Part shown: positions 1 through 64,000 of the stretch, one piece after another
Position numbering within the stretch: position 1 is the first letter of the stretch
Layout of the letters: each line of letters opens with the position of its first letter
Assembly: GCA_023408075.1 (NCBI GenBank)
Contig: JAEYKW010000046.1
Span: forward strand, 1-64,000
Source: Bacillota bacterium
GTDB lineage: Bacteria > Bacillota > Clostridia > Christensenellales > SZUA-584
Length of the DNA stretch: 64,000 nucleotides
Direction: 5' to 3'
Notes under the pieces: model-generated
Seen by the model: the letters and a program-made list of their open reading frames with translations, nothing else
What the model was told of the DNA's origin: nothing
The model's database searches: none
Position numbers and translations under genes: made by a program

Positions 1-93
1 ACGAAGGCAGAAATACAAAGAATTGAGCACTGGATGAATAACTATCCGAGAAGGATGTTTGGATATAAATCTGCCAACGATGTGTACCTGGTA
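1..93 (+). mobile_element. IS30-family transposase, C-terminal fragment (ORF runs off the 5' edge of the window)
   Basis: Frame-1 translation ends ...IEHWMNNYPRRMFGYKSANDVYLV*, matching the conserved IS30 transposase C-terminus (I..W.NNRPRK.LGYK.P.EV). Only 31 codons are visible. Confidence 0.4.
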
Positions 94-152
94 TAATATG
101 GTGGGCAATTAAACTTGCATTCTTCAATGGCTTTTCTTTTTTTATTAAGTTA

Positions 153-182
153 TTGACAAAAAACATGTCCGTCATTTATAAT
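153..182 (+). promoter_or_regulatory. sigma-A type promoter for the leu operon (TTGACA-18 nt-TATAAT)
   Basis: TTGACA at 153-158 and TATAAT at 177-182 are separated by an 18-nt spacer and precede the T-box leader. Confidence 0.5.
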
Positions 183-224
183 GACCACAATAAAGGCTGT
201 GATGGAGATCAGTAGTTAAAAACC

Positions 225-447
225 TGCTTTTTAGAGAGCCGTCGGGTGGTGCAAGACGGCAGGCGGTATTTGATGAACTCGCTCCGTAGCCGCTGTACCG
301 AAAGCTTTTCAGTAGGTGCAGACGTCGTGACTCAACGTTACACGAGGACGGGCATCATGTTGTGCCCTGATGAGCTGGCGGCTATTTAACCGCAAGCAGA
401 GTGGTAACGCGAAGTCTTTCGTCTCTGTATGACGAAGGGCTTTTTTT
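225..447 (+). promoter_or_regulatory. T-box riboswitch leader (probably Leu-specific) with terminator/antiterminator
   Basis: AGAGA/GA-motif region near 234, then a T-box-like sequence AGAGTGGTAACGCG (398-411; consensus GGGTGGTACCGCG). Terminator hairpin CTTTCGTC...GACGAAGG plus T-run at 416-447 lies immediately upstream of leuA. A possible CUC specifier sits in GAACTCGC. Confidence 0.5.
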
Positions 448-522
448 ATTCTAAAAATACGCTTACCGGTCGCAAAACAACATGGATAATAAAAAAAGAT
501 GTATGGAAAAGGAGGCCAAGAC

Positions 523-2040
523 ATGACAACGATCAAGATTTTTGACACCACATTAAGAGACGGCGAACAGTCGCCCGGGTGCAGCATGAACCTGCAGGAA
601 AAGATTGAGGTGGCGCGCCAGCTCGAAAAGCTCGGCGTCGATGTGATTGAGGCCGGTTTTGCGATCGCATCTCCGGGGGACTTTCAATCCGTCAAAACTG
701 TTGCGGAAACCGTGAAAAACGCGCGCGTGGCGAGCCTGTCGCGGGCGCTCACAAAGGACATTGACCGCGCTTATGAAGCGGTGAAAGGCGCGGTGAGCCC
801 GAGAATTCACACGTTTATCGCCACATCGCCGATCCACATGGAATACAAGCTCAAAATGAAGCCGGACGACGTGCTGGCTCAGGCGGCGGCTATGGTGAAA
901 TACGCAAAATCGTTATGCGCCGATGTGGAGTTTTCGGCGGAGGATGCGTCGAGGAGCGAGCCGGAATTTCTGTACCGCGTATTCGAAGCGGTCATTGCGG
1001 CAGGCGCAACCTGCATCAACGTGCCCGATACCGTGGGGTATTCAATGCCCGAAGAGTTCGGCGCGTTGATTAAGAGCGTCAAGGAAAACGTCCGGGGCAT
1101 CGAGAAGGTTGATCTGTCGGTGCACTGTCACAACGATTTGGGGCTGGCCGTGGCGAACTCCTTGGCGGCGATACGCGCGGGCGCCACGCAGGCCGAGTGC
1201 ACGATCAACGGCATCGGCGAACGGGCCGGCAACGCGGCGCTCGAAGAGATCGTGATGTCAATTGCGACGAGACAGGATTTCTACGGCTTTACGACGAATA
1301 TCAATACGAAGCAGATTTATAATTCGTCGCGTTTGATCTCGACCATCACAGGCGTACCGGTACAGCCGAACAAAGCCATTGTGGGCAAAAATGCGTTCGC
1401 GCACGAAGCGGGCATCCATCAGCACGGTGTGCTGGCAAACAAGAAGACCTACGAGATCATGACGCCCGAATCCATCGGCTTGCCGGAAAACGCGATCGTG
1501 CTCGGGAAGCACTCGGGCAAGCACGCTTTTTGCGAGCGCCTCAAGGATTTGGGGTATGTGGTGGATGAGCAGCATTTAAGTGAAAGCTTTGAGCGCTTCA
1601 AAGAGCTGGCGGACAGGAAAAAGGAAGTGTCCGATCTCGATTTGAGAGCCTTGGTGGAGCTGGAGCAGTTTGATATTCCGGCGGACTACGAGTTTGACAC
1701 GTTTGTGATCAACAGCGGCAACAAGATGACGGCCACGGCGGTCGTCAAGCTCATGCACGACGGGCAGGCGGTGGAGGAAGCCGCCACGGGCGACGGCCCC
1801 GTGGATGCCGCGTTCAACGCGATTGAGCGGTGCATCGGCGAGAGCTTCACGCTGGAGGACTACATTGTCCGGTCGGTGACGGGCGGCAAGGACGCGCAGG
1901 GCGAAGTGGTTGTGAAGCTGAGCAAGGACGATAAGAACGTGAAGGGCCGCGGGCTCAGCACGGATATCGTGGAAGCCAGCGTCAAAGCATATATCGATGC
2001 GATCAACAGATATTATTATCAAATGAAAGTGGAGGGCTGA
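523..2040 (+). CDS. leuA: 2-isopropylmalate synthase
   Basis: [19 protein letters not shown]... has the HMGL-like N-terminus and LeuA dimerisation C-terminus. RBS AAAGGAGG lies before ATG 523; the listed ORF 499..2040 includes an upstream in-frame ATG. Confidence 0.92.
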
Positions 2041-2045
2041 AAAAA

Positions 2046-3305
2046 TTGGGCATGACAATGACGCAAAAAATACTGGCAGCCAAGGCGGGCCTTAAGGAGG
2101 TGCACGCGGGCCAGTTCATCGAAGCGGCTATCGACCTCGCGCTCGGTAACGATATTACCACGCCTGTTGCGATCAAGGAGTTTAAAAAGACAGGGCGCAG
2201 CAAGGTGTTCGATAAGGACAAAATCGCGATTGTGCCGGACCATTTCACGCCGAATAAGGATATCAAGGCCGCCGAGCAGTGCAAAATGATCCGCGAATTC
2301 GCCTATGAACAAAACCTCACCAACTATTTTGAGGTGGGTGAGATGGGCATTGAGCACTGCCTGATCCCCGAAAAGGGCCTCGCGGTGCCGGGCGACGCGA
2401 TCATCGGCGCGGACTCGCACACCTGCACCTACGGCGCGCTTGGCGCTTTCTCCACGGGCGTGGGGAGCACGGACCTTGCGGCCACAATGGCGCGCGGCAA
2501 GTGCTGGTTCAAGGTGCCTGCGGCAATCAAGTTCAACTTAACGGGCAAGCTGCAAAAATGGGTGTCAGGCAAAGACCTGATACTGCACATCATCGGCATG
2601 ATCGGTGTGGACGGCGCGCTTTATCAGTCGATGGAGTTTGCGGGCGACGGCGTCGCCGCGCTCACAATGGACGACCGCTTCACGATTGCGAATATGGCGA
2701 TTGAGGCGGGTGCGAAGAACGGCATATTCCCGGTGGATGAGCAGACGCTTGCGTATGTCAAAGAGCACGCCATCAAGCCGTATCGGGTGTTCGAAGCGGA
2801 CGACGACGCGGAGTACACGCGCGTGATCGATATCGATCTTGGTGCACTGCGCCCGACGGTGGCGTTCCCGCATCTGCCCGAGAACACAAAGACGATCGAC
2901 GAAGTCGGCGACATCAGAATCGATCAGGTGGTTATCGGCTCGTGCACAAACGGGCGCATGACGGACCTGCGCATCGCGGCGGATATACTGCGCGGGCGCA
3001 AGGTGAAAAAGGGCGTACGCGTGATCGTATTTCCGGGTACACAGGCCATCTATCTGCAGGCGGTTAAGGAAGGGCTTGTCACCGATATCGTGGAAGCGGG
3101 CGCGGCTTTCTCGACGCCGACCTGCGGGCCGTGTCTCGGCGGGCATATGGGTATACTCGCGGCGGGCGAACGGTCGATATCGACGACGAACCGCAACTTT
3201 GTCGGGCGCATGGGGCATGTGGAATCCGAAGTGTATCTTGCGAGCCCGGCTGTCGCGGCCGCATCGGCGTTAACGGGACGTATTGAAGACCCGGCCAATA
3301 TATAG
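2046..3305 (+). CDS. leuC: 3-isopropylmalate dehydratase large subunit (short/archaeal-type)
   Basis: 419-aa aconitase-family protein ([15 protein letters not shown], Cys ligands SCTNGR...TCGPCLG). GGAGGG RBS at 2031-2036; TTG 2046 or ATG 2052 as start. Confidence 0.9.
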
Positions 3306-3321
3306 GAAGGAAGAGTGACCA

Positions 3322-3801
3322 ATGAGCAAGGTTTATAAATACGGCAATAACGTGGATACGGATGTGATCATACCCGCAAGGTATTTGAATACGTCGGACG
3401 AGAAGGAACTCGCATCGCACTGCATGGAGGATATCGATACCGAGTTTGCCAAAACGGTGCAGCCCGGCGATATCATCGTGGCGGAAGCCAATTTTGGCTG
3501 CGGGTCCTCGCGCGAGCATGCGCCCATCGCGATCAAGGAGTCGGGTATTTATTGCGTAATCGCCAAAACGTTCGCGCGCATATTCTTCCGCAACGCGATC
3601 AACATCGGCCTGCCGATACTCGAATGCGAGGAAGCCGTGAACGGCACGCAGAGCGGCGATGAGCTTGAGGTGGATATCAATACGGGTGTGATTAAAAATT
3701 TAACGCGCGGCACAACGTTTCAGGCGGAGCCGTTTCCGCCGTTTATGCGCGGCATCATCGATGCGGGCGGCCTCGTGAAAGCGATATCGAAGCCGGAGTA
3801 A
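3322..3801 (+). CDS. leuD: 3-isopropylmalate dehydratase small subunit
   Basis: 159-aa aconitase C-terminal swivel domain lies directly after leuC, with RBS GGAAGGA. Confidence 0.88.
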
Positions 3802-3818
3802 GAAAAATAGCAATAAGA

Positions 3819-3856
3819 GGGTTCCAGAAGCAAATAGCCGACGGAGCCCTTTTTAT
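3819..3856 (+). terminator. Rho-independent terminator after leuD
   Basis: GGGTTCC...GGAGCCC stem (one G-U pair) is followed by TTTTT. Confidence 0.4.
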
Positions 3857-4136
3857 ATCTTCCGAGCGACAGAGAACATTCATCTTTTCCAAATATCCTC
3901 GGAGGGCGATAAGGGCGTAGACAGCCGCAAAGGCAATCCCTATAGCATATAGGAGAGGCTGTTGCGGTAGACGGAAAGCCCACGCAAAAAGCTTTTGACT
4001 CGGATGCGTTTCGCTTCGTCGTCATGCCACAGTTTTGCGCCGCTTTTCGCAGCCATGACAGGAAGTGGTTTTTCATAAAAAAAGGATTCCGGACATAAAT
4101 CCGAAACCCTTCTATAATCTTGGAATCCTCTTATCC

Positions 4137-4736
4137 TTATTTTCCGGACAGCGACACCGGCATACGCTTGAGTATGGCCATACCGAGCGGAATGGCCACC
4201 GCGAATTTGAGTATATCGAGCAGTATGAAAACGCCGTTGTACGAGATGATGATCGTGTCAAGCGCGACGCCTTTGCCCATATAGGCATTCAATATGATCG
4301 ACATATAAGTCACGCCGATCACATACATAACCGCAACGCAAAGCAGTGAATACCCGATGATTCGAAGAATCTGCGGCGCTGCGGGTTCTCCTGCCTTCCT
4401 GCCGATAAGAACCAGAATGTTGCGCCTCACGAGCAGGCTGATCAGCATGGCCGTCACGCAAAAACCGATGATGAACCCGAATGACGGCTGCAGGACATAG
4501 CCAAGGCCGCCGCCGTTCATAAACACCGGCAGGCCGACCAGCCCGATGGCGGCATACACGGCTTGAGATATGAGTGCGAATTTGGGCTCGAGCAGCAGAC
4601 CGGCCAGAAATATAAAGAAAGTCTGCAGCGTGAAGCTCATCGGCGTGCCGGGTATCGGAATCTTGATAAAAATTCCGGCGGCTGTGAGTGCGGCAAAAAG
4701 CGCGCAGAATACCATTTGTCTTGTTTTCATAAGCAC
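4137..4736 (-). CDS. bioY: Biotin transporter BioY (ECF-type S component)
   Basis: 199-aa polytopic membrane protein. The IPIPGTPMSFTLQTFFIFLAGLLL motif is typical of BioY. GAGGTG RBS. Confidence 0.7.
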   Translation of the reverse strand: MLMKTRQMVFCALFAALTAAGIFIKIPIPGTPMSFTLQTFFIFLAGLLLEPKFALISQAVYAAIGLVGLPVFMNGGGLGYVLQPSFGFIIGFCVTAMLISLLVRRNILVLIGRKAGEPAAPQILRIIGYSLLCVAVMYVIGVTYMSIILNAYMGKGVALDTIIISYNGVFILLDILKFAVAIPLGMAILKRMPVSLSGK

Positions 4737-4743
4737 CTCATAA

Positions 4744-4774
4744 TGTAAACTTGAAATATCAAAGTGAGTTTACA
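4744..4774. promoter_or_regulatory. BirA-type operator (TGTAAAC-N17-GTTTACA) upstream of bioY
   Basis: Perfect 7-bp inverted repeat with a 17-nt spacer lies 8-38 bp upstream of the bioY start, the position expected for bioO in Firmicutes. Confidence 0.45.
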
Positions 4775-4851
4775 ATATGGCCCGTCATTTGTCAATGACA
4801 ATTTTGTCACAAAGAAGATGCGCGAAATGACTTTGCAACGAATTTAAAATC

Positions 4852-5457
4852 ATGTATAATTCGTGTATGATGTCATTGCTGTTAATCATTCAGTCAGCTG
4901 TTCCGACGGACGAGAAGGAATTGAAGCTGATTCAATATGCGCAGAAGGGTGACCAGCAGGCGCTGGAAACGCTGCTTTTGAAATACGAAAAAAAAGTCTA
5001 CAATGTGGCTTACCGCTTCATGGGCAATGAGGCCGATGCTTACGATATGGCGCAGGAGTCCTTAATCAAGATCTATAAAGGTGTCAGAACCTTTCGTTTG
5101 GAAGCGTCTTTTTCGTCCTGGGTGTACAGAGTGACCGTCAACACATGCCTTGATGAGCTGCGCAAGCGCAAAAAAGCACCGCTATCTCTCGATAACACGC
5201 TCGAAAGCGGCGTGGTGATTGAAGACAGAGCGGGGCTCACGCCCGAAATCCACGCGCTTAATATCGAAAGCAGGGAAGACATACAAAAGGCCATCAGTAC
5301 GCTGTCCGCAGATCACCGCATCACGGTCGTGCTGCGCGATATACAGGGGCTGACCTACGAAGAAATCGCCGAAACGCTCAGCATTTCCATCGGGACTGTG
5401 AAATCCCGCTTAAACCGGGGGCGGCAGCGCCTCAAAGAAATCTTGATCGAAAGATGA
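4852..5457 (+). CDS. ECF-family RNA polymerase sigma factor (sigma-70 regions 2 and 4)
   Basis: ALETLLLKYEKKVYNVAYRFMGNEADAYDMAQESLIKIY (region 2) and LTYEEIAETLSISIGTVKSRLNRGRQRL (region 4). The true start is probably downstream of 4852, because a TTGCAA-16-TATAAT promoter (4833-4860) lies inside the listed ORF. Confidence 0.8.
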   Translation: MYNSCMMSLLLIIQSAVPTDEKELKLIQYAQKGDQQALETLLLKYEKKVYNVAYRFMGNEADAYDMAQESLIKIYKGVRTFRLEASFSSWVYRVTVNTCLDELRKRKKAPLSLDNTLESGVVIEDRAGLTPEIHALNIESREDIQKAISTLSADHRITVVLRDIQGLTYEEIAETLSISIGTVKSRLNRGRQRLKEILIER

Positions 5458-5545
5458 TTTATTGGAACATATGCCAAAAAGCCAACGTCTAATCGGTGTG
5501 ATCAGACGTTTTTTGTTTTCATAAAACAAGTGGTGGGAGGGTGTA

Positions 5546-6526
5546 ATGAAAAAGTTACTGGTATTTTTGACAATAGCCGCGCTGATGGTGGCGGCGCTGG
5601 CGGGATGCTCGTCCCGGAGCGAATCCGGGGGAGGCAACTATTACGCGCAGGGTGAGGTGGCCGAAGCGCCGGTGCCGGCCGCTTACGACGACGCCGCAAC
5701 GCAGGAATCGGCTTCGGCGGAAGAAGCTCCGGCTGAATCGGCGGCACCCGCGCCCGATGCGGGGCTCAATTACGACGGTTCCATACTGGCTCCCGACGCC
5801 AAACGGAAGATCGTCTACTATGGCAGCTTCTCGATCCGCACAAAGGACTTCGATGCCGATTACGACAGCCTGCTGGCATCGCTTGAGAGAATGGGCGGGT
5901 ATATCGAATCATCGTCGGTATCCGGCAGCAAGCCCGACGAATGGAATGAACAGGGACGGACTGCGAGCCTGACGCTGCGCGTACCAAGCAGCAGGTTCAG
6001 CGAGTTTACAGGCTTGCTCGGCGATATGGGCGAGACGGTATCGAGCTCGGTGAGCGGGCAGGATATTTCGCTGCAGTATTTTGATACCGAAACAAAGCTC
6101 AAGACGCTACGCGCAAGAGAGACGCGGCTGCTCGAGCTGCTCGGAAAAGCGACGACGATGGAGGATATCGTCGAGCTCGAAAAAGCGCTGGCCGATGTTT
6201 CTTACGAGATACAGATGCTCGAAACCAGCCTGAGGGACTACGACAGCCTGATCGATTATTCTACCGTCACGATTGAGATGCAGGAGGTCAATCAGGTGGC
6301 GGCGGTGACGCCGCCGGATGAAAGCATCGGAACGCGCATTTCGAACGCATTCTATTCGGTGCTCAACGTGCTGGCGGACTTCGGCGAATTCCTGCTTGTG
6401 TTCTTTATCGGCGGAGCGCCCGTTATCGTGCCGCTTGCGGCGGTGATCGTGTTGATTATCATTCTCGTGAAGCGCAGGAAAAAGAAGCAGATACAGGCCC
6501 GGAATATGCCGAACGATATCAAATAA
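5546..6526 (+). CDS. DUF4349-domain lipoprotein with C-terminal TM anchor (putative anti-sigma partner of the ECF sigma)
   Basis: Lipobox LAGC at the N-terminus, a central DUF4349-like region (YYGSFSIRTKDFDADY...LKTLRARETRLLELL) and a C-terminal hydrophobic helix plus KRRKKK. Sits immediately downstream of the ECF sigma gene. Confidence 0.6.
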   Translation: MKKLLVFLTIAALMVAALAGCSSRSESGGGNYYAQGEVAEAPVPAAYDDAATQESASAEEAPAESAAPAPDAGLNYDGSILAPDAKRKIVYYGSFSIRTKDFDADYDSLLASLERMGGYIESSSVSGSKPDEWNEQGRTASLTLRVPSSRFSEFTGLLGDMGETVSSSVSGQDISLQYFDTETKLKTLRARETRLLELLGKATTMEDIVELEKALADVSYEIQMLETSLRDYDSLIDYSTVTIEMQEVNQVAAVTPPDESIGTRISNAFYSVLNVLADFGEFLLVFFIGGAPVIVPLAAVIVLIIILVKRRKKKQIQARNMPNDIK

Positions 6527-6538
6527 GGAGAGAGCGAT

Positions 6539-7288
6539 ATGAAAAGAAAAAGCAGTTTTCTCTTCGTGCCGATTGCGGTTATGCTGGTGCTCACATTGGC
6601 CGGATGTGCGGTACGTGCTGACGGCGACGGAGCCAGCATTTTACCTGTCGGCGAAGACGCAAAAGCCCCCAAAAGCATCTCCGTATCCGCGCAGGGCAAG
6701 GTGACGGCGCAGCCCGATGTGGCGTATGTCACCGTTGGCGTCACCACACAGAATAAAGACATGCAGGAAGCGCAGGATAATAACGCGCAGACCATGAACG
6801 CGATGACGGAAGCGCTCAAGAGCGCGGGACTGACGGAAGACGACATCAAAACCACGCAGTACAACGCGTACCCGATCTACGATTATTCGAGCGGCACGAA
6901 CAAGATTGTGAACTACGAGGTAAATAATCAGGTGGAGCTCACGATCAAAGACATCACGCGCGTCGGCGAATACATCGATATCGCCGTGAATAACGGGGCG
7001 AATATGACGAATGCGATCAGCTTTGGCATACTCGATCAGCAGGCCATTTACAACGACGCACTCAAGCTCGCGGTGGAGGCGGCCAAGGCGAAGGCCGATA
7101 CGCTTGCAGCCGCAGGCGGCGTGAAAATCGTCGGGATATTGCAGATGGCCGAGAATTCAAGCGGCGGGGGAATTGTGAGAGAATATCCCGAGGCCGCGAT
7201 GGACGAAGGCAAATCCGGCTCCACGCCGATTTCCTCGGGAAATCTTGACATTGAGGCCAATGTGACAGTTGTATACGAGATTGAATAA
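6539..7288 (+). CDS. SIMPL-domain (DUF541) lipoprotein
   Basis: Lipobox LAGC. The SIMPL signature is present (SISVSAQGKVTAQPDVAYVTVGV...LDIEANVTVVYEIE). Confidence 0.65.
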   Translation: MKRKSSFLFVPIAVMLVLTLAGCAVRADGDGASILPVGEDAKAPKSISVSAQGKVTAQPDVAYVTVGVTTQNKDMQEAQDNNAQTMNAMTEALKSAGLTEDDIKTTQYNAYPIYDYSSGTNKIVNYEVNNQVELTIKDITRVGEYIDIAVNNGANMTNAISFGILDQQAIYNDALKLAVEAAKAKADTLAAAGGVKIVGILQMAENSSGGGIVREYPEAAMDEGKSGSTPISSGNLDIEANVTVVYEIE

Positions 7289-7305
7289 CCAACCAATCCC
7301 CTTTA

Positions 7306-7334
7306 GGCCGGAGACCATGATCTCCGGTTTTTTT
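7306..7334 (+). terminator. Rho-independent terminator
   Basis: GGCCGGAGA-ccatga-TCTCCGG followed by TTTTTTT. Confidence 0.7.
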
Positions 7335-7672
7335 GTGCTTAGATTGAAAAAGCCTTCTCCTTTGAGGAGAAGGTGGTGCGCAGCACCGGATGAGGTGGCA
7401 AGCCGAAACTGTTCATACAGCCTCCTCATCAGCCGTCTGCGAGGCGCAGCGCCCAATCGACGAAAAAGCCGGCACAAATCGCTTATGTGAGAGAAAGAAA
7501 CTCTCGTGGACATATCAAATATGCGCAGTCAGCCGTATACGCGTCACAGGAATGATATCAGCATCTAGCGCAATATGTTTCGCCGGTTCTGCGCGAGCTG
7601 TTGGATCAGCAGAAAACTTATCATATCGCATCAAACTGACGGACATACTATCTTCTGAAAGGAAGGCATCAG

Positions 7673-8680
7673 ATGAAGACATTTATTCCGTCACGGGTCT
7701 ATGCGGAAAAAGGCTGCGACAGCTACCGGCTCGGCAGAGAGCTCATTAAAAAATACACCGATATGGGTATCGATATTATCAAGATCGATAATCACAACAA
7801 AATCCCCGAGCTTCGGGAACGGCCCAATGCAGATTTCTCGAAGATGAAAAATTATCTCGTGCTCGGTATCAGAAAATCGCTGACGCATCAGAAGAACAAC
7901 AAAACCTCGGATTTTCTTGTGCCGTATACGTCATCGGGCTGTGCCGCGATGTGCCTTTACTGTTACCTCGTCTGCACCTATTACACCAGCGCTTACTTGC
8001 GCGTATTTGTGAACCGCGAGGAGATGATGGAAAAATTAAAGCGCGCGGCCGATAAATATCCGGGCAGCGTATTTGAAATCGGCAGCAATTCAGACCTTGT
8101 TCTCGAGAACACGGTGAGCGGCAATCTCGAATGGACAATCAAACAGTTTTCTGAGGTGGATCACGCGCGCCTCACGCTGCCCACGAAGTTCAGCATGGTG
8201 GACACGCTGCTTGATTTGCCGCATGGACACAACGTCACGATCCGCATGAGTCTCAACCCGCAGGAGATCATATCGCATGTGGAATTCGGCACTTCCAGGC
8301 TGCTGGACCGTATAGATGCGCTCAACAAGCTCTATACCGCCGGTTACGATACGGGCATACTCGTCGCGCCGATCATCATGGCGGAGGGGTACAGGGAGAT
8401 GTACGAAAAGCTTTTTGCTGTGATGGCGGAAAAGCTGCTGCCCGGCATTAAAAGCTCGGTGGCGCTGGAACTGATCTATATGACGTATGGCATGGTCACA
8501 AAATCGATCAACGAAGAAGCGTTCCCGGGCGCGTGGAGCCTTTATAACAAAGAATCGATGGCGTTCTGCGGACGCAGCCGCTATGGCTATAAGCGCGATA
8601 CGAAGGAGGAGGCATCCGCGTTTTTCCGCGACCGCATCGCGCATTATCTGCCCGAGGCGAGCATCGCGTATATCGTATAA
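7673..8680 (+). CDS. splB: Spore photoproduct lyase (radical SAM)
   Basis: Colinear similarity to B. subtilis SplB, including the CxxxCxxC radical-SAM motif (CAAMCLYC), LVLGIRKSL and the SIAYIV C-terminus. A possible forespore-type -10 CATACTA lies at 7644-7650. Confidence 0.9.
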   Translation: MKTFIPSRVYAEKGCDSYRLGRELIKKYTDMGIDIIKIDNHNKIPELRERPNADFSKMKNYLVLGIRKSLTHQKNNKTSDFLVPYTSSGCAAMCLYCYLVCTYYTSAYLRVFVNREEMMEKLKRAADKYPGSVFEIGSNSDLVLENTVSGNLEWTIKQFSEVDHARLTLPTKFSMVDTLLDLPHGHNVTIRMSLNPQEIISHVEFGTSRLLDRIDALNKLYTAGYDTGILVAPIIMAEGYREMYEKLFAVMAEKLLPGIKSSVALELIYMTYGMVTKSINEEAFPGAWSLYNKESMAFCGRSRYGYKRDTKEEASAFFRDRIAHYLPEASIAYIV

Positions 8681-9116
8681 GTAAAAAAGCCGAAGATTAT
8701 GCGGCTTATACTGCTGGAAAAGCAACAAAACGTCATTCCGATGGAGCGTAAGCGGAAGAGGAATCCCATGATTAAGAGCATTAGTATTCGGGATGCTCTC
8801 CGCCTGGCAATCGTGTCACTCCGCTCTTCATTAACGCGGTGGAATGCATGATATAGTATGGTTCTCATAAAGTTGAGTTGCAATTGTATCCACCTTCAAA
8901 CTGAGAAGATTAAGTATTTAACTAAGATGCAAGCTGTCACGGCAGTTGGGCGGCGGGAGGAAAAGCACTGCCACTTCCTCTGCGGAGGCGTGGATTGAAG
9001 AGAGGATAAGTTTCCTCCGGGGGGCGCCGGCTCTTGACAGACGCCCTCATAGGTATGACTTGTGAGAGATGATAAAGCTTGTTGATATTATGCGAGCTTA
9101 AGGCTATATGCGCAGA

Positions 9117-10124
9117 TTATTCAATAGCGTTCAGCATCGCCATATAATCGTCCGGCAGAGCGATATCCAGCGCTCCCATATTCTCAAGGTACTGATCCTT
9201 GCGGCTGAAGCCGATGATCGGGATGATCTGCGGGTCGTGCCGCAGCAGCCACGCGAGCACAAGCTGATTGCCCGTTACGCCGAGCTCCTGCGCGAGCTTA
9301 TCAACGAGCGCGAGCTTTTTGCGGCTCTCTTCGTTGTCGTACAGGTGACGGTTGTAATAGGTTTCGCGCTTGTCTTTGTTGCCGTAGATACCCTTGAGCA
9401 GCGGCGAGTACGCGAGAAACGCCATACCCTGCGAGGCCATGCTGTCAAACATCTGCGCATCGGCATGCTCGACGATGCCGGTGTCAAGGCTTCTGTCCGG
9501 GTGCAGATACGAATATTCCTGCTGCATGGCCACATACGGCGCGAAGCCTTTTTCTCTGCTTACCCTGTTGGCTTCTTCAATTTTCTGTGTGATGATGTTG
9601 CTGCAGCCGATATGGCGCACCTTGCCTTCTTTAATCAGGTTGTTGAACGTTTCTATCGTCTCTTCGAGCGGCGTCACTTCGTCAAACACATGCGCGTAAT
9701 AAAGATCGATGCGATCGGTTTTGAGGCGCTTTAAGCTGCCCTCCACGCCTTTCTTAATCACAGCGGCATTGAGCCCCTCGTATTCCGCACGCACACGGTG
9801 CCATTCGATTTCACCGTTAACGCGTATGCCATGCACATTCTTAAGGCGTCCGCCGACCTTGGTGGCGAGAAAAATCTCATCGCGGCATTGCCTGTCGCTG
9901 AGCCATTCACCGATCACGTTTTCGCTTTCGTCGCCGATGTACTCGCCGTTGCCCATCCACCAGGTATAACAGTTGGCGGTGTCAAGAAAATTACCGCCAT
10001 GCTCTCTGAAGTGATCCAGCACCTCGAATGACGTTTTTTTGTCCATGGCCGTGCCCATCAGCATGCAGCCGAGGCAGTATTGGCTCACTTGATCCGCCGT
10101 ATTAGCAAAATTCACTCGTTTCAT
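9117..10124 (-). CDS. Aldo/keto reductase family oxidoreductase
   Basis: AKR fold motifs are present (LDTANCY, GCSNI, IPIIGFSRKDQYLEN). Start chosen at MKRVNF with a GGAGG RBS. Confidence 0.85.
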   Translation of the reverse strand: MKRVNFANTADQVSQYCLGCMLMGTAMDKKTSFEVLDHFREHGGNFLDTANCYTWWMGNGEYIGDESENVIGEWLSDRQCRDEIFLATKVGGRLKNVHGIRVNGEIEWHRVRAEYEGLNAAVIKKGVEGSLKRLKTDRIDLYYAHVFDEVTPLEETIETFNNLIKEGKVRHIGCSNIITQKIEEANRVSREKGFAPYVAMQQEYSYLHPDRSLDTGIVEHADAQMFDSMASQGMAFLAYSPLLKGIYGNKDKRETYYNRHLYDNEESRKKLALVDKLAQELGVTGNQLVLAWLLRHDPQIIPIIGFSRKDQYLENMGALDIALPDDYMAMLNAIE

Positions 10125-10243
10125 ATCGTTCCTCCATCTGTTTTGGAATATTTTCATTGATACCATTAACAGGATATACTATAATTGGTTTAATAGAAGA
10201 GCCAATAATCGATAAATACATAAGAACCAATCCGGAGGTGGCC

Positions 10244-11641
10244 ATGTTCGGTTTGCTTATAGACAGAGCGCTTTCCGTTCCGATCACAACACAGCTGACG
10301 CAGCAGCTCAGAGAGGCAATTCTCTGCGGCAAAATCGCTGCGGGGCAGAAAATGCCGCCCACGCGCCAGCACGCGAAAGAGCTCGGCATATCGAGAAATT
10401 CCGTGATCCAGGCCTATGAGCAGCTCATTGCGGAGGGCTATTTAAACAGCGCCATGGGATCCGGCACTTATGCGGCCAGTATCGACGCGAGCGAGAGTTA
10501 CCCCAAAAAAAGCGCAAAAGCCGATGACAAACATGCTGGTGATGAGGCGTCTCAGGACGTGATCGTTTTTGACCCCGCCAATCCCGATCTATCTGTGTTC
10601 CCGAAGGCGTTGTGGGCTAAAACGCTCAAGGAAGCATGCTTTGACGCACAGCCGGACGATTTCGGGTATACCAACCCCGGCGGTCATCCCGCGCTGATCA
10701 AAGCCATCGCGGATTATCTTTACCGGGCCAAAGGCATATTCTGCGCGCATGAACGGATTTTTATCGTGCCGGGTACATCCGCGGGCATTGAAATGACATC
10801 GCGGCTGCTCTATAAACCGGGCGCCTGCGCGGTGACGGAAGATCCGTGCCTCAATTTTGCACGCCACGCGATTCAAAAGAGCGGGCTTCGAGTGGTCCCC
10901 GTCGAATCGGACGCGTCCGGCATCTGCACCGGCCTGCTGCCGGACACTGAGAACCTGCAGTTGATTTATGTGGCATCGTCTCACCAGTATCCATTGGGCG
11001 GCGTTCTGCCCGCAAGCCGACGCATTGCGCTGCTGGAATATGCGCAAAGGCAGGACGCATTTGTGATTGAGGACGATTACGACAGCGAGTTCCGTTATCG
11101 CGGTGAACCGATACAGTCGCTATGGCATCTGGACTGCGAACGCGTGATTCATCTTGGGAGCCTCAGCAACGTATTTTCGCCGTCGCTGCGCATCGCGTAT
11201 ATGATATTGCCGTCACTCCTCGCCGGGCGGGCCAAGGAGCACGTCAATTCGCTCAACATATGGACGGGCGCGATTGAGCAGATCGGCATAGCCCGTTTGA
11301 TGGAGACAAAACAGCTCGACCGCCACGTATTTCAAATGAAAAAGAGGTATGATGCCAAGAGAAAGCACTTGATTGCCTGCCTCAATGCCGCTTTCGGCGC
11401 GGATATCGTCATATCGGGCGACAACGCGGGGCTATATCTGATGGTCACGCTGCCGCGCCGCCTCACACACGAAGACTTTGCGGCCTTTGAGAGCATCGGC
11501 ATTGATGCCGATTATGTGGAAGACTATGCACTGATTAAAGGAAAGCATGAAAATCAGCTCGTGCTCGGTTTCGGAAACCTGAGCATGGAGAAGATTGAGG
11601 AAGGGGTCAGGCGGCTCAAGGCATCATTGCCGGTGCTTTAA
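10244..11641 (+). CDS. MocR/GabR-type transcriptional regulator (GntR HTH + PLP aminotransferase-like domain)
   Basis: N-terminal GntR winged helix (PTRQHAKELGISRNSVIQAYEQLIAEGYL) followed by a class-I aminotransferase fold. Divergent from the AKR gene. Confidence 0.8.
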   Translation: MFGLLIDRALSVPITTQLTQQLREAILCGKIAAGQKMPPTRQHAKELGISRNSVIQAYEQLIAEGYLNSAMGSGTYAASIDASESYPKKSAKADDKHAGDEASQDVIVFDPANPDLSVFPKALWAKTLKEACFDAQPDDFGYTNPGGHPALIKAIADYLYRAKGIFCAHERIFIVPGTSAGIEMTSRLLYKPGACAVTEDPCLNFARHAIQKSGLRVVPVESDASGICTGLLPDTENLQLIYVASSHQYPLGGVLPASRRIALLEYAQRQDAFVIEDDYDSEFRYRGEPIQSLWHLDCERVIHLGSLSNVFSPSLRIAYMILPSLLAGRAKEHVNSLNIWTGAIEQIGIARLMETKQLDRHVFQMKKRYDAKRKHLIACLNAAFGADIVISGDNAGLYLMVTLPRRLTHEDFAAFESIGIDADYVEDYALIKGKHENQLVLGFGNLSMEKIEEGVRRLKASLPVL

Positions 11642-11666
11642 GCCTGTCCGGAATTGGCACCATTGT

Positions 11667-11675
11667 GCTATAATA
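11667..11675 (+). promoter_or_regulatory. Extended -10 element (TGCTATAAT) upstream of the methyltransferase gene
   Basis: TGnTATAAT lies 17 nt before the start codon region. Confidence 0.3.
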
Positions 11676-11691
11676 GTCCGGCGGAGGAATT

Positions 11692-13017
11692 ATGCTGAAG
11701 AAAAACGACGAAGTGGAAATCACAATAGACGATTTAACGGTGGAAGGCGCGGGCATTGGCCGGTATGAGGGGCTTGCCGTTTTTGTGGCGCACGCGCTGC
11801 CCGGGGAAAAGATAGAAACCAAAATCATCAAGCTCACTAAGAGCTATGCGGTCGGCAAGCTCATGGAAATCATAGAGCCGTCGCCGGAGCGCACAGTGCC
11901 GTTCTGCGGCGTATTTGAAGCCTGCGGCGGGTGTACGCTGCAGCATCTTCACTATGAGCAGCAGCTGGCCTTCAAAGCGCGGCATATCAAAGAATGCTTT
12001 AAACGCATCGGCGGCATTGAGATTGAGCTGCCGCACGTGGTATCGGCGGACAACATCCGCGACTACCGCAACAAGGCGTCGTTTCCCGTGGCCCCGGTGA
12101 ACGGTAGGGCGCAGGCCGGGTTTTTTGCGCCGCACAGCCACAGGCTGGTTGCGTGCGACTGCCCGATACAAAAGCAGGTGATCAACGATGTGAAAAACAG
12201 GGTTGTCGAGTGGGCCAACGGCAATAAAATTGCGCCATACGATGAGGAAGCGCATGCGGGTCTGCTGCGGCATGTCGTCGTGCGGCAATCCTCCGGCGGT
12301 GAGCTGATGGCGGGGGTGGTGCTGCGCGACTGGACGGATACCAAGACACTCGAAAGAGCGCTTGCGCCTGCGGCGCAAAGCATCGTTATCAACCGAAACG
12401 AGAAGAAACAGAACGCGATACTCGGCAGCCAAAACCGCACCGCTGCGGGTAACGACTATATCACAGAAACCTATGACGGTTTGCGGTTTCGTGCCGGGCT
12501 CACTAGCTTTTTGCAGGTGAATCACGAGCAGTCCGAAAAGCTGTACCGCATTGCGCTTGAGTACGCGCAAATCACGCGGGACGACACCGTGTTTGATTTG
12601 TTCTGCGGCATCGGGACGATCTCACTGCTGGCTGCAAGGCAGGCCAAAACGGTGCTCGGTATTGAGTACGTGCAGGAGGCTGTGAAAAACGCGGAGGAGA
12701 ACGCACAGCTCAATGACATCGGCAACGCCTGTTTCCTTGCGGGCGATGCGGGGCAGATGATTGATGAGGGGATACGACAATACGGCAGGCCGGATATTGT
12801 GATTCTCGACCCGCCGAGAAAGGGCTGCGACGCGCCGCTGATCAAAAAAATTGTGGAGGTTGCGCCCAAGCGCATTGTGTATGTCTCATGCAATCCGTCC
12901 ACGCTGGCGCGGGACGCCGCGCTGTTTGAGGGATATAGCATAGACAAAGTGGTTGGGGTAGATATGTTCCCGCATACGACGCATGTGGAGAGCGTGGTAT
13001 TGATGTCAAAGGGTTAG
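11692..13017 (+). CDS. 23S rRNA (uracil-C5)-methyltransferase, RumA/RlmD family (TRAM + Fe-S + SAM MTase)
   Basis: N-terminal TRAM domain, Cys cluster CGVFEACGGCTLQH...C and a class-I MTase motif (DLFCGIGTISL). Confidence 0.8.
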   Translation: MLKKNDEVEITIDDLTVEGAGIGRYEGLAVFVAHALPGEKIETKIIKLTKSYAVGKLMEIIEPSPERTVPFCGVFEACGGCTLQHLHYEQQLAFKARHIKECFKRIGGIEIELPHVVSADNIRDYRNKASFPVAPVNGRAQAGFFAPHSHRLVACDCPIQKQVINDVKNRVVEWANGNKIAPYDEEAHAGLLRHVVVRQSSGGELMAGVVLRDWTDTKTLERALAPAAQSIVINRNEKKQNAILGSQNRTAAGNDYITETYDGLRFRAGLTSFLQVNHEQSEKLYRIALEYAQITRDDTVFDLFCGIGTISLLAARQAKTVLGIEYVQEAVKNAEENAQLNDIGNACFLAGDAGQMIDEGIRQYGRPDIVILDPPRKGCDAPLIKKIVEVAPKRIVYVSCNPSTLARDAALFEGYSIDKVVGVDMFPHTTHVESVVLMSKG

Positions 13018-13035
13018 TCAAAACACAAGTTGCCT

Positions 13036-13065
13036 TTGACAGCGAACCCTGTGATAACATAATAT
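13036..13065 (+). promoter_or_regulatory. sigma-A type promoter (TTGACA-17/18-TAATAT)
   Basis: Near-consensus hexamers lie upstream of the cyclophilin gene. Confidence 0.4.
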
Positions 13066-13128
13066 ACGGTTAATCAGAAAAGATTGATAAAAAGTAAACG
13101 AAGGCGTATTAATTTGGAGGAAGTCATC

Positions 13129-13776
13129 ATGAAAAAAATAGTCTATGCGATGCTCTGCATATTGCTTGTATTATCGGCTGGCTGCGTAAATTCCAACGGA
13201 TCCATACAGCAAACTGACGAGGCTGCGCCTCAATCCACTGAATCCGTACAGCAATCTGATGAGGCTGCGCCTCAGTCCGTCGGGAAAGTTCACGTCGCCA
13301 TAGATGTGAAAGATTACGGGACGATTACCGTCGAACTTGACGGGGATAACGCACCGATAAGCGTAAATAACTTTGTCAGCTTGGTAAAGGAAGGCTTCTA
13401 CGACGGACTGACCTTTCACAGGATTATGACCGGATTCATGATACAGGGCGGCGATCCTAAAGGAACCGGAAAAGGCGGCTCAGATAAAACGATAAAAGGC
13501 GAATTTTCTTTAAATGGCGTGGAGAATACCCTGTCTCACACGAGGGGGGCCATCTCAATGGCGCGTTCCGATGACTATAACAGCGCAAGCTCTCAGTTTT
13601 TTATTGTTCATGAAGACAGCACGTTTCTGGACGGTCAATACGCGGCCTTTGGTTATGTGACTGACGGAATGGATATTGTCGACAGGATATGCGAGGATAC
13701 GCCGGTGGTGGATAATAACGGGAAGGTAGAGAAGGAAAATCAACCTGTCATTAATTCCATCAAGGTGATTGATTAA
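13129..13776 (+). CDS. Cyclophilin-type peptidyl-prolyl cis-trans isomerase lipoprotein
   Basis: Lipobox LSAGC. Cyclophilin motifs FHRIMTGFMIQGGDP and SQFFIVH. The N-terminal linker has a tandem repeat (QQ[TS]DEAAPQS twice). Confidence 0.85.
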   Translation: MKKIVYAMLCILLVLSAGCVNSNGSIQQTDEAAPQSTESVQQSDEAAPQSVGKVHVAIDVKDYGTITVELDGDNAPISVNNFVSLVKEGFYDGLTFHRIMTGFMIQGGDPKGTGKGGSDKTIKGEFSLNGVENTLSHTRGAISMARSDDYNSASSQFFIVHEDSTFLDGQYAAFGYVTDGMDIVDRICEDTPVVDNNGKVEKENQPVINSIKVID

Positions 13777-13856
13777 CGAGCCATCGTGCAGCCCGGGTGC
13801 TGCCGATAATGGAAAATATTGTTAGTAGATGGATTTGAAAACAACAGGAGACTTTT

Positions 13857-14159
13857 ATGAGTGAAGTTTTGAAATTGGAAGATTTGATAATGGGCTGTTC
13901 AGAAACTGGTTACGAAGAAGAAGTTGTAAAGCTCATGCGAGACAATGGCACAACTGTTGATGACTTTGAACACGTCGGCAAGTGTGATTCGGAATGCCCA
14001 AATTGTGGGGCGGAAGATTTCAGTATTTTGCAAAGGAATATAGGCATCCTAAAAAATGAGGAAAAGGTTACTTTCGATTTAGATAAAGCTGATGACATTT
14101 TCAATTTCGCGATATATTTATGTAATAATTGCGGAAAGTGGACGACCTATATGGAGTAA
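13857..14159 (+). CDS. Hypothetical C4 zinc-ribbon protein
   Basis: CDSECPNCG ... CNNCGKW pairs; AT-rich context. Weak support beyond the ORF and Cys spacing. Confidence 0.35.
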   Translation: MSEVLKLEDLIMGCSETGYEEEVVKLMRDNGTTVDDFEHVGKCDSECPNCGAEDFSILQRNIGILKNEEKVTFDLDKADDIFNFAIYLCNNCGKWTTYME

Positions 14160-14348
14160 TGACGAAATTCGGTATATTGGAGTATCGAGAGATTATTAAA
14201 ACCGAGTGAGCAAAGACAATCGCGGCGCTTCTTTTTTATCCGGGCACTAAAACATTGCAAATATATACAATATAGTTTATATTTGAAACATTCCTTGTAA
14301 ATTCTGTTAACAACGTTTTCTCAAAATGAAATATCGAAGGTAAAACCG

Positions 14349-15338
14349 ATGAAGCGCAGATTATTAATACTCGGCATTGCCGCCATATTTATTTTGGCGC
14401 TGCTGCCAACAGCCGTACTGGCGTACGATTCCGGCGGCGAGACGTACAACGCCCACGATTACAACGCGATGGTAAACTTCTTGAACCAGCCTTCGGCAGT
14501 CAAGGGTCAGACAAACGCTCAGCGGCTTGGCTACGATATATCGCAGCCCGAAACGTGGACCGATGTTGTTTGGAGTGATGATACGGAAAAACGCCTTGTG
14601 CAAATCGGCTCGGAAAGCGGCGCGAGCGCCTGGACCAGTAAAAGACTGGCAGGCTCCATGGACCTCTCAAACTGCACCGCACTTGAAAAAATCAATTGTG
14701 ATTCAAACAGCATGACTGCGCTTGACGTAAGCGGTTGCACGGCGCTTCAAGATCTGAATTGCATGGACAATCAACTGACAGCGCTCGATATAAGCGGATG
14801 TACTGTGCTTGTCAACCTGATATGCAACTTTAACATGTTGACAACGCTCGATATTAGCGCAAATACGGCGCTTGAGGATCTGGCATGCTATGGTAATCAG
14901 CTTGCATTGCTCGATGTGAGCACAAATAAGGAACTTAAAATATTGGTATGCAGTTACAACCGACTGACAGCGCTCGATGTGAGCGCAAACACGGCGCTTC
15001 AAAATCTGTCTTGCAGCCAAAACCAGCTTGCACTGCTCGATGTGAGCACAAACACAGCACTTAAATATCTTGATTGCCGTGAAAACCAGCTGACAACACT
15101 CGATGTGAGTCAATGCACGGCGCTTATAGATATGGATTGTGGTGGAAACCAGCTCACAGCGCTCAATTTAAGCGAGTGCACGGCGCTTCAAAAGCTCAAA
15201 TGTGATGAATCAGTTGCGGTAACGGGATTTACACCGCTCTGGGTGTATTTCGAGTACGGCTTAGGGCTTCTTGTCCTTGGCGCTGTAACGGCATGGATAC
15301 TGATCCGCCGCAGGCGGAAGAAACGCGCTAATCACTAA
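14349..15338 (+). CDS. Cell-surface leucine-rich-repeat protein with signal peptide and C-terminal TM anchor
   Basis: Signal peptide, N-terminal cap domain (YNAHDYNAMVNFLNQ...), about eight 22-residue LRRs (LTALDVSxxTALQxLxCxxNQ) and a C-terminal hydrophobic helix plus RRRRKKR. Confidence 0.75.
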   Translation: MKRRLLILGIAAIFILALLPTAVLAYDSGGETYNAHDYNAMVNFLNQPSAVKGQTNAQRLGYDISQPETWTDVVWSDDTEKRLVQIGSESGASAWTSKRLAGSMDLSNCTALEKINCDSNSMTALDVSGCTALQDLNCMDNQLTALDISGCTVLVNLICNFNMLTTLDISANTALEDLACYGNQLALLDVSTNKELKILVCSYNRLTALDVSANTALQNLSCSQNQLALLDVSTNTALKYLDCRENQLTTLDVSQCTALIDMDCGGNQLTALNLSECTALQKLKCDESVAVTGFTPLWVYFEYGLGLLVLGAVTAWILIRRRRKKRANH

Positions 15339-15405
15339 TATGGAAAAACGTCTATTTCTTATGTGAGCGACGCGGGGCGGATGATTGAGGTTTGCCTTTT
15401 TCGGT

Positions 15406-16350
15406 TTACTCCTTGTATTCACTTCCGTATATGGCAGCTATATCATGTATTCGATGCTTCATTTCTGTGCGGACATGTAACGGCTCCAAACACTCGCATT
15501 TATCCCCAAAACTGAAAAGTATATTGTAGTAGTATTCGTTCTCTATGAAAGGAAAACGAACAATGTAATGCTCATCTCCGTCTGGCGAAAAGTATTCATA
15601 AGTGCAATAATCAAGAACCCTGTCCATGACAGATTTATGAATACGGATTTTGATTTTTGTTTGCATAGCTGCCAATGTATCAGCAAAATCCAACTGCGGT
15701 TTTCGATAATCTCGAGGCGTAAAAAATTCCTCTTGTATTTGCAGGTTTGATGTGCGGGACAGCCTGAATAAGCGAAAATCATTTCTTTTATGGCAATACC
15801 CTTGCCAATACCAATGACTGCTTTTCAATACAAGCTGATACGGCTCGGCTGTCCGTGCGGTTTTATTTCCGTAGCGGTCTGCATATTCAAACGAAAGCAG
15901 CCTGCTTTCCTGTAAAGCTGTCTTGATAATTTCTAAATAGGGTTGTACAGTCCTGTTGCCCATCCACGGGCATAAATCGATATATATTTGATTTGCTTTA
16001 AGTTCAATGTCTTTCGCTCTGTCGGCGGGGATAAAACTCTTCACTTTCGCAAGGGCGTTTACCAGCTCATCACCCCGTATCATGCCCGAAAGACTGGAAA
16101 GCCCCATCAAGATAGCGGAAAGGTCGGCAGTCGAAAAAACCTTTCTGTCAATCTTGTATTCCTGCATGATTTCAAAGCCGCCGCCCACGCCCGGCGCTGA
16201 GCGAACAGGAATACCCGCCATGTTGATCGCGTCTATGTCGCGGTAGATTGTGCGGGGTGAAACTTCAAACATATCCGCTAGCTCCTGGGCGCCTATACGC
16301 TTTTTATCAAGGAGTATCATAATAATGCTAACAAGCCTGTCAACTTTCAT
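15406..16350 (-). CDS. WYL-domain transcriptional regulator (HTH-WYL-WCX, YafY-like)
   Basis: HTH (AQELADMFEVSPRTIYRDIDAINMAGIPV) plus a WYL domain. Start chosen at MKVDRL downstream of a minus-strand promoter. Confidence 0.75.
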   Translation of the reverse strand: MKVDRLVSIIMILLDKKRIGAQELADMFEVSPRTIYRDIDAINMAGIPVRSAPGVGGGFEIMQEYKIDRKVFSTADLSAILMGLSSLSGMIRGDELVNALAKVKSFIPADRAKDIELKANQIYIDLCPWMGNRTVQPYLEIIKTALQESRLLSFEYADRYGNKTARTAEPYQLVLKSSHWYWQGYCHKRNDFRLFRLSRTSNLQIQEEFFTPRDYRKPQLDFADTLAAMQTKIKIRIHKSVMDRVLDYCTYEYFSPDGDEHYIVRFPFIENEYYYNILFSFGDKCECLEPLHVRTEMKHRIHDIAAIYGSEYKE

Positions 16351-16383
16351 CTGATAGCCGGCTTCCCCAATTTTTTTGTTATC

Positions 16384-16412
16384 AGTATAGATTGTGGCCA
16401 TGCTGATGTCAA
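16384..16412 (-). promoter_or_regulatory. sigma-A promoter for the WYL regulator (TTGACA-17-TATACT on the minus strand)
   Basis: The reverse complement reads TTGACAtcagcatggccacaatcTATACT. Confidence 0.4.
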
Positions 16413-16468
16413 CAATTGTGGGTATAATTAAATAGTAAGATTGGAAATGCAATAAATGGAGGTAATTT

Positions 16469-17107
16469 ATGTCTGCGATCTATGTTTATATTCTTGATAC
16501 TTTAGCCGACTGGGAACTTGGGTATGTTATTTCGGAGCTGAATTCCGGCCGGTTTTTCAAAAAAGGCGAGCAACGTGTATCGCTCAAAACGGTTAGTTAT
16601 TCTGGGGAGCCAATCAATACAATGGGCGGGATGACAATAGTGCCCAATTGCTTAATTGATGATATCGTTGTGAGTGAAACAAGTATGCTGCTATTGCCGG
16701 GCGCAGATACATGGAACGACCCAAAGCATAGCGCTATCATCGAAAAAGCAAGCGAATTTCTCTCTCTAGGCGCTACGGTGTGTGCAATCTGTGGGGCTAC
16801 CGCAGCACTTGCCAACTTTGGGCTACTGGATAAGCGTCCGCATACCAGTAATGGACCGGGGTTTCTTGAAATGGTTTCTCCTGCCTATAAAGGGCAGAGC
16901 TTTTATATAGACAAGCCATCTGTAGCAGATAACAACCTTATTACTGCAAGTTCCACCGGAGCTTTGTTATGGGCAAAACAAATTATTGAGCATTTAGGTG
17001 TTTTTCAATCGAACACGCTGGAATTCTGGTATGAGTATTTTAGTACCGGTGAGCCTGAATATTTCTTTGCCCTCATGCAATCTTTGCCGTCCGGCAATGA
17101 AAACTGA
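16469..17107 (+). CDS. DJ-1/PfpI family (class-I glutamine amidotransferase-like) protein
   Basis: Nucleophile elbow CAICGAT, LLLPGADTW, about 210 aa. Divergent from the WYL regulator. Confidence 0.75.
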   Translation: MSAIYVYILDTLADWELGYVISELNSGRFFKKGEQRVSLKTVSYSGEPINTMGGMTIVPNCLIDDIVVSETSMLLLPGADTWNDPKHSAIIEKASEFLSLGATVCAICGATAALANFGLLDKRPHTSNGPGFLEMVSPAYKGQSFYIDKPSVADNNLITASSTGALLWAKQIIEHLGVFQSNTLEFWYEYFSTGEPEYFFALMQSLPSGNEN

Positions 17108-17156
17108 TCGTTGCTCGGTGGGTAGTTCGTTGTGTCCGAATACTGTTCTAACCAAT

Positions 17157-17359
17157 GAGCGGCGGTTTTAAAACCGCCGCTCTGCTTGATAAAAAATCCC
17201 ACCCTGTCATGCTGAGGAGCGTAGCGACGTGAGCATCCCATGGCTAAACGCGTATAACATGGGATTTTTCGATCGCTTACGCTCACTCAAAATGACGTTT
17301 AGTACTTTGTCAGCAGCCTGAACGGCGGTTTTAAAACCGCCGCTCTGCTTATTTTTCAG
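17157..17359. repeat. MITE-like palindromic element, copy 1 (137-bp core flanked by a duplicated 26-bp hairpin)
   Basis: Core 17183-17319 has imperfect terminal inverted repeats (GTCATGCTGAGGAGCGTAGCGACGTG / revcomp GTCATTTTGAGTGAGCGTAAGCGATCG) and is about 90% identical to 53115-53281. Flanked on both sides by (G)AGCGGCGGTTTTAAAACCGCCGCTC. Confidence 0.55.
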
Positions 17360-17403
17360 TCAATACCACGCACTCACGAGGAACGAGGTCATCACTTAAA
17401 AAC

Positions 17404-18378
17404 TTAGACGGTCGGGGTGCCGCAATCCGGGCAGAATTTGCTTGCGACCATCTTACGGCATTTGGGACAGAATTGGTCCCCGGTTGCTGCAGCTTGTGCC
17501 GCCGCTGGTTGGCTCGGCGCCGTACCCATTGCGCCCGCCATCTGCTGCGCCATCTGCGCGCCCATCACCATTTGCGCGCCCATCGACGCAAAGCTGTTGT
17601 CGTTGGCGCCGGGTGTCGTGAAACTGTCCGCCATTTGAACGGTTGCATACTTGCCGACGTTGTTCACGAAGGCTTGGCCAGCCACACGCTCCGCCATTTG
17701 CTGTACTTCCGGCGGGTAGTTGATACTGAGGATATTCACGTCGTCCACACCCAAACCGAATTCTTGCAATTCCTTGTCGAGCTCAGCGCAAATGACTTTC
17801 CCCAATTTGCGGCTGTTTTGCTGCAAGCCGATGAGCGCGTTGACGTTGATGTTCTGCTCTCCGCCCAAAATAGCTTCCGCAACCACAGGATTCAACTCGC
17901 CCATGATGCGTTCTGAAATGTCCGAAAGCGAATAGGTATCCTTGACGCCTGCGACTTTATCGATGAACGTCTGATAATCGCGGAACTGCACAATCAGGTT
18001 GCCGTGGCAGCCAATGGGAATGCCCGAGGGAACCTCGGGAGTGGGAATCATGATACGTTGCCGGGTGCCCCATTGCAGCAAGAGCTGCTTGCTGTTGATG
18101 AAGTAGACCTCCGCACGCATTCCGGTGTCGCCGCGCAGGCTAAACCAGCCTTTGAGCGTGGAGAGGAAGGGAACGATATCGGTTGCAACATCGTAGCTGC
18201 CCGCGTTTTCAAAAACGCCTTCGATCACGCCGTTCGCGAAAAAAATCGCTTTTTGTCCGGCTCGGATAACGAGCTTTGCGCCTTTTTTTATCTCCTTGGC
18301 AGGCCACTTGTAAAACAATATATCATCCCGAAACTCTTCCCATTCGATCGTATCCTTGCCTTGTCCAAACCATGCCAT
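17404..18378 (-). CDS. SPFH/Band-7-like domain protein with C-terminal zinc ribbon (B. subtilis YdjI-like)
   Basis: N-terminus MAWFGQGKDTIEWEEFRDDILFYKWPAKEIKKGAKLVIRAGQKAIFF is typical of the SPFH-like 'Band_7_1' family. A Gln/Ala/Met-rich linker is followed by CPKC...CPDC. Confidence 0.55.
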   Translation of the reverse strand: MAWFGQGKDTIEWEEFRDDILFYKWPAKEIKKGAKLVIRAGQKAIFFANGVIEGVFENAGSYDVATDIVPFLSTLKGWFSLRGDTGMRAEVYFINSKQLLLQWGTRQRIMIPTPEVPSGIPIGCHGNLIVQFRDYQTFIDKVAGVKDTYSLSDISERIMGELNPVVAEAILGGEQNINVNALIGLQQNSRKLGKVICAELDKELQEFGLGVDDVNILSINYPPEVQQMAERVAGQAFVNNVGKYATVQMADSFTTPGANDNSFASMGAQMVMGAQMAQQMAGAMGTAPSQPAAAQAAATGDQFCPKCRKMVASKFCPDCGTPTV

Positions 18379-18401
18379 ATACTTTTCTCTCCCATTATTT
18401 T

Positions 18402-19499
18402 TTATTGGTATTCAAGAAAAAGATAAACAACCCCCACGATAGCCGCAACCGCCAAAACAGTTGCAATCGCAATCTTGGCCGCGCTGTACGGCCGCTGCCC
18501 GTCTACCTTTCCCGTTTCGCCGTTGACGAAGTAACGATAGGTTTTCCCATTGTAAAAGAATGTGGATGCCCAGACCGGCAGCAACATGTGTTTGTACGTC
18601 ACGTCCGTGTATTTCGCCTCAATGGAGGTTACGTCGGCTTCGTCGTACTGCTGCAGAATTTGATTTTTGGCCATCGAGCTAAGGACACTTTCCATGACGC
18701 TTTTTGCCCTTTCAAAAGCAGCATCTGCCTTAACTTTATACAACTCGGCATAATAACCGGACAAATATGCGGCTGAATAAGGCACCGTGTTCTCTACCGT
18801 ATTAAAGGGCAGAATTTTCGCGATATCCTTTTCGCGATCAGAGGCGCAGATTTGAACGTCGTTAAATGTGTTGTCTACCACACCCGATACGTGGTGCCAA
18901 TCAACCGTAGTATGTCTGTTTCCGTCCTTATCAGTCTCGGTTCGGGTGTCACCGCCTCGTCCTTGATAAAACGCGACAGCAGAAGCGTCATACGTCCAAA
19001 AAGGAAGGTACATACCGATGAGTGCGCTGCCCAAGCTAAACTTTTTTTTGAAATCATTGGGGGCGAACCAGATCGATTTTACCCATGCCTTAAATTTTTG
19101 AATGGCGTTATTTTTATCGATCTTGAAGGGGATAATCCCTTCGGGCGGAATCCCTGCCGCTTGCTTCACGGTAGCAATCTGCACAGACCCGCACATCGGG
19201 CAGGTTGTCGCGACCGCCATATCGTCGAATGTGATTTCATAGCCGCAGTTCTGGCATTGCGCCACCGCAAGGCCCTCAAATGCAACGCTTTGCTGCTCAC
19301 GCTGCGCATACTGGCTGAAATCATATTCCTTCACCCCGTTTGAAAGGGTTTCCATCGTGGCCGGCGCTTTACATGCCTCACAGCGGAAACTTTGGCTCTC
19401 GATGTCGTACTTAATTAAACCGCCGCAATTTGGGCAGAGAAATGTTTGCGTGTTCACGTTTACCTTTTTCACATCGGTACTTGTTTCTGCCTGAATCAT
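18402..19499 (-). CDS. Multi-zinc-ribbon protein with C-terminal TM anchor (YdjG-like)
   Basis: Three CxxC...CxxC ribbons (CPNCGG..CEAC, CQNCGY..CPMCG) and a C-terminal hydrophobic helix. Sits immediately upstream of, and co-oriented with, the SPFH gene. Confidence 0.45.
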   Translation of the reverse strand: MIQAETSTDVKKVNVNTQTFLCPNCGGLIKYDIESQSFRCEACKAPATMETLSNGVKEYDFSQYAQREQQSVAFEGLAVAQCQNCGYEITFDDMAVATTCPMCGSVQIATVKQAAGIPPEGIIPFKIDKNNAIQKFKAWVKSIWFAPNDFKKKFSLGSALIGMYLPFWTYDASAVAFYQGRGGDTRTETDKDGNRHTTVDWHHVSGVVDNTFNDVQICASDREKDIAKILPFNTVENTVPYSAAYLSGYYAELYKVKADAAFERAKSVMESVLSSMAKNQILQQYDEADVTSIEAKYTDVTYKHMLLPVWASTFFYNGKTYRYFVNGETGKVDGQRPYSAAKIAIATVLAVAAIVGVVYLFLEYQ

Positions 19500-19552
19500 G
19501 TTCCAGCCTCCCCTTGTTGTAGGTTTATCGTTGCACTGTGATTTGTAAAACT

Positions 19553-19561
19553 ATTATAGCA
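19553..19561 (-). promoter_or_regulatory. Extended -10 (TGCTATAAT, minus strand) upstream of the zinc-ribbon/SPFH operon
   Basis: The reverse complement of 19553-19561 is TGCTATAAT, about 45 nt upstream of the AAGGGGAGG RBS. Confidence 0.3.
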
Positions 19562-19874
19562 TACTATATTCGACATTTATATACAAAGTTTAGCATCAAG
19601 CGCTTCTGGTTTTTGCATGTATCACCATGAACGCATTATATATTGGAAAAAATGCAGAATGGGTTGTGTTATAATATGCATAGAAATATGAGGGCTCTAG
19701 CCAAGTCACAATTCCGACTGTGCGGAATAAATACGAGATCAAACCGCAAAACTCATCATTGAAAAAATGAAAATCTTCGACCGGTTTTACAGAGGAAATA
19801 TTCGACTAACGACGGCGCATGTGGGAGCGTGGTATCGATGTTAAGAGTATAATTTCAATTCAGAGGGGATATAT

Positions 19875-20567
19875 ATGCGATTTCTTAAGACTGTTGTTTT
19901 GATAGCGCTGATCACCATCCTCTTGACAGGCTGTATTTTCGAGACATATTACAGTCGTGAATACGGCCATTTATCAAAATACGTATTGCGGGATGGCCAA
20001 ATCACAATCGATAAAAACACGTATATGTTATGCAATTGGAATTACCCGAAATATCCGTCGTCCAATGCTGGAGATGAAGTTTTCTCTCGGATAGACGATC
20101 AGGATCAGGAGATGAGATATAATGGCATACTATATGAGCTTCATCAATTTTCCGATCGGTCATTTTTAATATATGTATATGAGGCGGATGCAGGTAGCGG
20201 CTGGGGTGGCTGCCGCGTCTTGCGTCGTAGCGATATAGACATGCCAGAGTTAACATACGAAAATGTCGATTCCCTTGAATCAGAAAACTTTGCTTGGAAA
20301 AGTCAGGATGAAGCTTTCATATATGAGTTGTTCGGTGCAATGAGTGATGAAGCGAATAATATAGAAAATGATGATATTATTCGTGAAAGTGAATATTACG
20401 ACACAATCACATACCGCAATGATGACTGGCCTGATTTTTGTTTTCAGATTACCATAAGGTATGTTAAAGATGAGTATTTTGTATGGAGCGTGTTTTTGGG
20501 TGAAGGCAGCGCGTGGATAACCATGCCGCACAATTTGATTGAAAAGATTAAAGTGAAAAGCGAATAA
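19875..20567 (+). CDS. Hypothetical lipoprotein
   Basis: Lipobox LLTGC, low-GC region, no recognisable domain. Confidence 0.45.
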   Translation: MRFLKTVVLIALITILLTGCIFETYYSREYGHLSKYVLRDGQITIDKNTYMLCNWNYPKYPSSNAGDEVFSRIDDQDQEMRYNGILYELHQFSDRSFLIYVYEADAGSGWGGCRVLRRSDIDMPELTYENVDSLESENFAWKSQDEAFIYELFGAMSDEANNIENDDIIRESEYYDTITYRNDDWPDFCFQITIRYVKDEYFVWSVFLGEGSAWITMPHNLIEKIKVKSE

Positions 20568-20651
20568 ATAGAGTTGCTCCGCTTCGTTCCGAAAGTGATA
20601 TATTTATGTAAATAAGTCTAAACTATAACTTTTTTTTTGACGGAGGAAAGC

Positions 20652-20795
20652 ATGAAACAAATACAATTTTCAATTGAAATAAATGCCTCTAAAGAAAAGG
20701 TCTGGGCAACTCTTTGGGACGATAAGTCATTTCGTGACTGGGCTAATATTATTGATGAAGGCACATATATGAAGGGCGTGTTGTGCGTGAAATGA
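20652..20795 (+). pseudogene. Truncated SRPBCC (AHSA1/Bet v1-like) domain gene fragment (47 codons)
   Basis: MKQIQFSIEINASKEKVWATLWDDKSFRDWANII... is the typical N-terminus of about 140-aa SRPBCC proteins but stops after 47 aa. GGAGGAAAG RBS. Confidence 0.3.
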
Positions 20796-20924
20796 TATCT
20801 TGATAATCTGGGTGTCAAGGATGCTGGGACTAATGTTTATCGAATCTTATTGCGAAGAATATTAGATTTCAGTGTCCTTGACACTTTCGGTTTGGCATAC
20901 TGGGTGACTGCATGGTTTATGAAA

Positions 20925-21644
20925 TTATTCCTGTTTATACGTGAGATCATATTTCGCATTGCTTTTTTCTCGCACTAAAAAGCTATCATAAGCCTTCCGG
21001 AGCTTTTTGTACTGGGATATGCACGCGACTACCGATACTATGGCTAATCCGATTATGACAACAGAAGTTATGATAATTGCTACCACATTTGAGTGTGTAA
21101 CTGCAATATACAGAAGAGTGCCCATTACCAATATTGCGACGGCTAAAACAGACACGACCTTCTTTGCATAACTGAAATATTGATTGCCGAAATCACAAGG
21201 ATTTGCAATAAAATCAACGTCTGAAACCACATTTGGTTCAGTCGTAAAGACGGGTGACGACCATTCATTCGTTCTTCTATTATACCTTGAATTAGTAAAG
21301 GTCAGGCACACATCTGTGTCCTGCTGCATATCGACAAGCAATTTCGCTCTTAAACGATACGCCTTAATGTTATTATACCAGTCCGAGTCGGTATTCAATA
21401 AAAATACATTGAATACGCCTTGGATAACAATAGTAACGACATGGATAAATATCCATAAAGGCGTTCTGTTGCTCGTTGTGAGTTCCTGTTCGATTATAAT
21501 TTCGTATTGTTTTTTTTCATCGATGTGACAGGAAGCAACCGGAATGGTATCATCGGCGGCACAGCAAAGCGTCTTTGTTTCATTATTTATCCGTATTGAC
21601 AGACAATCATCCGAAGCGATTTTCCCATATATATTAAGTAGCAT
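20925..21644 (-). CDS. Hypothetical membrane protein (2-3 TM helices)
   Basis: ORF only; AT-rich island; hydrophobic segments. No domain recognised. Confidence 0.4.
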   Translation of the reverse strand: MLLNIYGKIASDDCLSIRINNETKTLCCAADDTIPVASCHIDEKKQYEIIIEQELTTSNRTPLWIFIHVVTIVIQGVFNVFLLNTDSDWYNNIKAYRLRAKLLVDMQQDTDVCLTFTNSRYNRRTNEWSSPVFTTEPNVVSDVDFIANPCDFGNQYFSYAKKVVSVLAVAILVMGTLLYIAVTHSNVVAIIITSVVIIGLAIVSVVACISQYKKLRKAYDSFLVREKSNAKYDLTYKQE

Positions 21645-22318
21645 GAATCACCACTTACCCTATTCATATTTGGGTTAGTATTCGTCAATCTCCACTAATT
21701 CATGTATTGATTATTTGAAGGTTTATGTAAACAAGAGAAATTACTTGATGTGCAATGAAATTCCAAGATATTTTCCAATAATATCGGAATAAACCATCCT
21801 CGGGATTAGAATAGTTTTCCGGAGATTCGGATAACTGAGTGTAAACTGAGGAGGAAATCCAAAAAAGAGGGAGGAGAAGAGAATGATTATCAATCAGCTT
21901 GTTGAATTAGAAAATTAAAAATTGAAGGCATTACCTCAGCCAGAAGCGGCTTGAGTAACCCCCGGTCCTTATACTACAAACACAAAAAATCATATTAAAT
22001 CTTTGAAACAGGCGTCTGAGTGGTGTTCTACCATCTGGACACTTTTCGTTCTAAAGATAAGATAATGGAGCTGTGAGTTGAACCCGCATGAAGCAAAAAT
22101 TTTGTCGCTAAACGGAGGAGGATAAAATCATGAGTAAACGGCATTTCATCCGGTGATCCGCAGGCTGTGGAAAAGGTTAATCAAGACACGATATACTGAT
22201 TCACCAACATTTAAGTTGATAAAAATGGGAACTGCGCTTAAAATAGAATTCGAACAGGTGACACAATTAATAATTCTTAAAAATCTTCTTTGTCCTTTTT
22301 AAAATGGGGTAATTTCTT

Positions 22319-23107
22319 ATGAAACTTATACAATTTGCAGAAAAATACGGTCCGTATGCTCTGATTGCCGGAGGCTCCGACGGATTGGGCTACGCTTTTG
22401 CGGCGGGGCTTGCGCGGCGGGGATTGAATCTGGTGCTGATGGCGCGTCAGGAAGACCGGCTCAAAGCGGCGGCGGCCCGGCTAAAAGACACATATCAAAT
22501 CGATGTGATTTCCATCGCTGCGGATATGGCGGATTACGAAAATGTAAAACAATTGATTAGCGCTCTTGAGGTTTCCATTGGCTTGCTTGTTTACAATGCG
22601 GCTTTCGCGCCCATTGGTTTATTCGAAAATACGAGCGAAGAGCATTTGGCGCTTGCCACGGCGGTCAATGTCAAAGCGCCGCTGCTGCTCACAAAGCTTT
22701 TATCCGCGTCGATGATAGAGCAAAAACGCGGCGGCATTGTGCTGATGTCATCTCTTGCCGGGGGGCAGGGCAGCCCGAACATTGCAGCCTATGCAGCCAC
22801 AAAATCATTTAACGCCATTTTAGCCGAAGGCCTTTGGAAAGAATTAAGGCCGCACGGAATTGATGTGATTGTCTGCTGTGCCGGTGCCATTCTCACGCCC
22901 GGCTATCAGCAAGCTGAAAAAGCCAAACAGGCGCCCGGAACGCTGGCAACCCATGAAGTCGCTGAACAAGCCTTGAATGCTTTGGGGAAAGGCCCGATTA
23001 TCATACCCGGGGCCATCAATAAAGTCGGTCGGTTTGTACTGACCAGGCTTTTAAGCCGAAAAGCCGCTATTGCTACGATGTCGAAAAACACCGGAGGTTT
23101 GTCATGA
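22319..23107 (+). CDS. Short-chain dehydrogenase/reductase, 17beta-HSD12/3-ketoacyl-reductase-like subfamily
   Basis: Cofactor motif IAGGSDGLGYAFA (GxxDGIG type) and catalytic YAATK; 262 aa. Confidence 0.8.
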   Translation: MKLIQFAEKYGPYALIAGGSDGLGYAFAAGLARRGLNLVLMARQEDRLKAAAARLKDTYQIDVISIAADMADYENVKQLISALEVSIGLLVYNAAFAPIGLFENTSEEHLALATAVNVKAPLLLTKLLSASMIEQKRGGIVLMSSLAGGQGSPNIAAYAATKSFNAILAEGLWKELRPHGIDVIVCCAGAILTPGYQQAEKAKQAPGTLATHEVAEQALNALGKGPIIIPGAINKVGRFVLTRLLSRKAAIATMSKNTGGLS

Positions 23108-24180
23108 CGTTGTTTTCAGGTTTGATCACCCCGCTCATCGCATACGCAATGATTACTCTTTTACATATCATCATTCCGGTGAAAAGAATGAAGGGATATG
23201 TCAAAAATGAAATCACAGGCGAAGTCATGAATTACAGAACCAACGGAAAATTTGTTCTTTTGGCGAGTATTCTCATTTGGTTTCTGCTTGGTTTTTTTGA
23301 TATCGTGCCATACTTATGGTTGTATGAAACCCGATGGCTGGGCCTTATCGGCGCGGTTGTGATCGGATTGGTCTATTCTTTTTACATTGTTCTCAAACAC
23401 CCGTCTACGGGCAAATCTTTCTTTGCTGATTTTTGGTATGGCAGGGTTAAAGACGCGCAGATTAAAGACGGCTTCATTGATGCAAAAATGTGGTTTTACT
23501 TAATCGGCGCGGTGATGCTTCAATTGAACGTGCTTTCTTTTGCGGCATATCATATCATGAATGTCCCGCATATTAACTATGGTTTTCTTCTCGGCTGCGC
23601 CATGCTCACATGGTTTTGCTTTGATTATCTGATATTTGAAAAGATCCATCTTTGGACATACGATTTTATCGCGGAGCGCGTCGGATTCAAATTGGGGTTT
23701 GGCTGTCTTGCGTTCTACCCATATTTCTATTCTGTCTCACTCTGGTTTACTGCGCATCTTCCGAATCCCGGTCATCCCGTATGGCTGACAATACTCTTTG
23801 GCGCGCTTTTCCTCTGCGGCTGGGTGCTGACGCGCGGCGCAAATATGCAAAAGTACTTCTTTAAAATTGCGCCCGACAAGAAATTTCTTTGGATAAAGCC
23901 TGAAGTGCTCAGCGACGGTCACTTAAGCCTGCTGGCCAATGGCTACTGGGGCGCAAGCCGCCACATCAACTATCTTGGCGAGATTATTCAGGCGATCGCC
24001 GTGGCTCTGGCCTCCGGCTACGCCGGGATATGGATGGTGTGGCTGTATCCGGCTTACTATATCGGTCTTATGATTTCGCGCCAGGCCGATGACGACAAGG
24101 TTTGCAGGGCGAAATACGGAGAGCTTTGGGATGAATACACCAGAAAAGTGAAATACAAGATTATTCCATTTATATATTGA
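23104..24180 (+). CDS. ERG4/ERG24-family (sterol reductase / DUF1295-like) integral membrane reductase
   Basis: 358 aa with about 8 TM helices. C-terminal signature NGYWGASRHINYLGEII...LMISRQADDDKVCRAKYGELWDEYTRKV matches the sterol-reductase family signature and NADPH-binding tail. Overlaps the SDR stop by 4 nt. Confidence 0.7.
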   Translation: MTLFSGLITPLIAYAMITLLHIIIPVKRMKGYVKNEITGEVMNYRTNGKFVLLASILIWFLLGFFDIVPYLWLYETRWLGLIGAVVIGLVYSFYIVLKHPSTGKSFFADFWYGRVKDAQIKDGFIDAKMWFYLIGAVMLQLNVLSFAAYHIMNVPHINYGFLLGCAMLTWFCFDYLIFEKIHLWTYDFIAERVGFKLGFGCLAFYPYFYSVSLWFTAHLPNPGHPVWLTILFGALFLCGWVLTRGANMQKYFFKIAPDKKFLWIKPEVLSDGHLSLLANGYWGASRHINYLGEIIQAIAVALASGYAGIWMVWLYPAYYIGLMISRQADDDKVCRAKYGELWDEYTRKVKYKIIPFIY

Positions 24181-24267
24181 GTGCGGGTGGGATAATAACT
24201 GCAGTCGGAGCATAATAAATTAAAACGTTACAAGGTCTATTTCGGTAAAACAAGGAGGCAGGATATC

Positions 24268-24510
24268 ATGGACGAAGAAAAGAAAAAAGAAGAGTATAAG
24301 GTGAGCGGCGAAGACCTGATGGCAAAGATCAAAGCCATCATTCGGGAAGGCAACGCGAGAAAGGTGACGATTAAGGATAAGGATGATAAGGAGATACTCA
24401 GCTTTCCGCTGACCGTCGGCGTGGTGGGTATCGCATTAGCTCCTGTTTTTGCAGCCATTGCAACGATCACGGCGTTGGTTACAGAATGTACAATTGTCGT
24501 TGAACGGTAA
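24268..24510 (+). CDS. DUF4342-like small protein
   Basis: 80 aa, strong RBS AAGGAGG. The KVTIKDKDDKEILSFPLTVGVVGI pattern is typical of DUF4342. Confidence 0.5.
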   Translation: MDEEKKKEEYKVSGEDLMAKIKAIIREGNARKVTIKDKDDKEILSFPLTVGVVGIALAPVFAAIATITALVTECTIVVER

Positions 24511-24544
24511 AAATATCTTCGCAAATCTATATTCATCAACTTTT

Positions 24545-24800
24545 GAGGAATAGGTCGGCTAAGGCTTTCAAGGGAAGTATTGGCTGCCAACCCGAAAGGA
24601 ACTGTTTGGCAGCGCCGAGAGTGGAGCTTAAGGAAAAAGGTCAGGAGTGCTGAGCAAACGTACTGGATGGCGTGAAGGAAACCGCTCTGTTTATTCCGCT
24701 GAACCGCCGTATGAGGGACTGTATGAACGGCGGTGTGAGAGGACGGAGTTAGACACCCATCCCCCTCAATTTCGGTCAGGGTGGTTGGGTTCTTGCAAGT
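24545..24800. ncRNA. Candidate structured RNA element (unclassified) in convergent intergenic region
   Basis: No ORF of 60 aa or more on either strand. Several stable hairpins (GGCTGCCAAacccgaaaggaactgTTTGGCAGC; ACCGCCGttcatacagtccctcatacGGCGGT). I could not assign a known family. Confidence 0.2.
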
Positions 24801-24804
24801 AAAA

Positions 24805-25635
24805 TCATTGCCATGAAATTTGCAAGGGTTCTCGGTCTACCAGTCTCTTGAAAGAATAGACTGGATACCCGGCAAGCAGCGCGCCTGTAACGATTTTGTT
24901 TTTGGAGAGCTTTAATAGCTTAAGCAGTGGCTCGTACTCAGTTGCGGCGCAATACTCGAACAAGCCGGACCAGCAAGTGCCAAGCCCCAACGCTGGAGCA
25001 TAGAGCTGGGCATATGCGAGTGCGAAATGTGTGTTGTCCCGGCCGAGAGCGAAACGGTCCTTATCCGCTGTGGCGATGACTAGGCAGGGCGCATCCCTCA
25101 GAATAGTGTCCTTGCCATTTTTGAGGTAACGGCGGATCGTATTGGAGGTGTTTTTTGACCATGGAGATTTCCCTAAAGCTCCGTGCTTTAAATCTTCCTC
25201 TGCCCAATCCGCTATCACCGCTGCAATCTCTTTTAAAGTAGCCGGATCATCAATAACATGGTAAGAGACTCCTTGTGAATTGCAGGCCGTTGGCGCGAAG
25301 CGGGCAATATCGAGGAGTTCACGGATGATCTCGCGCGGCACATGCTTCTTTTTAAAAGAACGGACGGACCGCCGTGATCGAAGAAAACGAGCCGCCGTAT
25401 CGGCATCCGGTACCGATACGTTTTCAAGCAAGACCTGTTTTTCAAGCGGAGCCAGCTTGTGATCTAATGAGCCGTTTGGACAAACGGCTACGCAATGCCC
25501 GCAGACAATGCAGAGATTATTGACAACCTCCGGACCTTGTTCTCCCAGACCAAGAGTACCCCTGCAGACATTTACGCAAAGTCCGCACTTTGTGCATTTA
25601 TCCTGATTCACCTGAATTAAGTTCTCTGATGTCAT
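24805..25635 (-). CDS. Nitroreductase-family protein with N-terminal 2x[4Fe-4S] ferredoxin domain
   Basis: CTKCGLCVNVC and CIVCGHCVAVCP motifs, then a nitroreductase fold (RRSVRSF, FAPTACNSQ). Confidence 0.8.
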   Translation of the reverse strand: MTSENLIQVNQDKCTKCGLCVNVCRGTLGLGEQGPEVVNNLCIVCGHCVAVCPNGSLDHKLAPLEKQVLLENVSVPDADTAARFLRSRRSVRSFKKKHVPREIIRELLDIARFAPTACNSQGVSYHVIDDPATLKEIAAVIADWAEEDLKHGALGKSPWSKNTSNTIRRYLKNGKDTILRDAPCLVIATADKDRFALGRDNTHFALAYAQLYAPALGLGTCWSGLFEYCAATEYEPLLKLLKLSKNKIVTGALLAGYPVYSFKRLVDREPLQISWQ

Positions 25636-25638
25636 TTT

Positions 25639-26346
25639 TCACTCACCGGCCAACACAATATTCAGGGTTTTGATTTTTCCGTTTTTAAGATTAAAAATAA
25701 AATTGAGCGGAATCGGGCTGCCTTCGAAATTACCCGAAAGCGTGGCGGTGACAACGCTATTGCCGTTTTTTTCCACATAGTCGGTGATTTCGGTCATGAC
25801 CTTTGCGTCCCGGTTCGCCTCAAGGATGTGCCGGCTGATGGCCTCCGGGCCATGATATTCGTTTCCTTCGTCATACAATAGGGCATCTTCTGTAAAGCAA
25901 CCAGCAAGCAGTACACCGTCGTAGACATCAGATGCATGGTAATAGGCGGCGATTGGCGCTGGCAGCGGTACAGCCTTGCTGTTGGAGGAAAGAACATTGC
26001 GCAGGCGTGTGACTTTATCCTGCTCTATCGTAAAGTGAAAATCAAGATAAAGAGGGTCGGGTAGATCACTCTTGTCGTAGTCTCCGTCTGATTTTGCAGT
26101 GACGACAATCTCTGTGGCATCCCGAACGGCATTTGTGATTTCCAGCCTCAAATGGACGCCGAAATAGTCGCGGTCGCTCCATTCTTTGATGGCGGTTTTC
26201 CCGTGATATTCTTTCCCCGCGTCTATAACGACGGCGGTATCGGCAAAAATTGAGAGGAAGGTAACGGGATCGTCCGTATTTATTGCCTGAAAATGTGCCT
26301 CAATCGGTTTAAGTAATGGAAATTTAATGTTTATCATTATATTCAT
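25639..26346 (-). CDS. Tandem NTF2-like/SnoaL-like domain protein
   Basis: Two repeats of about 110 aa with the SnoaL-like pattern. Lies in the operon between the nitroreductase and SDR genes. Confidence 0.45.
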   Translation of the reverse strand: MNIMINIKFPLLKPIEAHFQAINTDDPVTFLSIFADTAVVIDAGKEYHGKTAIKEWSDRDYFGVHLRLEITNAVRDATEIVVTAKSDGDYDKSDLPDPLYLDFHFTIEQDKVTRLRNVLSSNSKAVPLPAPIAAYYHASDVYDGVLLAGCFTEDALLYDEGNEYHGPEAISRHILEANRDAKVMTEITDYVEKNGNSVVTATLSGNFEGSPIPLNFIFNLKNGKIKTLNIVLAGE

Positions 26347-26352
26347 TCTCCT

Positions 26353-27159
26353 TTAAATTGTGCGGACAATGCCGCCGTCAATTGTATGCTCGGCTCCGAC
26401 AATGTAAGAAGCGCGATCGGACACCAGAAAAGCGATGAGTTCCGCTATTTCTTCCGGACGTGCGGTGCGGCCAATCGGGATACCGCCCAGAGAATCCATC
26501 AAAGCCTGCCGGGCATCACTATAGCCGCATCCCCGCTCCTGTGACATCCGCTCGATAAGTCTCTCAGCGGCTTTGGTTTCCGTGAATCCGGGCGCAACGC
26601 TGTTCACGCGGATACCCTTGGGTGCGAGCTCCGTTGCCAGCGCTTTGCTGTAATTTGTAAGCGCAGCCTTGGCTGCTGAATATGCCATGGTATTTTCTCC
26701 CGGGAATCGGCGTTGAATCGAGGTAACATGAACAATCACGCCACGGCCTTGCTCGAGCATCGAAGGCAGTAGACCTCGATCCAGACGGACAGCGGCGAAT
26801 AAATTGGTCTCAAATGTCCGCTGCCAGTCGGCGTCGGTTTGTTTCAGTACGCCACCTGTTGGGGTAGAAGAGCCTCCCACGTTGTTGACGAGAATATCTA
26901 CGCCGCCAAAGCGTTTTAGCAGATACTCCACAACTTTTGTAGTGCCCTCAGGTGTGCTGATATCGGCTTGGATAAATAAATCCGAATTGTTTATTTCGCC
27001 CGGCGCGTGCCGTGCTGTCGTGATGACTGTTGCTCCGGAATGTGCAAGCCGCTTGACCGTCGCCTCGCCTATTCCGCCCCCAGTGCCGCCGGTTACAAGC
27101 ACACGCTGACCTTCCAGTTCCTTGGGATTGATCATGATATGGTTGAAATCTTCCATGAA
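26353..27159 (-). CDS. SDR-family oxidoreductase
   Basis: VLVTGGTGGIGEA, NNVG and YSAAK motifs. Start chosen at MEDFNH after an AAGGAGG RBS. Confidence 0.8.
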   Translation of the reverse strand, partial: FMEDFNHIMINPKELEGQRVLVTGGTGGGIGEATVKRLAHSGATVITTARHAPGEINNSDLFIQADISTPEGTTKVVEYLLKRFGGVDILVNNVGGSSTPTGGVLKQTDADWQRTFETNLFAAVRLDRGLLPSMLEQGRGVIVHVTSIQRRFPGENTMAYSAAKAALTNYSKALATELAPKGIRVNSVAPGFTETKAAERLIERMSQERGCGYSDARQALMDSLGGIPIGRTARPEEIAELIAFLVSDRASYIVGAEHTIDGGIVRTI

Positions 27160-27230
27160 TAGAACCTCCTTTTTCGTATTAGGTTGTTTGCATGTTCCAA
27201 TCATATCAATCATAACCTGACAACACCGGG

Positions 27231-28145
27231 TCAAGTTCTATTTTTATATTTGTTTACCATGTCATTTAATTCGTGCCGGAGCGCGTCGCGTATTTTCTGA
27301 GGGGATAACACCTCTGCATCAGCGCCGAACGAGAGGAGATAGCGGATCAGCCATTTGCTGTCTGGCAAAGAGGCAGTGACGGTGAAAGAACCGTCCTGAT
27401 GTTTAAAAATGCTGTTTTCCTCAAATTCATCGTATACTCGGTATGCACCTTCGGCGCGAATCTTCAGGCATAAATCGACCCGGTTCTGCGTTTCTTGTGC
27501 CTGTCCGCTTCCCGGTAATTCTGACGATTCTCTTTCTGAGAAAGACTCCGATGTCATCAGGATATCCGACATTCGTATGATTTTGAAGATTCTAAATGTA
27601 TTTCTGGCCAAACAGAACGCTTTCAGGTACCAGGCGTTTACCTTGAAGACGAGCTTAACTGGTTCAACTCTCCGGATGCTTTTTTCACCGGATGAGCTAA
27701 AATAATTGAACTCAATAATCCGGCGGCTTAAAATGGCGTCTTTTAAAATGGTAAAATGGCCCATCCTGCTTTCGTCGCTGCCCCAGGGGCTGAAATCCAC
27801 CTCAAGCCAACCGGTTTTGTTTTTATTGAACAAACTGCTCAATTTGGCAAGCACTTGATCCATCTGAGGAGCTTTAGTGACCGACAGGCTTTGCAATGCG
27901 TATAGGATTTCGTTTTGTTCTCTTTCCGAAAGGATGGATTTATCAAGCACGTAATCGTCCAGCAGAGAGATGCCTCCGCCCTTACCTTGGGTTGCATAAA
28001 TCGGCACGCCTGCCGAAGACAGGGTTTCGATATCTCGATAAATGGTTCTTTCAGATACTTCAAAACGCGCTGCCAGCTCTTTGGCGGTTGTGGTTTTTTT
28101 ACGAAGCAAGATATAGATTGTTTCAAACAGCCTGTTAATTTGCAT
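27231..28145 (-). CDS. WYL-domain transcriptional regulator (HTH_11 + WYL)
   Basis: AKELAARFEVSERTIYRDIETLSSAGVPI plus a WYL domain. First gene of the minus-strand operon. Confidence 0.8.
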   Translation of the reverse strand: MQINRLFETIYILLRKKTTTAKELAARFEVSERTIYRDIETLSSAGVPIYATQGKGGGISLLDDYVLDKSILSEREQNEILYALQSLSVTKAPQMDQVLAKLSSLFNKNKTGWLEVDFSPWGSDESRMGHFTILKDAILSRRIIEFNYFSSSGEKSIRRVEPVKLVFKVNAWYLKAFCLARNTFRIFKIIRMSDILMTSESFSERESSELPGSGQAQETQNRVDLCLKIRAEGAYRVYDEFEENSIFKHQDGSFTVTASLPDSKWLIRYLLSFGADAEVLSPQKIRDALRHELNDMVNKYKNRT

Positions 28146-28567
28146 ATCATCACCCCAAATTCATTATAAAGCAAATAACCTGATACTAATATGTCAAGTT
28201 ATGCGTCAATGAACCAAATGTGTTATGCCATTTTATGGGTAAATATTTGACGGTGGAGAATGATTGAATTGCCTTGTTGATTTTTGATTTATTCATCAAC
28301 ATCCACCGTCACGCCGGACTTGAACTCCACGGTGAATTTGTCCTCGTATACGGTGACTTTTTCAATTTACCGCAGACAAGCGGCTCGTGTATTCGACCTA
28401 GGCGGTGGGGGACTCACAGTTATATGATCGTAATGGGTCTCTTTTTGGACATTATAATAAACATGACAGTATGCCGTCATATTAGAAATGTTATTATAGA
28501 TTGTCGGAATCAAAAGGTGCGGAGAAAGTCCACCGAGCACTAAAAAGTAACTGGGAGATGAAGTCAT

Positions 28568-28894
28568 TTGAAAGACATGAATTTTAGCAAGATTATTGAA
28601 CGTTCCCTTGCCATAAGAGAAAGTTATCGTAAATTGGAAGAGCAGTATCACGGTGAAAAGTGGTCGGTCGGAGAAGATGCCCTTGCCTTTCTAACAGATG
28701 CCGGTCTGGTTGGCCGTTTAACAATGTCCCAACAAGGGCGTTGGCCCAAAGGAAACGGTACAGAAGCTGAATTGAAGCATAAGCTTAGCGAATGTATTTG
28801 GTGGCTGATTGTTTTGGCCGAGCGTATGGAGATCAATATTGAAGAGGCAGTGGAGGTTTTTTTGTCTAAGCTCGAAAAACAGATGCAAGGCTGA
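28568..28894 (+). CDS. MazG-like nucleotide pyrophosphohydrolase (YpjD-like small form)
   Basis: 108 aa with the EExGExxWxLxxLAxxxxIxxEEA pattern. Confidence 0.55.
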   Translation: MKDMNFSKIIERSLAIRESYRKLEEQYHGEKWSVGEDALAFLTDAGLVGRLTMSQQGRWPKGNGTEAELKHKLSECIWWLIVLAERMEINIEEAVEVFLSKLEKQMQG

Positions 28895-29017
28895 ATCGTT
28901 AGAGATACGAATATTTATAGCTGAATAACAAAATTATGCATTCTGCAATCATAATCCTGTAGAGTGGCTTTTTTTTATTATTCATCCACCGGCAAAAAAT
29001 GATATATTATTATTCTC

Positions 29018-29046
29018 TTGACAAATTCGTACTACGTATGTAGTAT
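29018..29046 (+). promoter_or_regulatory. blaI promoter (TTGACA-17-TAGTAT) overlapped by a BlaI/CopY-type operator palindrome
   Basis: TACTACgtatGTAGTA (29030-29045) lies between and over the -35/-10 elements; it is related to TACAnnTGTA cop/bla boxes. Confidence 0.45.
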
Positions 29047-29081
29047 TCAAATTACAGAGGTAAACAAAGGAGATATTAGCT

Positions 29082-29456
29082 ATGATACCCAAAATTTCCG
29101 ACTCTGAGCTGGAAGTCATGCGGTTGCTTTGGCGCGAAGAGCGCCCCTTGTCGTTTGCCGAGATACGCACGGAGCTTGAAAGCAAAACCAAATGGACTAA
29201 ATCCACGATTCAAACACTTGTGGTTCGCTTGCGCGACAAGGGCGCTGTCAGCACACAAACCAACTATGTAACTTTGTACAGTCCCGCCGTCACCGAGCAG
29301 GAATATGTATTGGCAGAGGGTCAATTGTTTCTGGATAAGCTGTTTAAAGGGAACGCGAAAAAGCTTGTCGCGTCATTGTGTGAAAACGGACAGTTAAACG
29401 AAAGCGACATCGACGAATTAAAGCAGTTTTTCAAAATGGAGGACTGTCAAAAATGA
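29082..29456 (+). CDS. blaI: BlaI/MecI/CopY-family transcriptional repressor
   Basis: Winged helix SDSELEVMRLLW...SFAEI...TKSTIQTLVVRLRDKG and a C-terminal dimerisation helix. Confidence 0.85.
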   Translation: MIPKISDSELEVMRLLWREERPLSFAEIRTELESKTKWTKSTIQTLVVRLRDKGAVSTQTNYVTLYSPAVTEQEYVLAEGQLFLDKLFKGNAKKLVASLCENGQLNESDIDELKQFFKMEDCQK

Positions 29457-31333
29457 TCATATCACAATTGAGCGACATTGTTTGCACGATTATGATTATG
29501 TCACTCTCCGGCAGCGCTCTCATACTGCTGTTGTTTGCATTAAAACCGCTCATACGTCATCAATTGCCCAAGTCGGTGCAATATGTCTTGTGGCTCGTTA
29601 CGCTCGCGGCACTGCTCGTTCCGGTATCAAAGCTGATTGCCATACCCGATGCGCCGTCACATATCATAGTTGCACCGATCCAAAACGCCGTAGAACAAAA
29701 CAATATCGCAGGTAAAGAAGCAGCGGATACACTTTCTCAGACGAATACAGTTTCGCAGACAGATAGAACGACAACGAAAAATCCGGGTGTTAAGCCAGCG
29801 ATGCACCCTGTATTCACAGCGGCAACTGTATTGATGATAATCTACATGTTAATCGTATTGGTCGTGCTGTCTTATTACATCGTCAGCTACGTTCGGTTCA
29901 CAAGAAGAGTGCGCCGCCATCGCACCCGGGCGCGCATGGAAGAGCTTTATGAGCATGTCGGGTTATGCGGCGATACGATTGCGCCCCGTCTTTACCGCAG
30001 CGCGCTGACCACAACGCCGATGCTGATCGGGATATTTAAACCCGAGATCATATTGCCCGACCGTGAATATACGGGCGCACAATTTCAGAGTGTATTAAAG
30101 CATGAGCTAACTCATTTGCGCAGACGGGACATCATAGTCAAGTGGCTGTCCGTGTTGGCCCGAGCTGTGCACTGGTTCAATCCGCTCGTATGGCTTGCGT
30201 TGCGCGAAATCGACCGTATCTGTGAATTGTCCTGTGACGAGGCCGTGATACGAACAATGGATCACGCAGGAAAACGGAGTTATGGGGAAACATTGATTTC
30301 CATCGCAGCTGATAACAATGCATCGCGGGCCGTGCTTTCCACAACGATGTGTGAGGAAAAAGAGGTATTGAAAGAGCGGCTGAACCTCATTATGAAATAC
30401 CAAAAGCGGACATGGGTCACGCTCGTTATCTCGACGATTATTATATTCGCAGCTGTTTTCACAGCCTTTGTTATGGGCGCACGGGCGGCTTCTGCTCCTG
30501 GAGATAATATGGCTGGCGCAGTGGCTCCGGCATCCGTGCAGAGTGCTCTTCCATCGGATTCTGCGGCAGCCCAGCCGCATTCTCCCTCTGAAAAAGTTAT
30601 AGAGTTCAAGGATCCGATTGTGGAGAAGGTCATCAGCGCCAAATTGAAAAAGCCAGAAGGCGCGATCACCGAGCAGGACATGCTGAAGATTGAGGATTTT
30701 GAATTCAATGATGTAAGAATGAATATATACAGCGGGAAAATTAAAACGATAGAGGACCTGCGCTGGTGTGTGAATCTTAAGAGTATATTCTTAGCCAGTA
30801 CGGACATAACAGATATTTCCGCGCTATCCGGCATGCGGAATCTCGAATCCGTCTGTATCATGGAAAAGCTTGACGACTTCACTCCGCTGCTTGGCAACAA
30901 GAACCTTACCGAAATCCAACTCACAGGCGCTGCCGACAACTTTTTCAGGGATCTGATGAAAAATTGCAGAATGCTTTCCTCCGTGGGCCTGACTAAGTCA
31001 GACGTCAGCCCTGAAAGCATCCGAATGTTGGCAATGAACTTTAAGTTAACAACTCTTGTTATGAATTTCTGCTATATAAAGGACGTCACTCCTTTCATCG
31101 ACTTCACGGGGCTGGAATACTTGTCGCTTGAAAACAACTATATAAAAGATATCTCGGTGTTTGCGGCGAACCCGGAATTGAGCAAAGCCATCGATCTGAG
31201 CGGCAACCAAATCACCGACTGGAGCCCGCTGGAAGATATGACGTTGCTTAGCCTCAACGTATATGATAATCCGGTAACGAAAAGTCCAGCACTGGATAAA
31301 CTCGAAAAAAAAGGCTGTGAAATTTATAGGTAA
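29453..31333 (+). CDS. BlaR1/MecR1-family M56 metalloprotease signal transducer with C-terminal leucine-rich-repeat sensor domain
   Basis: 4 TM helices, HELTHLRRRD (HExxH) and the M56 core. After a further TM helix there is an internalin-like LRR domain (...LSLENNYIKDISVFAANPELSKAIDLSGNQITDWSPL) instead of a penicillin-binding domain. Overlaps blaI by 4 nt. Confidence 0.8.
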   Translation: MIISQLSDIVCTIMIMSLSGSALILLLFALKPLIRHQLPKSVQYVLWLVTLAALLVPVSKLIAIPDAPSHIIVAPIQNAVEQNNIAGKEAADTLSQTNTVSQTDRTTTKNPGVKPAMHPVFTAATVLMIIYMLIVLVVLSYYIVSYVRFTRRVRRHRTRARMEELYEHVGLCGDTIAPRLYRSALTTTPMLIGIFKPEIILPDREYTGAQFQSVLKHELTHLRRRDIIVKWLSVLARAVHWFNPLVWLALREIDRICELSCDEAVIRTMDHAGKRSYGETLISIAADNNASRAVLSTTMCEEKEVLKERLNLIMKYQKRTWVTLVISTIIIFAAVFTAFVMGARAASAPGDNMAGAVAPASVQSALPSDSAAAQPHSPSEKVIEFKDPIVEKVISAKLKKPEGAITEQDMLKIEDFEFNDVRMNIYSGKIKTIEDLRWCVNLKSIFLASTDITDISALSGMRNLESVCIMEKLDDFTPLLGNKNLTEIQLTGAADNFFRDLMKNCRMLSSVGLTKSDVSPESIRMLAMNFKLTTLVMNFCYIKDVTPFIDFTGLEYLSLENNYIKDISVFAANPELSKAIDLSGNQITDWSPLEDMTLLSLNVYDNPVTKSPALDKLEKKGCEIYR

Positions 31334-31520
31334 GGAACTTTATAGCCCCGCCGTCACCGAGCAGGAATATGTATTGACCGAGGGTCAATTGTTTCTTGAT
31401 AAACTGTTTAAAGGGAACGCGAAAAAGCTTGTCGCGTCGTTGTGCGAAAACGGACAATTAAGCGAAAGTGACATCGACGAATTAAAACAATTTTTCAAAA
31501 TGGAGGACTGTCAAAAATGA
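31317..31520 (+). pseudogene. Truncated blaI copy (C-terminal dimerisation half only) created by tandem duplication
   Basis: The 67-aa ORF is about 90% identical to residues 66-124 of the full BlaI and lacks the DNA-binding domain. Confidence 0.5.
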
Positions 31521-33421
31521 TCATTTCACAATTAAGCGATATCATTTGCACGATTCTCATTATGTCTCTCTCCGGCAGCGCTCTCATACTGTTATTGTTT
31601 GCATTGAAACCGCTCATACGCCATCGTTTGCCCAAATCGGTGCAATATGTCTTGTGGCTTGTCACGCTTGCGGCACTGCTCGTTCCCGTATCAAAGCTGA
31701 TTACCATACCCCAAGCGCCGTCAGATATCATAGTTGCACCGATTCAAAATGCCGTGGAACAAAATAATGTTCTGGTTCAGGAAGAAACAAATATGGTGCC
31801 GCAGACGGACACAAATACAGTGCCGCAGACGGACACAACGACAGCAAAAAGTCCGGCTGTGAAACCGGCGATGAACCCTGTCATAACAGCCACAACCGTA
31901 CTGATGTTGGTCTATATATTAATTGTATTGGTCGTGCTGGCTTATTACATAGCCACCTACGTTCGTTTCACAAGAAGAGTGCGCCGGCACCGCACCCGGG
32001 CGCGTATGGAAGAGCTTTATGAGCATGTCGGGTTATGCGGCGATACGATTGCGCCTCGCCTTTACCGCAGCGCGCTGGCCACAACGCCGATGCTGATTGG
32101 AATTCTTAAACCTGAGATCATATTGCCTGACCGTGAATATACCGACACACAGATGCAGAGTGTATTGAAACATGAGTTAACTCATTTGCGCAGACGGGAC
32201 ATTATTTTTAAATGGCTGTCTATATTCGCCCGCGCTTTGCATTGGTTCAATCCGCTCGTATGGCTTGCGCTGCGCGAAATCGACCGTATCTGTGAATTGT
32301 CCTGTGACGAGGCTGTGATACGGACTCTCGATCAAACGGGAAAACGGATTTACGGGGAAACGTTGATTTCCATCGCATCGGATACGAATGCATCGCGGGC
32401 CGTGCTTTCCACAACGATGTGTGAAGAAAAAGAGGTGTTGAAAGAGCGGCTGAACGTTATTATGAGATACCAAAAGCGCACATGGATCACTCTCGTTGTT
32501 TCGACGGTCATCGTGGTTGCGGCGGTTTGCGCCGTCTGTGTGTTCGGTGCGGGAGCGGCTCCGTCGGCGGCTCCGGGCAATAATAAGGTGGATGCATTAG
32601 CAGCAGTCGCCATACAGAGCCCGTCAGCAACGCCCGTGGCAACGCCGGAATCAGCCTCCTTGCAGAGCGTTTTGCCGTCGGCGGCGCCTGAAGAAGAGGC
32701 GCAGCCAGTATCTTTAGAGAGCCCATCGACGGCACCTGAGGCAGCAATGCAACCGGCACCCGTTCAAAGCTTTTTCGCATCACCTGCGCAAACACCGGAC
32801 CCGGATTATATAAATGAGCTGCGCAAAGATGCCATAGAAGTAAGCACAGAAGAAGAATTTGCTGATGCGCTGAATACTGCCGACGTCGTTGTATTGAAAA
32901 AAGATTTAACGCTAGATGATGAATTTGTGACATTAGAAGATTTAGAAGCGCTGGTTATTGATGAAGGCGTTACACTGACTGTCACGTGTTTGAATCTTCA
33001 TGCGACCTGTGAAATCGTCAACCTTGGAGAAATCATAGTGGCCGATTCCGGTCGATTGATGTTTTTCAGTGAACCGGATTATTCTACGATCGGTAAAATC
33101 AGTGTTATAGGGAAAGACGCCAAAATCTTATACGGTGCAGGCAAAGTCGGTGCTGAAGCAATTGCTTATTATCTGAGCGATGATTCGCTCTTTAATGAGC
33201 TTAGTTTAACCCCGCCTTACAGGGATGGCGAAATTGTTGAGATACTCGTTGACCAAGACATTGAGATAGCCGCCGGTAAAACTCTTTGGATGAATGCTCA
33301 TAGCGTACTGCATGTGGCAGAGGGAGTGACCCTTACCAATAACGGGGCCATACGCTATTATGTCGAACCCATCATCGACGGGAAAATCGATGGAATAGGA
33401 AAAGTCGTCTATGATGATTAA
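31517..33421 (+). CDS. BlaR1-family M56 signal transducer paralog with novel C-terminal extracellular domain ('domain X')
   Basis: The N-terminal 340 aa are about 90% identical to the first BlaR1. After a Pro/Ala/Ser-rich linker there is a 210-aa domain shared with the LysM protein at 33501 (…VIDEGVTLTVT..NLHATCEIVNLGEIIV.DSGR…). Confidence 0.8.
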   Translation: MIISQLSDIICTILIMSLSGSALILLLFALKPLIRHRLPKSVQYVLWLVTLAALLVPVSKLITIPQAPSDIIVAPIQNAVEQNNVLVQEETNMVPQTDTNTVPQTDTTTAKSPAVKPAMNPVITATTVLMLVYILIVLVVLAYYIATYVRFTRRVRRHRTRARMEELYEHVGLCGDTIAPRLYRSALATTPMLIGILKPEIILPDREYTDTQMQSVLKHELTHLRRRDIIFKWLSIFARALHWFNPLVWLALREIDRICELSCDEAVIRTLDQTGKRIYGETLISIASDTNASRAVLSTTMCEEKEVLKERLNVIMRYQKRTWITLVVSTVIVVAAVCAVCVFGAGAAPSAAPGNNKVDALAAVAIQSPSATPVATPESASLQSVLPSAAPEEEAQPVSLESPSTAPEAAMQPAPVQSFFASPAQTPDPDYINELRKDAIEVSTEEEFADALNTADVVVLKKDLTLDDEFVTLEDLEALVIDEGVTLTVTCLNLHATCEIVNLGEIIVADSGRLMFFSEPDYSTIGKISVIGKDAKILYGAGKVGAEAIAYYLSDDSLFNELSLTPPYRDGEIVEILVDQDIEIAAGKTLWMNAHSVLHVAEGVTLTNNGAIRYYVEPIIDGKIDGIGKVVYDD

Positions 33422-33500
33422 GAACCAAAATTAAGATTTATAGCGGATATATAGTAAAACGAATTGTTTAATAACTTAATGCCGATAATAGGAGGATGCC

Positions 33501-34427
33501 ATGAAAAGATATTTCGCTATCACAATTGTCATTATCTTCATCCTGTCCTTGCTGCCGGGTTATGCCAGCGCTGGCACTGCTGAGCCTTCTATAATAACAG
33601 CCCGTGCGACTGCGCCAGATCTTAAACCCGGCCAGATTTCTCAGATGTATGAGGAGTATACCGTCAAGCGCGGAGACAGCCTTTCTTCGATTGGCAGACA
33701 ATTTGGCGTATCATGGCGGGACATCGCGAAACTGAACGATATACATGGCCCGAAGTATACAATTCGACCCGGTCAAATATTAAAAATCCCACAGTCACTA
33801 ACATCATCCCCGTCTTATGTAAAACAGCTGCGCAAAAATGCAGTAAAAGTGAACACAGAAAAAGAATTTGCTAATGCGCTGAAAACAGCCTATGTCATTG
33901 AACTGAAAAAAGATATAACTTTAAGTGAAAATCTTGTTACATTAGACGATATCAATGCGCTGGTTATTGATGAAGGCGTTACGTTGACTGTCACATCTAT
34001 GAATTTTCATGCTACATGTGCAATCGTTAACCTTGGAGAAATCATAGTGAAGGACTCCGGCCGGATGATTTTTCACAGTGAACCGGATTACTCCTGTATC
34101 GGTAAAATCAGTACCAGAGGGAGATTCGCTCAAATTGCCTTCAATTCGGGAAAAATCGGTGCTGATGAAATGACTTATTTCCTGAGCGAAGATTCGCTGT
34201 ACGATTCGCTCAATATTGTCGCAAGTTCCTCCGATGGAAAACCTGTCGAGATATTGGTTGACCATGACATTGTCATCCCTGCCAGTAAAACCCTTTGGAT
34301 AAATTCTGGAAGCGTTTTGCATGTGTCAAAGGGAGTGAAGCTAACCAATAACGGTACCATAAGCTATTTTAACGAACCTATCATTGACGGGAAAATCGTT
34401 GGAATAGGAGAAGTCATTGATAACTAG
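33501..34427 (+). CDS. Secreted LysM-domain protein carrying 'domain X' (shared with BlaR1 paralog 2)
   Basis: Signal peptide and LysM (YTVKRGDSLSSIGRQFGVSWRDIAKLN...ILKIP). The C-terminal 210 aa are about 55-60% identical to the BlaR1b sensor domain. Confidence 0.7.
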   Translation: MKRYFAITIVIIFILSLLPGYASAGTAEPSIITARATAPDLKPGQISQMYEEYTVKRGDSLSSIGRQFGVSWRDIAKLNDIHGPKYTIRPGQILKIPQSLTSSPSYVKQLRKNAVKVNTEKEFANALKTAYVIELKKDITLSENLVTLDDINALVIDEGVTLTVTSMNFHATCAIVNLGEIIVKDSGRMIFHSEPDYSCIGKISTRGRFAQIAFNSGKIGADEMTYFLSEDSLYDSLNIVASSSDGKPVEILVDHDIVIPASKTLWINSGSVLHVSKGVKLTNNGTISYFNEPIIDGKIVGIGEVIDN

Positions 34428-34791
34428 AAACCGTATTTAAGCTTAAGGCTCATCAACTGAATTCAATTATTAACGGATATGCTAAATTTAAAACAGCGGA
34501 ACGCTTCACTTTAGCGGTTATATTTCTGCTCAAGGTTCCCATACTAGTGCTCACATTTATTAACATTGGATGGGATCTTTTACGGTAGCAATTGGGTGTG
34601 GAACGACGTCGTAAAAAACGTCGTTCCGAGCGGGTTCGGTCGGTTTATGCTTTTCAGTTTATATTGACTCCTATCTCAGTGACCCGTCGATTGCGTTGAA
34701 ACCTTAAAGCACGAAGATAATTACGATAGCAATCGTTTAGCAGCTAATGAAACAATTTTTGAAATTCTGAAAAAAACAGCAGGAGGACGCC

Positions 34792-36246
34792 ATGAAAAGA
34801 TTATACACCTTAACAATCGTCATTCTCCTCATACTGACCCTGCTGCCGGGCTATGCCAACGCGGGTGCAGCCGCATTTCCCGAAGCATCCGCGCAAGCGG
34901 CTGCCTTAACACCTCCGGTGCCGATACTGTCACTCGCGCTCGACCAATACTCTGAGCTTTACCGGGAGTACACGGTTAAGCGCGGTGACAGTCTTATCTC
35001 GATAGGCAGACAGTTCAAGGTGCCGTGGAGAGATCTTGCAATACTGAACGGTATAGGGGGACCAAAGTACACGGTTACCAACGGACAAACCCTCAAAATC
35101 CCGCTGCTGCCGAAGCTGCCGGGGACAACCGGCAATTATCTTATTCTTTGCGAAAACGAAGCGCAAAAGCAATGCCTGGCCGAATTCGCAGCATACAAAA
35201 TATTAAACGGATATTCGGTGACGATAAAAAGCGTGGAAGCGGATGTCAAATTGAAAGCCGATGCCGACACCAGCGAAGAGATACGGCAATATCTTAAGAA
35301 GATGGACAAGGTGTTATCGCTGGAATTCGTGTTACTTGTCGGGAGCGCTTACGATGAAGAATCGGCTTGTATTCAGCACACCGGCGGAGCTATTCCGCTG
35401 AGATATATGTACGACAATCCGGCCAATCGTGACTACAGTTGGTACGATGGCAAGAACCATAAAGTATTCAAAACGCCGACAGATATCTATTATGCGTTGG
35501 ATCTAAACTGGGATTTTGACGAGGATGGTTTCGCAGGCGAAAGGAATGAGATGGCCGAAAGCGTTAAGCAAGCAGAGCCCAAGTTGTTGTTCCGGCTTGG
35601 CAGAATCCCATTTTCGGATAGCAAAGATATCAAGAAGGTACTGGATTCAACGATGCAATATGAAATCAGCCAAAAAGCACATTCTGATGCTCTGATCGGC
35701 AGCTATGGGATATGGGCTTACTATAGCGATGCGCTTGCGAATAATTTCTCCAATATGAAGATTAAGGCTGTCTCGCTTTACGGAAATGACGAAAATGGGC
35801 CGTGTCAGTACAAAAGCACCTACCCGTTAAGTATCGATAATTTCTTTAGTGAAATCAATAAGAAGTATGACTTTGTTTATATAATGGGCGATATAAAAAA
35901 ATATTGCGGCAACACGCCTTTAGGGAAACGCGTGCAGGCCGGAATTTACTTCCTCGACGGTACGGCGACAATGCAAGCGGAGCCCGAACCGAAATATTCT
36001 CGATTTAATGCACAGGATTTCCTTGCCGAAGGGTCGGCCTGTACCGTGATTGCCACCACCGAAGAAGTCGGTTTTAACCCGAAAAATCCGGTCCCGCGCA
36101 TAACCAGCAGGTTATTCTCCAATAAAATGCTCAGCATCTCAGGTGAATTCTATGCCGCGGTACTGTCGTCGATCATGGAGGACGATGTGAGGGAAGCCTA
36201 TGTTTACTGCTATCTCGGTGACCCGTCTATCGCCTTAAAACAATAA
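34792..36246 (+). CDS. Secreted LysM-domain protein with C-terminal peptidase-C25 (gingipain)-like domain
   Basis: Signal peptide and LysM paralogous to the 33501 gene. C-terminal region has the C25-type pattern YALDLNWDFDEDGFAGE...PKLLFRLGRIPFS. The catalytic His/Cys are not clearly identifiable. Confidence 0.55.
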   Translation: MKRLYTLTIVILLILTLLPGYANAGAAAFPEASAQAAALTPPVPILSLALDQYSELYREYTVKRGDSLISIGRQFKVPWRDLAILNGIGGPKYTVTNGQTLKIPLLPKLPGTTGNYLILCENEAQKQCLAEFAAYKILNGYSVTIKSVEADVKLKADADTSEEIRQYLKKMDKVLSLEFVLLVGSAYDEESACIQHTGGAIPLRYMYDNPANRDYSWYDGKNHKVFKTPTDIYYALDLNWDFDEDGFAGERNEMAESVKQAEPKLLFRLGRIPFSDSKDIKKVLDSTMQYEISQKAHSDALIGSYGIWAYYSDALANNFSNMKIKAVSLYGNDENGPCQYKSTYPLSIDNFFSEINKKYDFVYIMGDIKKYCGNTPLGKRVQAGIYFLDGTATMQAEPEPKYSRFNAQDFLAEGSACTVIATTEEVGFNPKNPVPRITSRLFSNKMLSISGEFYAAVLSSIMEDDVREAYVYCYLGDPSIALKQ

Positions 36247-36478
36247 TGGGGGTGCTGGGGCTCATTGAATGAGCCAGGAAAGGGGACATGGGAATAAAGG
36301 CCTTCTATAGCAGGATTAACGCCATATGAGGCCTTAATTCCATAAAAAGCGAAGAGAGAAAGTCAGCCGCAGAGCCAGTATTAGCGGAAAAGAGCTGCCT
36401 TCACCAAGCCGGATAGTCGGAGGGATTTGAGCCACAGCTGTTTTTGTGATATATTCGGTATAAAATTTTTATTAAGAT

Positions 36479-37000
36479 TTGGAGTCAAAAATGGATAAGG
36501 CTAAACGAAACAACACGATAACTTTTTCATTATTCATCATTTATATATTGGTATTGATATGGATAGTCCTTTTTAAACTGCACTTTTCTTTTGCAGAAAT
36601 GGACAGGATAAGAACTATCAATCCGATTCCATTTCAGGGCTCCGGCATTGGTGCTAATGAAGTTTATAACATACTTTTTTTCATTCCTTATGGTATTTAT
36701 ATATGTATGTTAAAACGCCAATGGTCTTTTATAAAAAAGGTTATTATCATTCTATGTTTCAGTTTGTCTTTTGAAATCCTTCAATATATTTTTGCAGTCG
36801 GAAGAACGGACATAACGGACTTGCTATGCAATATGCTGGGCGGAATCATTGGTGTTGGTATTTACGGATTGTTATTCAGAATAATAAAATATAAAACCAA
36901 TAACGTCTTGAATATTGTACTTTTGTTATTAACAGTATGTATATTATTGTTTTTCGCTTTGTTAGTTACACACTCGCTGCCGTTTGTTTTTAATCTATAA
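36479..37000 (+). CDS. VanZ-like family membrane protein
   Basis: 4 TM helices. LSFEILQYIFAVGRTDITDLLCNMLGGIIG matches the VanZ pattern. Confidence 0.6.
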   Translation: MESKMDKAKRNNTITFSLFIIYILVLIWIVLFKLHFSFAEMDRIRTINPIPFQGSGIGANEVYNILFFIPYGIYICMLKRQWSFIKKVIIILCFSLSFEILQYIFAVGRTDITDLLCNMLGGIIGVGIYGLLFRIIKYKTNNVLNIVLLLLTVCILLFFALLVTHSLPFVFNL

Positions 37001-37173
37001 ATCTATAGATTGATAACTGTGCTGTTTGGTCGCTCGGTTTGCGAGTTTTAACATTTGCAAAAAGGTATATTATACGACATTTTCCATGGAATTAACTTGT
37101 ACTAACATAACGAATAAACTATAATATCCATATATAACTAAGATAAAAATAGAAAAAAAGGAGTATTGGACCA

Positions 37174-39849
37174 ATGAAAAAGCTTAGTCTCTTTCTCGTG
37201 TTGTTGTTACTCATTTCTATGTTCCCATTACAGGCATTGGCTGCCGATGAAAACAACGACAGCTATAACGATCACGATGTGGCGCAGATAAGCGCATTTT
37301 TGAATCAAACGTCTTCCGGCTTAACCAACGCGGAAATACTCGGTTATGCCGACCCAAATGATCCGGCGATATGGAGCGATGTCTCTTGGGTTTCAGTGGA
37401 TGGTGAACAACGCGTTCAGAGCATCAACTGGGGCTTTAAGGATACCGCAGGAGTGCTGGACCTTTCGGGATGCACGGCCTTGACCGAACTGTATTGTCTC
37501 TCGATCGGGCTGACCTCTCTGGATGTGAGTGGATGCACCGCTTTAAGCACGCTATCATGCGAATTTAATTCGCTGACCAGCCTCGATGTCAGCACCTGCA
37601 GCTCGCTCAGTCAGCTTTCTTGTTATGTTAATGCTATTGAAACATTAAATGTGAGTGGCTGCAGCAATTTGACATGGCTGAATTGTTCTGAAAATAAACT
37701 CACACAGCTCGATGTGAACAGCTGTGCCAATCTTGGCGATCTTGATTGCAGTCATAACAATTTGTCGTCGTTGGATGTGAGCGGCTGCCCTCTGGGATAC
37801 TTATCATGTACTGAAAACCCGCTGAAACAGATTCACGCTGTTATAGAGGGAGAGGATGTCAAACTGAACGCATCAGCAGGATATCTTAAGTTATCTTATT
37901 TGGCTTACGACATCGAAGGTGAGATGTACGTCGATAGATATTCCGCGTCGGCTGTCCCTGACAGCATGCCGTGCTCCGGGTGGACGGGAATGCAGGACGG
38001 GGTGTTATTCTCGTCAGACGATTCCAATATCGATCTTGAAATCGGCTGTTCATACGACATTACCGCGAATTTTGCGAGCGGAACCGTATACAACGACCAT
38101 GACGTCACAAAGATGCAGGTATTCCTCAATAAAGAGCCTTTAGAGGGACCAAATTACATGCAGCTGGGTTATGACGTTGACGACCCGTCCACCTGGAACG
38201 ATGTGACTTGGGTGGCTTCGCCCGAAGGCCTGCGCATATCGGCGGTTGAATGGAACGAAAGACAAGCCGTCGGCGGTACGCTCGATCTTTCCGGCTGCGC
38301 CTATCTTGAGTCTGTCGATTTTTACGGTAACGAGCTTCATGGGCTTAATTTGAACGGCTGTGCCGCGCTTAAGAATGTTTCCTGCAACGATAATTATCTT
38401 GATACGCTGAGTCTAAGCGGATGCGACGAGTTAACAAGCTTAAAGCTCAACAACAACAACGGGCTTCTCATTGCGCTTGAGCTGCAGGGGTATACAAAGC
38501 TTGAGCACCTTGAGTGCGTACAAAGTCTTCTCGATACACTTGATGTTGGCGGCTGCACGGCACTCACATATCTTGATTGCAGCAACACTTATGAGTACAA
38601 TCGCAATTTTATCAACACTCTTGACCTGAGCGACAGCACGGGGCTGACAACGCTGAAATGTGCAGGCAATCCTCTGGCTCGTATAAGCGCGATTATGAAC
38701 GATACTGTGATAGATCTTACCGCCGGAGGGTGGGGATATGTCGCATTATCTGAGGGCGGAGAGACAGCTTATACGGTGCAAGTGCCCGATACTCAACCGT
38801 TTTCAAGCTGGATAGGCACACAGGACGGCTCCCCGTTCTTTTCAGCCGAATCGACAATAAATTTAACGCCCGGCTCCGAATATGTCCTGATGGCGAATTT
38901 CGGTTACGGCGTTTTTTACGACGGCAACGGAGCGACGGGCGGCACAGTACCCGATGGCGGCAGACACAACGCGGGGGATTCCATTGGGGTGCGCAGCAAC
39001 TCGGGCAGCCTTGAGCGAGCGGGTTTTGAATTTGCAGGCTGGAACACGGCGGCTGACGGCAGCGGCACATCATACAGCGAGGACTCATCGATGATGATGC
39101 CCGCAGAGAACATCACGCTGTACGCGGTTTGGGAGCCCATCGCCTATACCATCACCTATGACCTCGACGGAGGTGAGGCACAGAATCCCGCGACTTACAA
39201 TGCTCTGACCCCGGCATTCACGCTGAATAATCCTACGAAACTGGGATATGTGTTTGCGGGCTGGACGGGAACGGACCTTGCGAATGCGGCGATGAGCGTC
39301 AGCTTCCCGGCGGGGTCCATAGGCGACAGGGCTTACACAGCAAACTGGGCGCAGAACACAGTATACACCGTCACATTCGATGCGAAGAACGGGAGCGCGG
39401 TGGACAGCATTGAGGTGAATGCGGGAGGGACAATTGAAACCGCCCCTGTCACGAGCCGGTTCGGTTATAACTTTACCGGCTGGTATACGAAGAAGGGAGT
39501 GCTCATAACGTTCCCATATCATGTAACGGGCAGCGTGACGCTTTATGCGGGGTGGGAGAAGCAGCCAAAGACAGCATACCTTTCGGATGTTGAACTCTCG
39601 TCTGGCACTCTCGATTCAAACTTTTCGAATTCGAAATACCTCTATTTAATAAGGCTGCCCGAGAGTGAGACGAGCTTTACGCTGACCCCGGTTAAAGAGT
39701 ATGATGGCGCTTCGATGTCGATAAACGGGGAATCCACATCGAGTTACACGGTTAACCTTGAAAACCATAGGAATGCGCTGATATGCGTGATCGTGCAAAA
39801 CGGCAAAAGCATAAGGCTGTATACTTTCATCGTGCACAGAGGAAGATGA
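37174..39849 (+). CDS. Large secreted LRR protein with Listeria-Bacteroides repeats and C-terminal cadherin-like beta-sandwich domain
   Basis: Signal peptide and two copies of the cap+LRR module seen in the 14349 gene. Also 3-4 Listeria-Bacteroides (Flg_new) repeats (GY.FAGW..). C-terminal LS.GTLDSNFSNSKYLY...FTLTPV is cadherin-like. Confidence 0.75.
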   Translation: MKKLSLFLVLLLLISMFPLQALAADENNDSYNDHDVAQISAFLNQTSSGLTNAEILGYADPNDPAIWSDVSWVSVDGEQRVQSINWGFKDTAGVLDLSGCTALTELYCLSIGLTSLDVSGCTALSTLSCEFNSLTSLDVSTCSSLSQLSCYVNAIETLNVSGCSNLTWLNCSENKLTQLDVNSCANLGDLDCSHNNLSSLDVSGCPLGYLSCTENPLKQIHAVIEGEDVKLNASAGYLKLSYLAYDIEGEMYVDRYSASAVPDSMPCSGWTGMQDGVLFSSDDSNIDLEIGCSYDITANFASGTVYNDHDVTKMQVFLNKEPLEGPNYMQLGYDVDDPSTWNDVTWVASPEGLRISAVEWNERQAVGGTLDLSGCAYLESVDFYGNELHGLNLNGCAALKNVSCNDNYLDTLSLSGCDELTSLKLNNNNGLLIALELQGYTKLEHLECVQSLLDTLDVGGCTALTYLDCSNTYEYNRNFINTLDLSDSTGLTTLKCAGNPLARISAIMNDTVIDLTAGGWGYVALSEGGETAYTVQVPDTQPFSSWIGTQDGSPFFSAESTINLTPGSEYVLMANFGYGVFYDGNGATGGTVPDGGRHNAGDSIGVRSNSGSLERAGFEFAGWNTAADGSGTSYSEDSSMMMPAENITLYAVWEPIAYTITYDLDGGEAQNPATYNALTPAFTLNNPTKLGYVFAGWTGTDLANAAMSVSFPAGSIGDRAYTANWAQNTVYTVTFDAKNGSAVDSIEVNAGGTIETAPVTSRFGYNFTGWYTKKGVLITFPYHVTGSVTLYAGWEKQPKTAYLSDVELSSGTLDSNFSNSKYLYLIRLPESETSFTLTPVKEYDGASMSINGESTSSYTVNLENHRNALICVIVQNGKSIRLYTFIVHRGR

Positions 39850-40193
39850 AAAGGATGATAGCCGATAGAGCCATAAATCGGAGATAACGTATATTGAAGC
39901 CTGTAAAATGGTTTTTAGAAAGCGGTTCGCAACGCTGTCAAGAAAAACGAACAGGAAAAAAGTTGACTGGCTCTCGCACTCTACGGGAGTCAGTTTTTAT
40001 TCTCCGATTGTTTCTCGATATTATTTTTAAGGAATTGAATTCCCCGTCACTTTGTTCGTAAACAGTAATTTTCTCTGTCATTGCGGGAAGCCTTTTCTAT
40101 GTCAAAATGATTTTGGCGCAGTGACGTTCGGTAAAGATACAACCAAAGATCAACAAACCGGTTTAGTATAGAATAAGAGTATAAAAAGCCCTC

Positions 40194-41153
40194 TTAATCG
40201 AGTATCTTTATATCAATGACCGCATCCTGATTAATGACTCTTCCGGCCTCGTCAATATATTTATCGCGGTTTTCCCATGTTATGCTGATCTTTTGATATC
40301 TTGACAGCGTTTCCGGGGCAACCTCGGTCTGTGTCATCCAGAACCAAAGGTCATCGCCTTCGATCGTACGGACGGCCATATGTTTATAATCGCCCCATTG
40401 CAGCCCTGCAAAATAAAAGTCCAGTTCTTTTGTATCATGGACGGTGCCATCGACAAGGTTGTCATCTTCCTCCGCTATATCTTCGGTCGGTTCTTCCTGA
40501 TTCTCCGGCACAGTATCCCCAAAGGACTCGGCAGTACCGGGGTACCCTTGATAGTCCTGTGCGACCTTCCATTTGCCGTCTTGGGGCACAAGCACAAACA
40601 CGCGGTAGTTAAGCCCCTCCCGGTAATCCCAAAATTCCTTATCGAGCGTATAATCCGTTTTAGCGACAAGCAGGCGGACGTCTCCGTATATTTCCGGCAC
40701 GTCAGACCGAAAGCCTGATGCGATCTCGTAAGGAATATTGTCGGTTTCATAATCAGAGAGCTTCGATTTTGCATCTTCGATTTCCCGTATATCAGCCAAT
40801 TTGGCGCTCTCAATAGAGAAATAGCCGTTTTTGTTTTTCTCATTGTCGGAGTATGCAAAGAAATCCTTAAAATATTGCTGCTCCTCGTTGGTCCAGAGGT
40901 TTAAGAAAGCGTCCCAGTCGTGAGCGTTCTGGGCGGCAATAAAGTCTGTGATGACGGCTTCGATTTCCGGATCAAGCGTGGAAGACGGTGAGGCAGCTGC
41001 GGCTTCCGTTTTGGCGGGGACAGGCGAAGCAGCCGGGGCAGCGGTAGCGCCGGGAGTTGGGGTGATGGATGATATATTGCCGGGATTACCGCATGCCGCA
41101 AGGACAAACAGCAGCATCAAAAGCACAATCAGCAAAACAAACACAGAACGCAT
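40194..41153 (-). CDS. Hypothetical lipoprotein
   Basis: Lipobox LAACG, Ala/Pro/Thr-rich linker, AGGAGGTG RBS before MRSVF. Confidence 0.45.
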   Translation of the reverse strand: MRSVFVLLIVLLMLLFVLAACGNPGNISSITPTPGATAAPAASPVPAKTEAAAASPSSTLDPEIEAVITDFIAAQNAHDWDAFLNLWTNEEQQYFKDFFAYSDNEKNKNGYFSIESAKLADIREIEDAKSKLSDYETDNIPYEIASGFRSDVPEIYGDVRLLVAKTDYTLDKEFWDYREGLNYRVFVLVPQDGKWKVAQDYQGYPGTAESFGDTVPENQEEPTEDIAEEDDNLVDGTVHDTKELDFYFAGLQWGDYKHMAVRTIEGDDLWFWMTQTEVAPETLSRYQKISITWENRDKYIDEAGRVINQDAVIDIKILD

Positions 41154-41560
41154 AAGAGCACCTCCTGATCTCATCATACAATCTTAAGTAAAAAATGCAA
41201 TATTATTGTATGTCGGGAACAAGGAAAAGGATACTCCTTTCCGATTTTCAGCCTTAAATCATGATAACACAGTATATGACTGAATAAGCACGCTGAAGGA
41301 TATCGTGCGGAGAATGGCTCACTGGCTGGGATTTATATCATGTCTTTGGCCTTTGGCGCTGGAGCCTTGAATACTGTTGAAGGAACAGCGCTCCTTGTCG
41401 CGGATAAATTTGCATTATAGTCGCATTTGCAATATACTTTTCAAATAACCAACTTTTAGCTCGCCAGATTCCCTTTACACAGTGAAGAACTCTATACTGC
41501 ATCAGGTTTAAAGCATAAAAATATCAAGCATTAAAACAAGAAGCTAAGAAAGGGTTTTGT

Positions 41561-44500
41561 ATGGACAAACCGGTACTTTCCAATGAGAACGCCAAAAGGC
41601 TGCAACAAAGCGAGGAAAGGCTTCTTGCACTGTTAAAGGCATCTTCAGATGTCATCTACCATATGAGCCCCGACTGGAAAACGATGACCGAGCTATACGG
41701 ACGCGGGTTTATGGCCGATACGGATGAAGCTGACTCGAGCTGGCTCGAAAAATATATACACCCTGATGATCAGCCGCATGTGACAGAATTGATAGAAAGC
41801 TGTATCAAGGATAAAAGGCTATTTGAGCTGGAGCATCGTATACTGCGGCCGGATGGGAGTATCGGCTGGACACATTCCCGGGCTATTCCCATGATGAACG
41901 AAGAAGGGAATATTAAAGAATGGTTTGGCGCTGCCAGCGATATAACGAAAGTTAAGCAAGTCGAAGAGAGCGCGAAAAAAGCTAATGAGGAGGCAGAGAG
42001 ACGGGCGCAAGATGTTCAAAACGAGCGTAAACGATTTTTTGACGTACTGGAAACCCTGCCGGTCATGATCTGTCTGATTACCCCGGAATACCGCATTCCA
42101 TTTGCCAACAAAGCGTTTCGCGAGAGGTTCGGAGAAGCAAACGACCGGTATTTTTATGAGTATTGCTGCGGATATACAGAGCCTTGCCCTTTCTGCGAAT
42201 CGTTGGTGCCGCTCAAAACCGGTCGGGCGCATCACTGGGAGTTTACTTCTCCGGATGGCAATACCATTATTGATGCCTACGACTTTCCATTCAGCGATAC
42301 TAACGGTTCTCCTCTGATCCTCGAAATGGATATTGACATCACCGAGCACAGAAAAGCAGAAGAGGCGCTGCATAAAGTATATCTGCGGGAAGAGGTTCTC
42401 GGCGAACTTACAAGCTGGCTTCTTGAGAGCGAAGATCCGCAGGCTATCATGGAGGAAATCTGCAGGAAGTCAATCGGTTACGTCGAATGCGATGTTTTTA
42501 TAAATTGTGTTGCAGAGGGTGATCATCTGTTGTTAAATTCCTATTCCGGGATATCTGCCGAAGAGGTTGAAAATTTAAAACGGCTTGAGTATGACGAGAC
42601 AGTCTTCGGCTGCATCGCCGCAAAAGGTGAGCGCATCGTCGTACCTGATGTGCAGAATTCAGCAGACCAGAGAGTACAGATTGTTAGGTCCTTCGGCGTG
42701 CAGTCTTTTGCGGGCTTTCCCCTTAAATCTGACGATCACGTCATCGGCACGCTCTCTTTCGGAAGCAGAAAACGGAAGACATTTACTGAGGATGAACTGT
42801 TATTTATGAATATCGTTTCCGGGCACATAGCAATAGCGATTAACCGCCTTATTATATTGAAAGCGTTGCGAGACAACCGAGAGAGCCTCGAAGAAGAATT
42901 GAAAGGCGCAAAGCTCCTTAAAGGAATAAGCACCGAGCTTCTTTACCAGGAAGATACCCGGGAATTTTATGAGAAAATAATAGATGCTGCGTCAGGCATT
43001 ATGCATTCTCAATTTGCGAGCATACAGATGTTAAGCCCAAACGGGGATGATAAAGGAAAGCTTAAACTGCTTGCATACCGCGGATTTAATCAGAAGGCAA
43101 CGGTGTTCTGGAAGTACGTAGACATATCGTCGGGCTCATCCTGCGGAGAGGCACTGCGCACAGGAGAACGCATAATAGTGCCTGATTTGGAGAAATGCGA
43201 CTTTATGCAGGGAACGGAGGATCAGATAATCTACCTTCAAACCGGAATCCACGCCACTCAGACAACGCCGCTTTACTCACGCAGCGGCAGGCCAGTGGGC
43301 ATGATCTCCACTCATTGGAGCGAACCATATGTTCCATCGGAAGGTGAGCTTCGGCAGCTTGATGTTCTGGCAAGGCAGGCTGCCGATGTTATCGATCGGA
43401 GACAATTCGAGGAGGCGCTGCGGGAGAGTGAGGAAAAGGCTATCGCGTTGGTGGGAGAGCTTGAAGAAACGGATAGGAATAAGAACCAATTTATCAGCGC
43501 TTTATCCCATGAACTCCGTAACCCTCTGGCGGTTATCTCAGCAGGGCTGGAAATACTGAGCCTTTCTCAAAATAAAGAACAGATACAAAAGGCAAAAGAT
43601 ATCATGTATCGCCAGATGAACCAGCTTTGCTCTCTGGTTGATGACCTGCTGGACTTGACCCGGATTTCGAACAATAAGATAGAGCTTAAAAAAGAGAAAA
43701 TTGAGCTTAATAAACTCATATCACTGATTACAGATGACCAACAGGCTTTGTTTGACGAAAAAGGCATGACTCTGTATACAAAAATCAGCAGCCATTCAAT
43801 TTTTATTCATGCCGATTCTGTGCGTTTAAAACAAATTATAGGCAATCTGCTTCACAACGCACAAAAATATACCCGGCCCGGAGGAGAAACGGTGTTAAGT
43901 GTTAATGAAGATAATCACGAAGCAGTGATTCGTGTGAAAGATAACGGGATTGGCTTAAGCCTCGAATTAATACCACGTTTGTTTCAGCCTTTTGTTCAGG
44001 CCGATTCATCGCTCGACAGGAGCAGCGGAGGGCTCGGGCTCGGGCTTTCAATAACAAAGGGAATCGTTGAATTGCATGGGGGTAGCGTAAAAGCTTTTAG
44101 TGAGGGGCTGGGGAAAGGCTCCGAGTTTACGATAAGGCTGCCGATACTCGATGAAGAAGGTGCCGACGATGTGACCAAAGCAAAACCGGTATGCAGTGCG
44201 GCGCGATCTCTTCGCATACTGATTATTGAGGATAACAAGGATTTTGCCGATCTGTTGAGCACGATGCTTATAGAGATTGATTATCAGGTTGAGGTAGCTT
44301 ATGACGGATATAGGGGTTTGGAGATATTAAAGCATTTCCAGCCGGATATTATTCTCTGCGATATCGGGCTGCCGGGAATGGACGGATTTGAGGTGGCGAA
44401 GAACATAAAAGAGAATGAGGCTCTCAAAGATACATTTTTGGTCGCGCTCACAGGGTATGCGGAGGAAGACGATTTAAAACGCGCAAAGGAAAGCGGGTTC

Positions 44501-44566
44501 AACCGGCTTATGGCAAAGCCGGTCAGCCTTGATGCAATACAGGCATTGCTTTGTGAAATAAAATGA
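41561..44566 (+). CDS. Cytoplasmic hybrid sensor histidine kinase (PAS-GAF-GAF-HisKA-HATPase-REC)
   Basis: H-box ISALSHELRNPL, G-boxes (DNGIGLS, GGLGLGL) and a C-terminal receiver (ILIIEDN...DIGLPGMDG...K). No TM segments. Confidence 0.85.
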   Translation: MDKPVLSNENAKRLQQSEERLLALLKASSDVIYHMSPDWKTMTELYGRGFMADTDEADSSWLEKYIHPDDQPHVTELIESCIKDKRLFELEHRILRPDGSIGWTHSRAIPMMNEEGNIKEWFGAASDITKVKQVEESAKKANEEAERRAQDVQNERKRFFDVLETLPVMICLITPEYRIPFANKAFRERFGEANDRYFYEYCCGYTEPCPFCESLVPLKTGRAHHWEFTSPDGNTIIDAYDFPFSDTNGSPLILEMDIDITEHRKAEEALHKVYLREEVLGELTSWLLESEDPQAIMEEICRKSIGYVECDVFINCVAEGDHLLLNSYSGISAEEVENLKRLEYDETVFGCIAAKGERIVVPDVQNSADQRVQIVRSFGVQSFAGFPLKSDDHVIGTLSFGSRKRKTFTEDELLFMNIVSGHIAIAINRLIILKALRDNRESLEEELKGAKLLKGISTELLYQEDTREFYEKIIDAASGIMHSQFASIQMLSPNGDDKGKLKLLAYRGFNQKATVFWKYVDISSGSSCGEALRTGERIIVPDLEKCDFMQGTEDQIIYLQTGIHATQTTPLYSRSGRPVGMISTHWSEPYVPSEGELRQLDVLARQAADVIDRRQFEEALRESEEKAIALVGELEETDRNKNQFISALSHELRNPLAVISAGLEILSLSQNKEQIQKAKDIMYRQMNQLCSLVDDLLDLTRISNNKIELKKEKIELNKLISLITDDQQALFDEKGMTLYTKISSHSIFIHADSVRLKQIIGNLLHNAQKYTRPGGETVLSVNEDNHEAVIRVKDNGIGLSLELIPRLFQPFVQADSSLDRSSGGLGLGLSITKGIVELHGGSVKAFSEGLGKGSEFTIRLPILDEEGADDVTKAKPVCSAARSLRILIIEDNKDFADLLSTMLIEIDYQVEVAYDGYRGLEILKHFQPDIILCDIGLPGMDGFEVAKNIKENEALKDTFLVALTGYAEEDDLKRAKESGFNRLMAKPVSLDAIQALLCEIK

Positions 44567-44852
44567 TAACACATCCCGACGCCCCGTTTGCGTGGGAACA
44601 TACGAAAAAGATAAATATCCGTGAAGCACGGTTGGAATGCAGTCAATATCGCTTTGCAAAGGCGGAATGCCAATCATTTATGACTGCACGCTTGTCGCAG
44701 CAAAAATATGAAGAGGGTCATGAACCGCACATGGATACACGACTAAGCCCCAAAAAAGGCCATGTGCGATTCATAAAAAAGTATTTTCATCTGGAAGAGG
44801 AATGTAATATCATGAGATGATACTCTTGCCGATGCAGATATGGAGGATGAAT

Positions 44853-45380
44853 ATGCCAAAGGCCCGAAAGATGCTGAGTGATTGGGAGGCGCCGTATATC
44901 CAATCGCTTATGAAATTGATTGAAACGCAAAGCAAAGCGACGCTCGCAAATTGGGCCGTTAATTATGCCGAGAGGGTGCTGCTGCCGCTGTGGAGCGAAA
45001 GCTTTCCGGATGACCCGCGCCCGCGAAATGCACTCAGCGCCGCGCGTGAGTGGCTGTCGGGAGCCATCAAGCTGCCGCAGGCGAAAACGGTCATACTCGA
45101 GTGCCACGCCGCTGCGCGCGAAGCCGAGGGTAGCCCCGTTGCGCAACCCGCCGCAAGGGCCATCGGGCAATCCGCATCCACGATCCATTCGGCGAGGCAC
45201 TGCATCGGGCTCGCGCTGTACGGAGCGCTGGCGGTCGCGTATTCCACGATGGGATCGGACGCATCGTGGAAACAGGTGGAGCGGTGCGCCGCCGATGAGT
45301 GCGCGCGCATGCTGGACGCGCTCCGGCTCGTTGCCGTGGAAAACGAACAAAACCCGGCGAAAATTGACTGGAAATGCTGA
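44853..45380 (+). CDS. Hypothetical helical protein
   Basis: ORF with TGGAGG RBS; no domain recognised. Confidence 0.35.
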   Translation: MPKARKMLSDWEAPYIQSLMKLIETQSKATLANWAVNYAERVLLPLWSESFPDDPRPRNALSAAREWLSGAIKLPQAKTVILECHAAAREAEGSPVAQPAARAIGQSASTIHSARHCIGLALYGALAVAYSTMGSDASWKQVERCAADECARMLDALRLVAVENEQNPAKIDWKC

Positions 45381-45525
45381 TCGCGCAAGCTGCAAAACAG
45401 GCATAAGAGAATCCATAGTCAATAAGCATAAGCCTCATGGATTCATTCGGCAAGCTTGAATGTACTTTCGGCTTTATGATATTGTATAGTCAATCTTATA
45501 TTTTAAAACGGAATGGAAGGGCATC

Positions 45526-46128
45526 GTGGGCAATACGGATAAGTTCGATATGATCGCCGCGCAATATGATACGCCCGAAAGGGTTCGCATCGCTGAGGCA
45601 GCGGCGAATGCCATACGTGAGCTTTTGGTTGGCACCAAAAGCAAGACGGCGATCGATTTTGGCTGCGGAACAGGCCTTGTGGGATTAAGCTTATTAAGCG
45701 ATTTTCAGTCAGTGCTGTTTCTGGATACATCCCAAAGCATGATCGATCAGGTAAAACAGAAAATTTCAGAGGCGGATATACGCAGCGCGGATGCGTTATG
45801 CTTTGATTTTGAAAAGGGCAGCCTGCCGGATTTGCATGCCGATTATATTTTTATGGCGCAGGTTCTGCTGCATATTAAAGATTATAAGCCGGTATTGGCA
45901 AAGCTGTTTGACGTTTTGAACCCGGAAGGGCATATTATTATCGTTGATTTTGACAAGAATGAGAACATCGTTTCCGATCTGGTGCATAGCGGGTTTGATC
46001 AACAGGCCCTGACGGCTGACATGGCGAATATCGGATATAAAAGCATTCAATCGAAAACTTTCTATCAAGGAAGCAAGATCTTCATGGGGCAGGATGCGTC
46101 AATATTTATACTCGACGCACAGAAATAG
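45526..46128 (+). CDS. Class-I SAM-dependent methyltransferase
   Basis: Motif I IDFGCGTGLVG and post-I acidic residue; 200 aa. Confidence 0.75.
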   Translation: MGNTDKFDMIAAQYDTPERVRIAEAAANAIRELLVGTKSKTAIDFGCGTGLVGLSLLSDFQSVLFLDTSQSMIDQVKQKISEADIRSADALCFDFEKGSLPDLHADYIFMAQVLLHIKDYKPVLAKLFDVLNPEGHIIIVDFDKNENIVSDLVHSGFDQQALTADMANIGYKSIQSKTFYQGSKIFMGQDASIFILDAQK

Positions 46129-46304
46129 AGACGGGTTTGCAGTCTTCAAGATTCATTTTGTAATTCGAGCACTCAACTTTTATACAAACAGCTTCCCCAC
46201 AACTTTATTATAACATATCCGGATATCGATTATCAGTCTTATTTTTATGAATTGAAACGTGTATCCTAAAGCTAATTCGAAAAATCAGAGCGAATACCGG
46301 AGGT

Positions 46305-48554
46305 ATGTTTGTGATAGAGAATAAAGACATATGGGCTTATGAAAAGGCGTACCTTGAAAAAGTGATCAGAGAGATAAAAAAGCAGCTGGATATCGGTATC
46401 AACGCTGTCGACAATTATAAAAGCGATGCCATACAACTGCAAAAAAGTATGTGGGAAGACATACGGTGTGCCCCTTCCGGCTTGTTCGATCTGGAGGATG
46501 CCGCACAAATCAACCAGATCCAAATGGACTTAAAAAACAAAGCCAGCTTATACAGATTTTCTTTTGAAAAAGTCAACCACCTGAAAATAATGCTCAAAAG
46601 CCCGTATTTCGGTCGAATTGACTTTCTGGAGCACGGAGAAGCCAAAGCCGAGTCAATCTACGTAGGGGTATACAGCTTAAGTACGAACGATACAATGGAT
46701 CTCCTCGTTTACGATTGGAGAGCACCGATCAGCAGCATGTTTTATGATTTTGAGATCGGTCCTTCAAGTTATTCATGCCCGGCAGGCTTAATTGAAGGCG
46801 ACATGCTGCTCAAAAGGCAGTACAAGATCGAAAATTCGGATATCGTTTATATGTTTGACAGCAGCCTGAATATCAACGACGCCATGCTTCAGGAACTGCT
46901 CGGCAAAAGCACAGACAACAGAATGAAAACGATTGTGGCAAGCATACAAAAGGAGCAGAATTCCGTCATCAGAAACAGTCAGGATAAAATACTCATCGTT
47001 GAGGGCCCAGCCGGGAGCGGCAAAACGTCAATCGCGCTCCACAGAGCCGCATACGTTTTATACAGGTTCCGGGACACCGTCAAATCGGAAAATATACTGA
47101 TTTTTTCTCCGAACCATGTGTTTGAGGACTATATTTCTCATGTGCTGCCCGAGCTGGGGGAAGAGAATATACGCAGAAGCACATTTGCGGATTTTTTCTC
47201 AAATGCTTTTTTCACGGACCTGCAAATAGAAACAATGAATCAGCAGATGGAATATATACTGACTTTGGATCGAGCCTATGATGTCAGGCTTGAATGTATC
47301 AAATTCAAATCATCGCTGCTGTATCTGGATATCTTAAAAAAGTATATCCGGTATCTTGAAAGCGGAGCGGTGCTGAAATTTAAAGACGTTGTTTATGATA
47401 ACGCCATTCTGATCTCTGCAGACGAAATATACCAGCTTTATAAAAGTCAGTCGAGCCGCTTGCCCTATGCCAACCGGCTGGGGAAGATACGTGAGCGTCT
47501 TTTCAGGCTTTTGGAAGAGTATGAAGAAAGAAGAGTCAGTGATGCTTTAAAGAAGGATGCCAATGCGGATAAAATGGGCAGCCGGGACATAAAGGAAGCG
47601 TATGAGCTTGCTAAAGAGGATATTATTCGGATGACGGCTTTTGAAATCTGCCCGTTGTATTTGAATTTGTTTGAGAATTTCGGAGCTTTGCTGCAAGCGT
47701 TTGATATAAGCAGCCGTGAAGACTATAACATGTTGACCGGATATACAATTCGTGCGTTTAGCGAAGGGATCATCAACTATGAGGACCTGGCACCCTTGAT
47801 ATATCTGAAAACGGCGCTTGGAGGGGAGGATACTGCGGCCTCAGTGAAGCATGTCATCATCGATGAGGCACAGGACTATACGCCCGTGCAATATGAAATT
47901 TTCAAGACGGTGTTTAAAAACAGCAATATGACGATTCTCGGCGACGTCAACCAAACCGTTAACGGGTATATGAATATCGGGAGTTTTGATACCATCTCAG
48001 ACGCTTACGCGGGTTCGAAAAAGATAGCGCTGACAAAGAGTTATCGTTCGAGCAAAGAGCTCGCGGACTACTGTAAAGAGCTGCTGGCTTCCCCGGGGCA
48101 ATCGGAGCAGTTGAACAGGCACGGGGCAAAGCCAAGGGTTGTTAAGGCTGATATCAGCGGCGTTTATAAGAGAATGGCGGATGATATCCTTGATTTAAAG
48201 AACAAAGGATATCAGCTCATTGCGGTGATCTGCAAAACGGCCTCCAAATGCAAGACTGTCTATCAAGACCTGAAGCCGCTTTTGGATATCTGTTTGATTT
48301 CCAATCAGAACGAAGTCTATCACGGCGATATCGTCGTGATTCCGTCGTATCTTGCCAAAGGACTTGAATTTGACGCCGTATTGGTCGAGTCGGCTGATGA
48401 TACGGATTATCATCAGCCCGAGGACAGAAGGCTGCTGTATACGGTATGCACGAGAGCTTTGCATGAGCTGTACTTATATTACGTTGATACGCTGTCCCGT
48501 TTTGTATCGGCCATCGATGAGCCGCTGTATATTCATGATGATGCGACACGGTAA
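46305..48554 (+). CDS. helD: HelD-type (UvrD/Rep superfamily 1) DNA helicase, RNAP-associated
   Basis: Walker A IVEGPAGSGKTSIALHRAAYVLYRF. The overall length and the N-terminal coiled domain are typical of Firmicute HelD. Confidence 0.8.
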   Translation: MFVIENKDIWAYEKAYLEKVIREIKKQLDIGINAVDNYKSDAIQLQKSMWEDIRCAPSGLFDLEDAAQINQIQMDLKNKASLYRFSFEKVNHLKIMLKSPYFGRIDFLEHGEAKAESIYVGVYSLSTNDTMDLLVYDWRAPISSMFYDFEIGPSSYSCPAGLIEGDMLLKRQYKIENSDIVYMFDSSLNINDAMLQELLGKSTDNRMKTIVASIQKEQNSVIRNSQDKILIVEGPAGSGKTSIALHRAAYVLYRFRDTVKSENILIFSPNHVFEDYISHVLPELGEENIRRSTFADFFSNAFFTDLQIETMNQQMEYILTLDRAYDVRLECIKFKSSLLYLDILKKYIRYLESGAVLKFKDVVYDNAILISADEIYQLYKSQSSRLPYANRLGKIRERLFRLLEEYEERRVSDALKKDANADKMGSRDIKEAYELAKEDIIRMTAFEICPLYLNLFENFGALLQAFDISSREDYNMLTGYTIRAFSEGIINYEDLAPLIYLKTALGGEDTAASVKHVIIDEAQDYTPVQYEIFKTVFKNSNMTILGDVNQTVNGYMNIGSFDTISDAYAGSKKIALTKSYRSSKELADYCKELLASPGQSEQLNRHGAKPRVVKADISGVYKRMADDILDLKNKGYQLIAVICKTASKCKTVYQDLKPLLDICLISNQNEVYHGDIVVIPSYLAKGLEFDAVLVESADDTDYHQPEDRRLLYTVCTRALHELYLYYVDTLSRFVSAIDEPLYIHDDATR

Positions 48555-48822
48555 CGCCGACTGCGCGTCATTTATTGCCTGCGGGGAACCCTGTTTTTGT
48601 GATAAAAATCAGTGAATATGCCGCCGTTGTCAGCGGACTGACATGACCCGGTAGCCATGATTGCGCGTGAATACGGTTGTCGGCAGTGACAGCTGAACCG
48701 GTGATATTCGCAAAGCCACGGGAGACAGCCAAGCAGAGCTTGACTAAAACAGGGTTATCCTATCAAAAGCATGCATCGACGGCGCAAGCTATGGTATACT
48801 GATAAAAAAAGCGGAGCAGTCA

Positions 48823-51096
48823 ATGAAATATGAGCTACTCGCACCCGCCGGAGACATGCAGTCCGTGGTTCAGGCGGTGCAAAACGGCGCTGATGCGGTT
48901 TACCTTGGCGGAAAGAGCTTCGGTGCCCGCGCTTTTGCCGGCAACTTTTCCAATCAGGAACTCGGTGATGCGATCGCCTATGCGCACACATACGGCGTTA
49001 AGGTTTATGTGACGGTCAATACACTGGTCTACGAAAGTGAGACCGAGGCTTTTCTTAAGCATGCGGAAACCGTATTGTCAGCCGGTGCGGATGCGCTCAT
49101 CATGCAGGACGTCGGCATGATTGCGGCGGTTCACCGGCGTTTTCCCGATGCGGTGCTGCACGCGAGCACGCAGATGCACAACCACAGCGACGCGGCGCTT
49201 CGGTTCGCGCAGAGCCTTGGGATGAAACGCGCGGTGCTCGCGCGTGAAATGAACATCGACCAGATCAAAAGCTTGCAATGCCCCATAGAAAAAGAAGTGT
49301 TTGTGCACGGCGCGCTGTGTATCTGCTATTCGGGCCAGTGCCTGTTCAGCGCTTTGACAAACGGACGCAGCGGCAATCGCGGCACCTGCGCGCAAAGCTG
49401 CCGCATGCGCTACAAGCTGCTGGATGAAGCGGAAAAACAGTACGAGACTCACGGCGAATACCTGCTGAGCCCCAAGGATATCGGCCTTTTCGACGATGTT
49501 TCGGCACTGCTGGAAGCCGGAGTCGGCTGCTTCAAAATTGAAGGACGCATGAAATCGCCCGAGTACGTCGGCCTTGTGACGAAGATATATGCCAAGCTGC
49601 TGCGCGACTGCGCGGCAGGCCGTCAGGCGCAGCCCGATCAGCAGGACATGTCCGCCCTCTTAAGCCTTTTTAACCGAGGCTATTCAAAAGCCCATCTGTT
49701 TGGCGTGAAGGGAGAGGCGCTGCTGAGCAAAGACCGGCCGAATCACCGCGGCACGCCGCTCGGAGACGTTTTGGCGGTCAAGAATGACAGAATCAAGCTG
49801 CGGTTGTCGGCGGCGCTCAGTCAGGGCGACGGCATCAAGTTTGAGCGCAGCGACGACGGCTTTATTTGCAATAAAATATATAAGAACGGTTTGCTCACAG
49901 CCTTGGCACAGGCCGGTGATATCATTGAGCTGGACGCAAAAGCAAAAACGGCGGCAGGGGATACCGTGGTCAAAACAAGCGATGCCGTCCTTTTAAAATT
50001 GCTGCAGGCGAAGGATACGAGGCGTGTGCCGGTCACCGGCACTCTGTCCGCAAAGGCGGGAGACCCCCTTGGTCTCGCTTTGAGAGACGGGGACGGCCGC
50101 GAAGCCGTTTCGCTGGGCCAGCCGGTTGAGCTCAGCCGCACAGCGCCGACGCCCCATAATGATATTTTCGGCAGCATATCAAAGCTCGGCGACACGCCTT
50201 ATGAGCTGAAAGACTTGACTATCGACGCGGATCAAAACATATTTACCGCCAAGAGCGCGCTCAACGCGCTGCGCCGCGACGCTGCGGAAACGCTGACGAA
50301 AATGCGCACGGCTGTGCCGCCGGTTCGTATCAGCAGCGAGCCGCTCCCGAATGTTCAATACGATATTGACGGGTCTGGCCCCAGGCTTCATGTGCTGGTG
50401 CGCCGCGCCGCGCAGTTCGACGCGGTCAAGGATATCGTCACGGGTGATATCTATACGGATAACGAAACGCTTTATTATGAGAACAAAGCCGCATATCCGC
50501 AGCTGCGGCTCAGGACGGACAGGCTCGCTCCAATGCCGGAGCCTTATCACGGCGAGCGTCTGCTCGTAGCCGACCATGGCGGCTTGCACCTCTATCCGCA
50601 GGATAACGATGTGATACTCGACCATTCTGTTTATGCTCTTAATTCTGCGGCTTTGTCCGTATTTGTTTCATACGGCGCGCAGCGCGCGGCGCTGCCGCCC
50701 GAGCTCGATATGACGCAGACAGCCCGGATGGCGGCGGCGTACCAAGAGCATAACGGCCAGCCTGCGCCTGTGGAAGCTCTCCTGTATGTGCGGCATGAGC
50801 TCATGGCCATGCGGCACTGCGCGCTCTCGGGAGCGCTCGGAAAAAGCTCGTGCGGCCTGTGCAAGCAAAAACGCTTCAGCCTTGAAGATTTGCAGGGAAA
50901 TAAGTATCCTTTGGTCATGGATAGCGGCTGCCGGACGCATGTGTTTCACAGCCGCGTCACCGAGGCAAACGCGGCGGAATATCTGGCGCTGGGCGTGCGG
51001 CACTTTCGTATTGAGCTTTTCGATGAGGACGAGCAAATGAGCAGGGACATTGTGAAGCGCTGCCTTGCGAAGCTCGCGCAGCAGGCAAAGCCATGA
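48823..51096 (+). CDS. U32-family peptidase (PrtC-like, long form with C-terminal DUF3656)
   Basis: MKYELLAPAGD...ADAVYLGG...YVTVNTL signature. Confidence 0.85.
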   Translation: MKYELLAPAGDMQSVVQAVQNGADAVYLGGKSFGARAFAGNFSNQELGDAIAYAHTYGVKVYVTVNTLVYESETEAFLKHAETVLSAGADALIMQDVGMIAAVHRRFPDAVLHASTQMHNHSDAALRFAQSLGMKRAVLAREMNIDQIKSLQCPIEKEVFVHGALCICYSGQCLFSALTNGRSGNRGTCAQSCRMRYKLLDEAEKQYETHGEYLLSPKDIGLFDDVSALLEAGVGCFKIEGRMKSPEYVGLVTKIYAKLLRDCAAGRQAQPDQQDMSALLSLFNRGYSKAHLFGVKGEALLSKDRPNHRGTPLGDVLAVKNDRIKLRLSAALSQGDGIKFERSDDGFICNKIYKNGLLTALAQAGDIIELDAKAKTAAGDTVVKTSDAVLLKLLQAKDTRRVPVTGTLSAKAGDPLGLALRDGDGREAVSLGQPVELSRTAPTPHNDIFGSISKLGDTPYELKDLTIDADQNIFTAKSALNALRRDAAETLTKMRTAVPPVRISSEPLPNVQYDIDGSGPRLHVLVRRAAQFDAVKDIVTGDIYTDNETLYYENKAAYPQLRLRTDRLAPMPEPYHGERLLVADHGGLHLYPQDNDVILDHSVYALNSAALSVFVSYGAQRAALPPELDMTQTARMAAAYQEHNGQPAPVEALLYVRHELMAMRHCALSGALGKSSCGLCKQKRFSLEDLQGNKYPLVMDSGCRTHVFHSRVTEANAAEYLALGVRHFRIELFDEDEQMSRDIVKRCLAKLAQQAKP

Positions 51097-51605
51097 ATAC
51101 GATTCACTCATTCGGCCCCGTTGCGGGCGAGGGCTGCTGTATATTGATACTCGGCTCGATACCCGGCAAGGAATCGCTGCGAAAGCAGCAGTATTACGGC
51201 CATGCGCAAAACGCTTTCTGGCGGCTGATGAGCGCGCTGCTCAATGAACCGGAACAGGAAGACTATCAGCACCGGCTTGCGATGCTGCTGCGCCATCGTA
51301 TTGCCCTGTGGGATGTGATTGAAAGCTGCGAAAGGCAATCCAGCCTCGACGCCCACATCAAGAACGCGGTTGTCAATGATTTTGCGTCTTTCTTTGCGGC
51401 CTATCCGCAAATCACGCACGTATTTTTCAACGGACAAAAGGCGTACACGACTTTTGCGCGGTTTGTCGGTTTTGAGTTTGCCGGAATCGCATTTGAGAGG
51501 CTCGGATCGACCAGCCCTGCCCACGCCATCACCTTTGAGCAGCGTCTTAAAGACTGGCGGCGCATATTACCATACATAAGGAGTACAGACGATGACCAAC
51601 TTTGA
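51093..51605 (+). CDS. DNA-deoxyinosine (hypoxanthine-DNA) glycosylase, UDG-superfamily
   Basis: ILILGSIPGKESL...YYGHAQNAFW motif; 170 aa. Start overlaps the U32 stop (ATGA). Confidence 0.6.
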   Translation: MNTIHSFGPVAGEGCCILILGSIPGKESLRKQQYYGHAQNAFWRLMSALLNEPEQEDYQHRLAMLLRHRIALWDVIESCERQSSLDAHIKNAVVNDFASFFAAYPQITHVFFNGQKAYTTFARFVGFEFAGIAFERLGSTSPAHAITFEQRLKDWRRILPYIRSTDDDQL

Positions 51606-52827
51606 TGAACTCTATTTTAAGGCCGTCACGGCCGCCATTAAGAACGACATGGATTCGATGACAAACAGCAGCTGTGATATGCACTCACTGGATTGCCTGC
51701 TCAACCCAAAGAAATATCCGCCCGTGGTGCGGCTTGGCGAATGCGGCTGCGGCGATGAGAAATGCACAAACGTGTGCTTTTATAATGCGCTGTCAAGGGA
51801 TGATGACGGCAATGTCGTGATTGCGGATAGCTGTGTGGGCTGCGGAGAGTGTATTATCGCCTGCGATGCGCACAACCTGATTGAAATCAAAGAGGTTGTC
51901 CCCATTTTTGATCTGATCAACAATAATACGCCCGTTTACGCGCTGATTGCGCCCGCTTTTTTAAGCCAGTTCGGCGCGGATATGACGCCGGGGCGGCTGC
52001 GTACCGCATTCAAGATGCTCGGTTTTTCAGGGCTGATTGAGGTGGCGTTGTTTGCGGATATACTGACGCTCAAGGAAGCGCTCGAATTCGATGCGGCGAT
52101 AAAGAAGGAAGAGGACTTTGTGCTCACCAGCTGCTGCTGCCCGCTCTGGGTGGGCATGATCGAAAAGGTGTACGGTGAGCTAATTCCGCATATGCCGCCG
52201 TCCGTATCGCCGATGGTGGCCAGCGGCCGGGCCGTGAAGCATCTGCATCCCGACGCAAAAACGGTGTTCATAGGCCCGTGCATCGCGAAAAAGGCCGAGG
52301 CGCGGCAGGCCGATATTGCGGACGCGGTGGATTACGTGCTCACCTTCCGCGAGATGGCCGATATATTCGATGCGGCCGGTATTGAACCCAAAACTCTCGA
52401 AGAAGACTTAAGAGACCATTCCTCCGCATCAGGGCGGCTTTATGCGCGCACGGGCGGCGTCAGCGAAGCTGTCGCCGAAACGGTGAAGCGCGTTGCGCCG
52501 GGACGGCAGCTGCAGGTGAAAGCGCGGCAGGCCAACGGCGTGCCCGAATGCAAGGTGATGCTCAAAGATGTGATGGAGGGCAGGCTGGACGCCAACTTTT
52601 TGGAAGGCATGGGCTGCGTCGGCGGCTGCGTCGGCGGTCCGCGCATCATCATTGATAAAGAGCAGGGCACGCGCAATGTCAATGAGTATGCGGCGCGCAC
52701 GGAAGAGAAAACGCCGGTGGATAACCCGTTTGTTTTTGAGATGCTCAAACGCCTTGGGTTTGACAGCACCGACAGCCTCATGAAAAAGAAAAACATGTTC
52801 ATGCGGGATTTTGATAAGAAGCATTGA
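51592..52827 (+). CDS. [FeFe]-hydrogenase catalytic (H-cluster) domain protein with N-terminal 2x[4Fe-4S], monomeric short form
   Basis: H-cluster motifs L1 TSCCCPLW, L2 GPCIAKKAE and L3 EGMGCVGGCVGGP. Ferredoxin-like CxxCxxC clusters at the N-terminus. Confidence 0.75.
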   Translation: MTNFDELYFKAVTAAIKNDMDSMTNSSCDMHSLDCLLNPKKYPPVVRLGECGCGDEKCTNVCFYNALSRDDDGNVVIADSCVGCGECIIACDAHNLIEIKEVVPIFDLINNNTPVYALIAPAFLSQFGADMTPGRLRTAFKMLGFSGLIEVALFADILTLKEALEFDAAIKKEEDFVLTSCCCPLWVGMIEKVYGELIPHMPPSVSPMVASGRAVKHLHPDAKTVFIGPCIAKKAEARQADIADAVDYVLTFREMADIFDAAGIEPKTLEEDLRDHSSASGRLYARTGGVSEAVAETVKRVAPGRQLQVKARQANGVPECKVMLKDVMEGRLDANFLEGMGCVGGCVGGPRIIIDKEQGTRNVNEYAARTEEKTPVDNPFVFEMLKRLGFDSTDSLMKKKNMFMRDFDKKH

Positions 52828-52949
52828 CGGGTTGCGATAAACATTTGGCTTGTTGATCTTGTATCGATTTTAGCCTATAACGAGTGCGGGGGAGAGCATT
52901 GGCCGTCCGCGATGTACATCTGCAATCCTCCGTCGCGCTGCGCGCGCCA

Positions 52950-52980
52950 CCTCCTTTCAAAAAGGAGGCTTTTTTCTATG
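52950..52980 (+). terminator. Rho-independent terminator (CCTCCTTtcaaAAAGGAGG + T-run)
   Basis: Perfect 7-bp stem followed by CTTTTTTCT; lies downstream of the hydrogenase gene. Confidence 0.5.
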
Positions 52981-53095
52981 CATTTCAAACTGCCGCGTTT
53001 TTAAGGCTCCTCGTAGGAGTCGGCAGTGAAGCTGACTGAGGATTGATCTGGAAATTACTTTAACAATGACAATCCTCTGTCGCGCTGCGTACGCA

Positions 53096-53301
53096 CCTCC
53101 TTTTAAAAAGGAGGCCAGCTTGATGAAAAAACCCACCCTGTCATGCTGAGGAGCGTAGCGACGTGACTACGAAGTGGAAAGCATCCCATGGCTAATCGCG
53201 TTTAACATGGGATTTTAGTCCACTGCGTAGTCGATCGCTTACACTCACTCAAAATGACTTTTAGTACTTTGTCAGCAGCCTAACCTCTTTCAAAAAGGAG
53301 G
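53096..53301. repeat. MITE-like palindromic element, copy 2 (167-bp core flanked by a duplicated CCTCCTTT-AAAAAGGAGG hairpin)
   Basis: Core 53115-53281 matches 17183-17319 and carries two complementary 15-nt insertions (GACTACGAAGTGGAAA / AGTCCACTGCGTAGTC) that extend the central stem. Confidence 0.55.
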
Positions 53302-53465
53302 CTTTTTTCTATGTATTCCATGCTGCTGCGTTTTTGAGATTCCGATTTGTGGCGCGGCGATCAAAATTGAAATTTATCAATCGTCTAAGCCATGTTAAAC
53401 ATTTTTTTACATGGTTTTTTTATTTTGCGGCAGAATAAGGATACGCATTAAACCGGGAGAAGAAC

Positions 53466-54965
53466 ATGAAAAGAGAGTCTTTTTGGATAAACACGTCACA
53501 TAAACCACAGTTTCCTCAAATGCCGCTGCAAAAGGCCTACGACGTCGTCGTCATCGGCGGGGGCCTTACGGGCATCACCACGGCGCTGCTGCTGGCACGC
53601 GCGGGCGTGAGCACGGCTGTGATTGAAGCGAATGAGGTGGGCAGCGGCACCAGCGGGCATACGACGGCTAAAATCACGGTACAGCACGACATCCGGCTTT
53701 CCAAGCTGTCCGACAGCAAAGCGCTCGCGTATTATACGGCGAACAACAAAGGGTTCGAGCTGATCAAATCGTTTGTGGATGAACTCAATATCGATTGTGA
53801 CTATGAAACGCAAAACGCGTATATTTACGCGCTGACGGCCTCGGAAGAGCACGACGTGATCGACGAAATGGCGGCTTATGAGCGGCTGGGCATTGAGGGA
53901 CAGATTGTCGGCAAGACGCAGCTTCCTTACGATATCCGATGTGCGCTCGAACTGAAAAATCAGGCGCAGTTTCACCCGCTCAAATATTTATACGCTCTCG
54001 CAGACAGCTTGAGCAGCATGGGCGTCCCCATATTCGAAAAGACAAAAGCGATAGGCCTCGACCGTGATGAGCACAGCATCACCGTGCATACGGAAAACGC
54101 AGCGGTTCATGCGGGTGCGGTGGTGCTCGCAACGGGGTATCCGATGTTCGAATTTCCGGGCACCTTCTTTGTCCGGCTCCATCAGCGGCGCTCATACTTA
54201 ATTGCCGCACGGCAGCAGGGGCCGTCCGGCATGTACATCAATGCGGGAGACCCGGTGCGCTCCGTGCGTTCGGCGTCTCTTGACGGTGAACCGTGGCTGC
54301 TGGTGGGCGGCTTCGGACACAGAACGGCCAAGGAAGATCAGCAGGATACGGGCCTTGAGCCTTTGCATGCATTCCTGCAAAGCTCATTCCCGGGTGCCGA
54401 AGCCGTTTACGGCTGGTCCGCGCAGGACGGGCGAACGCTCGATCATATTCCGTATGTGGGCAGTGTGTACGAGCACGGACCGCAGATTTATGTCGCGGCA
54501 GGCTACGATAAGTGGGGCATGACGAACAGCGCAGCCGCCTCAATGATGATCGCCGATGAAATCACCGACGTAAACACAATTGATACCGATATCAGGGCCG
54601 TATTCAGCCCCAAACGCTTTTCGCCCATCGCATCTGCCGGCGGGTTTGTGAAGCAGGCGGGCGAAGCGGTTTATGAATTCACGGCAGGCAACGCGTCCAT
54701 TCCGGTCGGCAATTTAGACGATGTGAAGCCCGGCGAAGGCGCTGTGCTGCGGATAGACGGGCGCGCGCTGGCCGTCTACAAGGATGAGGACGGACACATC
54801 GTTGCTTTTAAAGCCCACTGCACGCATCTCGGGTGCCCGCTCGAGTACAATGCGGAGGAGCGTTCGTTTGACTGCCCGTGCCACGGGTCGCGCTTCTCCA
54901 TGACCGGGGACGTGATGGAAAACCCCGCGATTGAGCCGCTCAAGCGCGCCGATGAGGAGCTTTAG
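53466..54965 (+). CDS. FAD-dependent oxidoreductase fused to C-terminal Rieske [2Fe-2S] domain (B. subtilis YhfW-like)
   Basis: GxGxxG VVIGGGLTGITTA at the N-terminus. Rieske CTHLGCP...CPCHGSRF at the C-terminus. Confidence 0.8.
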   Translation: MKRESFWINTSHKPQFPQMPLQKAYDVVVIGGGLTGITTALLLARAGVSTAVIEANEVGSGTSGHTTAKITVQHDIRLSKLSDSKALAYYTANNKGFELIKSFVDELNIDCDYETQNAYIYALTASEEHDVIDEMAAYERLGIEGQIVGKTQLPYDIRCALELKNQAQFHPLKYLYALADSLSSMGVPIFEKTKAIGLDRDEHSITVHTENAAVHAGAVVLATGYPMFEFPGTFFVRLHQRRSYLIAARQQGPSGMYINAGDPVRSVRSASLDGEPWLLVGGFGHRTAKEDQQDTGLEPLHAFLQSSFPGAEAVYGWSAQDGRTLDHIPYVGSVYEHGPQIYVAAGYDKWGMTNSAAASMMIADEITDVNTIDTDIRAVFSPKRFSPIASAGGFVKQAGEAVYEFTAGNASIPVGNLDDVKPGEGAVLRIDGRALAVYKDEDGHIVAFKAHCTHLGCPLEYNAEERSFDCPCHGSRFSMTGDVMENPAIEPLKRADEEL

Positions 54966-54968
54966 CCG

Positions 54969-55925
54969 ATGAGCCATCGGTTGCTGCCCTTTTCCCCTGC
55001 ACGATATCACGGCAAGCCTTCCAGCCGTCCTTATTTTGAAGGGTGGTATTTCAAGCAATCGTGCGACAATGGCGTGTTTGTGGCCATACCGGGCATTTTT
55101 CGGGGCGCCGAGAGCGGCGAAGACATTGCGTTTATACAGCTTATTTTCGGCGCCGGGCACCAGAGCTATTTTTTATCGTACCCGGCCAGCGAGTTTGCTT
55201 GTCATCCGCGGCGTTTTGAGCTGTGCATAGGAGGCAACTGTTTTTCGAATCAGGAATTGAATTTGAGCATACCCGAAATCGGCCTCACGGCGAATCTTCG
55301 GTACACCGGCCATGTTCCTTTGCATACGAATCTCCTGTCCCCGTCCGTCATGGGGCCGTTTTCTTACCTTCCGAAAATGCAGTGCAACCACGGTATACTG
55401 AGCCTTTGGCACAGCGTATCCGGCGACGTGTGCTTTGAGGGAGGCAGGCTTTCGTTTGACGATGCGGACGGTTATATTGAGAAGGATTGGGGAGAGGAAT
55501 TCCCCGAAAGTTGGATATGGATGCAGTGCGGCAGCGGCAAAGATGCGCTGGTCTGCGCGATTGCACGCATTCCCATAAAAAAGATACGGTTTACGGGGCT
55601 TATTGCCGTGCTGCATGCACAGGGCAGGCAGCTGCGCTTTGCAACCTATAACGGTGCCAAGGTGCTCGGCATCAACAGGGGAGACGGCGGCCTCACCGTA
55701 GAACTCAAAAAAGGAAAGCTGAGGCTCTGTATCATTGCGCGCAGCACATCGTTCGGCAGCCTCATGGCGCCATCCAAACAAGGCATGAACCGCGAAATAC
55801 AGGAGAGCGTCAACTGCATATACGATGTGTCAGTCTGCTGCGGGACGCAAACGGTTTATTCGGCCCATTTTGAGAATGGCGGGCTTGAGATGCTGAATCC
55901 GCAGATGCTGACTGACGGAAACTAA
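54969..55925 (+). CDS. Tocopherol-cyclase-family protein (PF14249-like)
   Basis: PYFEGWYFK near the N-terminus and YIEKDWGEEFPESWIWMQC match plant/cyanobacterial VTE1 (FFEGWYFR; SEKNWGGGFPRKWFWVQC). Starts 4 nt after the FAD/Rieske gene. Confidence 0.65.
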   Translation: MSHRLLPFSPARYHGKPSSRPYFEGWYFKQSCDNGVFVAIPGIFRGAESGEDIAFIQLIFGAGHQSYFLSYPASEFACHPRRFELCIGGNCFSNQELNLSIPEIGLTANLRYTGHVPLHTNLLSPSVMGPFSYLPKMQCNHGILSLWHSVSGDVCFEGGRLSFDDADGYIEKDWGEEFPESWIWMQCGSGKDALVCAIARIPIKKIRFTGLIAVLHAQGRQLRFATYNGAKVLGINRGDGGLTVELKKGKLRLCIIARSTSFGSLMAPSKQGMNREIQESVNCIYDVSVCCGTQTVYSAHFENGGLEMLNPQMLTDGN

Positions 55926-56317
55926 GGGGCCTGTCTTTGCGCCATAAAGTCGCGGACAATGTCCAAAAGCTCCTCTTCGGGGTAAGCGCTGAAACCGCCC
56001 GCGATTTCATCTACAACGTCGGATATATTGCTGCGAATATAGACCCAGTACTCACCGGCATCGCCATGCATTTGCTTGCGTTCGTACAGCGGCACGAGCT
56101 CCCACTCATCGGCGATGAGCAAATCTTCATCGGTCACATCAAGAATTTTACCGGCCACACGTGAGCCGGCCTTTTCTTTTACCGTATAAAAGCCGTCGTC
56201 ACATCGGCACAACGTATATCCTTCAAGTACATAACTGCGGCTTTTTAGTGTTCTGCCGAACATAAGGATTTGTACGTTTTGATTGCAGAGCGTTCCGTAA
56301 GCAAACAACGAAGGCAT
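55922..56317 (-). CDS. Gamma-glutamylcyclotransferase (AIG2/GGCT-like) family protein
   Basis: MPSLFAYGTL...E motif; 131 aa. Confidence 0.7.
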   Translation of the reverse strand: MPSLFAYGTLCNQNVQILMFGRTLKSRSYVLEGYTLCRCDDGFYTVKEKAGSRVAGKILDVTDEDLLIADEWELVPLYERKQMHGDAGEYWVYIRSNISDVVDEIAGGFSAYPEEELLDIVRDFMAQRQAP

Positions 56318-56406
56318 AAAGACCTCCTCGGTTCATAATTAAGCCGATTATAACAGCGCCGGTGACCGATAAGCAATATATCTCTTTTATGGCCGCTTTA
56401 AAAAAC

Positions 56407-56458
56407 TTGCCAGCCGCCGCGATCTGAATTATAATCGCATTATTAGATATCTATCTAA
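56407..56458 (+). promoter_or_regulatory. Promoter (TTGCCA-17-TATAAT) plus palindromic operator TATTAGATA-tc-TATCTAATA for the ArsR-family gene
   Basis: -35 at 56407-12, -10 at 56430-35, inverted repeat at 56441-56460 overlapping the predicted +1. Confidence 0.45.
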
Positions 56459-56485
56459 TATGCTTGGCTTAAGAGGTGAAGAATT

Positions 56486-57505
56486 TTGCCGAATACGTAT
56501 TTTGATCATCTCGACCCGCTTTTTGAAACCGTTGGGCTGATATCGGCGAGCCGCAATGCGGACAATATAAAAAGCGAGACGGTTCAGGCCCTCGGTGAAA
56601 TGGGGATAAACGGCGACGAGTTTTATTCGAGGCACATGGCCGTATTTGACGATTATGTTCAGGAGTTCAGCAGACATTATCAGCCGGGCACCGGCGATGC
56701 TCTTTTCTTCGACGGCATCGAAACGGGGCTGCTCCTGGTGGTATTAAGTTTGCTTGTGGAAGACAGAGACCGCATACATGAGATTGACAGGTTTGAAGAC
56801 GGTGAAATCAATGCGGAAATTATTGAACTGATATGCGAGCTGTATCAGCTCAAGCCGGATAGCGGCATAAGCTCTCGTGAAGGCCAATTATCGTTTCTGG
56901 AAAGATGCCCGTTTTCCGACAGCGAGAAGTGGAAGCTGCTGCAAATGTTCAACAGCCCGAAGGCCCGCTTCGGGCAGCTTGTTGACAGCATCACCGCCAA
57001 CTATGCCGCTTTTGAAGCGGCGCAGAGCAAAGTCAGCGCGCCCTTAAAGAAGCTGATCGGCCAATACACAGCCGTGGTGAGAGATGAAAAAACGGAACTG
57101 TTCGGCAAGATGAAAAAATCGCTGTCTAAAACGGCGGATGTTTATCCTTCGCTCGCTTTCCCGGTTTCCCAAATGATTTTTTCCAATACCTGTTACTATG
57201 GGCTTTTAAGCTCGATGCTTGTCAGTCAGGATGCGTCAGATCAGGGCATGATGCTGCGGTGCTTAAAAGCGTTGGGGGACGCAAGTCGTCTCGAGATACT
57301 TCGGCTGATAAAGAAAAGGCCCATGTACAATCTTGAAATCGCCGAGCAGTTGGGGCTTACCGCCGCCACGATGTCGCACCACATGAGCGTGTTGCTGACC
57401 TGCGGTTTCGTCGGTGTCACCAAGCAGGAAGCAAAGGTGTATTACCGCCTCGAAAATGAAGCCGTCCGCCGGTTTATCAAATCGATGGAAAAGTCTCTCG
57501 TTTAA
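56486..57505 (+). CDS. ArsR-family HTH regulator with long (~240 aa) N-terminal domain of unknown function
   Basis: C-terminal ArsR HTH LKALGDASRLEILRLI...MYNLEIAEQLGLTAATMSHHMSVL. TTG start with AAGAGGTGA RBS. Confidence 0.7.
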   Translation: MPNTYFDHLDPLFETVGLISASRNADNIKSETVQALGEMGINGDEFYSRHMAVFDDYVQEFSRHYQPGTGDALFFDGIETGLLLVVLSLLVEDRDRIHEIDRFEDGEINAEIIELICELYQLKPDSGISSREGQLSFLERCPFSDSEKWKLLQMFNSPKARFGQLVDSITANYAAFEAAQSKVSAPLKKLIGQYTAVVRDEKTELFGKMKKSLSKTADVYPSLAFPVSQMIFSNTCYYGLLSSMLVSQDASDQGMMLRCLKALGDASRLEILRLIKKRPMYNLEIAEQLGLTAATMSHHMSVLLTCGFVGVTKQEAKVYYRLENEAVRRFIKSMEKSLV

Positions 57506-57848
57506 TCCGAATCTCATCTGCCGTCCATAACAAAATAAGAAGTTTCATGGCTATGGAAAGTCACTCAATCGGTCATCCAGTCCACTATGTTTTATTCGCA
57601 ATATTCATTCACTGCGCCAGTGGATAGTATGACCGATCATGCGGCTTTCCGCTTACTGTGTGCGTTAGCGCATGATCGTTCTGAGTGAACGACAGAGCAT
57701 CGACAACGCAGTGGACTGAAATCCCATGTTTATGGCGATTTATCATGGGATGCGTTCACTTACGTGGTGGATGGAATGACAGTTGGTTTGTTTCATCAAT
57801 CTTACCGTCCATTGGCAATGGGTGGTTTTCTATTTTTGTCTAATTATA

Positions 57849-57896
57849 TTGACGCGCATCTAATATTGATATAATATTAGATTAACGTCTAATATA
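57849..57896 (+). promoter_or_regulatory. Promoter (TTGACG...TGaTATAAT) overlapped by ATCTAATAT-N7-ATATTAGAT operator and a third half-site
   Basis: The 8-mer TATTAGAT/ATCTAATA is the same as in the ArsR-gene operator. Lies 16-60 nt upstream of the ABC transporter start. Confidence 0.45.
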
Positions 57897-57911
57897 TTTG
57901 GAGGAGACTTT

Positions 57912-59618
57912 ATGATTCGTTTGATCAGGGTCAATAAGTTATTGTTTATTGTCACCTTTGCACTGAGCGCAGCGGTATCGGCGGCATACGTTTTCATTGC
58001 TATGATTCTGCAGCAGGTGACGGATACGGCCGTCAGCGGGGATACAGCCGGTTTTCAGCGCATCATCATCATTTCCGTGGCGTATCTGCTGGGACTCGGC
58101 GTTTTGAGCTTTGTGTCTTCCATGCTCGACAAGCTACTGATCAGCAGAATCATACGGCAGCTCAGAAGCCGTGTTTTCAGCGGCATACTGCGCCGCAACA
58201 TGCAGGACTTTTCGAGCGTCAACACAGCCGATTATTTATCCGCCGTCACCAACGATATCAAGCTCATTGAAGACAATGGTATTCAGCCGCTGCTTGTCAT
58301 CGTCCAAAACGCGGTCATGTTTTTAACCGCGGTGGTCGTTCTTTTTACAATCAATGTGATTATCGGGCTATGCCTGATTGGCTGCCTTGTGCTGATGTTC
58401 GCCGTGCCGATGTTTTTCGGCAAAGCGCTTCAGCGCAGGCAGAATGCCGTCTCGAAAAAAATCTCCGACTTCACGGCAAAGGTGAAAGATATTTTGTCGG
58501 GCTATGAAGTGGTCAAGGCTTACGGTATGGATCAGCAGGTTAAGTCCGAATACGAATTGCAAAACAACGACAGCGCTTTGGCGAAATACCGTGCCGACAG
58601 GCTGACCGTGCTGAATCAAAGTGTGTCCGAGGTGCTGGCTTATATCACGGTCTTTTCCGGCTTTTTCATCGGCGCTTATCTTATATTAACGGGCGACATA
58701 TCGGCGGGTGTGCTGCTTGCGCTGATTCAGCTCAGCAGTTCATTTGTGAATCCGCTGATGCTTGTGATGGACGGCATGCCCAAGGTGCAGGGGATCAAAC
58801 CGGTGCTGAACCGGCTTGATGCGCTGACGGACTACGAAGACGCGGCGTTCACGGGTACGCAGGCCCCCGCATTTGAAAAAGATATCCGGCTTGAGAATGT
58901 GGCGTTTTCATATGATGAGATGACGCCTGTGCTCAAAGGGGTATCACTGGAGCTGTGCAAAAACAGAAAATATGCGATAGTGGGACACAGCGGCTCCGGC
59001 AAGACCACGCTGACCAAGCTGCTGACCGGCACCTATGCGGATTATCGCGGAGACATCCGTTTTGACGGGGACGATATCCGCGCGCTGGATATCGGGAAGC
59101 TGCGCAGCATGGTTTCGGTGATTCATCAGCACGTTTATATGTTCAGCGGCAGCATTAAGGACAATATCGCGCTGCACAGGCCGTTTTCGGATGAAGAGAT
59201 GAAAAATGCGTTGGAGCAAAGCGGCGTCAACCTGTTTGTTGAGGATATGACGGGCGGCCTTGATACCTTCGCCGGTGAAAACGGCAGCAATCTCTCGGGC
59301 GGCCAGCGCCAGCGCGTCGCCGTGGCGCGCGCTTTGCTGCAAAAAACGCCGGTACTGATTCTCGACGAGGGAACCGCCGCCATCGACAAGCAGACGGCTT
59401 ATATGATTGAAAGCGGTTTGCTGGGGCTTAACGATCTGACACTGCTCACCATCACGCACAACTTAAGGCCCGAGCTTTTGAGCCGATACGACCAGATCAT
59501 ATTCATGCAGGACGGACGGATTGCCGATATCGGGCCGTTTGAAGACTTGCTGAGCCGCAGCGGCGATTTTCGAGACTTTTATTACTTGCCGGACCAGCAA
59601 GAAGAGATGACCGCCTAG
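57912..59618 (+). CDS. ABC exporter, fused permease/ATP-binding protein (type I exporter fold)
   Basis: 6 TM helices, Walker A GHSGSGKTT, signature LSGGQRQRVAVARAL and Walker B ILILDEGT. Confidence 0.9.
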   Translation: MIRLIRVNKLLFIVTFALSAAVSAAYVFIAMILQQVTDTAVSGDTAGFQRIIIISVAYLLGLGVLSFVSSMLDKLLISRIIRQLRSRVFSGILRRNMQDFSSVNTADYLSAVTNDIKLIEDNGIQPLLVIVQNAVMFLTAVVVLFTINVIIGLCLIGCLVLMFAVPMFFGKALQRRQNAVSKKISDFTAKVKDILSGYEVVKAYGMDQQVKSEYELQNNDSALAKYRADRLTVLNQSVSEVLAYITVFSGFFIGAYLILTGDISAGVLLALIQLSSSFVNPLMLVMDGMPKVQGIKPVLNRLDALTDYEDAAFTGTQAPAFEKDIRLENVAFSYDEMTPVLKGVSLELCKNRKYAIVGHSGSGKTTLTKLLTGTYADYRGDIRFDGDDIRALDIGKLRSMVSVIHQHVYMFSGSIKDNIALHRPFSDEEMKNALEQSGVNLFVEDMTGGLDTFAGENGSNLSGGQRQRVAVARALLQKTPVLILDEGTAAIDKQTAYMIESGLLGLNDLTLLTITHNLRPELLSRYDQIIFMQDGRIADIGPFEDLLSRSGDFRDFYYLPDQQEEMTA

Positions 59619-60005
59619 ATATCGGTGATAGACGTCAAAAGTTCTTATACAACAAAAAACGTTCCCAACAATGAAATGTCACAGAGTATCAAACACTCTT
59701 ATGTGGCCCCTCTGACGACGACACGAATAAGGAGGGCTGTGACTGGGGGGAAAAGGCTTATGACCGGTCATTTCCCGGGTATTTCATGACACTTCCCGAT
59801 TTATCTCTTTGGGATAGAGCATCTGACTGTCTCGAAGGGGTGGAATGGGAAGCTGCTTGGGCTTATTGACAGCCTGACGTTCCCAATAAGGAGACGTCAG
59901 GCTGCTAAAAAGTGACGTGTGTCATATCGATGGAACGTAAGCAATCGACGACAAAGGCTCCATTCAATAACGCGCTTTACATGCAAATCGGCTTCGCGGC
60001 GTCGC

Positions 60006-61877
60006 TTACGAGGCCGATTTTTTGTTCTGCACCATCATCTCTTCCATTGTGCGCCGGACGGCGGTTCTCATTTCGAGCACGCGCGAACGCTCTGTGCCAA
60101 GATCGCCCGGATAGGCGGGCTCGCCGATTTTCAGCGTGATCAGCGGTTTCTTGCGCAGCTTTCCTCTCAGCGCGCCCGGCTTTCTGTAGGTAAACACCAT
60201 CGGAATTATGGGCACGTTCGACTGGACGGCAAGCTGAAACGCGCCGTTGCGAAAGGGGCGCAGCTCGTCGTGCCAGGGCCAGAGCGACGCCTCGGGATAA
60301 AAATGGACGATATGCCCCTGCTCCAGCTCTTTTCGCATCGATTCCATAAACGCATGCAGCGCCTTTGGCGATTCGGGGATGGGAACGCCGCCGAGCAGCC
60401 GCACAAGATGCCGGATGACGGGGATTTCAAAATTGCTTTTGAGCGCGGCGAAAAACGGCTTTCTCGGGAACAGGCAGCACGCCACCATGGGGGAGTCGAG
60501 CATGTGAATATGGTTGGTCACCGTGACCGCCCCGCCTTTCATATACCGCATGTTTCTCTTGCCTTCAATCCGGAGCCCGAAGAACAGCTTCGAGGCGATA
60601 TCGAGCAGCGGCAGCGCAATCAGGTAAAAAAGCAAGGTCGAACCGATGCGGAAAAAGATATTGCGGTTGACAAACCGGTAATGCGTATCCACACGGTAAA
60701 CAAACGGCGTGGGCATATGCATCACATGGCGGTTCAAATCGCCGGCGTCTTCTTCGGTGGCTTTCTGCTCGGCAATCACGCGGCGGTAAACCGCTTCTAT
60801 TTTATCGATTGAGTTTTGTATCGCGTACTCCTGCGCCTCGCGCAGGTACTTTTCGCGCATCCGCGCGCGTTCTTCGGGGTGCTCAATCCAGTAATCGATT
60901 TTCGCTGCAAGGTCGCCCGCGTCTTTGTTGCGGAACAGGCTGCGTCCGTCAAGCGCAAACTGCGGCGCCGCGCTCCTCGGCGAATCGGCAATCACCGGGA
61001 CAAGGCCGCTCGCAATGGCCTCAAGGCAGACGATGGCTTCAATCTCGGCTTCGGCCGCATGAACATACAAATCGCTCTGGTTGTATATCCTCACGATATC
61101 CTGCTGGCTCACATATTGAAAAACGGGCCGGTTGGGGAGGCACTTGCCGAGCCTTTCGTATTTTTTCTGCCGGGGCCCTTTGCCGAGAAAAACGAGCTGT
61201 ATCCTGTCCGCGTATGTCGATTTCTTAACGGCTTTGATGATGAGATCCTGACGCTTTTCGGCGGAGAGGCGGCCCACCATTAAAATCACGAATTTATCCT
61301 TCCATTCATGCGGCTTTTCGATGGGCAAAGGCTGAAATGCCTCATCCACGCCGTTAGAAATCACATGCAGCTTTGCGCCGTAGCCGTGCTTTCTAAGCTG
61401 CTGCGCGATGAACTTTGACGGGCAGTGGATATCGCGGATATACCGATAGAATTTCAGGCGAAACGAGTGATACAGGAAAAACGGCAGCAGCCGGTGTTTC
61501 AGGCCGATGTTGTATGATATGTTCTCGGGCTGGCAGTGAAACGCGGCCATATGCGGCACGCCCATCTTCTTTGCGATTCTGCGCGTCTGGCGGCAAAGCT
61601 TAAAGGGCAGGTAGAGATGCGCAATATCCACACCGTCGAGCGCCCGTTCAATCGTCTTTTTATCCGCGCGGCCAAAAGCCATGCCATGTGCGCGGAATAT
61701 CGGATTGAAAAGGCTCTTTTTTGTGCGTACGACAAATTTATCCGGCGCTTCATGCCCGGTGGAAACGATACGCACCTCATGACCTCGCGCGCGCAAATGC
61801 GCAGCAAAACGAGCAGCCGACACCGACGTCCCGTTGTTCAGGTTGTCGAACTGATCCATAACCAATGCGATTTTCAT
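60006..61877 (-). CDS. Bifunctional GT4-family glycosyltransferase fused to a C-terminal PlsC-like acyltransferase (LPLAT)
   Basis: N-terminal MKIALVMDQFDNLNNGTSVSAARFA... (GT-B, GT4 EX7E region). The C-terminal half has the acyltransferase motif NHIHMLD (HX4D) and a PEA/FPEG-like block (FYPEASL). Confidence 0.75.
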   Translation of the reverse strand: MKIALVMDQFDNLNNGTSVSAARFAAHLRARGHEVRIVSTGHEAPDKFVVRTKKSLFNPIFRAHGMAFGRADKKTIERALDGVDIAHLYLPFKLCRQTRRIAKKMGVPHMAAFHCQPENISYNIGLKHRLLPFFLYHSFRLKFYRYIRDIHCPSKFIAQQLRKHGYGAKLHVISNGVDEAFQPLPIEKPHEWKDKFVILMVGRLSAEKRQDLIIKAVKKSTYADRIQLVFLGKGPRQKKYERLGKCLPNRPVFQYVSQQDIVRIYNQSDLYVHAAEAEIEAIVCLEAIASGLVPVIADSPRSAAPQFALDGRSLFRNKDAGDLAAKIDYWIEHPEERARMREKYLREAQEYAIQNSIDKIEAVYRRVIAEQKATEEDAGDLNRHVMHMPTPFVYRVDTHYRFVNRNIFFRIGSTLLFYLIALPLLDIASKLFFGLRIEGKRNMRYMKGGAVTVTNHIHMLDSPMVACCLFPRKPFFAALKSNFEIPVIRHLVRLLGGVPIPESPKALHAFMESMRKELEQGHIVHFYPEASLWPWHDELRPFRNGAFQLAVQSNVPIIPMVFTYRKPGALRGKLRKKPLITLKIGEPAYPGDLGTERSRVLEMRTAVRRTMEEMMVQNKKSAS

Positions 61878-62109
61878 TTTCAGCAATAATAAAGGATGGT
61901 ACTTAAGAATAACCAATATAATAGCGGGGGAATCCTTTATTATGAACCTCCTTTTCCTTATTAATATGAATCAGAGTATAGGGACATGATATTATTGTTA
62001 TCATACAGCAGAATATTCCTTTTTGCAAATGGAAGACATAAGAGAAAACTTGCCTTATTATGCCGATATGTATTATAATCGTGCAAGAAAAAGCGATAGT
62101 GAGGGATAC

Positions 62110-62841
62110 ATGCTTAGTTTAAGTGACATCACTCTGTCTGTCGGCGATACGAAGATACTCAAAGGTGTCAGCCTGTCGATGGAGCAGAAAAAGATATATG
62201 TGATCACCGGGCCGAACGGCAGCGGCAAATCATCGCTCGCGCGCGTGATCATGGGGATACAGATGCCAGACGCGGGGGCCATCGCGCTGGACGGCGAGGA
62301 TATCACGTCCTTGAGCATTTCGGAGAGAGCCAGGCTCGGTATCGGCTACGCGTTCCAGCATCCGCCGCGTTTTAAAGGCATAAAAGTGAAAGAACTGATC
62401 GAGCTTGCGGGCGCACATCCCAAAAGCATCTGCGATTTGCTTTATGGCGTCGGCCTTTGCTCAAGGGATTATCTTGAGCGCGACGTGGACGGCACGCTGT
62501 CGGGCGGCGAAATCAAGCGCATAGAGATTGCCTCGGTGCTGGCCCGCAAGCTTAAAGTCGCCGTGTTTGACGAGCCCGAAGCGGGTATTGACCTGTGGAG
62601 CTTTCAAAAGCTGGCCGAGACGTTTAAAACTATGCACGAACAGCTCGATACCACGATTGTGATTATCTCGCATCAGGAGCGGATTCTCGAGCTCGCCGAT
62701 GAAATCTTACTGATGTCCGCAGGGTCGCTGCGCCGCCGTGTCTCTCGAGACGAGATCATGGGACGGGGCATTGTGGACGGATGCGAATGCAGCGCGAACT
62801 GCGGAAAGGTGGAGGTTGGCGATGTTGAATGCATTGGATGA
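62110..62841 (+). CDS. sufC: Fe-S cluster assembly ATPase SufC
   Basis: Walker A GPNGSGKSS, signature LSGGEIKRIEIASVL and H-loop ISHQERIL. Start chosen at MLSLSD after a GTGAGGGA RBS. Confidence 0.8.
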   Translation: MLSLSDITLSVGDTKILKGVSLSMEQKKIYVITGPNGSGKSSLARVIMGIQMPDAGAIALDGEDITSLSISERARLGIGYAFQHPPRFKGIKVKELIELAGAHPKSICDLLYGVGLCSRDYLERDVDGTLSGGEIKRIEIASVLARKLKVAVFDEPEAGIDLWSFQKLAETFKTMHEQLDTTIVIISHQERILELADEILLMSAGSLRRRVSRDEIMGRGIVDGCECSANCGKVEVGDVECIG

Positions 62842-63742
62842 GCTGCTGCTCGAACAGATTGCCGACCTGCACGGCGTTCCTCAGGGCGCTTATAACATCC
62901 GGAAAAACGGAGAAAAGGCGGGCCGCGCCACCACGGTCAACATTGACATCACAAACAAGCTCGACCGCCCGGGCATCGACATCACGGTGAAGCCGCACAC
63001 CAAGAACGAAAGCGTGCATATTCCCGTCATCGTGACAAACTCGGGGCTGAGCGATCTCGTTTACAATACGTTTGAAATCGGAGAAGGGGCCGATGTGATG
63101 ATCGTCGCCGGATGCGGCATTCACAACGCGGGTAAAGACAAATCTCAGCACGACGGTATCCATGAGTTTTTTGTGCGCCGCGGCGCGCGTATCCGCTACG
63201 TGGAAAAACATTACGGCTCGGGCGACGGCGCAGGCGATAAGGTGCTAAACCCCAAAACGATACTGCATGTGGAAGAGGACGCGACGGTGGAGCTGGAGCT
63301 GATACAAATACGCGGCGTGGACAGCACGCGGCGCGATACGCAGGTGCACCTTTCCGACCGCGCAAAGCTGGTGGTGACCGAAAGGCTGCTGACCGACGGA
63401 AAAGAAGAGGCGTATTCGAGCATCAGCATCGACATGCCGGGCGCCGGTTCTTCCGCACAGATTATTTCGCGCTCCGTCGCAAGAGGGCATTCCAAACAGG
63501 ACTTTTCGTTTGACCTAATCGGCAGGAACGCGTGCCGCGGGCACATACAGTGCGACGCCATCATCATGGATGAGGCCACGGTGATTTCGACGCCGCGTAT
63601 TTCCGCGCACAATGAATATGCGCAGCTCATCCACGAAGCGGCAATCGGCCGTCTCGAATCGCAGCAGCTGTTAAAGCTTGAGTCTCTCGGCCTTTCCGAG
63701 CAGGAAGCCGAGGATACGATACTCAAAGGGTTTTTAAGATAA
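62822..63742 (+). CDS. sufD: SufB/SufD-family Fe-S cluster assembly protein (short form)
   Basis: The C-terminal beta-helix region is typical of SufB/D (…RGHIQCDAIIMDEATVISTPRISAHNEYAQLIHEAAIGRLESQQLLKLESLGLSEQEA). Start MLNALDELL overlaps the sufC end. Confidence 0.7.
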   Translation: MLNALDELLLEQIADLHGVPQGAYNIRKNGEKAGRATTVNIDITNKLDRPGIDITVKPHTKNESVHIPVIVTNSGLSDLVYNTFEIGEGADVMIVAGCGIHNAGKDKSQHDGIHEFFVRRGARIRYVEKHYGSGDGAGDKVLNPKTILHVEEDATVELELIQIRGVDSTRRDTQVHLSDRAKLVVTERLLTDGKEEAYSSISIDMPGAGSSAQIISRSVARGHSKQDFSFDLIGRNACRGHIQCDAIIMDEATVISTPRISAHNEYAQLIHEAAIGRLESQQLLKLESLGLSEQEAEDTILKGFLR

Positions 63743-63860
63743 CGCTCGCTTATCTTGTTTGTGTTTGATGTTTCGGCGGCCTGCTCAGTTGCAGGCCCTT
63801 TGTCTGTGCAATCAATATAAAGCGGACGGATGGACAAAATAACGGTTAAAGGGGACAGCG

Positions 63861-64000
63861 GGGAGCTTGTATGAAACTCAACAGAGAAGAACTCGATACG
63901 AGGCTGGAGCGGTTTTGCTTCGCGATGAACAATGAGTACCCGGAATGGGACACGGCTCTCATTTTAAGCAGGGTCAACCAATATTACTTCACCGGTACCA
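63861..64000 (+). CDS. M24-family aminopeptidase (Xaa-Pro aminopeptidase-like), N-terminal fragment (runs off the window)
   Basis: MKLNREELDTRLERFCFAMNNEYPEWDTALILSRVNQYYFTGT resembles the creatinase/prolidase N-terminal domain. Confidence 0.4.

Follow-up and report, generated by a model that had tools for sequence, protein, structure and literature searches.

Two M56 sensor-protease genes behind one BlaI-family repressor gene: a putative operon of mosaic origin that contains a remnant of a second blaI

A 64-kb stretch of DNA from a Bacillota bacterium (hereafter the window) contains a gene array that encodes one full-length BlaI-family repressor and two intact M56 zinc-protease signal transducers, with a remnant of a second repressor gene between the two transducer genes. 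We consider it somewhat more probable than any other account that the locus is a single BlaI-repressed operon with two sensor-proteases, that its origin is mosaic, and that the repressor fragment is a relic. We propose that the ancestors were two paralogous blaI-M56 operons, one with a leucine-rich repeat (LRR) ectodomain (a-type) and the other with a β-solenoid-like ectodomain, X (b-type), that now lie head to tail. The second operon would have lost its promoter and the first 64 codons of its repressor gene; this loss would have joined the stop codon of the first sensor gene, R1a, to codon 65 of the second repressor gene, blaIʹ, and placed the second sensor gene, R1b, under the single upstream promoter/operator. 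All features described below are on the forward (+) strand.

The whole array has one promoter and one operator palindrome, both at its 5ʹ side. The promoter-like site (TTGACA-17-TAGTAT, 29018–29046) has the top score within positions 28400–36600, and it overlaps a palindrome with perfect arms (TACTAC and GTAGTA, on either side of GTAT). This palindrome, TACTACGTATGTAGTA, lies between the -35 and -10 hexamers at 29030–29045 and occurs only once in the window; it is a candidate operator, and likely that of BlaI. Within the array, we found no other promoter or operator between genes, and no convincing terminator. The first gene, blaI (29082–29456), encodes a 124-aa repressor of the BlaI/MecI/CopY family (PF03965, E 5.5e-27, profile positions 1–112) that aligns from end to end with the sequences of the MecI and BlaI crystal structures. 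Its winged helix-turn-helix (wHTH) is complete, with residues 2–77 aligning to the 82-aa structure of the BlaI DNA-binding domain (1p6r), and the Staphylococcus aureus cleavage site, N101-F102, aligns with S98-L99. The blaI stop codon overlaps the ATG of R1a (ATGA).

R1a (29453–31333, 626 aa) and R1b (31517–33421, 634 aa) each encode an M56 module (PF05569, E 7e-56 and 1e-55, respectively) with an HEXXH motif between TM3 and TM4; the motif, HELTH, is conserved in all M56 copies. Both genes are intact, as the earlier note on this DNA had reported, and the dN/dS of 0.16–0.18 is that of genes under constraint. The proteins differ in their C-terminal ectodomains. In R1a, the M56 module (residues 13–313) is followed by LRRs (Pfam LRR_4/LRR_8, residues 531–587). 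In R1b, residues ~420–634 have no Pfam match. The corresponding X domain (32777–33418) is predicted to adopt a β-solenoid-like fold: its AF2 model (mean pLDDT 88, pTM 0.83) consists almost entirely of short β strands, and a Foldseek search of the PDB returned no match at E<0.1, the best of the weak ones being pectate lyases and other parallel β-helices. Neither protein has a penicillin-binding (class D β-lactamase-like) sensor domain, as judged by Pfam for both and additionally by AF2/Foldseek for R1b. Hence, the name blaR1, given to both genes in the earlier note, is a misnomer; they encode M56-family transducers that are not BlaR1 in the strict sense.

By analogy with BlaI/BlaR1, dimers of BlaI would bind the palindrome at 29030–29045, and engagement of either ectodomain by a non-β-lactam ligand would lead that sensor to cleave the dimerisation domain of BlaI around S98-L99. 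Cleavage would derepress the array, and probably the downstream LysM genes too, such that the two sensors would form an OR gate.

The repeat between the two sensor genes is genuine. Copy A (29270–30516) covers blaI codons ~64–124 and R1a codons 1–~354, which encode the M56 module and TM4 and reach into the PST linker; copy B (31336–32591) covers blaIʹ codons 65–124 and R1b codons 1–~358. Pairwise alignment confirms what had been noticed earlier, namely two diverged direct copies of the 3ʹ half of blaI and the M56 module, with some corrections to the figures. Local alignment within the window gives 1072 identical positions in 1243 aligned columns (86.2%, slightly below the ~90% first given). 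The offset, put at 2061 bp, shifts from 2064 to 2075 through small indels (2, 1, 1, 6, 3, 3 and 1 nt), and the repeat, whose bounds were broadly right, runs ~40 nt further at its 3ʹ side. Identity per 100-nt window ranges from 74% to 94%, the longest exact run common to the copies is 50 nt, and a second, independent repeat search recovers the same pair (D1, 91%; D2, 86%). The direct orientation of the copies and their clean junction would fit a simple tandem duplication, yet the X-domain gene that makes up the second unit's 3ʹ part is older, and orthologous. Moreover, the copies are not contiguous tandem units, since ~820 bp of LRR-coding DNA, found only with copy A, separate them. The 3ʹ limit of the repeat is the PST linker (xQSVLPSAAP), which a-type and b-type genes share with free LRR lipoproteins. 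We propose that the 1.2-kb repeat is the conserved chassis of both operons: the 3ʹ half of blaI, the M56 protease, TM4 and the PST linker. With a dS of 0.49 in the blaI part and 0.42–0.52 in the M56 part, the divergence is old, in agreement with the view that the duplication is not recent. However, this divergence does not date the junction; it may have built up in a second blaI that was still whole, or in another genome.

LysM-X (33501–34427), downstream of R1b, is a chimera produced by a second, nested tandem duplication. This gene encodes a secreted protein with a signal peptide, a LysM domain (E 4e-16) and a copy of the X domain that shares 62% aa identity with that of R1b (repeat D3, 32791–33090 and 33800–34099, 79% identical). 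Its signal peptide/LysM part resembles that of the next gene (repeat D4, 33490–33574 and 34781–34865, 80% identical), which encodes a LysM + peptidase C25 protein (34792–36246, by Pfam). The LysM-C25 gene is a conserved downstream neighbour of the b-type operon and is syntenic in two related loci (L002 and L011); L002 has no LysM-X, and R1b directly precedes LysM-C25 there.

Between R1a and R1b, a 67-codon ORF with a GTG start (31317–31520) is the remnant of a second blaI. Its first seven codons are the 3ʹ end of R1a read in another frame, and are not BlaI-derived; the others correspond to BlaI residues 65–124. Consistent with its earlier description as a BlaI fragment that has a dimerisation domain but no DNA-binding domain, it matches PF03965 profile positions 60–113 of 115 (E 3.6e-9). 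The predicted product includes the last wing strand, the whole dimerisation domain and the equivalent of the cleavage site; the N-terminal winged-helix DNA-binding domain, with wHTH helices 1–3, is absent. Like full-length BlaI, it aligns through MecI/BlaI residues ~65–120, the C-terminal helical dimerisation domain. The start of the ORF overlaps the R1a stop codon (31331–31333) by 17 nt, as had been noted, and its stop codon overlaps the R1b ATG. The only Shine-Dalgarno-like sequence at the GTG is AAGG, 2 nt upstream, which is poor, and the GGAGG Shine-Dalgarno sequence of R1b sits within the 3ʹ end of the ORF. No gene caller has this ORF on record. Only 2 of 60 amino acids differ from BlaI, while 11 codons differ synonymously (dS 0.49, dN/dS 0.04), and polarisation with five outgroups places ~6 synonymous changes and one non-synonymous change on the ORF's own branch. 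Differences that are almost exclusively synonymous mean that the ORF either has been selected or was only recently cut off.

We compared the locus with nine related loci, all metagenomic; the closest M56 match in databases beyond the window is 77% identical. As single genes, M56-LRR (L005, L007, L010) and M56-X with the same linker junction (L002, L003, L011, L012, L014) each form an operon with blaI. The upstream neighbours adh_short and ERG4 are shared by the window, L007, L010 and L011, and the downstream neighbours LysM-C25 and VanZ by the window, L011 and L002. In some genomes an a-type operon occupies this locus, in others a b-type operon. Since both exist as single operons at the syntenic locus, the repeat in the window did not create them, contrary to the earlier note's proposal that the duplication had given rise to a second BlaR1 N-terminus joined to another sensor domain.

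One relative, L001, has the same tandem layout as the window: blaI-R1a(LRR)-[spacer]-R1b(X)-LysM-X. In the spacer of L001, two pieces of blaI remain: nt 10–58 (score 57; shuffled sequences reach 28 at most) and nt 297–368. With 1-nt and 7-nt indels and an internal deletion of ~238 nt, this blaI copy is a frameshifted pseudogene. Because both 5ʹ and 3ʹ pieces are kept, a whole second blaI must once have stood between the sensor genes and then decayed. The X domain of R1b and LysM-X are orthologous between the window and L001 (dS 0.37), while identity between the two tandems is just 39% in the LRR domain. The dS values form a mosaic: for the M56 module, a and b differ by 0.415 within the window and by 0.406 within L001, and between the two genomes dS is 0.58 (b-b) and 0.88 (a-a). 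In a neighbour-joining tree of M56 modules, the two copies from the window group together (87% bootstrap), as do those from L001 (100%), and sensor types are intermixed. Four-taxon site patterns likewise support grouping by genome (61 sites) over grouping by type (13) or across (9), with the type signal found only past column ~900. Clustering by genome rather than by sensor type makes the history mosaic, by gene conversion or allele juxtaposition, as far as the trees and site patterns tell. We propose that the chassis evolves with the genome, and not with the sensor type, through gene conversion or recombination between alleles. Possible orders of events include an ancestral tandem with gene conversion, and independent juxtapositions in the window and L001.

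What other histories could have given rise to this arrangement? It is highly improbable that the array is an assembly artefact, in which two strain alleles, one a-type and one b-type, were misjoined or a repeat was mis-expanded. The window does come from a metagenome assembly (a 96-kb contig), and the two operon types do occupy the same locus in different genomes. However, the copies are 14% different, and the junction of the R1a stop codon with blaI codon 65 is unique, with no k-mer that recurs elsewhere and might lead an assembler astray. Window positions 32395–42427 (10,033 bp) are present with 100% identity in an independent Logan assembly (L015), whose break falls precisely within a 38-nt run common to both copies, as expected with both in the reads; L001, a different genome from another study, has the same layout. 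These data bear out the earlier reading of the repeat as real. We also consider improbable the model of that note, in which a single in-genome tandem duplication of ~1.2–2.1 kb made a new M56 gene as well as the blaI fragment; the new gene would later have gained a different sensor domain, and the copies would have diverged in place. The direct orientation of the copies, the similar dS of their blaI and M56 parts, and the fact that the two M56 copies in the window are mutual closest relatives among all sampled sequences are consistent with one event. Nonetheless, the widespread occurrence of M56-X as a single gene with the same linker junction already contradicts this model, and the dS of 0.37 for X and LysM-X is below that between the M56 copies, so the R1b fusion predates the M56 coalescence. 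In addition, the blaI that once stood between the sensors of L001 was whole, including its 5ʹ end, and neutral divergence in place predicts ~25–35 amino-acid changes in the fragment, of which only two are observed.

What is the functional significance of the 67-codon ORF? One possibility, which we regard as unlikely, is that its product is made and selected, as a BlaI dimerisation-domain micro-protein encoded within the BlaI-repressed operon. It could form one-armed heterodimers with full-length BlaI that bind the operator poorly, acting as a dominant negative and giving positive feedback on induction; alternatively, it could be a decoy substrate for both M56 proteases. The sequence makes a dominant-negative role plausible, with an oligomerisation domain and cleavage-site equivalent kept and the DNA-binding domain missing. 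The intact ORF shows a coding-type pattern of substitution, and its stop codon still overlaps the start of R1b, as that of blaI overlaps R1a; hence translation by coupling is possible, and the overlap with R1a would also permit it. Furthermore, short ORFs with only the BlaI C-terminal domain occur elsewhere in metagenomes. About a quarter of the 134 library matches to the fragment are short proteins, some with unrelated N-termini (e.g. P0001, P0132, P0134 and P0139), and in L010 a blaI break just 6 nt away from that in the window leaves a 78-aa C-terminal ORF. However, many of the short matches are contig-edge partials, and the L010 system looks dead, with the 5ʹ half of blaI inverted and frameshifted and an M56 protein that lacks TM1, making its ORF a by-product. 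Such a fragment is found in no single-operon relative. The dominant-negative idea is weakened by the state of the equivalent element in L001, the only other tandem, which is a pseudogene (R1b there works from its own Shine-Dalgarno sequence), and by the poor Shine-Dalgarno sequence at the GTG start; the first seven codons are also accidental. A past as a complete gene would account for the constraint equally well. We therefore lean towards the alternative that the ORF is a recent relic of the second blaI, which most likely also provides the ribosome-binding site of R1b. The 11 synonymous and two non-synonymous codon differences argue against a relic, and neutrality over more than about a tenth of the ORF's own branch should have left an indel or several amino-acid changes. 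A relic thus requires a recent truncation, or a recent juxtaposition of two diverged operons: the ORF would owe its pristine look to a cut that is more recent than the divergence, which would have built up in a still-whole gene.

In BlaI/BlaR1 and MecI/MecR1 of S. aureus and Bacillus licheniformis, a repressor is paired with a membrane M56 sensor-protease (PMC7593790). As in those systems, the repressor in the window belongs to PF03965 and combines a wHTH with a dimerisation domain at its C-terminus, the stop codon of its gene overlaps the start of an M56 gene (HEXXH, TM4 before the ectodomain), and a palindromic candidate operator overlaps the promoter. In contrast, the sensors carry an LRR or a predicted β-solenoid-like ectodomain in place of a class-D β-lactamase-like/PBP domain; LysM proteins, a C25 peptidase and VanZ are encoded next to them, and there is no β-lactamase or PBP2a gene; and two sensors follow one repressor, whose gene precedes theirs. 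Truncated forms that poison oligomers are known from the Tn5 inhibitor protein and from laboratory-made C-terminal fragments of lambda cI. With its oligomerisation domain but no DNA-binding domain, the 67-aa ORF would follow the same dominant-negative logic. The mec system has an anti-repressor, MecR2; the 67-aa ORF encodes an unrelated protein, and its counterpart in L001 is a pseudogene.

Atypical BlaIR-type systems that have no β-lactam sensor have been described: BlaIR of M. tuberculosis and M. abscessus, and PvmSR of P. aeruginosa (bioRxiv 10.64898/2026.08.03.742534). The window resembles these in having an M56 protease and a BlaI-family regulator but lacking a penicillin-binding sensor, and presumably in responding to a non-β-lactam signal. 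Whereas those systems have no ectodomain at all, the sensors in the window are paired and have large ectodomains, with a repressor remnant between them. Further parallels are the single M56-LRR and M56-X operons of related uncultured Bacillota (the seven loci L002, L003, L005, L007, L011, L012 and L014), which have the same genes, the blaI-M56 overlap and the PST linker, and often the same chromosomal neighbourhood; many such proteins, annotated as “M56 family metallopeptidase” or “leucine-rich repeat domain-containing protein”, are from Oscillospiraceae and Defluviitaleaceae MAGs. These operons have one sensor each and lack a blaI fragment, in contrast to the tandem of both sensor types in the window and L001.

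The locus holds a complete repressor gene, two sensor-protease genes and, between the latter, a partial repressor ORF, all on the plus strand. blaI (29082-29456, +) encodes a 124-aa protein with a PF03965 domain (E 5.5e-27) that aligns over its full length with the MecI and BlaI crystal-structure sequences. R1a (29453-31333, +; 626 aa) combines a Peptidase_M56 domain (E 7e-56) with LRR_4/LRR_8 repeats. R1b (31517-33421, +; 634 aa) has a Peptidase_M56 domain (E 1e-55) and no Pfam domain at residues ~420-634. This ectodomain, which we call X, is predicted to form stacked short strands (pLDDT 88). Foldseek returned no significant PDB match for X, the best weak matches (E 0.1-1) being pectate lyases and other parallel beta-helices. 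R1a and R1b both retain HELTH and the downstream acidic motif. The dN/dS of the two M56 copies, a comparison proposed in the earlier note, is 0.18 for the whole M56 and 0.16 without a fast loop, indicating purifying selection; both copies are intact, as that note had claimed. Its name for the two genes, blaR1, fares less well. The penicillin-binding sensor domain is absent from both R1a, which has LRRs instead, and R1b, which has X, as judged by Pfam and by structure prediction of X, and “BlaR1” is therefore only a family label here. Almost certainly, these two-sensor M56 systems do not respond to beta-lactams. R1a and R1b are M56 signal transducers, presumably for some other ligand.

The repeat that had been noticed across the 3ʹ half of blaI and the M56 domain exists, although its reported figures (~90% identity, an offset of 2061 and ends at 30480 and 32545) were slightly optimistic. 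In a local alignment, copy A (29270-30516) and copy B (31336-32591) are identical at 1072 of 1243 aligned columns (86.2%), with 74% to 94% identity per 100-nt window, and the offset moves from 2064 to 2075 owing to seven small indels. A separate repeat search finds the same pair. The quickest-evolving portion is the R1b cytoplasmic loop around 31796-31836 (dS 1.1). This loop carries a 24-nt internal direct repeat (31796-31836; peptide VPQTDTNTVPQTDTTT) that appears in the scan as two identical 17-nt hairpin-like strings and partly explains the indels that set copy B apart from copy A.

An assembly artefact, which the earlier note had raised as a concern, is very unlikely. The copies are 14% different and their longest exact run in common is 50 nt, and the junction of the R1a stop with blaI codon 65 (…TATAGGTAAGG joined to AACTTTATAGCCCC…, 31325-31350) has no sequence in common with anywhere else. 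A Logan assembly, made independently, is identical to positions 32395-42427; it begins inside a 38-nt run present in both copies, the expected branch point of a k=31 graph if both copies are in the reads. The same layout also occurs in a genome from another study (locus L001).

Genome and metagenome scans yielded only 3+2 loci, and our comparison with relatives covers nine related loci, a thin sample drawn entirely from unclassified Bacillota in metagenome assemblies. Neither the fragment nor BlaI nor R1a had an exact match in a contig index. Orthologous loci had been suggested as a guide to the pre-duplication state, and they contain both architectures as single operons: blaI with M56-LRR (a-type) in L005, L007/L008 and L010, and blaI with M56-X (b-type) in L002, L003, L011, L012/L013 and L014. 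Since both fusions are found without duplication, the repeat did not “create” a second M56 N-terminus fused to a different sensor, contrary to the original proposal. An adh_short+ERG4_ERG24 gene pair lies upstream in L007, L010 and L011 (83-89% aa identity to the window), and LysM-C25 and VanZ genes lie downstream in L002 and L011, as in the window. These common neighbours indicate that LRR-type and X-type sensors are alternative occupants of one chromosomal neighbourhood. The upstream pair is close to blaI in relatives (L007, 2830-6168; L010, 4277-6135), unlike in the window, where four minus-strand genes (nitroreductase/ferredoxin, SnoaL-like, SDR and WYL regulator) and a 108-aa ORF intervene (22319-28145).

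L001 has the layout of the window: blaI, M56-LRR (731 aa), a 200-bp spacer, M56-X and then LysM-X, a secreted LysM protein carrying X. Its spacer holds blaI nt 10-58 (score 57 vs a maximum of 28 in 300 shuffles) and blaI nt 297-368, with a 1-nt insertion, 7-nt and 1-nt deletions, and ~238 nt missing between the pieces. The presence of both 5ʹ and 3ʹ pieces implies that a whole second blaI once lay between the sensors and decayed in L001, where R1b retains its own GGAGG. A search for 5ʹ blaI remnants in the R1a 3ʹ end of the window gave a best local score of 24 vs a shuffle maximum of 23, a chance match.

What is the history of the two chassis? M56 modules do not group according to sensor type. 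In a neighbour-joining tree (310 columns), the a-type and b-type modules of the window pair with 87% bootstrap and those of L001 with 100%, and the LRR-type and X-type modules of other genomes are interspersed. Among the four tandem copies, 61 informative nucleotide sites support grouping by genome, 13 support grouping by type and 9 a crosswise grouping; the by-type signal appears only past column ~900, at the start of the ectodomain linkers. Synonymous distances across the tandem loci are mosaic. Within a locus, dS between the a-type and b-type M56 is 0.415 (window) and 0.406 (L001); between the window and L001 it is 0.58 for the b-type M56, 0.88 for the a-type M56, 0.37 for X, 0.37 for LysM-X and 0.79 for blaI. 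Between the two tandems, LRR identity is only 39%, and the LRR domain of the window shares 56-63% identity with the LRRs of L005, L007 and L010 and with a free LRR protein of L003. With nine loci, two histories fit: an ancestral operon pair in which gene conversion homogenised the chassis lineage by lineage, or independent juxtapositions of an a-type with a b-type allele taken from fairly close relatives, each by a single illegitimate join. Sliding-window third-position differences were too noisy to define conversion tracts. Under both histories, the 14% divergence dates the two chassis lineages rather than the junction. The argument that this divergence shows the duplication not to be recent is hence correct for the copies (dS 0.4-0.5), and fails as a date for the junction.

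A PST-rich linker (…xQSVLPSAAP…; 30470-30560 and 32545-32640 in the window; L003, 9879-10140; L010, 8739-8900) follows TM4 in both M56 types. The repeat ends at this linker on its 3ʹ side, and free-standing LRR lipoproteins also have it, behind their signal peptide. A plausible handle for recombination, it may be the means by which ectodomain cassettes are swapped between M56 anchors and secreted carriers. There is also a second, nested tandem duplication, running from X of R1b through the following gene's signal peptide and LysM domain (32791-33090 vs 33800-34099, 79%; 33490-33574 vs 34781-34865, 80%). The resulting LysM-X chimera (33501-34427) sits between R1b and LysM-C25. In L002, R1b is followed directly by LysM-C25, the pre-duplication state; L001 has the chimera (83% aa identity).

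The partial repressor ORF (67 codons; 31317-31520, +) starts at a GTG, 14 nt short of the R1a stop. Its TGA overlaps the R1b ATG, an arrangement also seen between blaI and R1a. The ORF matches PF03965 profile positions 60-113 only (E 3.6e-9), bearing out its initial description as a BlaI fragment that has no DNA-binding domain and whose start overlaps the end of R1a. Its opening seven codons come from the R1a 3ʹ end in another frame, and BlaI homology starts at codon 65. The DNA-binding-domain structure 1p6r spans BlaI residues 2-77, and the S. aureus cleavage site N101-F102 aligns with S98-L99 of the window BlaI. From the alignment with MecI and BlaI structures, the fragment comprises the last wing strand, the whole dimerisation domain and the cleavage-site equivalent, without helices 1-3. 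Over codons 65-124, fragment and blaI differ at 13 codons, 11 of them synonymously (dS 0.49, dN 0.021, dN/dS 0.04). Polarised with five outgroup blaI genes, the fragment branch has ~6 synonymous changes and 1 non-synonymous change (A78T), and the blaI branch has 7 and 1 (S106N). Such a pattern is characteristic of a sequence that is translated and under constraint. A remnant evolving neutrally would be expected to show some 25-35 amino-acid changes over this branch, and probably an indel; thus, the fragment was either part of a whole blaI until a recent loss, or has been selected. An attenuator hairpin at 31373-31389, completed by the only amino-acid change of the fragment, was considered and rejected (-6.6 kcal/mol, z -1.0).

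We favour reading the fragment as a recent relic of a blaI that stayed whole and working, here or in another genome, for almost the entire branch, its promoter and first 64 codons having been lost recently. The relic reading places the truncation in roughly the last tenth of the fragment branch, and this narrow interval counts in favour of a selected, operon-encoded BlaI dimerisation-domain micro-protein, as do the start and stop overlaps, which would permit translational coupling. Short proteins with only the BlaI C-terminus also recur in the library, where about 33 of 134 matches to the fragment are <95 aa, many of them contig-edge partials. We nonetheless regard a selected micro-protein as unlikely. 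The counterpart of the fragment in L001 is a pseudogene, and the single-operon relatives lack any such fragment. Upstream of the GTG there is only an AAGG, at a distance of two bases, and the seven opening codons are accidental. Moreover, if the operons were juxtaposed, truncation and join are one event, which could be arbitrarily recent. The only protein found by a word-indexed homologue search with the fragment comes from L010 (same sequence as L004), whose system looks dead. There, blaI is split between codons 62 and 63 (L010 6140-6800; L004 150-800), with a breakpoint 6 nt from that of the window. The 3ʹ half is a plus-strand 78-aa ORF, followed by an inverted, frameshifted 5ʹ half with its promoter, an M56-LRR without its first 30 codons, and three tandem LRR lipoprotein paralogues. 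The chance of two independent random breaks falling so close in a 375-nt gene is roughly 3-4%.

Among the short library proteins, P0132 (82 aa), a putative gene product, has a lipoprotein-type signal peptide (…LALVFTMPAFGC) fused to a C-terminal dimerisation domain of BlaI type. P0134 and P0139, likewise putative, make up a small family of short proteins consisting of the BlaI C-terminal domain alone; the P0134 context is an uninformative 626-bp contig. A literature search on truncated BlaI as a dominant negative returned nothing relevant, “BlaI” also matching a restriction enzyme and other terms.

Only one promoter scores well (TTGACA-17-TAGTAT, 29018-29046), and with it overlaps a palindrome, TACTACGTATGTAGTA, present nowhere else in the window. 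Between blaI, R1a, the fragment and R1b, neither a promoter nor a terminator of any conviction was found, and the 64-kb window has no further operators. Downstream of R1b are LysM-X, a LysM-C25 peptidase, VanZ and a large LRR/Flg_new surface protein. A 9-bp perfect stem without a clear T tract (GGAACGACG…CGTCGTTCC, 34595-34630), within the 365-bp gap between LysM-X and LysM-C25, may mark the operon end. By analogy with BlaI/BlaR1 and from the anatomy of the locus, we propose that BlaI dimers hold the single promoter repressed via the palindrome. Extracellular ligand on either ectodomain would activate the cytoplasmic zinc protease of that sensor, and BlaI would be cleaved in its dimerisation domain, derepressing the array, probably with the LysM genes. 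Loss of the 5ʹ half of the second repressor gene would have merged two regulons into one OR-gated operon. The fragment, if made, would be transcribed only once BlaI is cleaved, that is, after induction. It could poison new BlaI dimers by titrating BlaI into one-armed heterodimers (positive feedback), or compete as a substrate for the M56 proteases (damping). Were the fragment a selected micro-protein, the two-sensor switch might then become a latch or pulse generator, an outcome we doubt as much as its premise. Equally tentative is the broader picture of a clade swapping LRR and X ectodomains between M56 anchors and LysM or lipoprotein carriers via the PST linker.

If the fragment is a relic, the locus is an ordinary, instructive case of how modular one-component proteolytic switches diversify: a repressor/M56 chassis reused with interchangeable ectodomains, two operons brought under one operator as an OR-gated dual sensor, and a divergence between repeat copies that gives no date for the rearrangement. 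If it is functional, it would be a natural anti-repressor derived from the repressor’s own gene in the BlaI family. The induction kinetics of this family are still debated, with long-postulated extra factors such as MecR2/BlaR2. All the parts are of known kinds, namely a BlaI-family repressor, M56 proteins with non-PBP ectodomains (many database entries), duplication, conversion and a gene remnant. The dual sensor with a self-derived repressor fragment is a variant on these, and its layout is present in two genomes. The two-sensor locus also cautions against the label “blaR1”. Canonical BlaR1 and MecR1 carry a class-D beta-lactamase-like sensor, whereas R1a and R1b do not; in having no penicillin-binding sensor, they resemble the M56 transducers of other atypical BlaIR systems.

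Follow-up and report, generated by a model that had tools for sequence, protein, structure and literature searches.

BlaIR-type systems are the textbook switches of beta-lactam resistance. In the BlaR1-BlaI and MecR1-MecI pairs of Staphylococcus aureus and Bacillus licheniformis (structures 8exp to 8ext), a sensor with four transmembrane (TM) helices and an Nout-Cout topology carries an M56 gluzincin domain, with HEXXH and EXXXD motifs and additional Asp and Tyr residues, and its gene adjoins and overlaps that of a BlaI-family winged-helix repressor, with a palindromic operator lying over the promoter. Recent work indicates that most members of the family sense something other than beta-lactams and that almost none has a known signal. 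M56 sensors occur in 254 domain architectures, 96% of M56 proteins are encoded within 5 genes of a BlaI, a transpeptidase domain is present in only ~6%, and most proteins named "BlaR" bear non-penicillin-binding ectodomains (Kurtz et al., J Bacteriol 2026, PMC13492132). One non-canonical pair, CenIR, controls a small cell-envelope regulon (PMC13492132), and clostridial BlaI regulators use paired dyads and govern small autoregulated regulons (PMC8457756).

The window analyzed here, a 64-kb stretch of DNA, contains a forward-strand gene (29453..31333) for a 626-aa sensor-protease that joins an M56 core to a leucine-rich repeat (LRR) domain. It shares the protease motifs, the predicted topology, the overlapping repressor gene and the operator arrangement of the BlaR1 and MecR1 systems. 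Unlike those proteins, however, it has a linker and an LRR domain instead of the penicillin-binding sensor. Having neither a penicillin-binding domain nor, among the neighboring ORFs examined, a linked beta-lactamase or PBP gene, it falls outside BlaR1/MecR1 in the narrow sense of beta-lactam sensors. The locus also resembles C. difficile CenIR and mycobacterial BlaIR, in which an M56 protein that lacks a transpeptidase domain is paired with a BlaI-like repressor within a small operon under autoregulation, and for which a signal other than a beta-lactam is presumed. The CenR ectodomain, in contrast, is short and mostly disordered, while the LRR solenoid described here is large and modeled with high confidence. 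We judge it probable, at about three chances in four, that this protein is a non-canonical sensor-protease of the BlaR1/MecR1 family and that, with the overlapping blaI-like gene, it forms an autoregulated proteolytic signaling module. The original prediction, which concerned the sensor gene, missed the context that explains it: the overlapping blaI, the operator, a truncated second blaI copy and a tandem second M56 sensor bearing another ectodomain.

By sequence, the protein is a member of the Peptidase M56/BlaR1-MecR1 family in the broad sense, which comprises the BlaIR-type sensor-proteases. Residues 13-313 match Pfam Peptidase_M56 (PF05569) with an E value of 7.4e-56 and 189.9 bits against a gathering threshold of 31, covering profile positions 3-296 of 296, and a sequence search of the PDB aligns residues 13-342 with S. 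aureus BlaR1 (8exp, E 6e-5). An AF2 model of the protein (mean pLDDT 83.5, exceeding 90 in the M56 core and 95 across residues 380-626) returned BlaR1 (8exs) as the Foldseek match to the N-terminal part. The BlaR1-like protease core with an HExxH motif that had been proposed for this gene is therefore well founded, as is the suggestion that the LRR domain stands in place of the beta-lactam-acylated sensor. Pfam analysis of the 626-aa protein revealed no transpeptidase/PBP domain (PF00905) or SxxK sensor, and the NCBIfam model blaR1_generic scored 138 bits against a cutoff of 400, covering only model positions 8-323 of 585, while sensor_MecR1 and sensor_BlaR1 scored 46 and 36 bits against a cutoff of 1200 for each. 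We also considered an assembly chimera or a pseudogene as the origin of the unusual domain combination. A protein identical to the sensor is already present in public collections (P0001; NCBI, ENA) and orthologs of the same M56-LRR architecture occur in several independent assemblies, which together argue against a chimera; in addition, the catalytic residues are intact.

The topology of the sensor was predicted from hydropathy, the positive-inside rule and AF2 helices. These agree on four TM helices in an Nout-Cout arrangement, with the protease predicted to be cytoplasmic and the C-terminal domain outside, as in the BlaR1 cryo-EM structure. TM1 (aa 9-30), TM2 (aa 43-64), EL1 (aa 65-119) and TM3 (aa 120-146) are encoded at 29477..29890 on the forward strand; hydropathy peaks of 2.2-2.8 mark the three helices, and AF2 helices coincide with them in position. 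Positive charges are concentrated in loop 31-42 and just after TM3 (RFTRRVRRHRTRAR), suggesting that these segments are cytoplasmic. EL1 is Thr/Gln-rich and partly disordered, and is the least conserved stretch between the two M56 paralogs of the window (58-78% nucleotide identity), whereas TM4 (aa 321-343; 30413..30481, forward strand; hydropathy 2.61) is the last element common to both.

Between TM3 and TM4, alignment places a gluzincin protease domain (aa 147-320; 29891..30412, forward strand) that is predicted to face the cytoplasm. The same alignment identifies the motifs H217ELTH221 (30101-30115, forward strand) and E258LSCD262 (30224-30238, forward strand). H217, E218, H221, D226, E258, D262 and Y277 are invariant in an alignment of 42 homologs, and their counterparts in BlaR1 are H201EXXH, D210, E242XXXD and Y261 (PMC9834060). 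A loop at residues 291-302 (LSTTMCEEK) is disordered in the AF2 model yet conserved in sequence, and is thus a candidate for the autocleavage loop.

Beyond TM4, an Ala/Pro/Ser-rich linker of ~35 residues (aa 344-380; 30482..30592, forward strand) is predicted from pLDDT to be disordered and extracellular, with residues 348-376 falling below 50. It leads into a capped, internalin-like LRR ectodomain (aa 381-626; 30593..31330, forward strand) that is supported by Pfam, by PDB sequence and fold searches and by the AF2 model. LRR_4 is matched with an E value of 6.3e-17 (61.7 bits against 27) and LRR_8 with 30.3 bits against 27. The domain, which had been estimated at about 230 aa, spans ~245 aa, and is built from an N-terminal helical cap, with AF2 helices at residues 388-398 and 407-411, followed by ~9 irregular repeats of 20-29 aa each. 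Its best matches in the PDB are the Listeria internalins: residues 385-617 align with internalins A, B, F and C2, and with a Roco LRR, at E values from 4e-21 to 1e-8, and Foldseek returns InlB, InlA and InlF for the C-terminal part. A helical cap, parallel beta-strand repeats and an "LxxLxLxxNxIxDIxPL" flavor are common to both. In contrast to the internalins, to which it is only 16-26% identical, the sensor LRR has irregular repeats rather than regular ones of 22 residues, ends at residue 626 directly after the last repeat, and is devoid of an Ig-like inter-repeat domain, an LPXTG or GW anchor, and a signal peptide, the last being absent because the domain is tethered to the M56 protease. The NCBIfam internalin_A model accordingly scores only 47 bits against a cutoff of 1600.

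The closest relatives of the ectodomain by sequence are free exported LRR proteins, which in related genomes are encoded just downstream of such sensors; this relationship is a new element of the finding. These proteins (P0128-P0134) align with 99% of the ectodomain at 52-61% identity and carry signal peptides and lipobox-like Cys residues, with an analogous Pro/Thr/Ser linker downstream of the signal peptide. An extracellular location of the sensor LRR is thus indicated by its relatives as well as by hydropathy, the positive-inside rule and the AF2 model, so that the predicted topology agrees with the extracellular placement originally suggested. A search of a representative library with the LRR domain yielded 17,929 matches at E <=0.001, chiefly giant generic LRR proteins, and was unhelpful for counting fused and free copies. 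Among the matches listed, only P0128, P0131, P0157 and the partial protein P0135 exceed 50% identity, apart from the sensor's own cluster (P0001).

Upstream of the sensor, a forward-strand gene at 29082..29456 encodes a blaI-like repressor of 124 aa with a winged-helix Penicillinase_R domain (PF03965, E 5.5e-27), the stop codon of which shares an ATGA overlap with the sensor's ATG start. The protein aligns end to end with the S. aureus BlaI and MecI structures (E ~2e-12), and the gene shares 77-89% identity with its blaI counterparts in related loci. An assignment to the CopY/TcrY copper repressors was rejected; the protein scores 78 bits against a TIGR02698 cutoff of 121.95, and its C terminus (...KQFFKMEDCQK) has a single Cys and no CxCx4CxC tail. 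The scissile pair of S. aureus BlaI, N101|F102, aligns with S98|L99 in the repressor described here, and this difference from the characterized systems means that the cleavage site is not inferable by identity.

Ahead of blaI, a predicted sigma-70-type promoter for the blaI/M56 operon, TTGACA-17 nt-TAGTAT (29018..29046, forward strand), matches the consensus at 10/12 positions. It is the joint-top promoter-like site between 28000 and 37500, a score that is equaled at three further sites, and TTGACA also precedes blaI in the related loci L001, L002, L003/L005, L006/7 and L008. Lying after the -35 element and overlapping the -10 element is a palindrome, TACTAC-GTAT-GTAGTA (TACTACGTATGTAGTA; 29030..29045), that represents a putative BlaI-type operator. 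It occurs once in the window, where 0.1 copies with up to three mismatches would be expected by chance. The form TACNAC-N4-GTNGTA is found at an equal offset from TTGACA in L001, L002, L004, L006/7 and L008, and a half-degenerate version in L003/L005; the position of the operator is kept in seven related loci. Searches of the 64-kb window with the exact palindrome (<=3 mismatches), with the core CTAC-N4-GTAG and with a degenerate consensus (<=1 mismatch) detected no further operator, and no extra operators were found upstream of the cargo genes in related loci. Reading the sequence 20 bp downstream of the first dyad reveals a possible second, weaker one, TTAC-AGAG-GTAA (29052..29063), which is partly conserved as TTACAGAGGTAG in L006 and TTACTTAAGTAG in L008. 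This element may be the second dyad of a pair, as has been described for clostridial BlaI regulators.

By homology with the characterized systems, we propose that BlaI dimers bound to TACTAC-N4-GTAGTA, where they would overlap the -10 element, keep the operon off. A ligand other than a beta-lactam, for which a protein or a polymer of the cell surface is the likeliest candidate, would bind the LRR ectodomain, and this event would activate the M56 protease via TM4 and EL1. Cleavage of BlaI by the activated protease would then derepress the operon.

The region downstream of the sensor suggests that the operon is longer than this pair of genes. Immediately after the sensor lies a truncated blaI copy (31338..31520, forward strand) that preserves the final 60 codons of the gene in frame and matches Pfam Penicillinase_R at positions 60-113 with an E value of 3.6e-9. 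It retains a GGAGGA ribosome-binding site and an ATGA overlap for the next gene, has no promoter or operator of its own, and is 96.7% identical in amino acid sequence to residues 65-124 of the resident BlaI; its codon differences from blaI comprise 11 synonymous and 2 nonsynonymous changes. This 11:2 bias is suggestive of a functional mini-gene, but it fits equally well with the recent juxtaposition of two once-functional operons. The former interpretation was rejected, as no convincing ribosome-binding site precedes the listed GTG start and the equivalent spacer in L001 has decayed. A weak hairpin followed by a T-run within the remnant (31373-31389) is also present within the intact blaI coding sequence.

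The remnant overlaps the gene for the second M56 sensor-protease (31517..33421, forward strand; 634 aa; Pfam M56 E 1.1e-55). The two tandem sensors are 77% identical over residues 1-380 and unrelated beyond this point; nucleotide identity collapses at ~30440, within TM4, and protein identity ends near residues 345-380. The ectodomain of the second protein (aa ~426-634), here termed X, has no Pfam hit. Its AF2 model (pLDDT 90.6) is an all-beta solenoid with weak Foldseek matches to beta-helix proteins. The next gene (33501..34427, forward strand) encodes an exported LysM protein of 308 aa (LysM E 4e-16) whose C-terminal 206 aa represent another X domain, 58% identical to the C terminus of the M56-X sensor over 226 aa. 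The same order of M56-X followed by LysM-X is found in L001. From the short gaps, and from the finding of neither promoter nor operator between the genes, we infer that the second sensor and LysM-X are co-transcribed with blaI and M56-LRR. With two M56 sensors in one operon, two different ectodomains, LRR and X, probably feed a single repressor as an OR gate, and the output of the operon probably includes LysM-X, a surface protein that has its X domain in common with the second sensor. Neither tandem sensors that share a repressor nor ectodomains common to exported neighbors have been described in the published survey, and LRR is absent from the nine architectures with at least 100 entries that it lists (PMC13492132).

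The presence of a peptidoglycan-binding LysM protein among the cargo raises the question of whether the sensor responds indirectly to beta-lactams or to wall damage. In such a scheme muropeptides or a PBP would be bound by the LRR domain, and the operon would control resistance or wall repair as in canonical BlaIR systems. The family offers precedents for this role, as CenIR controls cell-envelope genes, and genes for a LysM-C25-like peptidase and a VanZ-like protein lie farther downstream. These last two genes, however, are set behind gaps of 365 nt and 230 nt that contain no operator. The ORFs examined to the left and right of the operon include no beta-lactamase or PBP gene. The lack of a transpeptidase domain and the low blaR1_generic score also argue against this interpretation, which we therefore regard as improbable.

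Fusions of the M56 and LRR domains are not confined to this genome. The combination recurs in uncultured Bacillota, where 21 of the 120 best homolog clusters have it, and LRR has become fused to M56 in at least two independent M56 clades, which suggests that the combination has been selected. The architecture originally predicted is therefore real; as it recurs in databases, and as non-penicillin-binding ectodomains were published in 2026, its novelty is smaller than had been implied. LRR-bearing BlaR1 proteins are not known to have been characterized functionally, as had also been remarked, and no functional study was found in the searchable literature. BlaI lies directly upstream of M56-LRR in L001, L006/7, L008, L009 and L010. 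Free LRR genes directly follow the sensors in several loci, with three in tandem at gaps of 16-19 nt in L004 and one each in L003/L005, L008 and L010.

These neighboring genes bring to mind a form of matched sensing in which the LRR ectodomain reads the state of paralogous exported LRR proteins rather than a ligand from the environment, the X ectodomain reads LysM-X, and the expression of surface cargo is placed under feedback control. Such reading could take place either through direct contact between like domains or because both compete for one ligand on the wall or surface. The existence of free proteins so similar to the ectodomain and the M56-X/LysM-X gene pair are both consistent with this possibility. 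Furthermore, in a tree of LRR domains the copies carried by sensors are interleaved with the free ones: P0005 clusters with the three neighbors in its own locus (73%), P0003 with the free protein P0128 (76%), and P0004 with a free protein of the long type encoded in L008 (67%). The interleaving could nevertheless stem simply from frequent recombination within the loci, and sensor and neighbor do not always match. The gene after the M56-X sensor of L003/L005 encodes a free LRR protein and not an X protein, no LRR gene adjoins M56-LRR in L006/7 and L009, the 64-kb window contains no free paralog of the sensor LRR, and sensors whose ectodomain is DUF4362 or DUF4825 lack a matching neighbor. A strict rule that the ectodomain equals a domain of the downstream cargo was rejected on the basis of these exceptions, and we consider matched sensing to be a tentative proposal with the odds against it.

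Alternatively, the fusion might serve display and not sensing. The M56 portion would then act mainly as a membrane anchor for an LRR adhesin, the combination would have arisen incidentally as domains were shuffled in a surface-protein locus prone to recombination, and BlaI would be turned over constitutively or under control unrelated to the LRR. The same LRR and X domains do occur as free surface proteins of lipoprotein-like, TM-anchored or LysM-anchored type. In addition, ectodomains have been swapped on near-identical chassis with breakpoints at TM4 or in the linker, and the loci are rearranged, as seen in an IS110 element in L008, a broken blaI and an N-terminally truncated sensor in L004, and the blaI remnant of the window. 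An invertible-promoter switch considered for L004 was rejected, as flanking inverted repeats are absent and the locus looks rearranged, degenerate or possibly mis-assembled. Against a role restricted to display, sensors with LRR, X and other ectodomains show no variation in the catalytic residues or in the candidate autocleavage loop, indicating selection on protease function. Likewise, blaI adjacency and the operator are conserved, LRR-M56 fusions appear in separate M56 clades, and a plain anchor would not need a 340-aa protease. Display without sensing thus seems unlikely to account for the protein, and a sensor-protease that signals through BlaI is the interpretation we favor.

Building on the signaling module, one might speculate that BlaI-M56 modules in this clade of uncultured Bacillota are cassette-type controllers of surface proteins, in which low-complexity linkers recombine so that ectodomains are repeatedly captured from, or exchanged with, downstream exported proteins, and two sensors can be wired to a single repressor. 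Sensor and cargo would then have a binding domain in common, and hence a common ligand or homotypic partner. We hold this broader scheme to be possible but doubtful. A parallel is provided by the RsgI/SigI systems of Clostridium thermocellum, in which variable extracellular C-terminal modules of the membrane signal transducer RsgI resemble modules of the secreted proteins that are controlled, and signaling proceeds by regulated proteolysis. The likeness is one of logic and not of homology, as RsgI is an anti-sigma factor cut by site-1 and site-2 proteases, whereas an M56 protease would cleave a repressor in the present case, and the matching of sensor and cargo domains is only partial here. 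If sensors do mirror their cargo, this would suggest a general rule by which the signals of orphan BlaR-like proteins could be guessed from their neighbors, and would constitute a proteolytic-repressor counterpart of the RsgI/SigI logic that is undescribed for the BlaIR family. If they do not, the sensor becomes one more uncharacterized architecture among those already cataloged. In either case, an LRR ectodomain that is confidently folded and of a classical protein-binding type makes this sensor one of the more promising ones in which to seek a ligand that is not an antibiotic. The locus also amounts to a natural experiment in modular sensor evolution, in which chassis that are 77-85% identical carry two unrelated ectodomains side by side, swapped at TM4 or the linker, with free copies of both domain types encoded next door in relatives.

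NCBI names M56-LRR proteins of this kind "leucine-rich repeat domain-containing protein". Two other LRR proteins in the window, encoded at 14349..15338 and 37174..39849, had been cited in the original prediction as signs of an expanded LRR repertoire. Both are genuine, having Pfam LRR matches and signal peptides, but their tie to such a repertoire is weak. Their similarity to the sensor LRR is only generic (E 0.01 and 0.07), and paralogy with it was rejected. Instead, the two proteins represent another LRR subtype, characterized by "LTxLDVSxCTAL" repeats and by an N-terminal module that they share.

The gene at 29453..31333 (+ strand) encodes a 626-aa protein, here termed M56-LRR, whose ATG overlaps the stop codon of the preceding open reading frame as ATGA. 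Pfam assigns Peptidase_M56 to aa 13-313 (E 7.4e-56, 189.9 bits versus a cutoff of 31), and the C-terminal third exceeds the Pfam cutoff of 27 for both LRR_4 (61.7 bits) and LRR_8 (30.3 bits). Internalin-type NCBIfam models match aa 423-602, and a PDB sequence search aligned internalins A, B, F, and C2 and a Roco LRR to aa 385-617 (E 4e-21 to 1e-8) and S. aureus BlaR1 (8exp) to aa 13-342 (E 6e-5). The AlphaFold2 model, based on 42 homologs, has a mean pLDDT of 83.5, with values >90 in the M56 core and >95 in aa 380-626, and low-confidence stretches at 70-110, 291-302, and 348-376. Foldseek matches its C-terminus to InlB, InlA, InlF, and InlC2, and its N-terminus to BlaR1 (8exs). The LRR domain comprises a helical cap (388-398, 407-411) followed by about nine irregular repeats of 20-29 residues each, and its end is the C-terminus of the protein. 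The original prediction of an M56 core with a C-terminal LRR domain is thus confirmed by Pfam, PDB sequence search, AlphaFold2, and Foldseek. A chimeric origin was rejected because an identical protein (cluster P0001) is already present in NCBI and ENA and orthologs of the same architecture occur in independent assemblies.

Hydropathy analysis identifies four transmembrane (TM) segments (aa 9-30, 43-64, 120-146, and 321-343), which coincide with helices in the AlphaFold2 model. Basic residues are concentrated in loop 31-42 and right behind TM3 (RFTRRVRRHRTRAR), and by the positive-inside rule these clusters predict an arrangement in which the N-terminus lies outside, the protease domain inside, and the C-terminus outside. 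The BlaR1 cryo-EM structure has the same Nout-Cout topology (PMC9834060). The LRR domain, which had been proposed to be extracellular, is therefore predicted to be so, and a function outside the cell gains independent support from its nearest relatives, free proteins carrying signal peptides and a lipobox-like cysteine. The residues H217ELTH221, D226, E258LSCD262, and Y277 are invariant in a 42-sequence alignment and correspond to H201EXXH, D210, E242XXXD, and Y261 of BlaR1 (PMC9834060). The disordered loop LSTTMCEEK (aa 295-303), which is conserved in sequence, is a candidate autocleavage loop.

Immediately upstream, a blaI-like gene (29082..29456, + strand) encodes a 124-aa repressor of the BlaI/MecI family (PF03965, E 5.5e-27) that can be aligned over its whole length with the structures of S. 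aureus BlaI and MecI; as a caveat to its proposed cleavage, the scissile N101|F102 of S. aureus BlaI aligns to S98|L99. Identity as CopY was rejected, as the score falls below the cutoff and the CxCx4CxC tail is missing. A predicted sigma-70-like promoter, TTGACA-17-TAGTAT (29018-29046, 10/12 positions), precedes blaI and is joint top of the region, three other sites reaching the same score. Overlapping its -10 element is a palindromic operator, TACTACGTATGTAGTA (29030-29045), the sole such site within 64 kb, with a weaker dyad, TTACAGAGGTAA, 20 bp downstream. Among related loci (L001-L010), TACNAC-N4-GTNGTA occurs upstream of blaI at a constant offset from TTGACA in L001, L002, L004, L006/7, and L008, and is half-degenerate in L003/L005. 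In every intact locus examined, BlaI lies directly 5′ of the M56 sensor. Were M56 a mere anchor for surface display of the LRR, neither the invariance of the catalytic residues nor the conservation of blaI and its operator would be expected.

By homology, the locus is a BlaIR-type module. BlaI dimers would occupy the dyad over the -10 element and repress the operon until the extracellular LRR is bound by a ligand other than a beta-lactam; the signal would then pass via TM4 and EL1, the extracellular loop between TM2 and TM3, to the cytoplasm-facing gluzincin site, and cleavage of BlaI would derepress the operon. The putatively co-transcribed genes would be blaI, M56-LRR, a second sensor (M56-X), and probably an exported LysM protein (LysM-X), with two sensors sharing one repressor as an OR gate. 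Indirect sensing of beta-lactams or wall damage was also considered, but the sensor has no PBP domain, and no beta-lactamase was found among the ORFs examined on either side of the operon.

The original prediction captured the sensor but missed its genomic context, namely the repressor, the operator, a blaI remnant, and the second sensor. The remnant (31338-31520) begins 3 bases past the M56-LRR stop, between the two sensor genes, and comprises, in frame, the 3′-terminal 60 codons of another blaI copy. At the protein level it is 96.7% identical to the resident blaI, from which it differs synonymously at 11 codons and nonsynonymously at 2, and it still provides the next gene, M56-X (31517..33421), with a ribosome-binding site and an ATGA overlap. 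The remnant looks like the trace left when two operons fused recently; in L001 the corresponding spacer (12197-12398) has decayed and carries stop codons.

M56-X is 77% identical to M56-LRR over aa 1-380 and unrelated beyond. The underlying duplicated DNA unit (29272-30440 versus 31336-32510) is 83-97% identical, and this identity stops at TM4 or the linker. The most diverged part of the duplicated chassis is EL1 (29690-29840 versus 31760-31910, 58-78% nucleotide identity). In S. aureus BlaR1, this loop makes contact with the sensor domain. The two copies could have diverged by co-adapting to their different ectodomains, or the stretch may vary only because it is Thr/Gln-rich and of low complexity. 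The M56-X ectodomain (32792-33418) is a domain of ~206 aa, designated X, that recurs as the C-terminal 206 aa (33801-34418) of LysM-X, the exported LysM protein encoded next (33501..34427); the two copies are 58-62% identical. X has no match in Pfam. AlphaFold2 models that of M56-X with confidence as an all-beta solenoid (pLDDT 90.6), for which the Foldseek matches, to beta-helix adhesins, pectate lyases, and tapirins, are all weak (E at least 0.1). In this clade, sensors of the M56-X kind (clusters P0006-P0012 and P0017) and of the M56-LRR kind are equally common.

The M56-LRR architecture recurs, PF05569 and LRR Pfam families occurring together in 21 of the best 120 homolog clusters. Two M56+LRR clusters, from Oscillospiraceae and Defluviitaleaceae MAGs, are named "leucine-rich repeat domain-containing protein" by NCBI. 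A close clade (P0001-P0005) carries irregular LRRs of the window type, and a distant one (P0019, P0022, P0038, and others) carries long, regular internalin-type arrays. Because the two kinds occupy separate branches of the M56 tree, LRRs must have been joined to M56 at least twice. Other homologs bear DUF4825, DUF4362, Flg_new, RCC1-like, or no recognisable ectodomains.

A search with the LRR domain alone revealed its nearest relatives to be free exported proteins of ~290-330 aa (52-61% identity over 99% of the domain), whose homology to the sensor begins exactly past their Pro/Thr/Ser linker. In related loci, these are encoded just downstream of M56 sensors: three genes in tandem with gaps of 16-19 nt in L004, one behind an M56-X sensor in L003/L005, and one in L010; L008 has one long-type copy behind IS110. 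Sensor-borne and free copies interleave in the LRR-domain tree, with P0005 clustering with its own three neighbours, and in the M56-chassis tree both sensors of one genome group together, not by ectodomain type. Taken together, the two trees indicate that ectodomains were repeatedly exchanged, or underwent gene conversion, with the breakpoint lying in the linker. That the sensors share and exchange these domains with exported proteins encoded next to them suggests, though it does not prove, a logic in which the sensor mirrors its cargo. The neighbourhood pattern of sensors and cargo genes supports, but not strictly, a rival reading in which the module senses paralogous cargo proteins, homotypically or as feedback.

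No free paralog of the sensor LRR was found within the 64-kb window. The LRR proteins at 14349 and 37174, proposed to reflect an expanded repertoire, are present and exported, but are of a different LRR subtype. The two (14349-15338 and 37174-39849) are mutually related, not specifically related to the sensor LRR, and both have the N-terminal module YN.HD...FLNQ.S...LGY ahead of LTxLDVSxCTAL-type repeats. Beyond the repeats, one protein closes with a TM anchor and basic tail, and the other has Flg_new (Listeria-Bacteroides repeat) and cadherin-like domains.

M56-LRR is a member of the M56/BlaIR family in the broad sense, having the domain, the motifs, the predicted topology, the partner repressor, and the operator. 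Unlike canonical BlaR1/MecR1, an identity that was rejected, it lacks the transpeptidase sensor and scores far below the NCBIfam cutoffs; the BlaR1 model matches its N-terminal half only (positions 8-323/585, 138 bits versus a cutoff of 400). In the literature, it comes nearest to the non-canonical BlaIR class, exemplified by the characterised C. difficile CenIR (Kurtz et al., 2026; PMC13492132). That study counts ~15,000 M56 proteins in 254 architectures, with a transpeptidase domain in only ~6% and a BlaI in the vicinity of 96% of them; LRR is not among the architectures listed with at least 100 entries. Full-text literature searches for BlaR1 or M56 combined with LRR or internalin returned nothing relevant. 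The sensor LRR is internalin-like in fold, yet is no internalin, as it lacks a signal peptide, inter-repeat domain, and wall anchor. Although already in public databases, the protein is unrecognised by name and uncharacterised. What the present analysis adds is the operon anatomy, with its repressor, conserved operator, blaI remnant, and tandem sensors whose ectodomains have been swapped, and the sharing and exchange of those ectodomains with exported neighbours.

Because adh_short and ERG4_ERG24 genes lie upstream in the window, L004, and L006, the locus is an orthologous chromosomal site whose gene content varies. Two paralogous HTH_11-WYL-WCX (PafC-like) regulators are encoded on the - strand (15406-16452 and 27231-28145), the second directly upstream of, and divergent from, the region before the blaI operon; L004 likewise has a WYL regulator upstream. 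Downstream of the operon lie genes for a LysM protein with a partial Peptidase_C25-like domain (34792-36246) and a VanZ-like membrane protein (36479-37000), preceded by gaps of 365 and 230 nt in which no operator was found. In relatives, VanZ and Arr-ms genes likewise lie close to blaI-M56 loci (L005, L006). "Y" genes, absent from the window, form arrays of as many as six tandem copies directly downstream of sensor and cargo genes in relatives (L001 15402-17795; L004 12906-20750; L006 10061-11350); they encode polytopic membrane proteins of ~400 aa without Pfam matches, with the conserved C-terminal region MYPHNFPEDEARAFL...EVYFFGIDI.TY.DGEIVLK.

In L004 (7444-8040), the 3′ half of blaI on the + strand is followed by an inverted 5′ half with inverted promoter and operator, and the downstream M56-LRR gene lacks its first ~30 codons. 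Flanking inverted repeats were not found at this rearrangement, and the locus may be degenerate or may have been mis-assembled; the protein cluster to which its sensor belongs has a full-length member of 678 aa (P0127) elsewhere. In L005 (9953-12447, equivalent to L003 11880-14370), a free LRR lipoprotein adjoins an RCC1/WD40_RLD-like lipoprotein with a near-identical signal peptide and N-terminus (57-64% identity over the first ~40-57 aa), which suggests that export signals and linkers are also shuffled as modules in these loci.

What the first reader, a model, noticed from the sequence alone, without database searches (positions are those of the whole stretch)
32789..34427. Uncharacterised ~210-aa 'domain X' shared between a membrane sensor (BlaR1 paralog) and a secreted LysM protein
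Residues ~425-634 of the 31517 protein and ~100-308 of the 33501 protein align along their full length. A pattern such as LVIDEGVTLTVT..N.HATC.IVNLGEIIV.DSGR.F.SEPDYS.IGKIS is conserved between them. I cannot place the domain in a known family. The alternating hydrophobic and polar repeats suggest a beta-rich fold. Sharing it between a signal transducer and a wall-binding protein suggests it binds a common cell-envelope ligand, or that the two proteins bind each other.
Basis: seen in the sequence. Interest (0 to 1): 0.7.

Follow-up and report, generated by a model that had tools for sequence, protein, structure and literature searches.

The report
Beta-helix module shared by sensor and wall protein
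A BlaR1-like membrane sensor-protease and the wall-anchored LysM protein encoded next to it share a real, unannotated ~210-residue domain that folds as a right-handed beta-helix, a modestly novel variant of a known kind of signalling operon that hints at how non-antibiotic BlaR-type sensors choose their signals.

Summary
Residues ~420-631 of the M56 protein (31517-33421) and ~97-306 of the LysM protein (33501-34427) are 58% identical over 226 aa (E 1e-89), and the match is not low-complexity.

An exhaustive profile search finds 148 clusters. About 47 carry the whole domain, mostly at the extreme C-terminus, on M56 sensors, RCC1, SLH and MerR proteins.

The window operon reads: BlaI-box promoter, blaI, M56-LRR, blaI 3' fragment, M56-X, LysM-X.

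In related Bacillota genomes X and the LRR module swap between the M56 C-terminus and a downstream anchored protein:
- M56-X followed by lipoprotein-LRR
- M56-LRR followed by lipoprotein-X
- M56-X followed by TM-X, 87% identical
- some M56-X loci have no free X

Best reading: X is a non-enzymatic binding module used both as the sensor input of a non-beta-lactam BlaR-type system and as a surface module. The ligand is unknown. I rate this a new variant of a known kind, of moderate interest.

The parts
29018..29046 (+). Promoter-like site (TTGACA-17-TAGTAT) enclosing the palindrome TACTACGTATGTAGTA (29030-29045), the likely BlaI operator
   Evidence: Consensus scan and sequence. It is the only match in the 64-kb window. 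The same TAC(T/G)AC-N4-GTA(G/A)TA box lies between -35 and -10 upstream of blaI in L001, L010, L011, L012 and L017. Its resemblance to the BlaI/MecI TACA/TGTA operators is from my own knowledge.
29082..29456 (+). blaI-type repressor gene (124 aa)
   Evidence: PF03965 Penicillinase_R, E 5.5e-27, 94.8 bits against a cutoff of 22.6.
29453..31333 (+). M56 paralog 1: BlaR-like chassis (aa 1-345) plus an extracellular LRR domain (aa ~381-626, nt 30593-31330)
   Evidence: PF05569 E 7e-56 and LRR_4 E 6e-17. The chassis is 77% identical to paralog 2 over 383 aa. HExxH at residue 217 and four hydrophobic segments.
31317..31520 (+). 67-codon ORF that is a copy of the 3' half of blaI (homology 31338-31517), marking a tandem duplication of the blaI'-M56 unit
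   Evidence: tblastn of BlaI gives 96.7% identity over 60 aa. The DNA repeat 29270-30436 versus 31336-32506 is 86.8% identical. dN 0.021, dS 0.49.
31517..32551 (+). M56 paralog 2, membrane/protease chassis (aa 1-345; hydrophobic segments near aa 9-27, 46-64, 128-146 and 324-342; HELTH at 219-223)
   Evidence: PF05569 E 1.1e-55, 189 bits. Hydropathy and motif scan.
32552..32779 (+). Ala/Pro/Ser-rich linker (aa 346-421) between the last transmembrane segment and domain X
   Evidence: Composition is A19 P12 S11 out of 76 residues. It is the least conserved part between orthologs (54% aa identity, dN/dS 0.43).
32780..33418 (+). Domain X copy 1 (aa 422-634), the predicted extracellular sensor domain of the M56 protein
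   Evidence: 58% identity to copy 2. Profile hit E 4e-112. Ortholog dN/dS 0.24.
33501..33791 (+). Signal-peptide-like segment (aa 1-24, ...GYASA/G) and a single LysM domain (aa 53-97) of the 308-aa protein
   Evidence: LysM PF01476 E 4e-16. Hydropathy. The segment is 60% identical to the N-terminus of the 34792 protein, with saturated dS of about 2.2.
33792..34424 (+). Domain X copy 2 (aa ~98-308), the right-handed beta-helix module that was modelled
34792..36246 (+). LysM-Peptidase_C25-like secreted protein; it shares only the signal peptide and LysM part with the LysM-X protein
   Evidence: PF01364 E 2.7e-13 and PF01476 E 4e-10. BLASTP of the N-termini gives 60% identity. It lies directly downstream of M56-X in L011 and further downstream in L025.

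Best explanation
Domain X is a compact (~210 aa), probably non-enzymatic, right-handed parallel beta-helix binding module. It belongs to an unannotated family of Bacillota proteins.

In this operon X serves in two places:
- It is the extracellular C-terminal input domain of a BlaR1-type M56 zinc-protease sensor, taking the place of the penicillin-binding domain of true BlaR1.
- It is the functional part of a secreted protein tethered to peptidoglycan by LysM and encoded 79 nt downstream.

Proposed mechanism, step by step:
1. BlaI represses the single promoter through the TACTAC-N4-GTAGTA box.
2. An extracellular macromolecular ligand binds X on the M56 protein. The paralog with an LRR domain would sense a second cue.
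3. Binding activates the cytoplasmic HExxH protease, which cleaves BlaI.
4. The operon is derepressed, raising the sensors and the wall-bound X module. That module binds the same or a closely related ligand (adhesion or capture).

This is the design already known for RsgI sensors, which carry the same binding modules as the enzymes they regulate.

What is shown: the homology, the fold class, the M56/BlaI/LysM identities, the conserved operator-like box, the gene order, purifying selection on both copies, and the recurrent module sharing in related genomes.

What is inferred: the topology, co-transcription, protease activation, the nature of the ligand, and that both copies bind the same thing.
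For: Homology: 58% identity, E 1e-89.

No enzyme signature: across 36 diverse members the invariant positions are Gly, Pro or hydrophobic.

Sensor position: X lies after the fourth hydrophobic segment of an M56 protein with an intact HExxH. Eight of about 47 full-length family clusters are M56 proteins, including M56-RCC1-X and M56-PBP-X that sit next to BlaI genes.

Operon: there is a single BlaI-like palindrome inside the promoter, conserved in five related loci. No terminator-like site is predicted between M56-X and LysM-X.

Module sharing between the sensor and the downstream anchored protein recurs:
- window, L001, L010: M56-X followed by LysM-X
- L017: M56-X followed by TM-X, 87% identical
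- L012: M56-X followed by lipoprotein-LRR
- L014: M56-LRR followed by lipoprotein-X

Both X copies are under purifying selection between species (dN/dS 0.24 and 0.29).

Precedents from the literature:
- Non-transpeptidase BlaR homologs are the majority of the family, and 96% lie near a BlaI (PMC13492132).
- C. thermocellum BlaI regulons are confined to their own operon, for example BlaI plus two BlaR1 genes plus a hypothetical protein (PMC8457756).
- RsgI sensors carry polysaccharide-binding modules (PMC10328401, PMC4711584, PMC6852018).
- B. subtilis RsgI and PBP1 share a sensing IDR (PMC9732909).
Against: - No ligand is identified and no binding site could be mapped.
- The sensor/free-copy pairing is not obligatory. 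M56-X loci L011, L012, L021 and L025 have no free X. Free X occurs without M56-X in L005, L018 and L014.
- Adjacent paralogous domains can arise from local duplication without any functional link.
- Between the two paralogous copies dN/dS rises to 0.50-0.56, so they may have diverged in specificity.
- A promoter-like site (33333-33361) lies upstream of the LysM-X gene and no BlaI box is near it, so BlaI control of LysM-X is not proven.
- MerR-RCC1-X proteins lack any hydrophobic segment, so the family is not restricted to the cell surface.
Confidence: 0.5

Rival explanations
1. Partner recognition. The M56 sensor domain binds the co-encoded anchored surface module itself, either X with X (homotypic) or X with LRR (heterotypic). 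The system would then monitor the amount, folding or occupancy of its own surface protein as a feedback or tethered-ligand circuit, rather than an external ligand shared by both.
For: The reciprocal arrangement M56-X + lipoprotein-LRR (L012) and M56-LRR + lipoprotein-X (L014), and both sensors plus LysM-X in the window, L001 and L010. In lineage B the sensor's X and the downstream TM-X are 87% identical (dS 0.16) but only 67% identical to the upstream TM-X, as expected if interacting copies are homogenised. LRR domains are classic protein-binding modules (established knowledge).
Against: L011, L025 and L021 have M56-X with neither a free X nor an LRR nearby. Lineage B has no LRR. Solo TM-X genes lie far from any M56 (L005, L018). 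Paralogous copies in the window are only 61% identical with raised dN/dS. No complex prediction could be run.
Confidence: 0.2
2. Incidental domain shuffling. The locus is a hot spot where surface-protein modules (X, LRR, C25-like, LysM, lipoprotein signals) are duplicated and recombined. The shared domain reflects recent local duplication or gene conversion, and the two proteins work independently.
For: The mosaic history is evident. A tandem duplication of blaI'-M56 is 86.8% identical at the DNA level. LysM-X is built from parts of different ages: dS 0.47 for X against about 2.2 for the signal peptide plus LysM. A remnant of a 204-aa gene lies in the downstream spacer. X domains cluster by lineage rather than by carrier. 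Close M56 chassis relatives carry dozens of different C-terminal domains. The pairing is facultative.
Against: The same outcome (sensor X followed immediately by an anchored X) arose at least twice with different anchors. It has been retained under purifying selection in several species. The reciprocal X/LRR swap keeps the same two modules together in four locus types.
Confidence: 0.25
3. X is a small polysaccharide-active enzyme domain (lyase, hydrolase or epimerase of the pectate-lyase fold). The sensor would then detect or process the substrate catalytically.
Against: The domain has only about seven coils and ~210 aa, against more than 300 aa for the enzymes. The best and longest structural matches are adhesins (Awp3b, SRRP, tapirin, Pet). 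No catalytic family model is matched. Family-wide invariant residues are Gly, Pro or hydrophobic. Sequence identity to the enzymes is 5-16%.
Confidence: 0.05

Closest known systems
BlaR1/MecR1-BlaI/MecI beta-lactam sensing systems (S. aureus, B. licheniformis)
   Same: Same operon logic and parts. There is a winged-helix BlaI repressor (PF03965) with a palindromic operator inside its own promoter. It is followed, with overlapping stop and start codons, by an M56 membrane zinc-protease with four hydrophobic segments, an HExxH motif and a C-terminal extracytoplasmic domain.
   Different: The C-terminal sensor is not a penicillin-binding transpeptidase-like domain but a beta-helix (or LRR in the paralog). 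NCBIfam blaR1_generic scores 137 bits against a cutoff of 400. No beta-lactamase or PBP2a gene is in the operon. The outputs are surface proteins.
Non-canonical BlaIR systems such as C. difficile CenIR, and the 'M56 + no identifiable C-terminal domain' class (PMC13492132)
   Same: An M56 chassis next to BlaI with a C-terminal region that no Pfam model recognises. That paper reports 254 architectures, with transpeptidase-bearing BlaR at only about 6% and signals largely unknown.
   Different: Here the C-terminal region is a well-folded ~210-aa domain (pLDDT 96), not a short disordered tail. It has a free paralog encoded next door, which gives a handle on the signal.
C. thermocellum BlaI_0696 operon (BlaI, two BlaR1 genes, one hypothetical protein) defined by DAP-seq (PMC8457756)
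   Same: Same layout: one repressor, two BlaR paralogs and a downstream uncharacterised protein proposed as the response function. The regulon is limited to its own operon.
   Different: No sequence comparison with that operon was made here. Its sensor domains are not known to be shared with the hypothetical protein.
SigI/RsgI polysaccharide-sensing anti-sigma factors of cellulolytic clostridia, and B. subtilis RsgI/PBP1 (PMC10328401, PMC4711584, PMC6852018, PMC9732909)
   Same: Same design principle. A membrane signalling protein that is activated through proteolysis carries an extracellular binding module of the same kind as those on the proteins it regulates or cooperates with.
   Different: Unrelated machinery: an anti-sigma factor with regulated intramembrane proteolysis, versus an M56 protease that cleaves a repressor. 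The modules there are CBM3, PA14, GH domains or IDRs, not a beta-helix.
Beta-helix adhesin domains: L. reuteri SRRP binding region (5nxk), C. glabrata Awp3b/Awp1 A-domains (7o9p, 7o9q), Caldicellulosiruptor tapirins (6n2b), S. pneumoniae PfbA (4mr0), and Pfam PF20585
   Same: Right-handed parallel beta-helix on cell-surface proteins. An N-terminal helical cap motif gives weak PF20585 matches.

Membership tests
Peptidase M56 / BlaR1-like sensor-transducers (broad family) | M56 domain (PF05569) above the gathering threshold | tested here: met
   189.4 bits against a cutoff of 31, E 1.1e-55, profile positions 3-296 of 296.
Peptidase M56 / BlaR1-like sensor-transducers (broad family) | HExxH zinc motif located between the third and fourth transmembrane segments | tested here: met
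   HELTH at residues 219-223. Hydrophobic segments lie near residues 9-27, 46-64, 128-146 and 324-342. The topology itself is inferred from the BlaR1 model.
Peptidase M56 / BlaR1-like sensor-transducers (broad family) | Adjacent BlaI/MecI-type repressor gene | tested here: met
   PF03965 at 94.8 bits for the 29082-29456 product. The same arrangement is found in L001, L010, L011, L012, L017, L019, L020, L021 and L025.
Bona fide BlaR1/MecR1 beta-lactam sensors | C-terminal penicillin-binding (transpeptidase-like) sensor domain; equivalog-level match | tested here: not met
   No PF00905 hit. NCBIfam blaR1_generic scores 136.7 bits against a cutoff of 400, covering only model positions 8-324. MecR1 and BlaR1 exception models score 52 and 34 bits against a cutoff of 1200.
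BlaI/MecI regulon | Palindromic operator in the promoter of the blaI-blaR operon | tested here: met
   TACTACGTATGTAGTA at 29030-29045 lies between -35 and -10 and is unique in the window. It is conserved in position in five related loci. Actual BlaI binding is not testable here.
Pfam PF20585 Pectate_lyase_5 (putative pectate lyase-like adhesive domain) | Score at or above the gathering threshold of 24.3 bits | tested here: not met
   12.7 bits, E 0.15, covering only residues 115-152 of the LysM-X protein. The best family relative reaches 21.8 bits (P0011).
Right-handed parallel beta-helix (pectin-lyase-like) fold class | Predicted structure superposes on solved right-handed beta-helices | tested here: met
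Right-handed parallel beta-helix (pectin-lyase-like) fold class | Catalytic acidic/basic residues of the lyase or hydrolase members | tested here: inconclusive
   No residue-level superposition was possible. Family-wide invariant positions are Gly, Pro or hydrophobic. D155, D157, K164, W167 and N169 are 69-88% conserved.
LysM peptidoglycan-binding proteins | LysM domain above threshold, preceded by a secretion signal | tested here: met
   PF01476 at 59.1 bits against a cutoff of 20.9, residues 53-97. An N-terminal hydrophobic segment at residues 5-23 is followed by ASA/G (no dedicated signal-peptide predictor was run).

The most novel reading that the evidence does not exclude
The M56 sensors of this clade do not read an external chemical. 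They read their own co-encoded surface modules. The X or LRR domain on the protease binds the anchored X or LRR protein made from the next gene (X-X or X-LRR pairs, as suggested by the reciprocal M56-X/lipoprotein-LRR and M56-LRR/lipoprotein-X loci). BlaI cleavage would then report whether that surface protein is present, free or engaged with a target. This would be a previously undescribed 'tethered partner' mode of BlaR-type signalling.
Probability: 0.15. Interest if true: 0.7.

Novelty: new variant of a known kind. Interest (0 to 1): 0.45.

Why it matters
About 94% of BlaR-like M56 sensors lack a penicillin-binding domain, and their signals are essentially unknown (PMC13492132). This locus offers a folded, soluble sensor domain whose free paralog is made by the neighbouring gene. 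In sister genomes the domain trades places with an LRR module. That makes the input of a non-canonical BlaR system experimentally approachable: express X, find what it binds, and test BlaI cleavage.

The pattern also suggests a general rule that can be tested by genome-neighbourhood statistics, namely that the sensor borrows the binding module of the protein it controls. In addition, the work defines an unannotated beta-helix domain family of about 150 clusters at 50% identity. It could be added to domain databases, which would remove part of the 'M56 + nothing' class.

Tried and rejected
- **Low complexity or chance similarity.** Rejected: E 1e-89 with compositional adjustment.
- **Known family by sequence.** Pfam, NCBIfam and three PDB sequence searches (single sequence, 8-sequence profile, 36-sequence profile) gave nothing at threshold.
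- **Foldseek against the PDB.** No hit with E of 0.001 or better. The afdb50 library was unavailable.
- **A parallel pairing for the LRR sensor.** I tested whether the M56-LRR sensor domain has a specific paralog in the 891-aa LRR protein at 37174-39849. It does not (E 0.07).
- **A single tandem duplication as the origin of LysM-X.** The idea was a duplication running from the start of X in M56-X to the end of LysM in the C25 gene. I rejected it as stated because dS is 0.47 for the X halves but about 2.2 for the signal peptide plus LysM halves.
- **Obligatory sensor/free-X pairing.** Rejected: L011, L012, L021 and L025 lack a free X.
- **Exclusively extracellular family.** Not upheld: MerR-RCC1-X proteins have no hydrophobic segment.
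- **Word-indexed homolog search.** Run with the X domain or the 36-sequence profile, it returned only the same 7 proteins and missed the M56-X proteins that are in the database. The exhaustive representative search was needed.
- **Genome and metagenome contig scans.** Each gave only 3 loci. The 36-sequence alignment was too diverse for pattern scanning.
- **Other collections.** No relatives in the plasmid or phage collections. No Rfam family in 28000-40500.
- **Source habitat.** A literature search for the origin of the MAGs (OH_HBrB, OH_HFB) found nothing relevant.
Full report
**1.

The 634-aa product of 31517-33421 and the 308-aa product of 33501-34427 align over 226 residues. Identity is 58%, positives 76%, with two gaps and E 1e-89 under compositional adjustment. 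It is not low complexity.

The carriers are as described:
- The first protein has Peptidase_M56 (PF05569) at E 1e-55. It has four hydrophobic segments and HELTH at residues 219-223.
- The second has a hydrophobic N-terminal segment ending in ASA/G and one LysM domain at E 4e-16.

**2. Anatomy of the locus (plus strand).**

- A promoter-like site (TTGACA-17-TAGTAT, 29018-29046) encloses the palindrome TACTACGTATGTAGTA (29030-29045), which is unique in the window.
- blaI follows at 29082-29456 (PF03965).
- M56 paralog 1, with a leucine-rich-repeat C-terminus, lies at 29453-31333.
- A 67-codon ORF (31317-31520) copies the 3' half of blaI.
- M56 paralog 2, carrying domain X, lies at 31517-33421.
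- After a 79-nt gap with an AGGAGG ribosome-binding site comes LysM-X (33501-34427).
- After a 364-nt spacer come LysM-Peptidase_C25-like (34792-36246), VanZ (36479-37000) and an 891-aa LRR/Flg_new surface protein (37174-39849).
- The only strong terminator-like site is at 39965-39995.

The two M56 chassis are 77% identical. They lie in a DNA repeat (29270-30436 versus 31336-32506, 86.8% identity) that begins inside blaI, so the pair arose by tandem duplication of a blaI'-M56 unit. The signal peptide and LysM part of LysM-X is 60% identical to that of the C25-like protein.

**3. What domain X is.**

No curated model captures it. In Pfam the only trace is a sub-threshold match of the first ~40 residues to PF20585, 'putative pectate lyase-like adhesive domain' (12.7 bits, cutoff 24.3). 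NCBIfam gives nothing on the X region. PDB sequence searches with one sequence and with two profiles found nothing.

AlphaFold2 with 8 homologs gave pLDDT 82. With a 36-sequence alignment of diverse family members it gave pLDDT 96.3 and pTM 0.90. Both models have the same layout: a two-helix N-terminal cap, about twenty short strands, and one inserted helix.

- Pet and IgA1-protease autotransporter passengers
- tapirins, PfbA, polygalacturonases, pectate and alginate lyases, and phage tailspikes

Left-handed helices superpose only at rmsd 11-12 Å. Foldseek gave nothing significant. The conclusion is fold-class membership without a close structural relative.

Across 36 diverse members the invariant positions are Gly, Pro or hydrophobic. 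A moderately conserved polar/aromatic cluster (D155, D157, K164, W167, N169) exists. I read this as a binding or scaffold module rather than an enzyme, but that is inference.

**4. The wider family.**

An exhaustive HMM search of 1.84 billion cluster representatives found 148 clusters with E of 1e-3 or better, and 54 with E of 1e-10 or better. About 47 contain the full domain, and in 37 of these it ends within 7 residues of the C-terminus.

Architectures seen:
- M56-X
- M56-RCC1-X
- M56-periplasmic-binding-protein-X
- SLH-RCC1-X and RCC1-X
- DUF5050-X
- X followed by an F5/8-type-C domain
- X-SLH
- MerR-RCC1-X

The remaining roughly 100 clusters are giant surface proteins (Big_2, dockerin, SLH, fn3) that match only the last two coils, repeatedly.

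Eight of the ~47 full-length clusters are M56 proteins, and those whose context could be read sit next to a BlaI gene. The MerR-RCC1-X proteins have no hydrophobic segment at all. The family is therefore not strictly extracellular, although X again occupies the position where MerR regulators carry their effector-binding domain.

Conversely, the closest 120 relatives of the M56 chassis carry very diverse C-terminal domains: LRR, DUF4825, DUF5050, RCC1, Flg_new, DUF4362, DUF5301, or none recognised. Only eight carry X. This fits the published survey of 254 M56 architectures, in which 'M56 + nothing recognisable' is the largest class (PMC13492132).

**5. Comparative loci: the most informative result.**

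All close relatives come from uncultured Bacillota MAGs and metagenomes.

| Locus | Gene order |
|---|---|
| window | BlaI - M56-LRR - M56-X - LysM-X - LysM-C25 |
| L001, L010 | BlaI - M56-LRR - M56-X - LysM-X |
| L011 | BlaI - M56-X - LysM-C25 |
| L025 (syntenic with the window) | BlaI - M56-X - 204-aa membrane protein - 375-aa lipoprotein - LysM-C25 - VanZ |
| L012 | BlaI - M56-X - lipoprotein-LRR (LRR domain E 1e-89 to the window's M56-LRR sensor) - RCC1 protein |
| L014 | M56-LRR - lipoprotein-X |
| L017, L016, L009 (second, more distant lineage) | TM-anchored X - BlaI - M56-X - TM-anchored X |
| L005, L018 | TM-anchored X alone |
| L021 (distant) | BlaI - M56-RCC1-X - FG-GAP-like membrane protein, no X |

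Two points follow:
- X and the LRR module are interchangeable between the sensor's C-terminus and a downstream anchored protein.
- 'Sensor X followed immediately by an anchored X' arose at least twice, with different anchors (LysM versus an N-terminal transmembrane helix).

X domains cluster by lineage, not by carrier. The window's M56-X is 61% identical to its own LysM-X but only 46-47% identical to lineage-B M56-X. In L017 the sensor's X is 87% identical to the downstream TM-X and 67% identical to the upstream one.

**6. Selection and age.**

| Comparison | dN/dS | dS |
|---|---|---|
| X of M56-X, window vs L001 (orthologs) | 0.24 | 0.37 |
| X of LysM-X, window vs L001 (orthologs) | 0.29 | 0.37 |
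| M56 chassis, window vs L001 (orthologs) | 0.18 | 0.65 |
| X paralogs within one genome | 0.50-0.56 | 0.47-0.58 |
| L017 M56-X vs downstream TM-X | 0.45 | 0.16 |
| Signal peptide + LysM, LysM-X vs LysM-C25 | 0.13 | ~2.2 |

Both X copies are functional and under purifying selection. The paralogs show raised dN/dS, which indicates some divergence after duplication. The LysM N-termini are saturated at synonymous sites (dS ~2.2), so LysM-X is a mosaic of an old anchor and a younger, or gene-converted, X.

**7. How it most likely works.**

Shown:
- a BlaI gene with a conserved palindrome between -35 and -10, present in the window and in five related loci
- M56 proteins with intact zinc motifs
- a folded beta-helix placed where BlaR1 carries its penicillin-binding domain
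- no predicted terminator between M56-X and LysM-X

Inferred from the BlaR1 paradigm and from DAP-seq evidence that clostridial BlaI regulons are confined to their own operon (PMC8457756): ligand binding to X, or to the LRR on the paralog, activates the protease. BlaI is cleaved and the operon is induced, including the wall-tethered X. I propose that sensor and effector share a binding module because they address the same or a related macromolecular ligand. Precedents are RsgI sensors, whose extracellular binding modules sense the polysaccharides that their regulon degrades (PMC10328401, PMC4711584, PMC6852018), and B. subtilis RsgI and PBP1, which share an IDR (PMC9732909). My confidence in this full chain is about 0.5. 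Confidence in the structural and family statements is about 0.9.

Rivals:
- Partner recognition (X-X or X-LRR binding between the sensor and the co-encoded anchored protein), 0.2. It is suggested by the reciprocal L012/L014 arrangement and by the 87% identity in L017. It is weakened by loci that lack a partner.
- Incidental shuffling in a recombination hot spot, 0.25.
- An enzymatic beta-helix, 0.05.

**8. Relation to what is known.**

The proteins are members of the broad M56/BlaR-like family: domain, motif, topology pattern, adjacent BlaI and operator-like palindrome are all met. They fail the defining feature of true BlaR1/MecR1, the transpeptidase-like sensor (blaR1_generic 137 bits against 400). 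X fails Pfam PF20585 membership but belongs to the right-handed beta-helix fold class.

The system is best described as a new variant of the non-canonical BlaIR class. Its distinguishing features are:
- a previously unannotated folded sensor domain
- two sensor paralogs behind one repressor
- a free copy of the sensor module as a neighbouring gene

**9. Verdict.**

'Cannot be placed in a known family' is true at family level but not at fold level. The functional suggestions remain open, with comparative evidence favouring some functional coupling. It is moderately interesting (0.45). The fold and the diversity of M56 sensors are unsurprising to specialists. The sensor/effector module sharing and the X/LRR swap give a concrete route to identifying signals of orphan BlaR-type systems.

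**10. Limits.**

- No model coordinates were available for surface mapping.
- No multimer prediction was possible.
- Contexts of several distant members lie on short contigs.
- The dS estimates rest on 60-340 codons.
- The source organism is uncultured.
- The comparison of the palindrome with BlaI/MecI operators rests on my own knowledge.

Noticed in passing
window 31317-31520 (homology to blaI at 31338-31517): A 67-codon ORF between the two M56 genes copies the C-terminal (dimerisation) half of BlaI. It differs from the blaI 3' end by about 15 nt but only 2 amino acids (dN 0.021, dS 0.49, dN/dS 0.04). Its stop overlaps the M56-X start, just as blaI's stop overlaps the M56-LRR start. That pattern is odd for a dead remnant, so it may be translated as a BlaI C-terminal mini-protein, or be kept similar by gene conversion. 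In L001 the equivalent stretch is decayed (50% over 36 aa) and in L010 it is undetectable.
   Followed up: partly
window 34484-34658: The 364-nt spacer between LysM-X and LysM-C25 holds a frameshifted remnant (60-68% aa identity in two frames) of a 204-aa multi-pass membrane protein. That gene is intact directly downstream of M56-X in the syntenic locus L025. A perfect 10-bp hairpin without a T-run lies inside the remnant at 34600-34627.
   Followed up: partly
window 34792-36246: A secreted LysM protein whose C-terminal ~380 aa match only the N-terminal part of Peptidase_C25 (gingipain family; profile positions 1-152 of 374, E 2.7e-13). It is conserved downstream of M56-X in L011 and L025. I did not check whether the catalytic His/Cys are present.
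   Followed up: no
window 36479-39995: A VanZ-like membrane protein (36479-37000) and an 891-aa surface protein with two LRR blocks, three Flg_new (Listeria-Bacteroides) repeats and a cadherin-like domain (37174-39849). They are followed by the only strong terminator-like hairpin of the region (39965-39995). They may belong to the same transcription unit. The LRRs are not specifically related to the M56-LRR sensor.
   Followed up: partly
window 31796-31836 (M56-X residues ~93-108): A tandem duplication of the peptide VPQTDT(N/T)T lies in the predicted extracellular loop between transmembrane segments 2 and 3 of M56-X. It showed up as a repeated GTGTCCGTCTGCGGCAC hairpin-like hit on the minus strand. 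This loop is the most divergent part of the two M56 chassis.
   Followed up: no
proteins P0011 and P0020 (from the representative search): MerR HTH + coiled coil + RCC1 propeller + up to three X-like domains, with no hydrophobic segment anywhere. These are apparently cytoplasmic one-component regulators that use RCC1-X in the effector-domain position.
   Followed up: partly
L012 8685-11179 and L014 2-2148: Reciprocal module swap. L012 has M56-X followed by a lipoprotein-LRR (lipobox ...FTATGC, Pro/Thr linker) and then an RCC1 protein. L014 has M56-LRR followed by a lipoprotein-X (P0004, lipobox ...AAAGC, Pro/Thr linker).
   Followed up: yes
L017 6671-11163: In the second lineage the M56-X gene is flanked by two TM-anchored X genes. 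The downstream copy shares the sensor's derived features (for example the SFS(I/M)(A/R)IDRKDAADD and GYSSVGELAE stretches, 87% identity). This points to recent duplication or gene conversion between the sensor and the free copy.
   Followed up: yes
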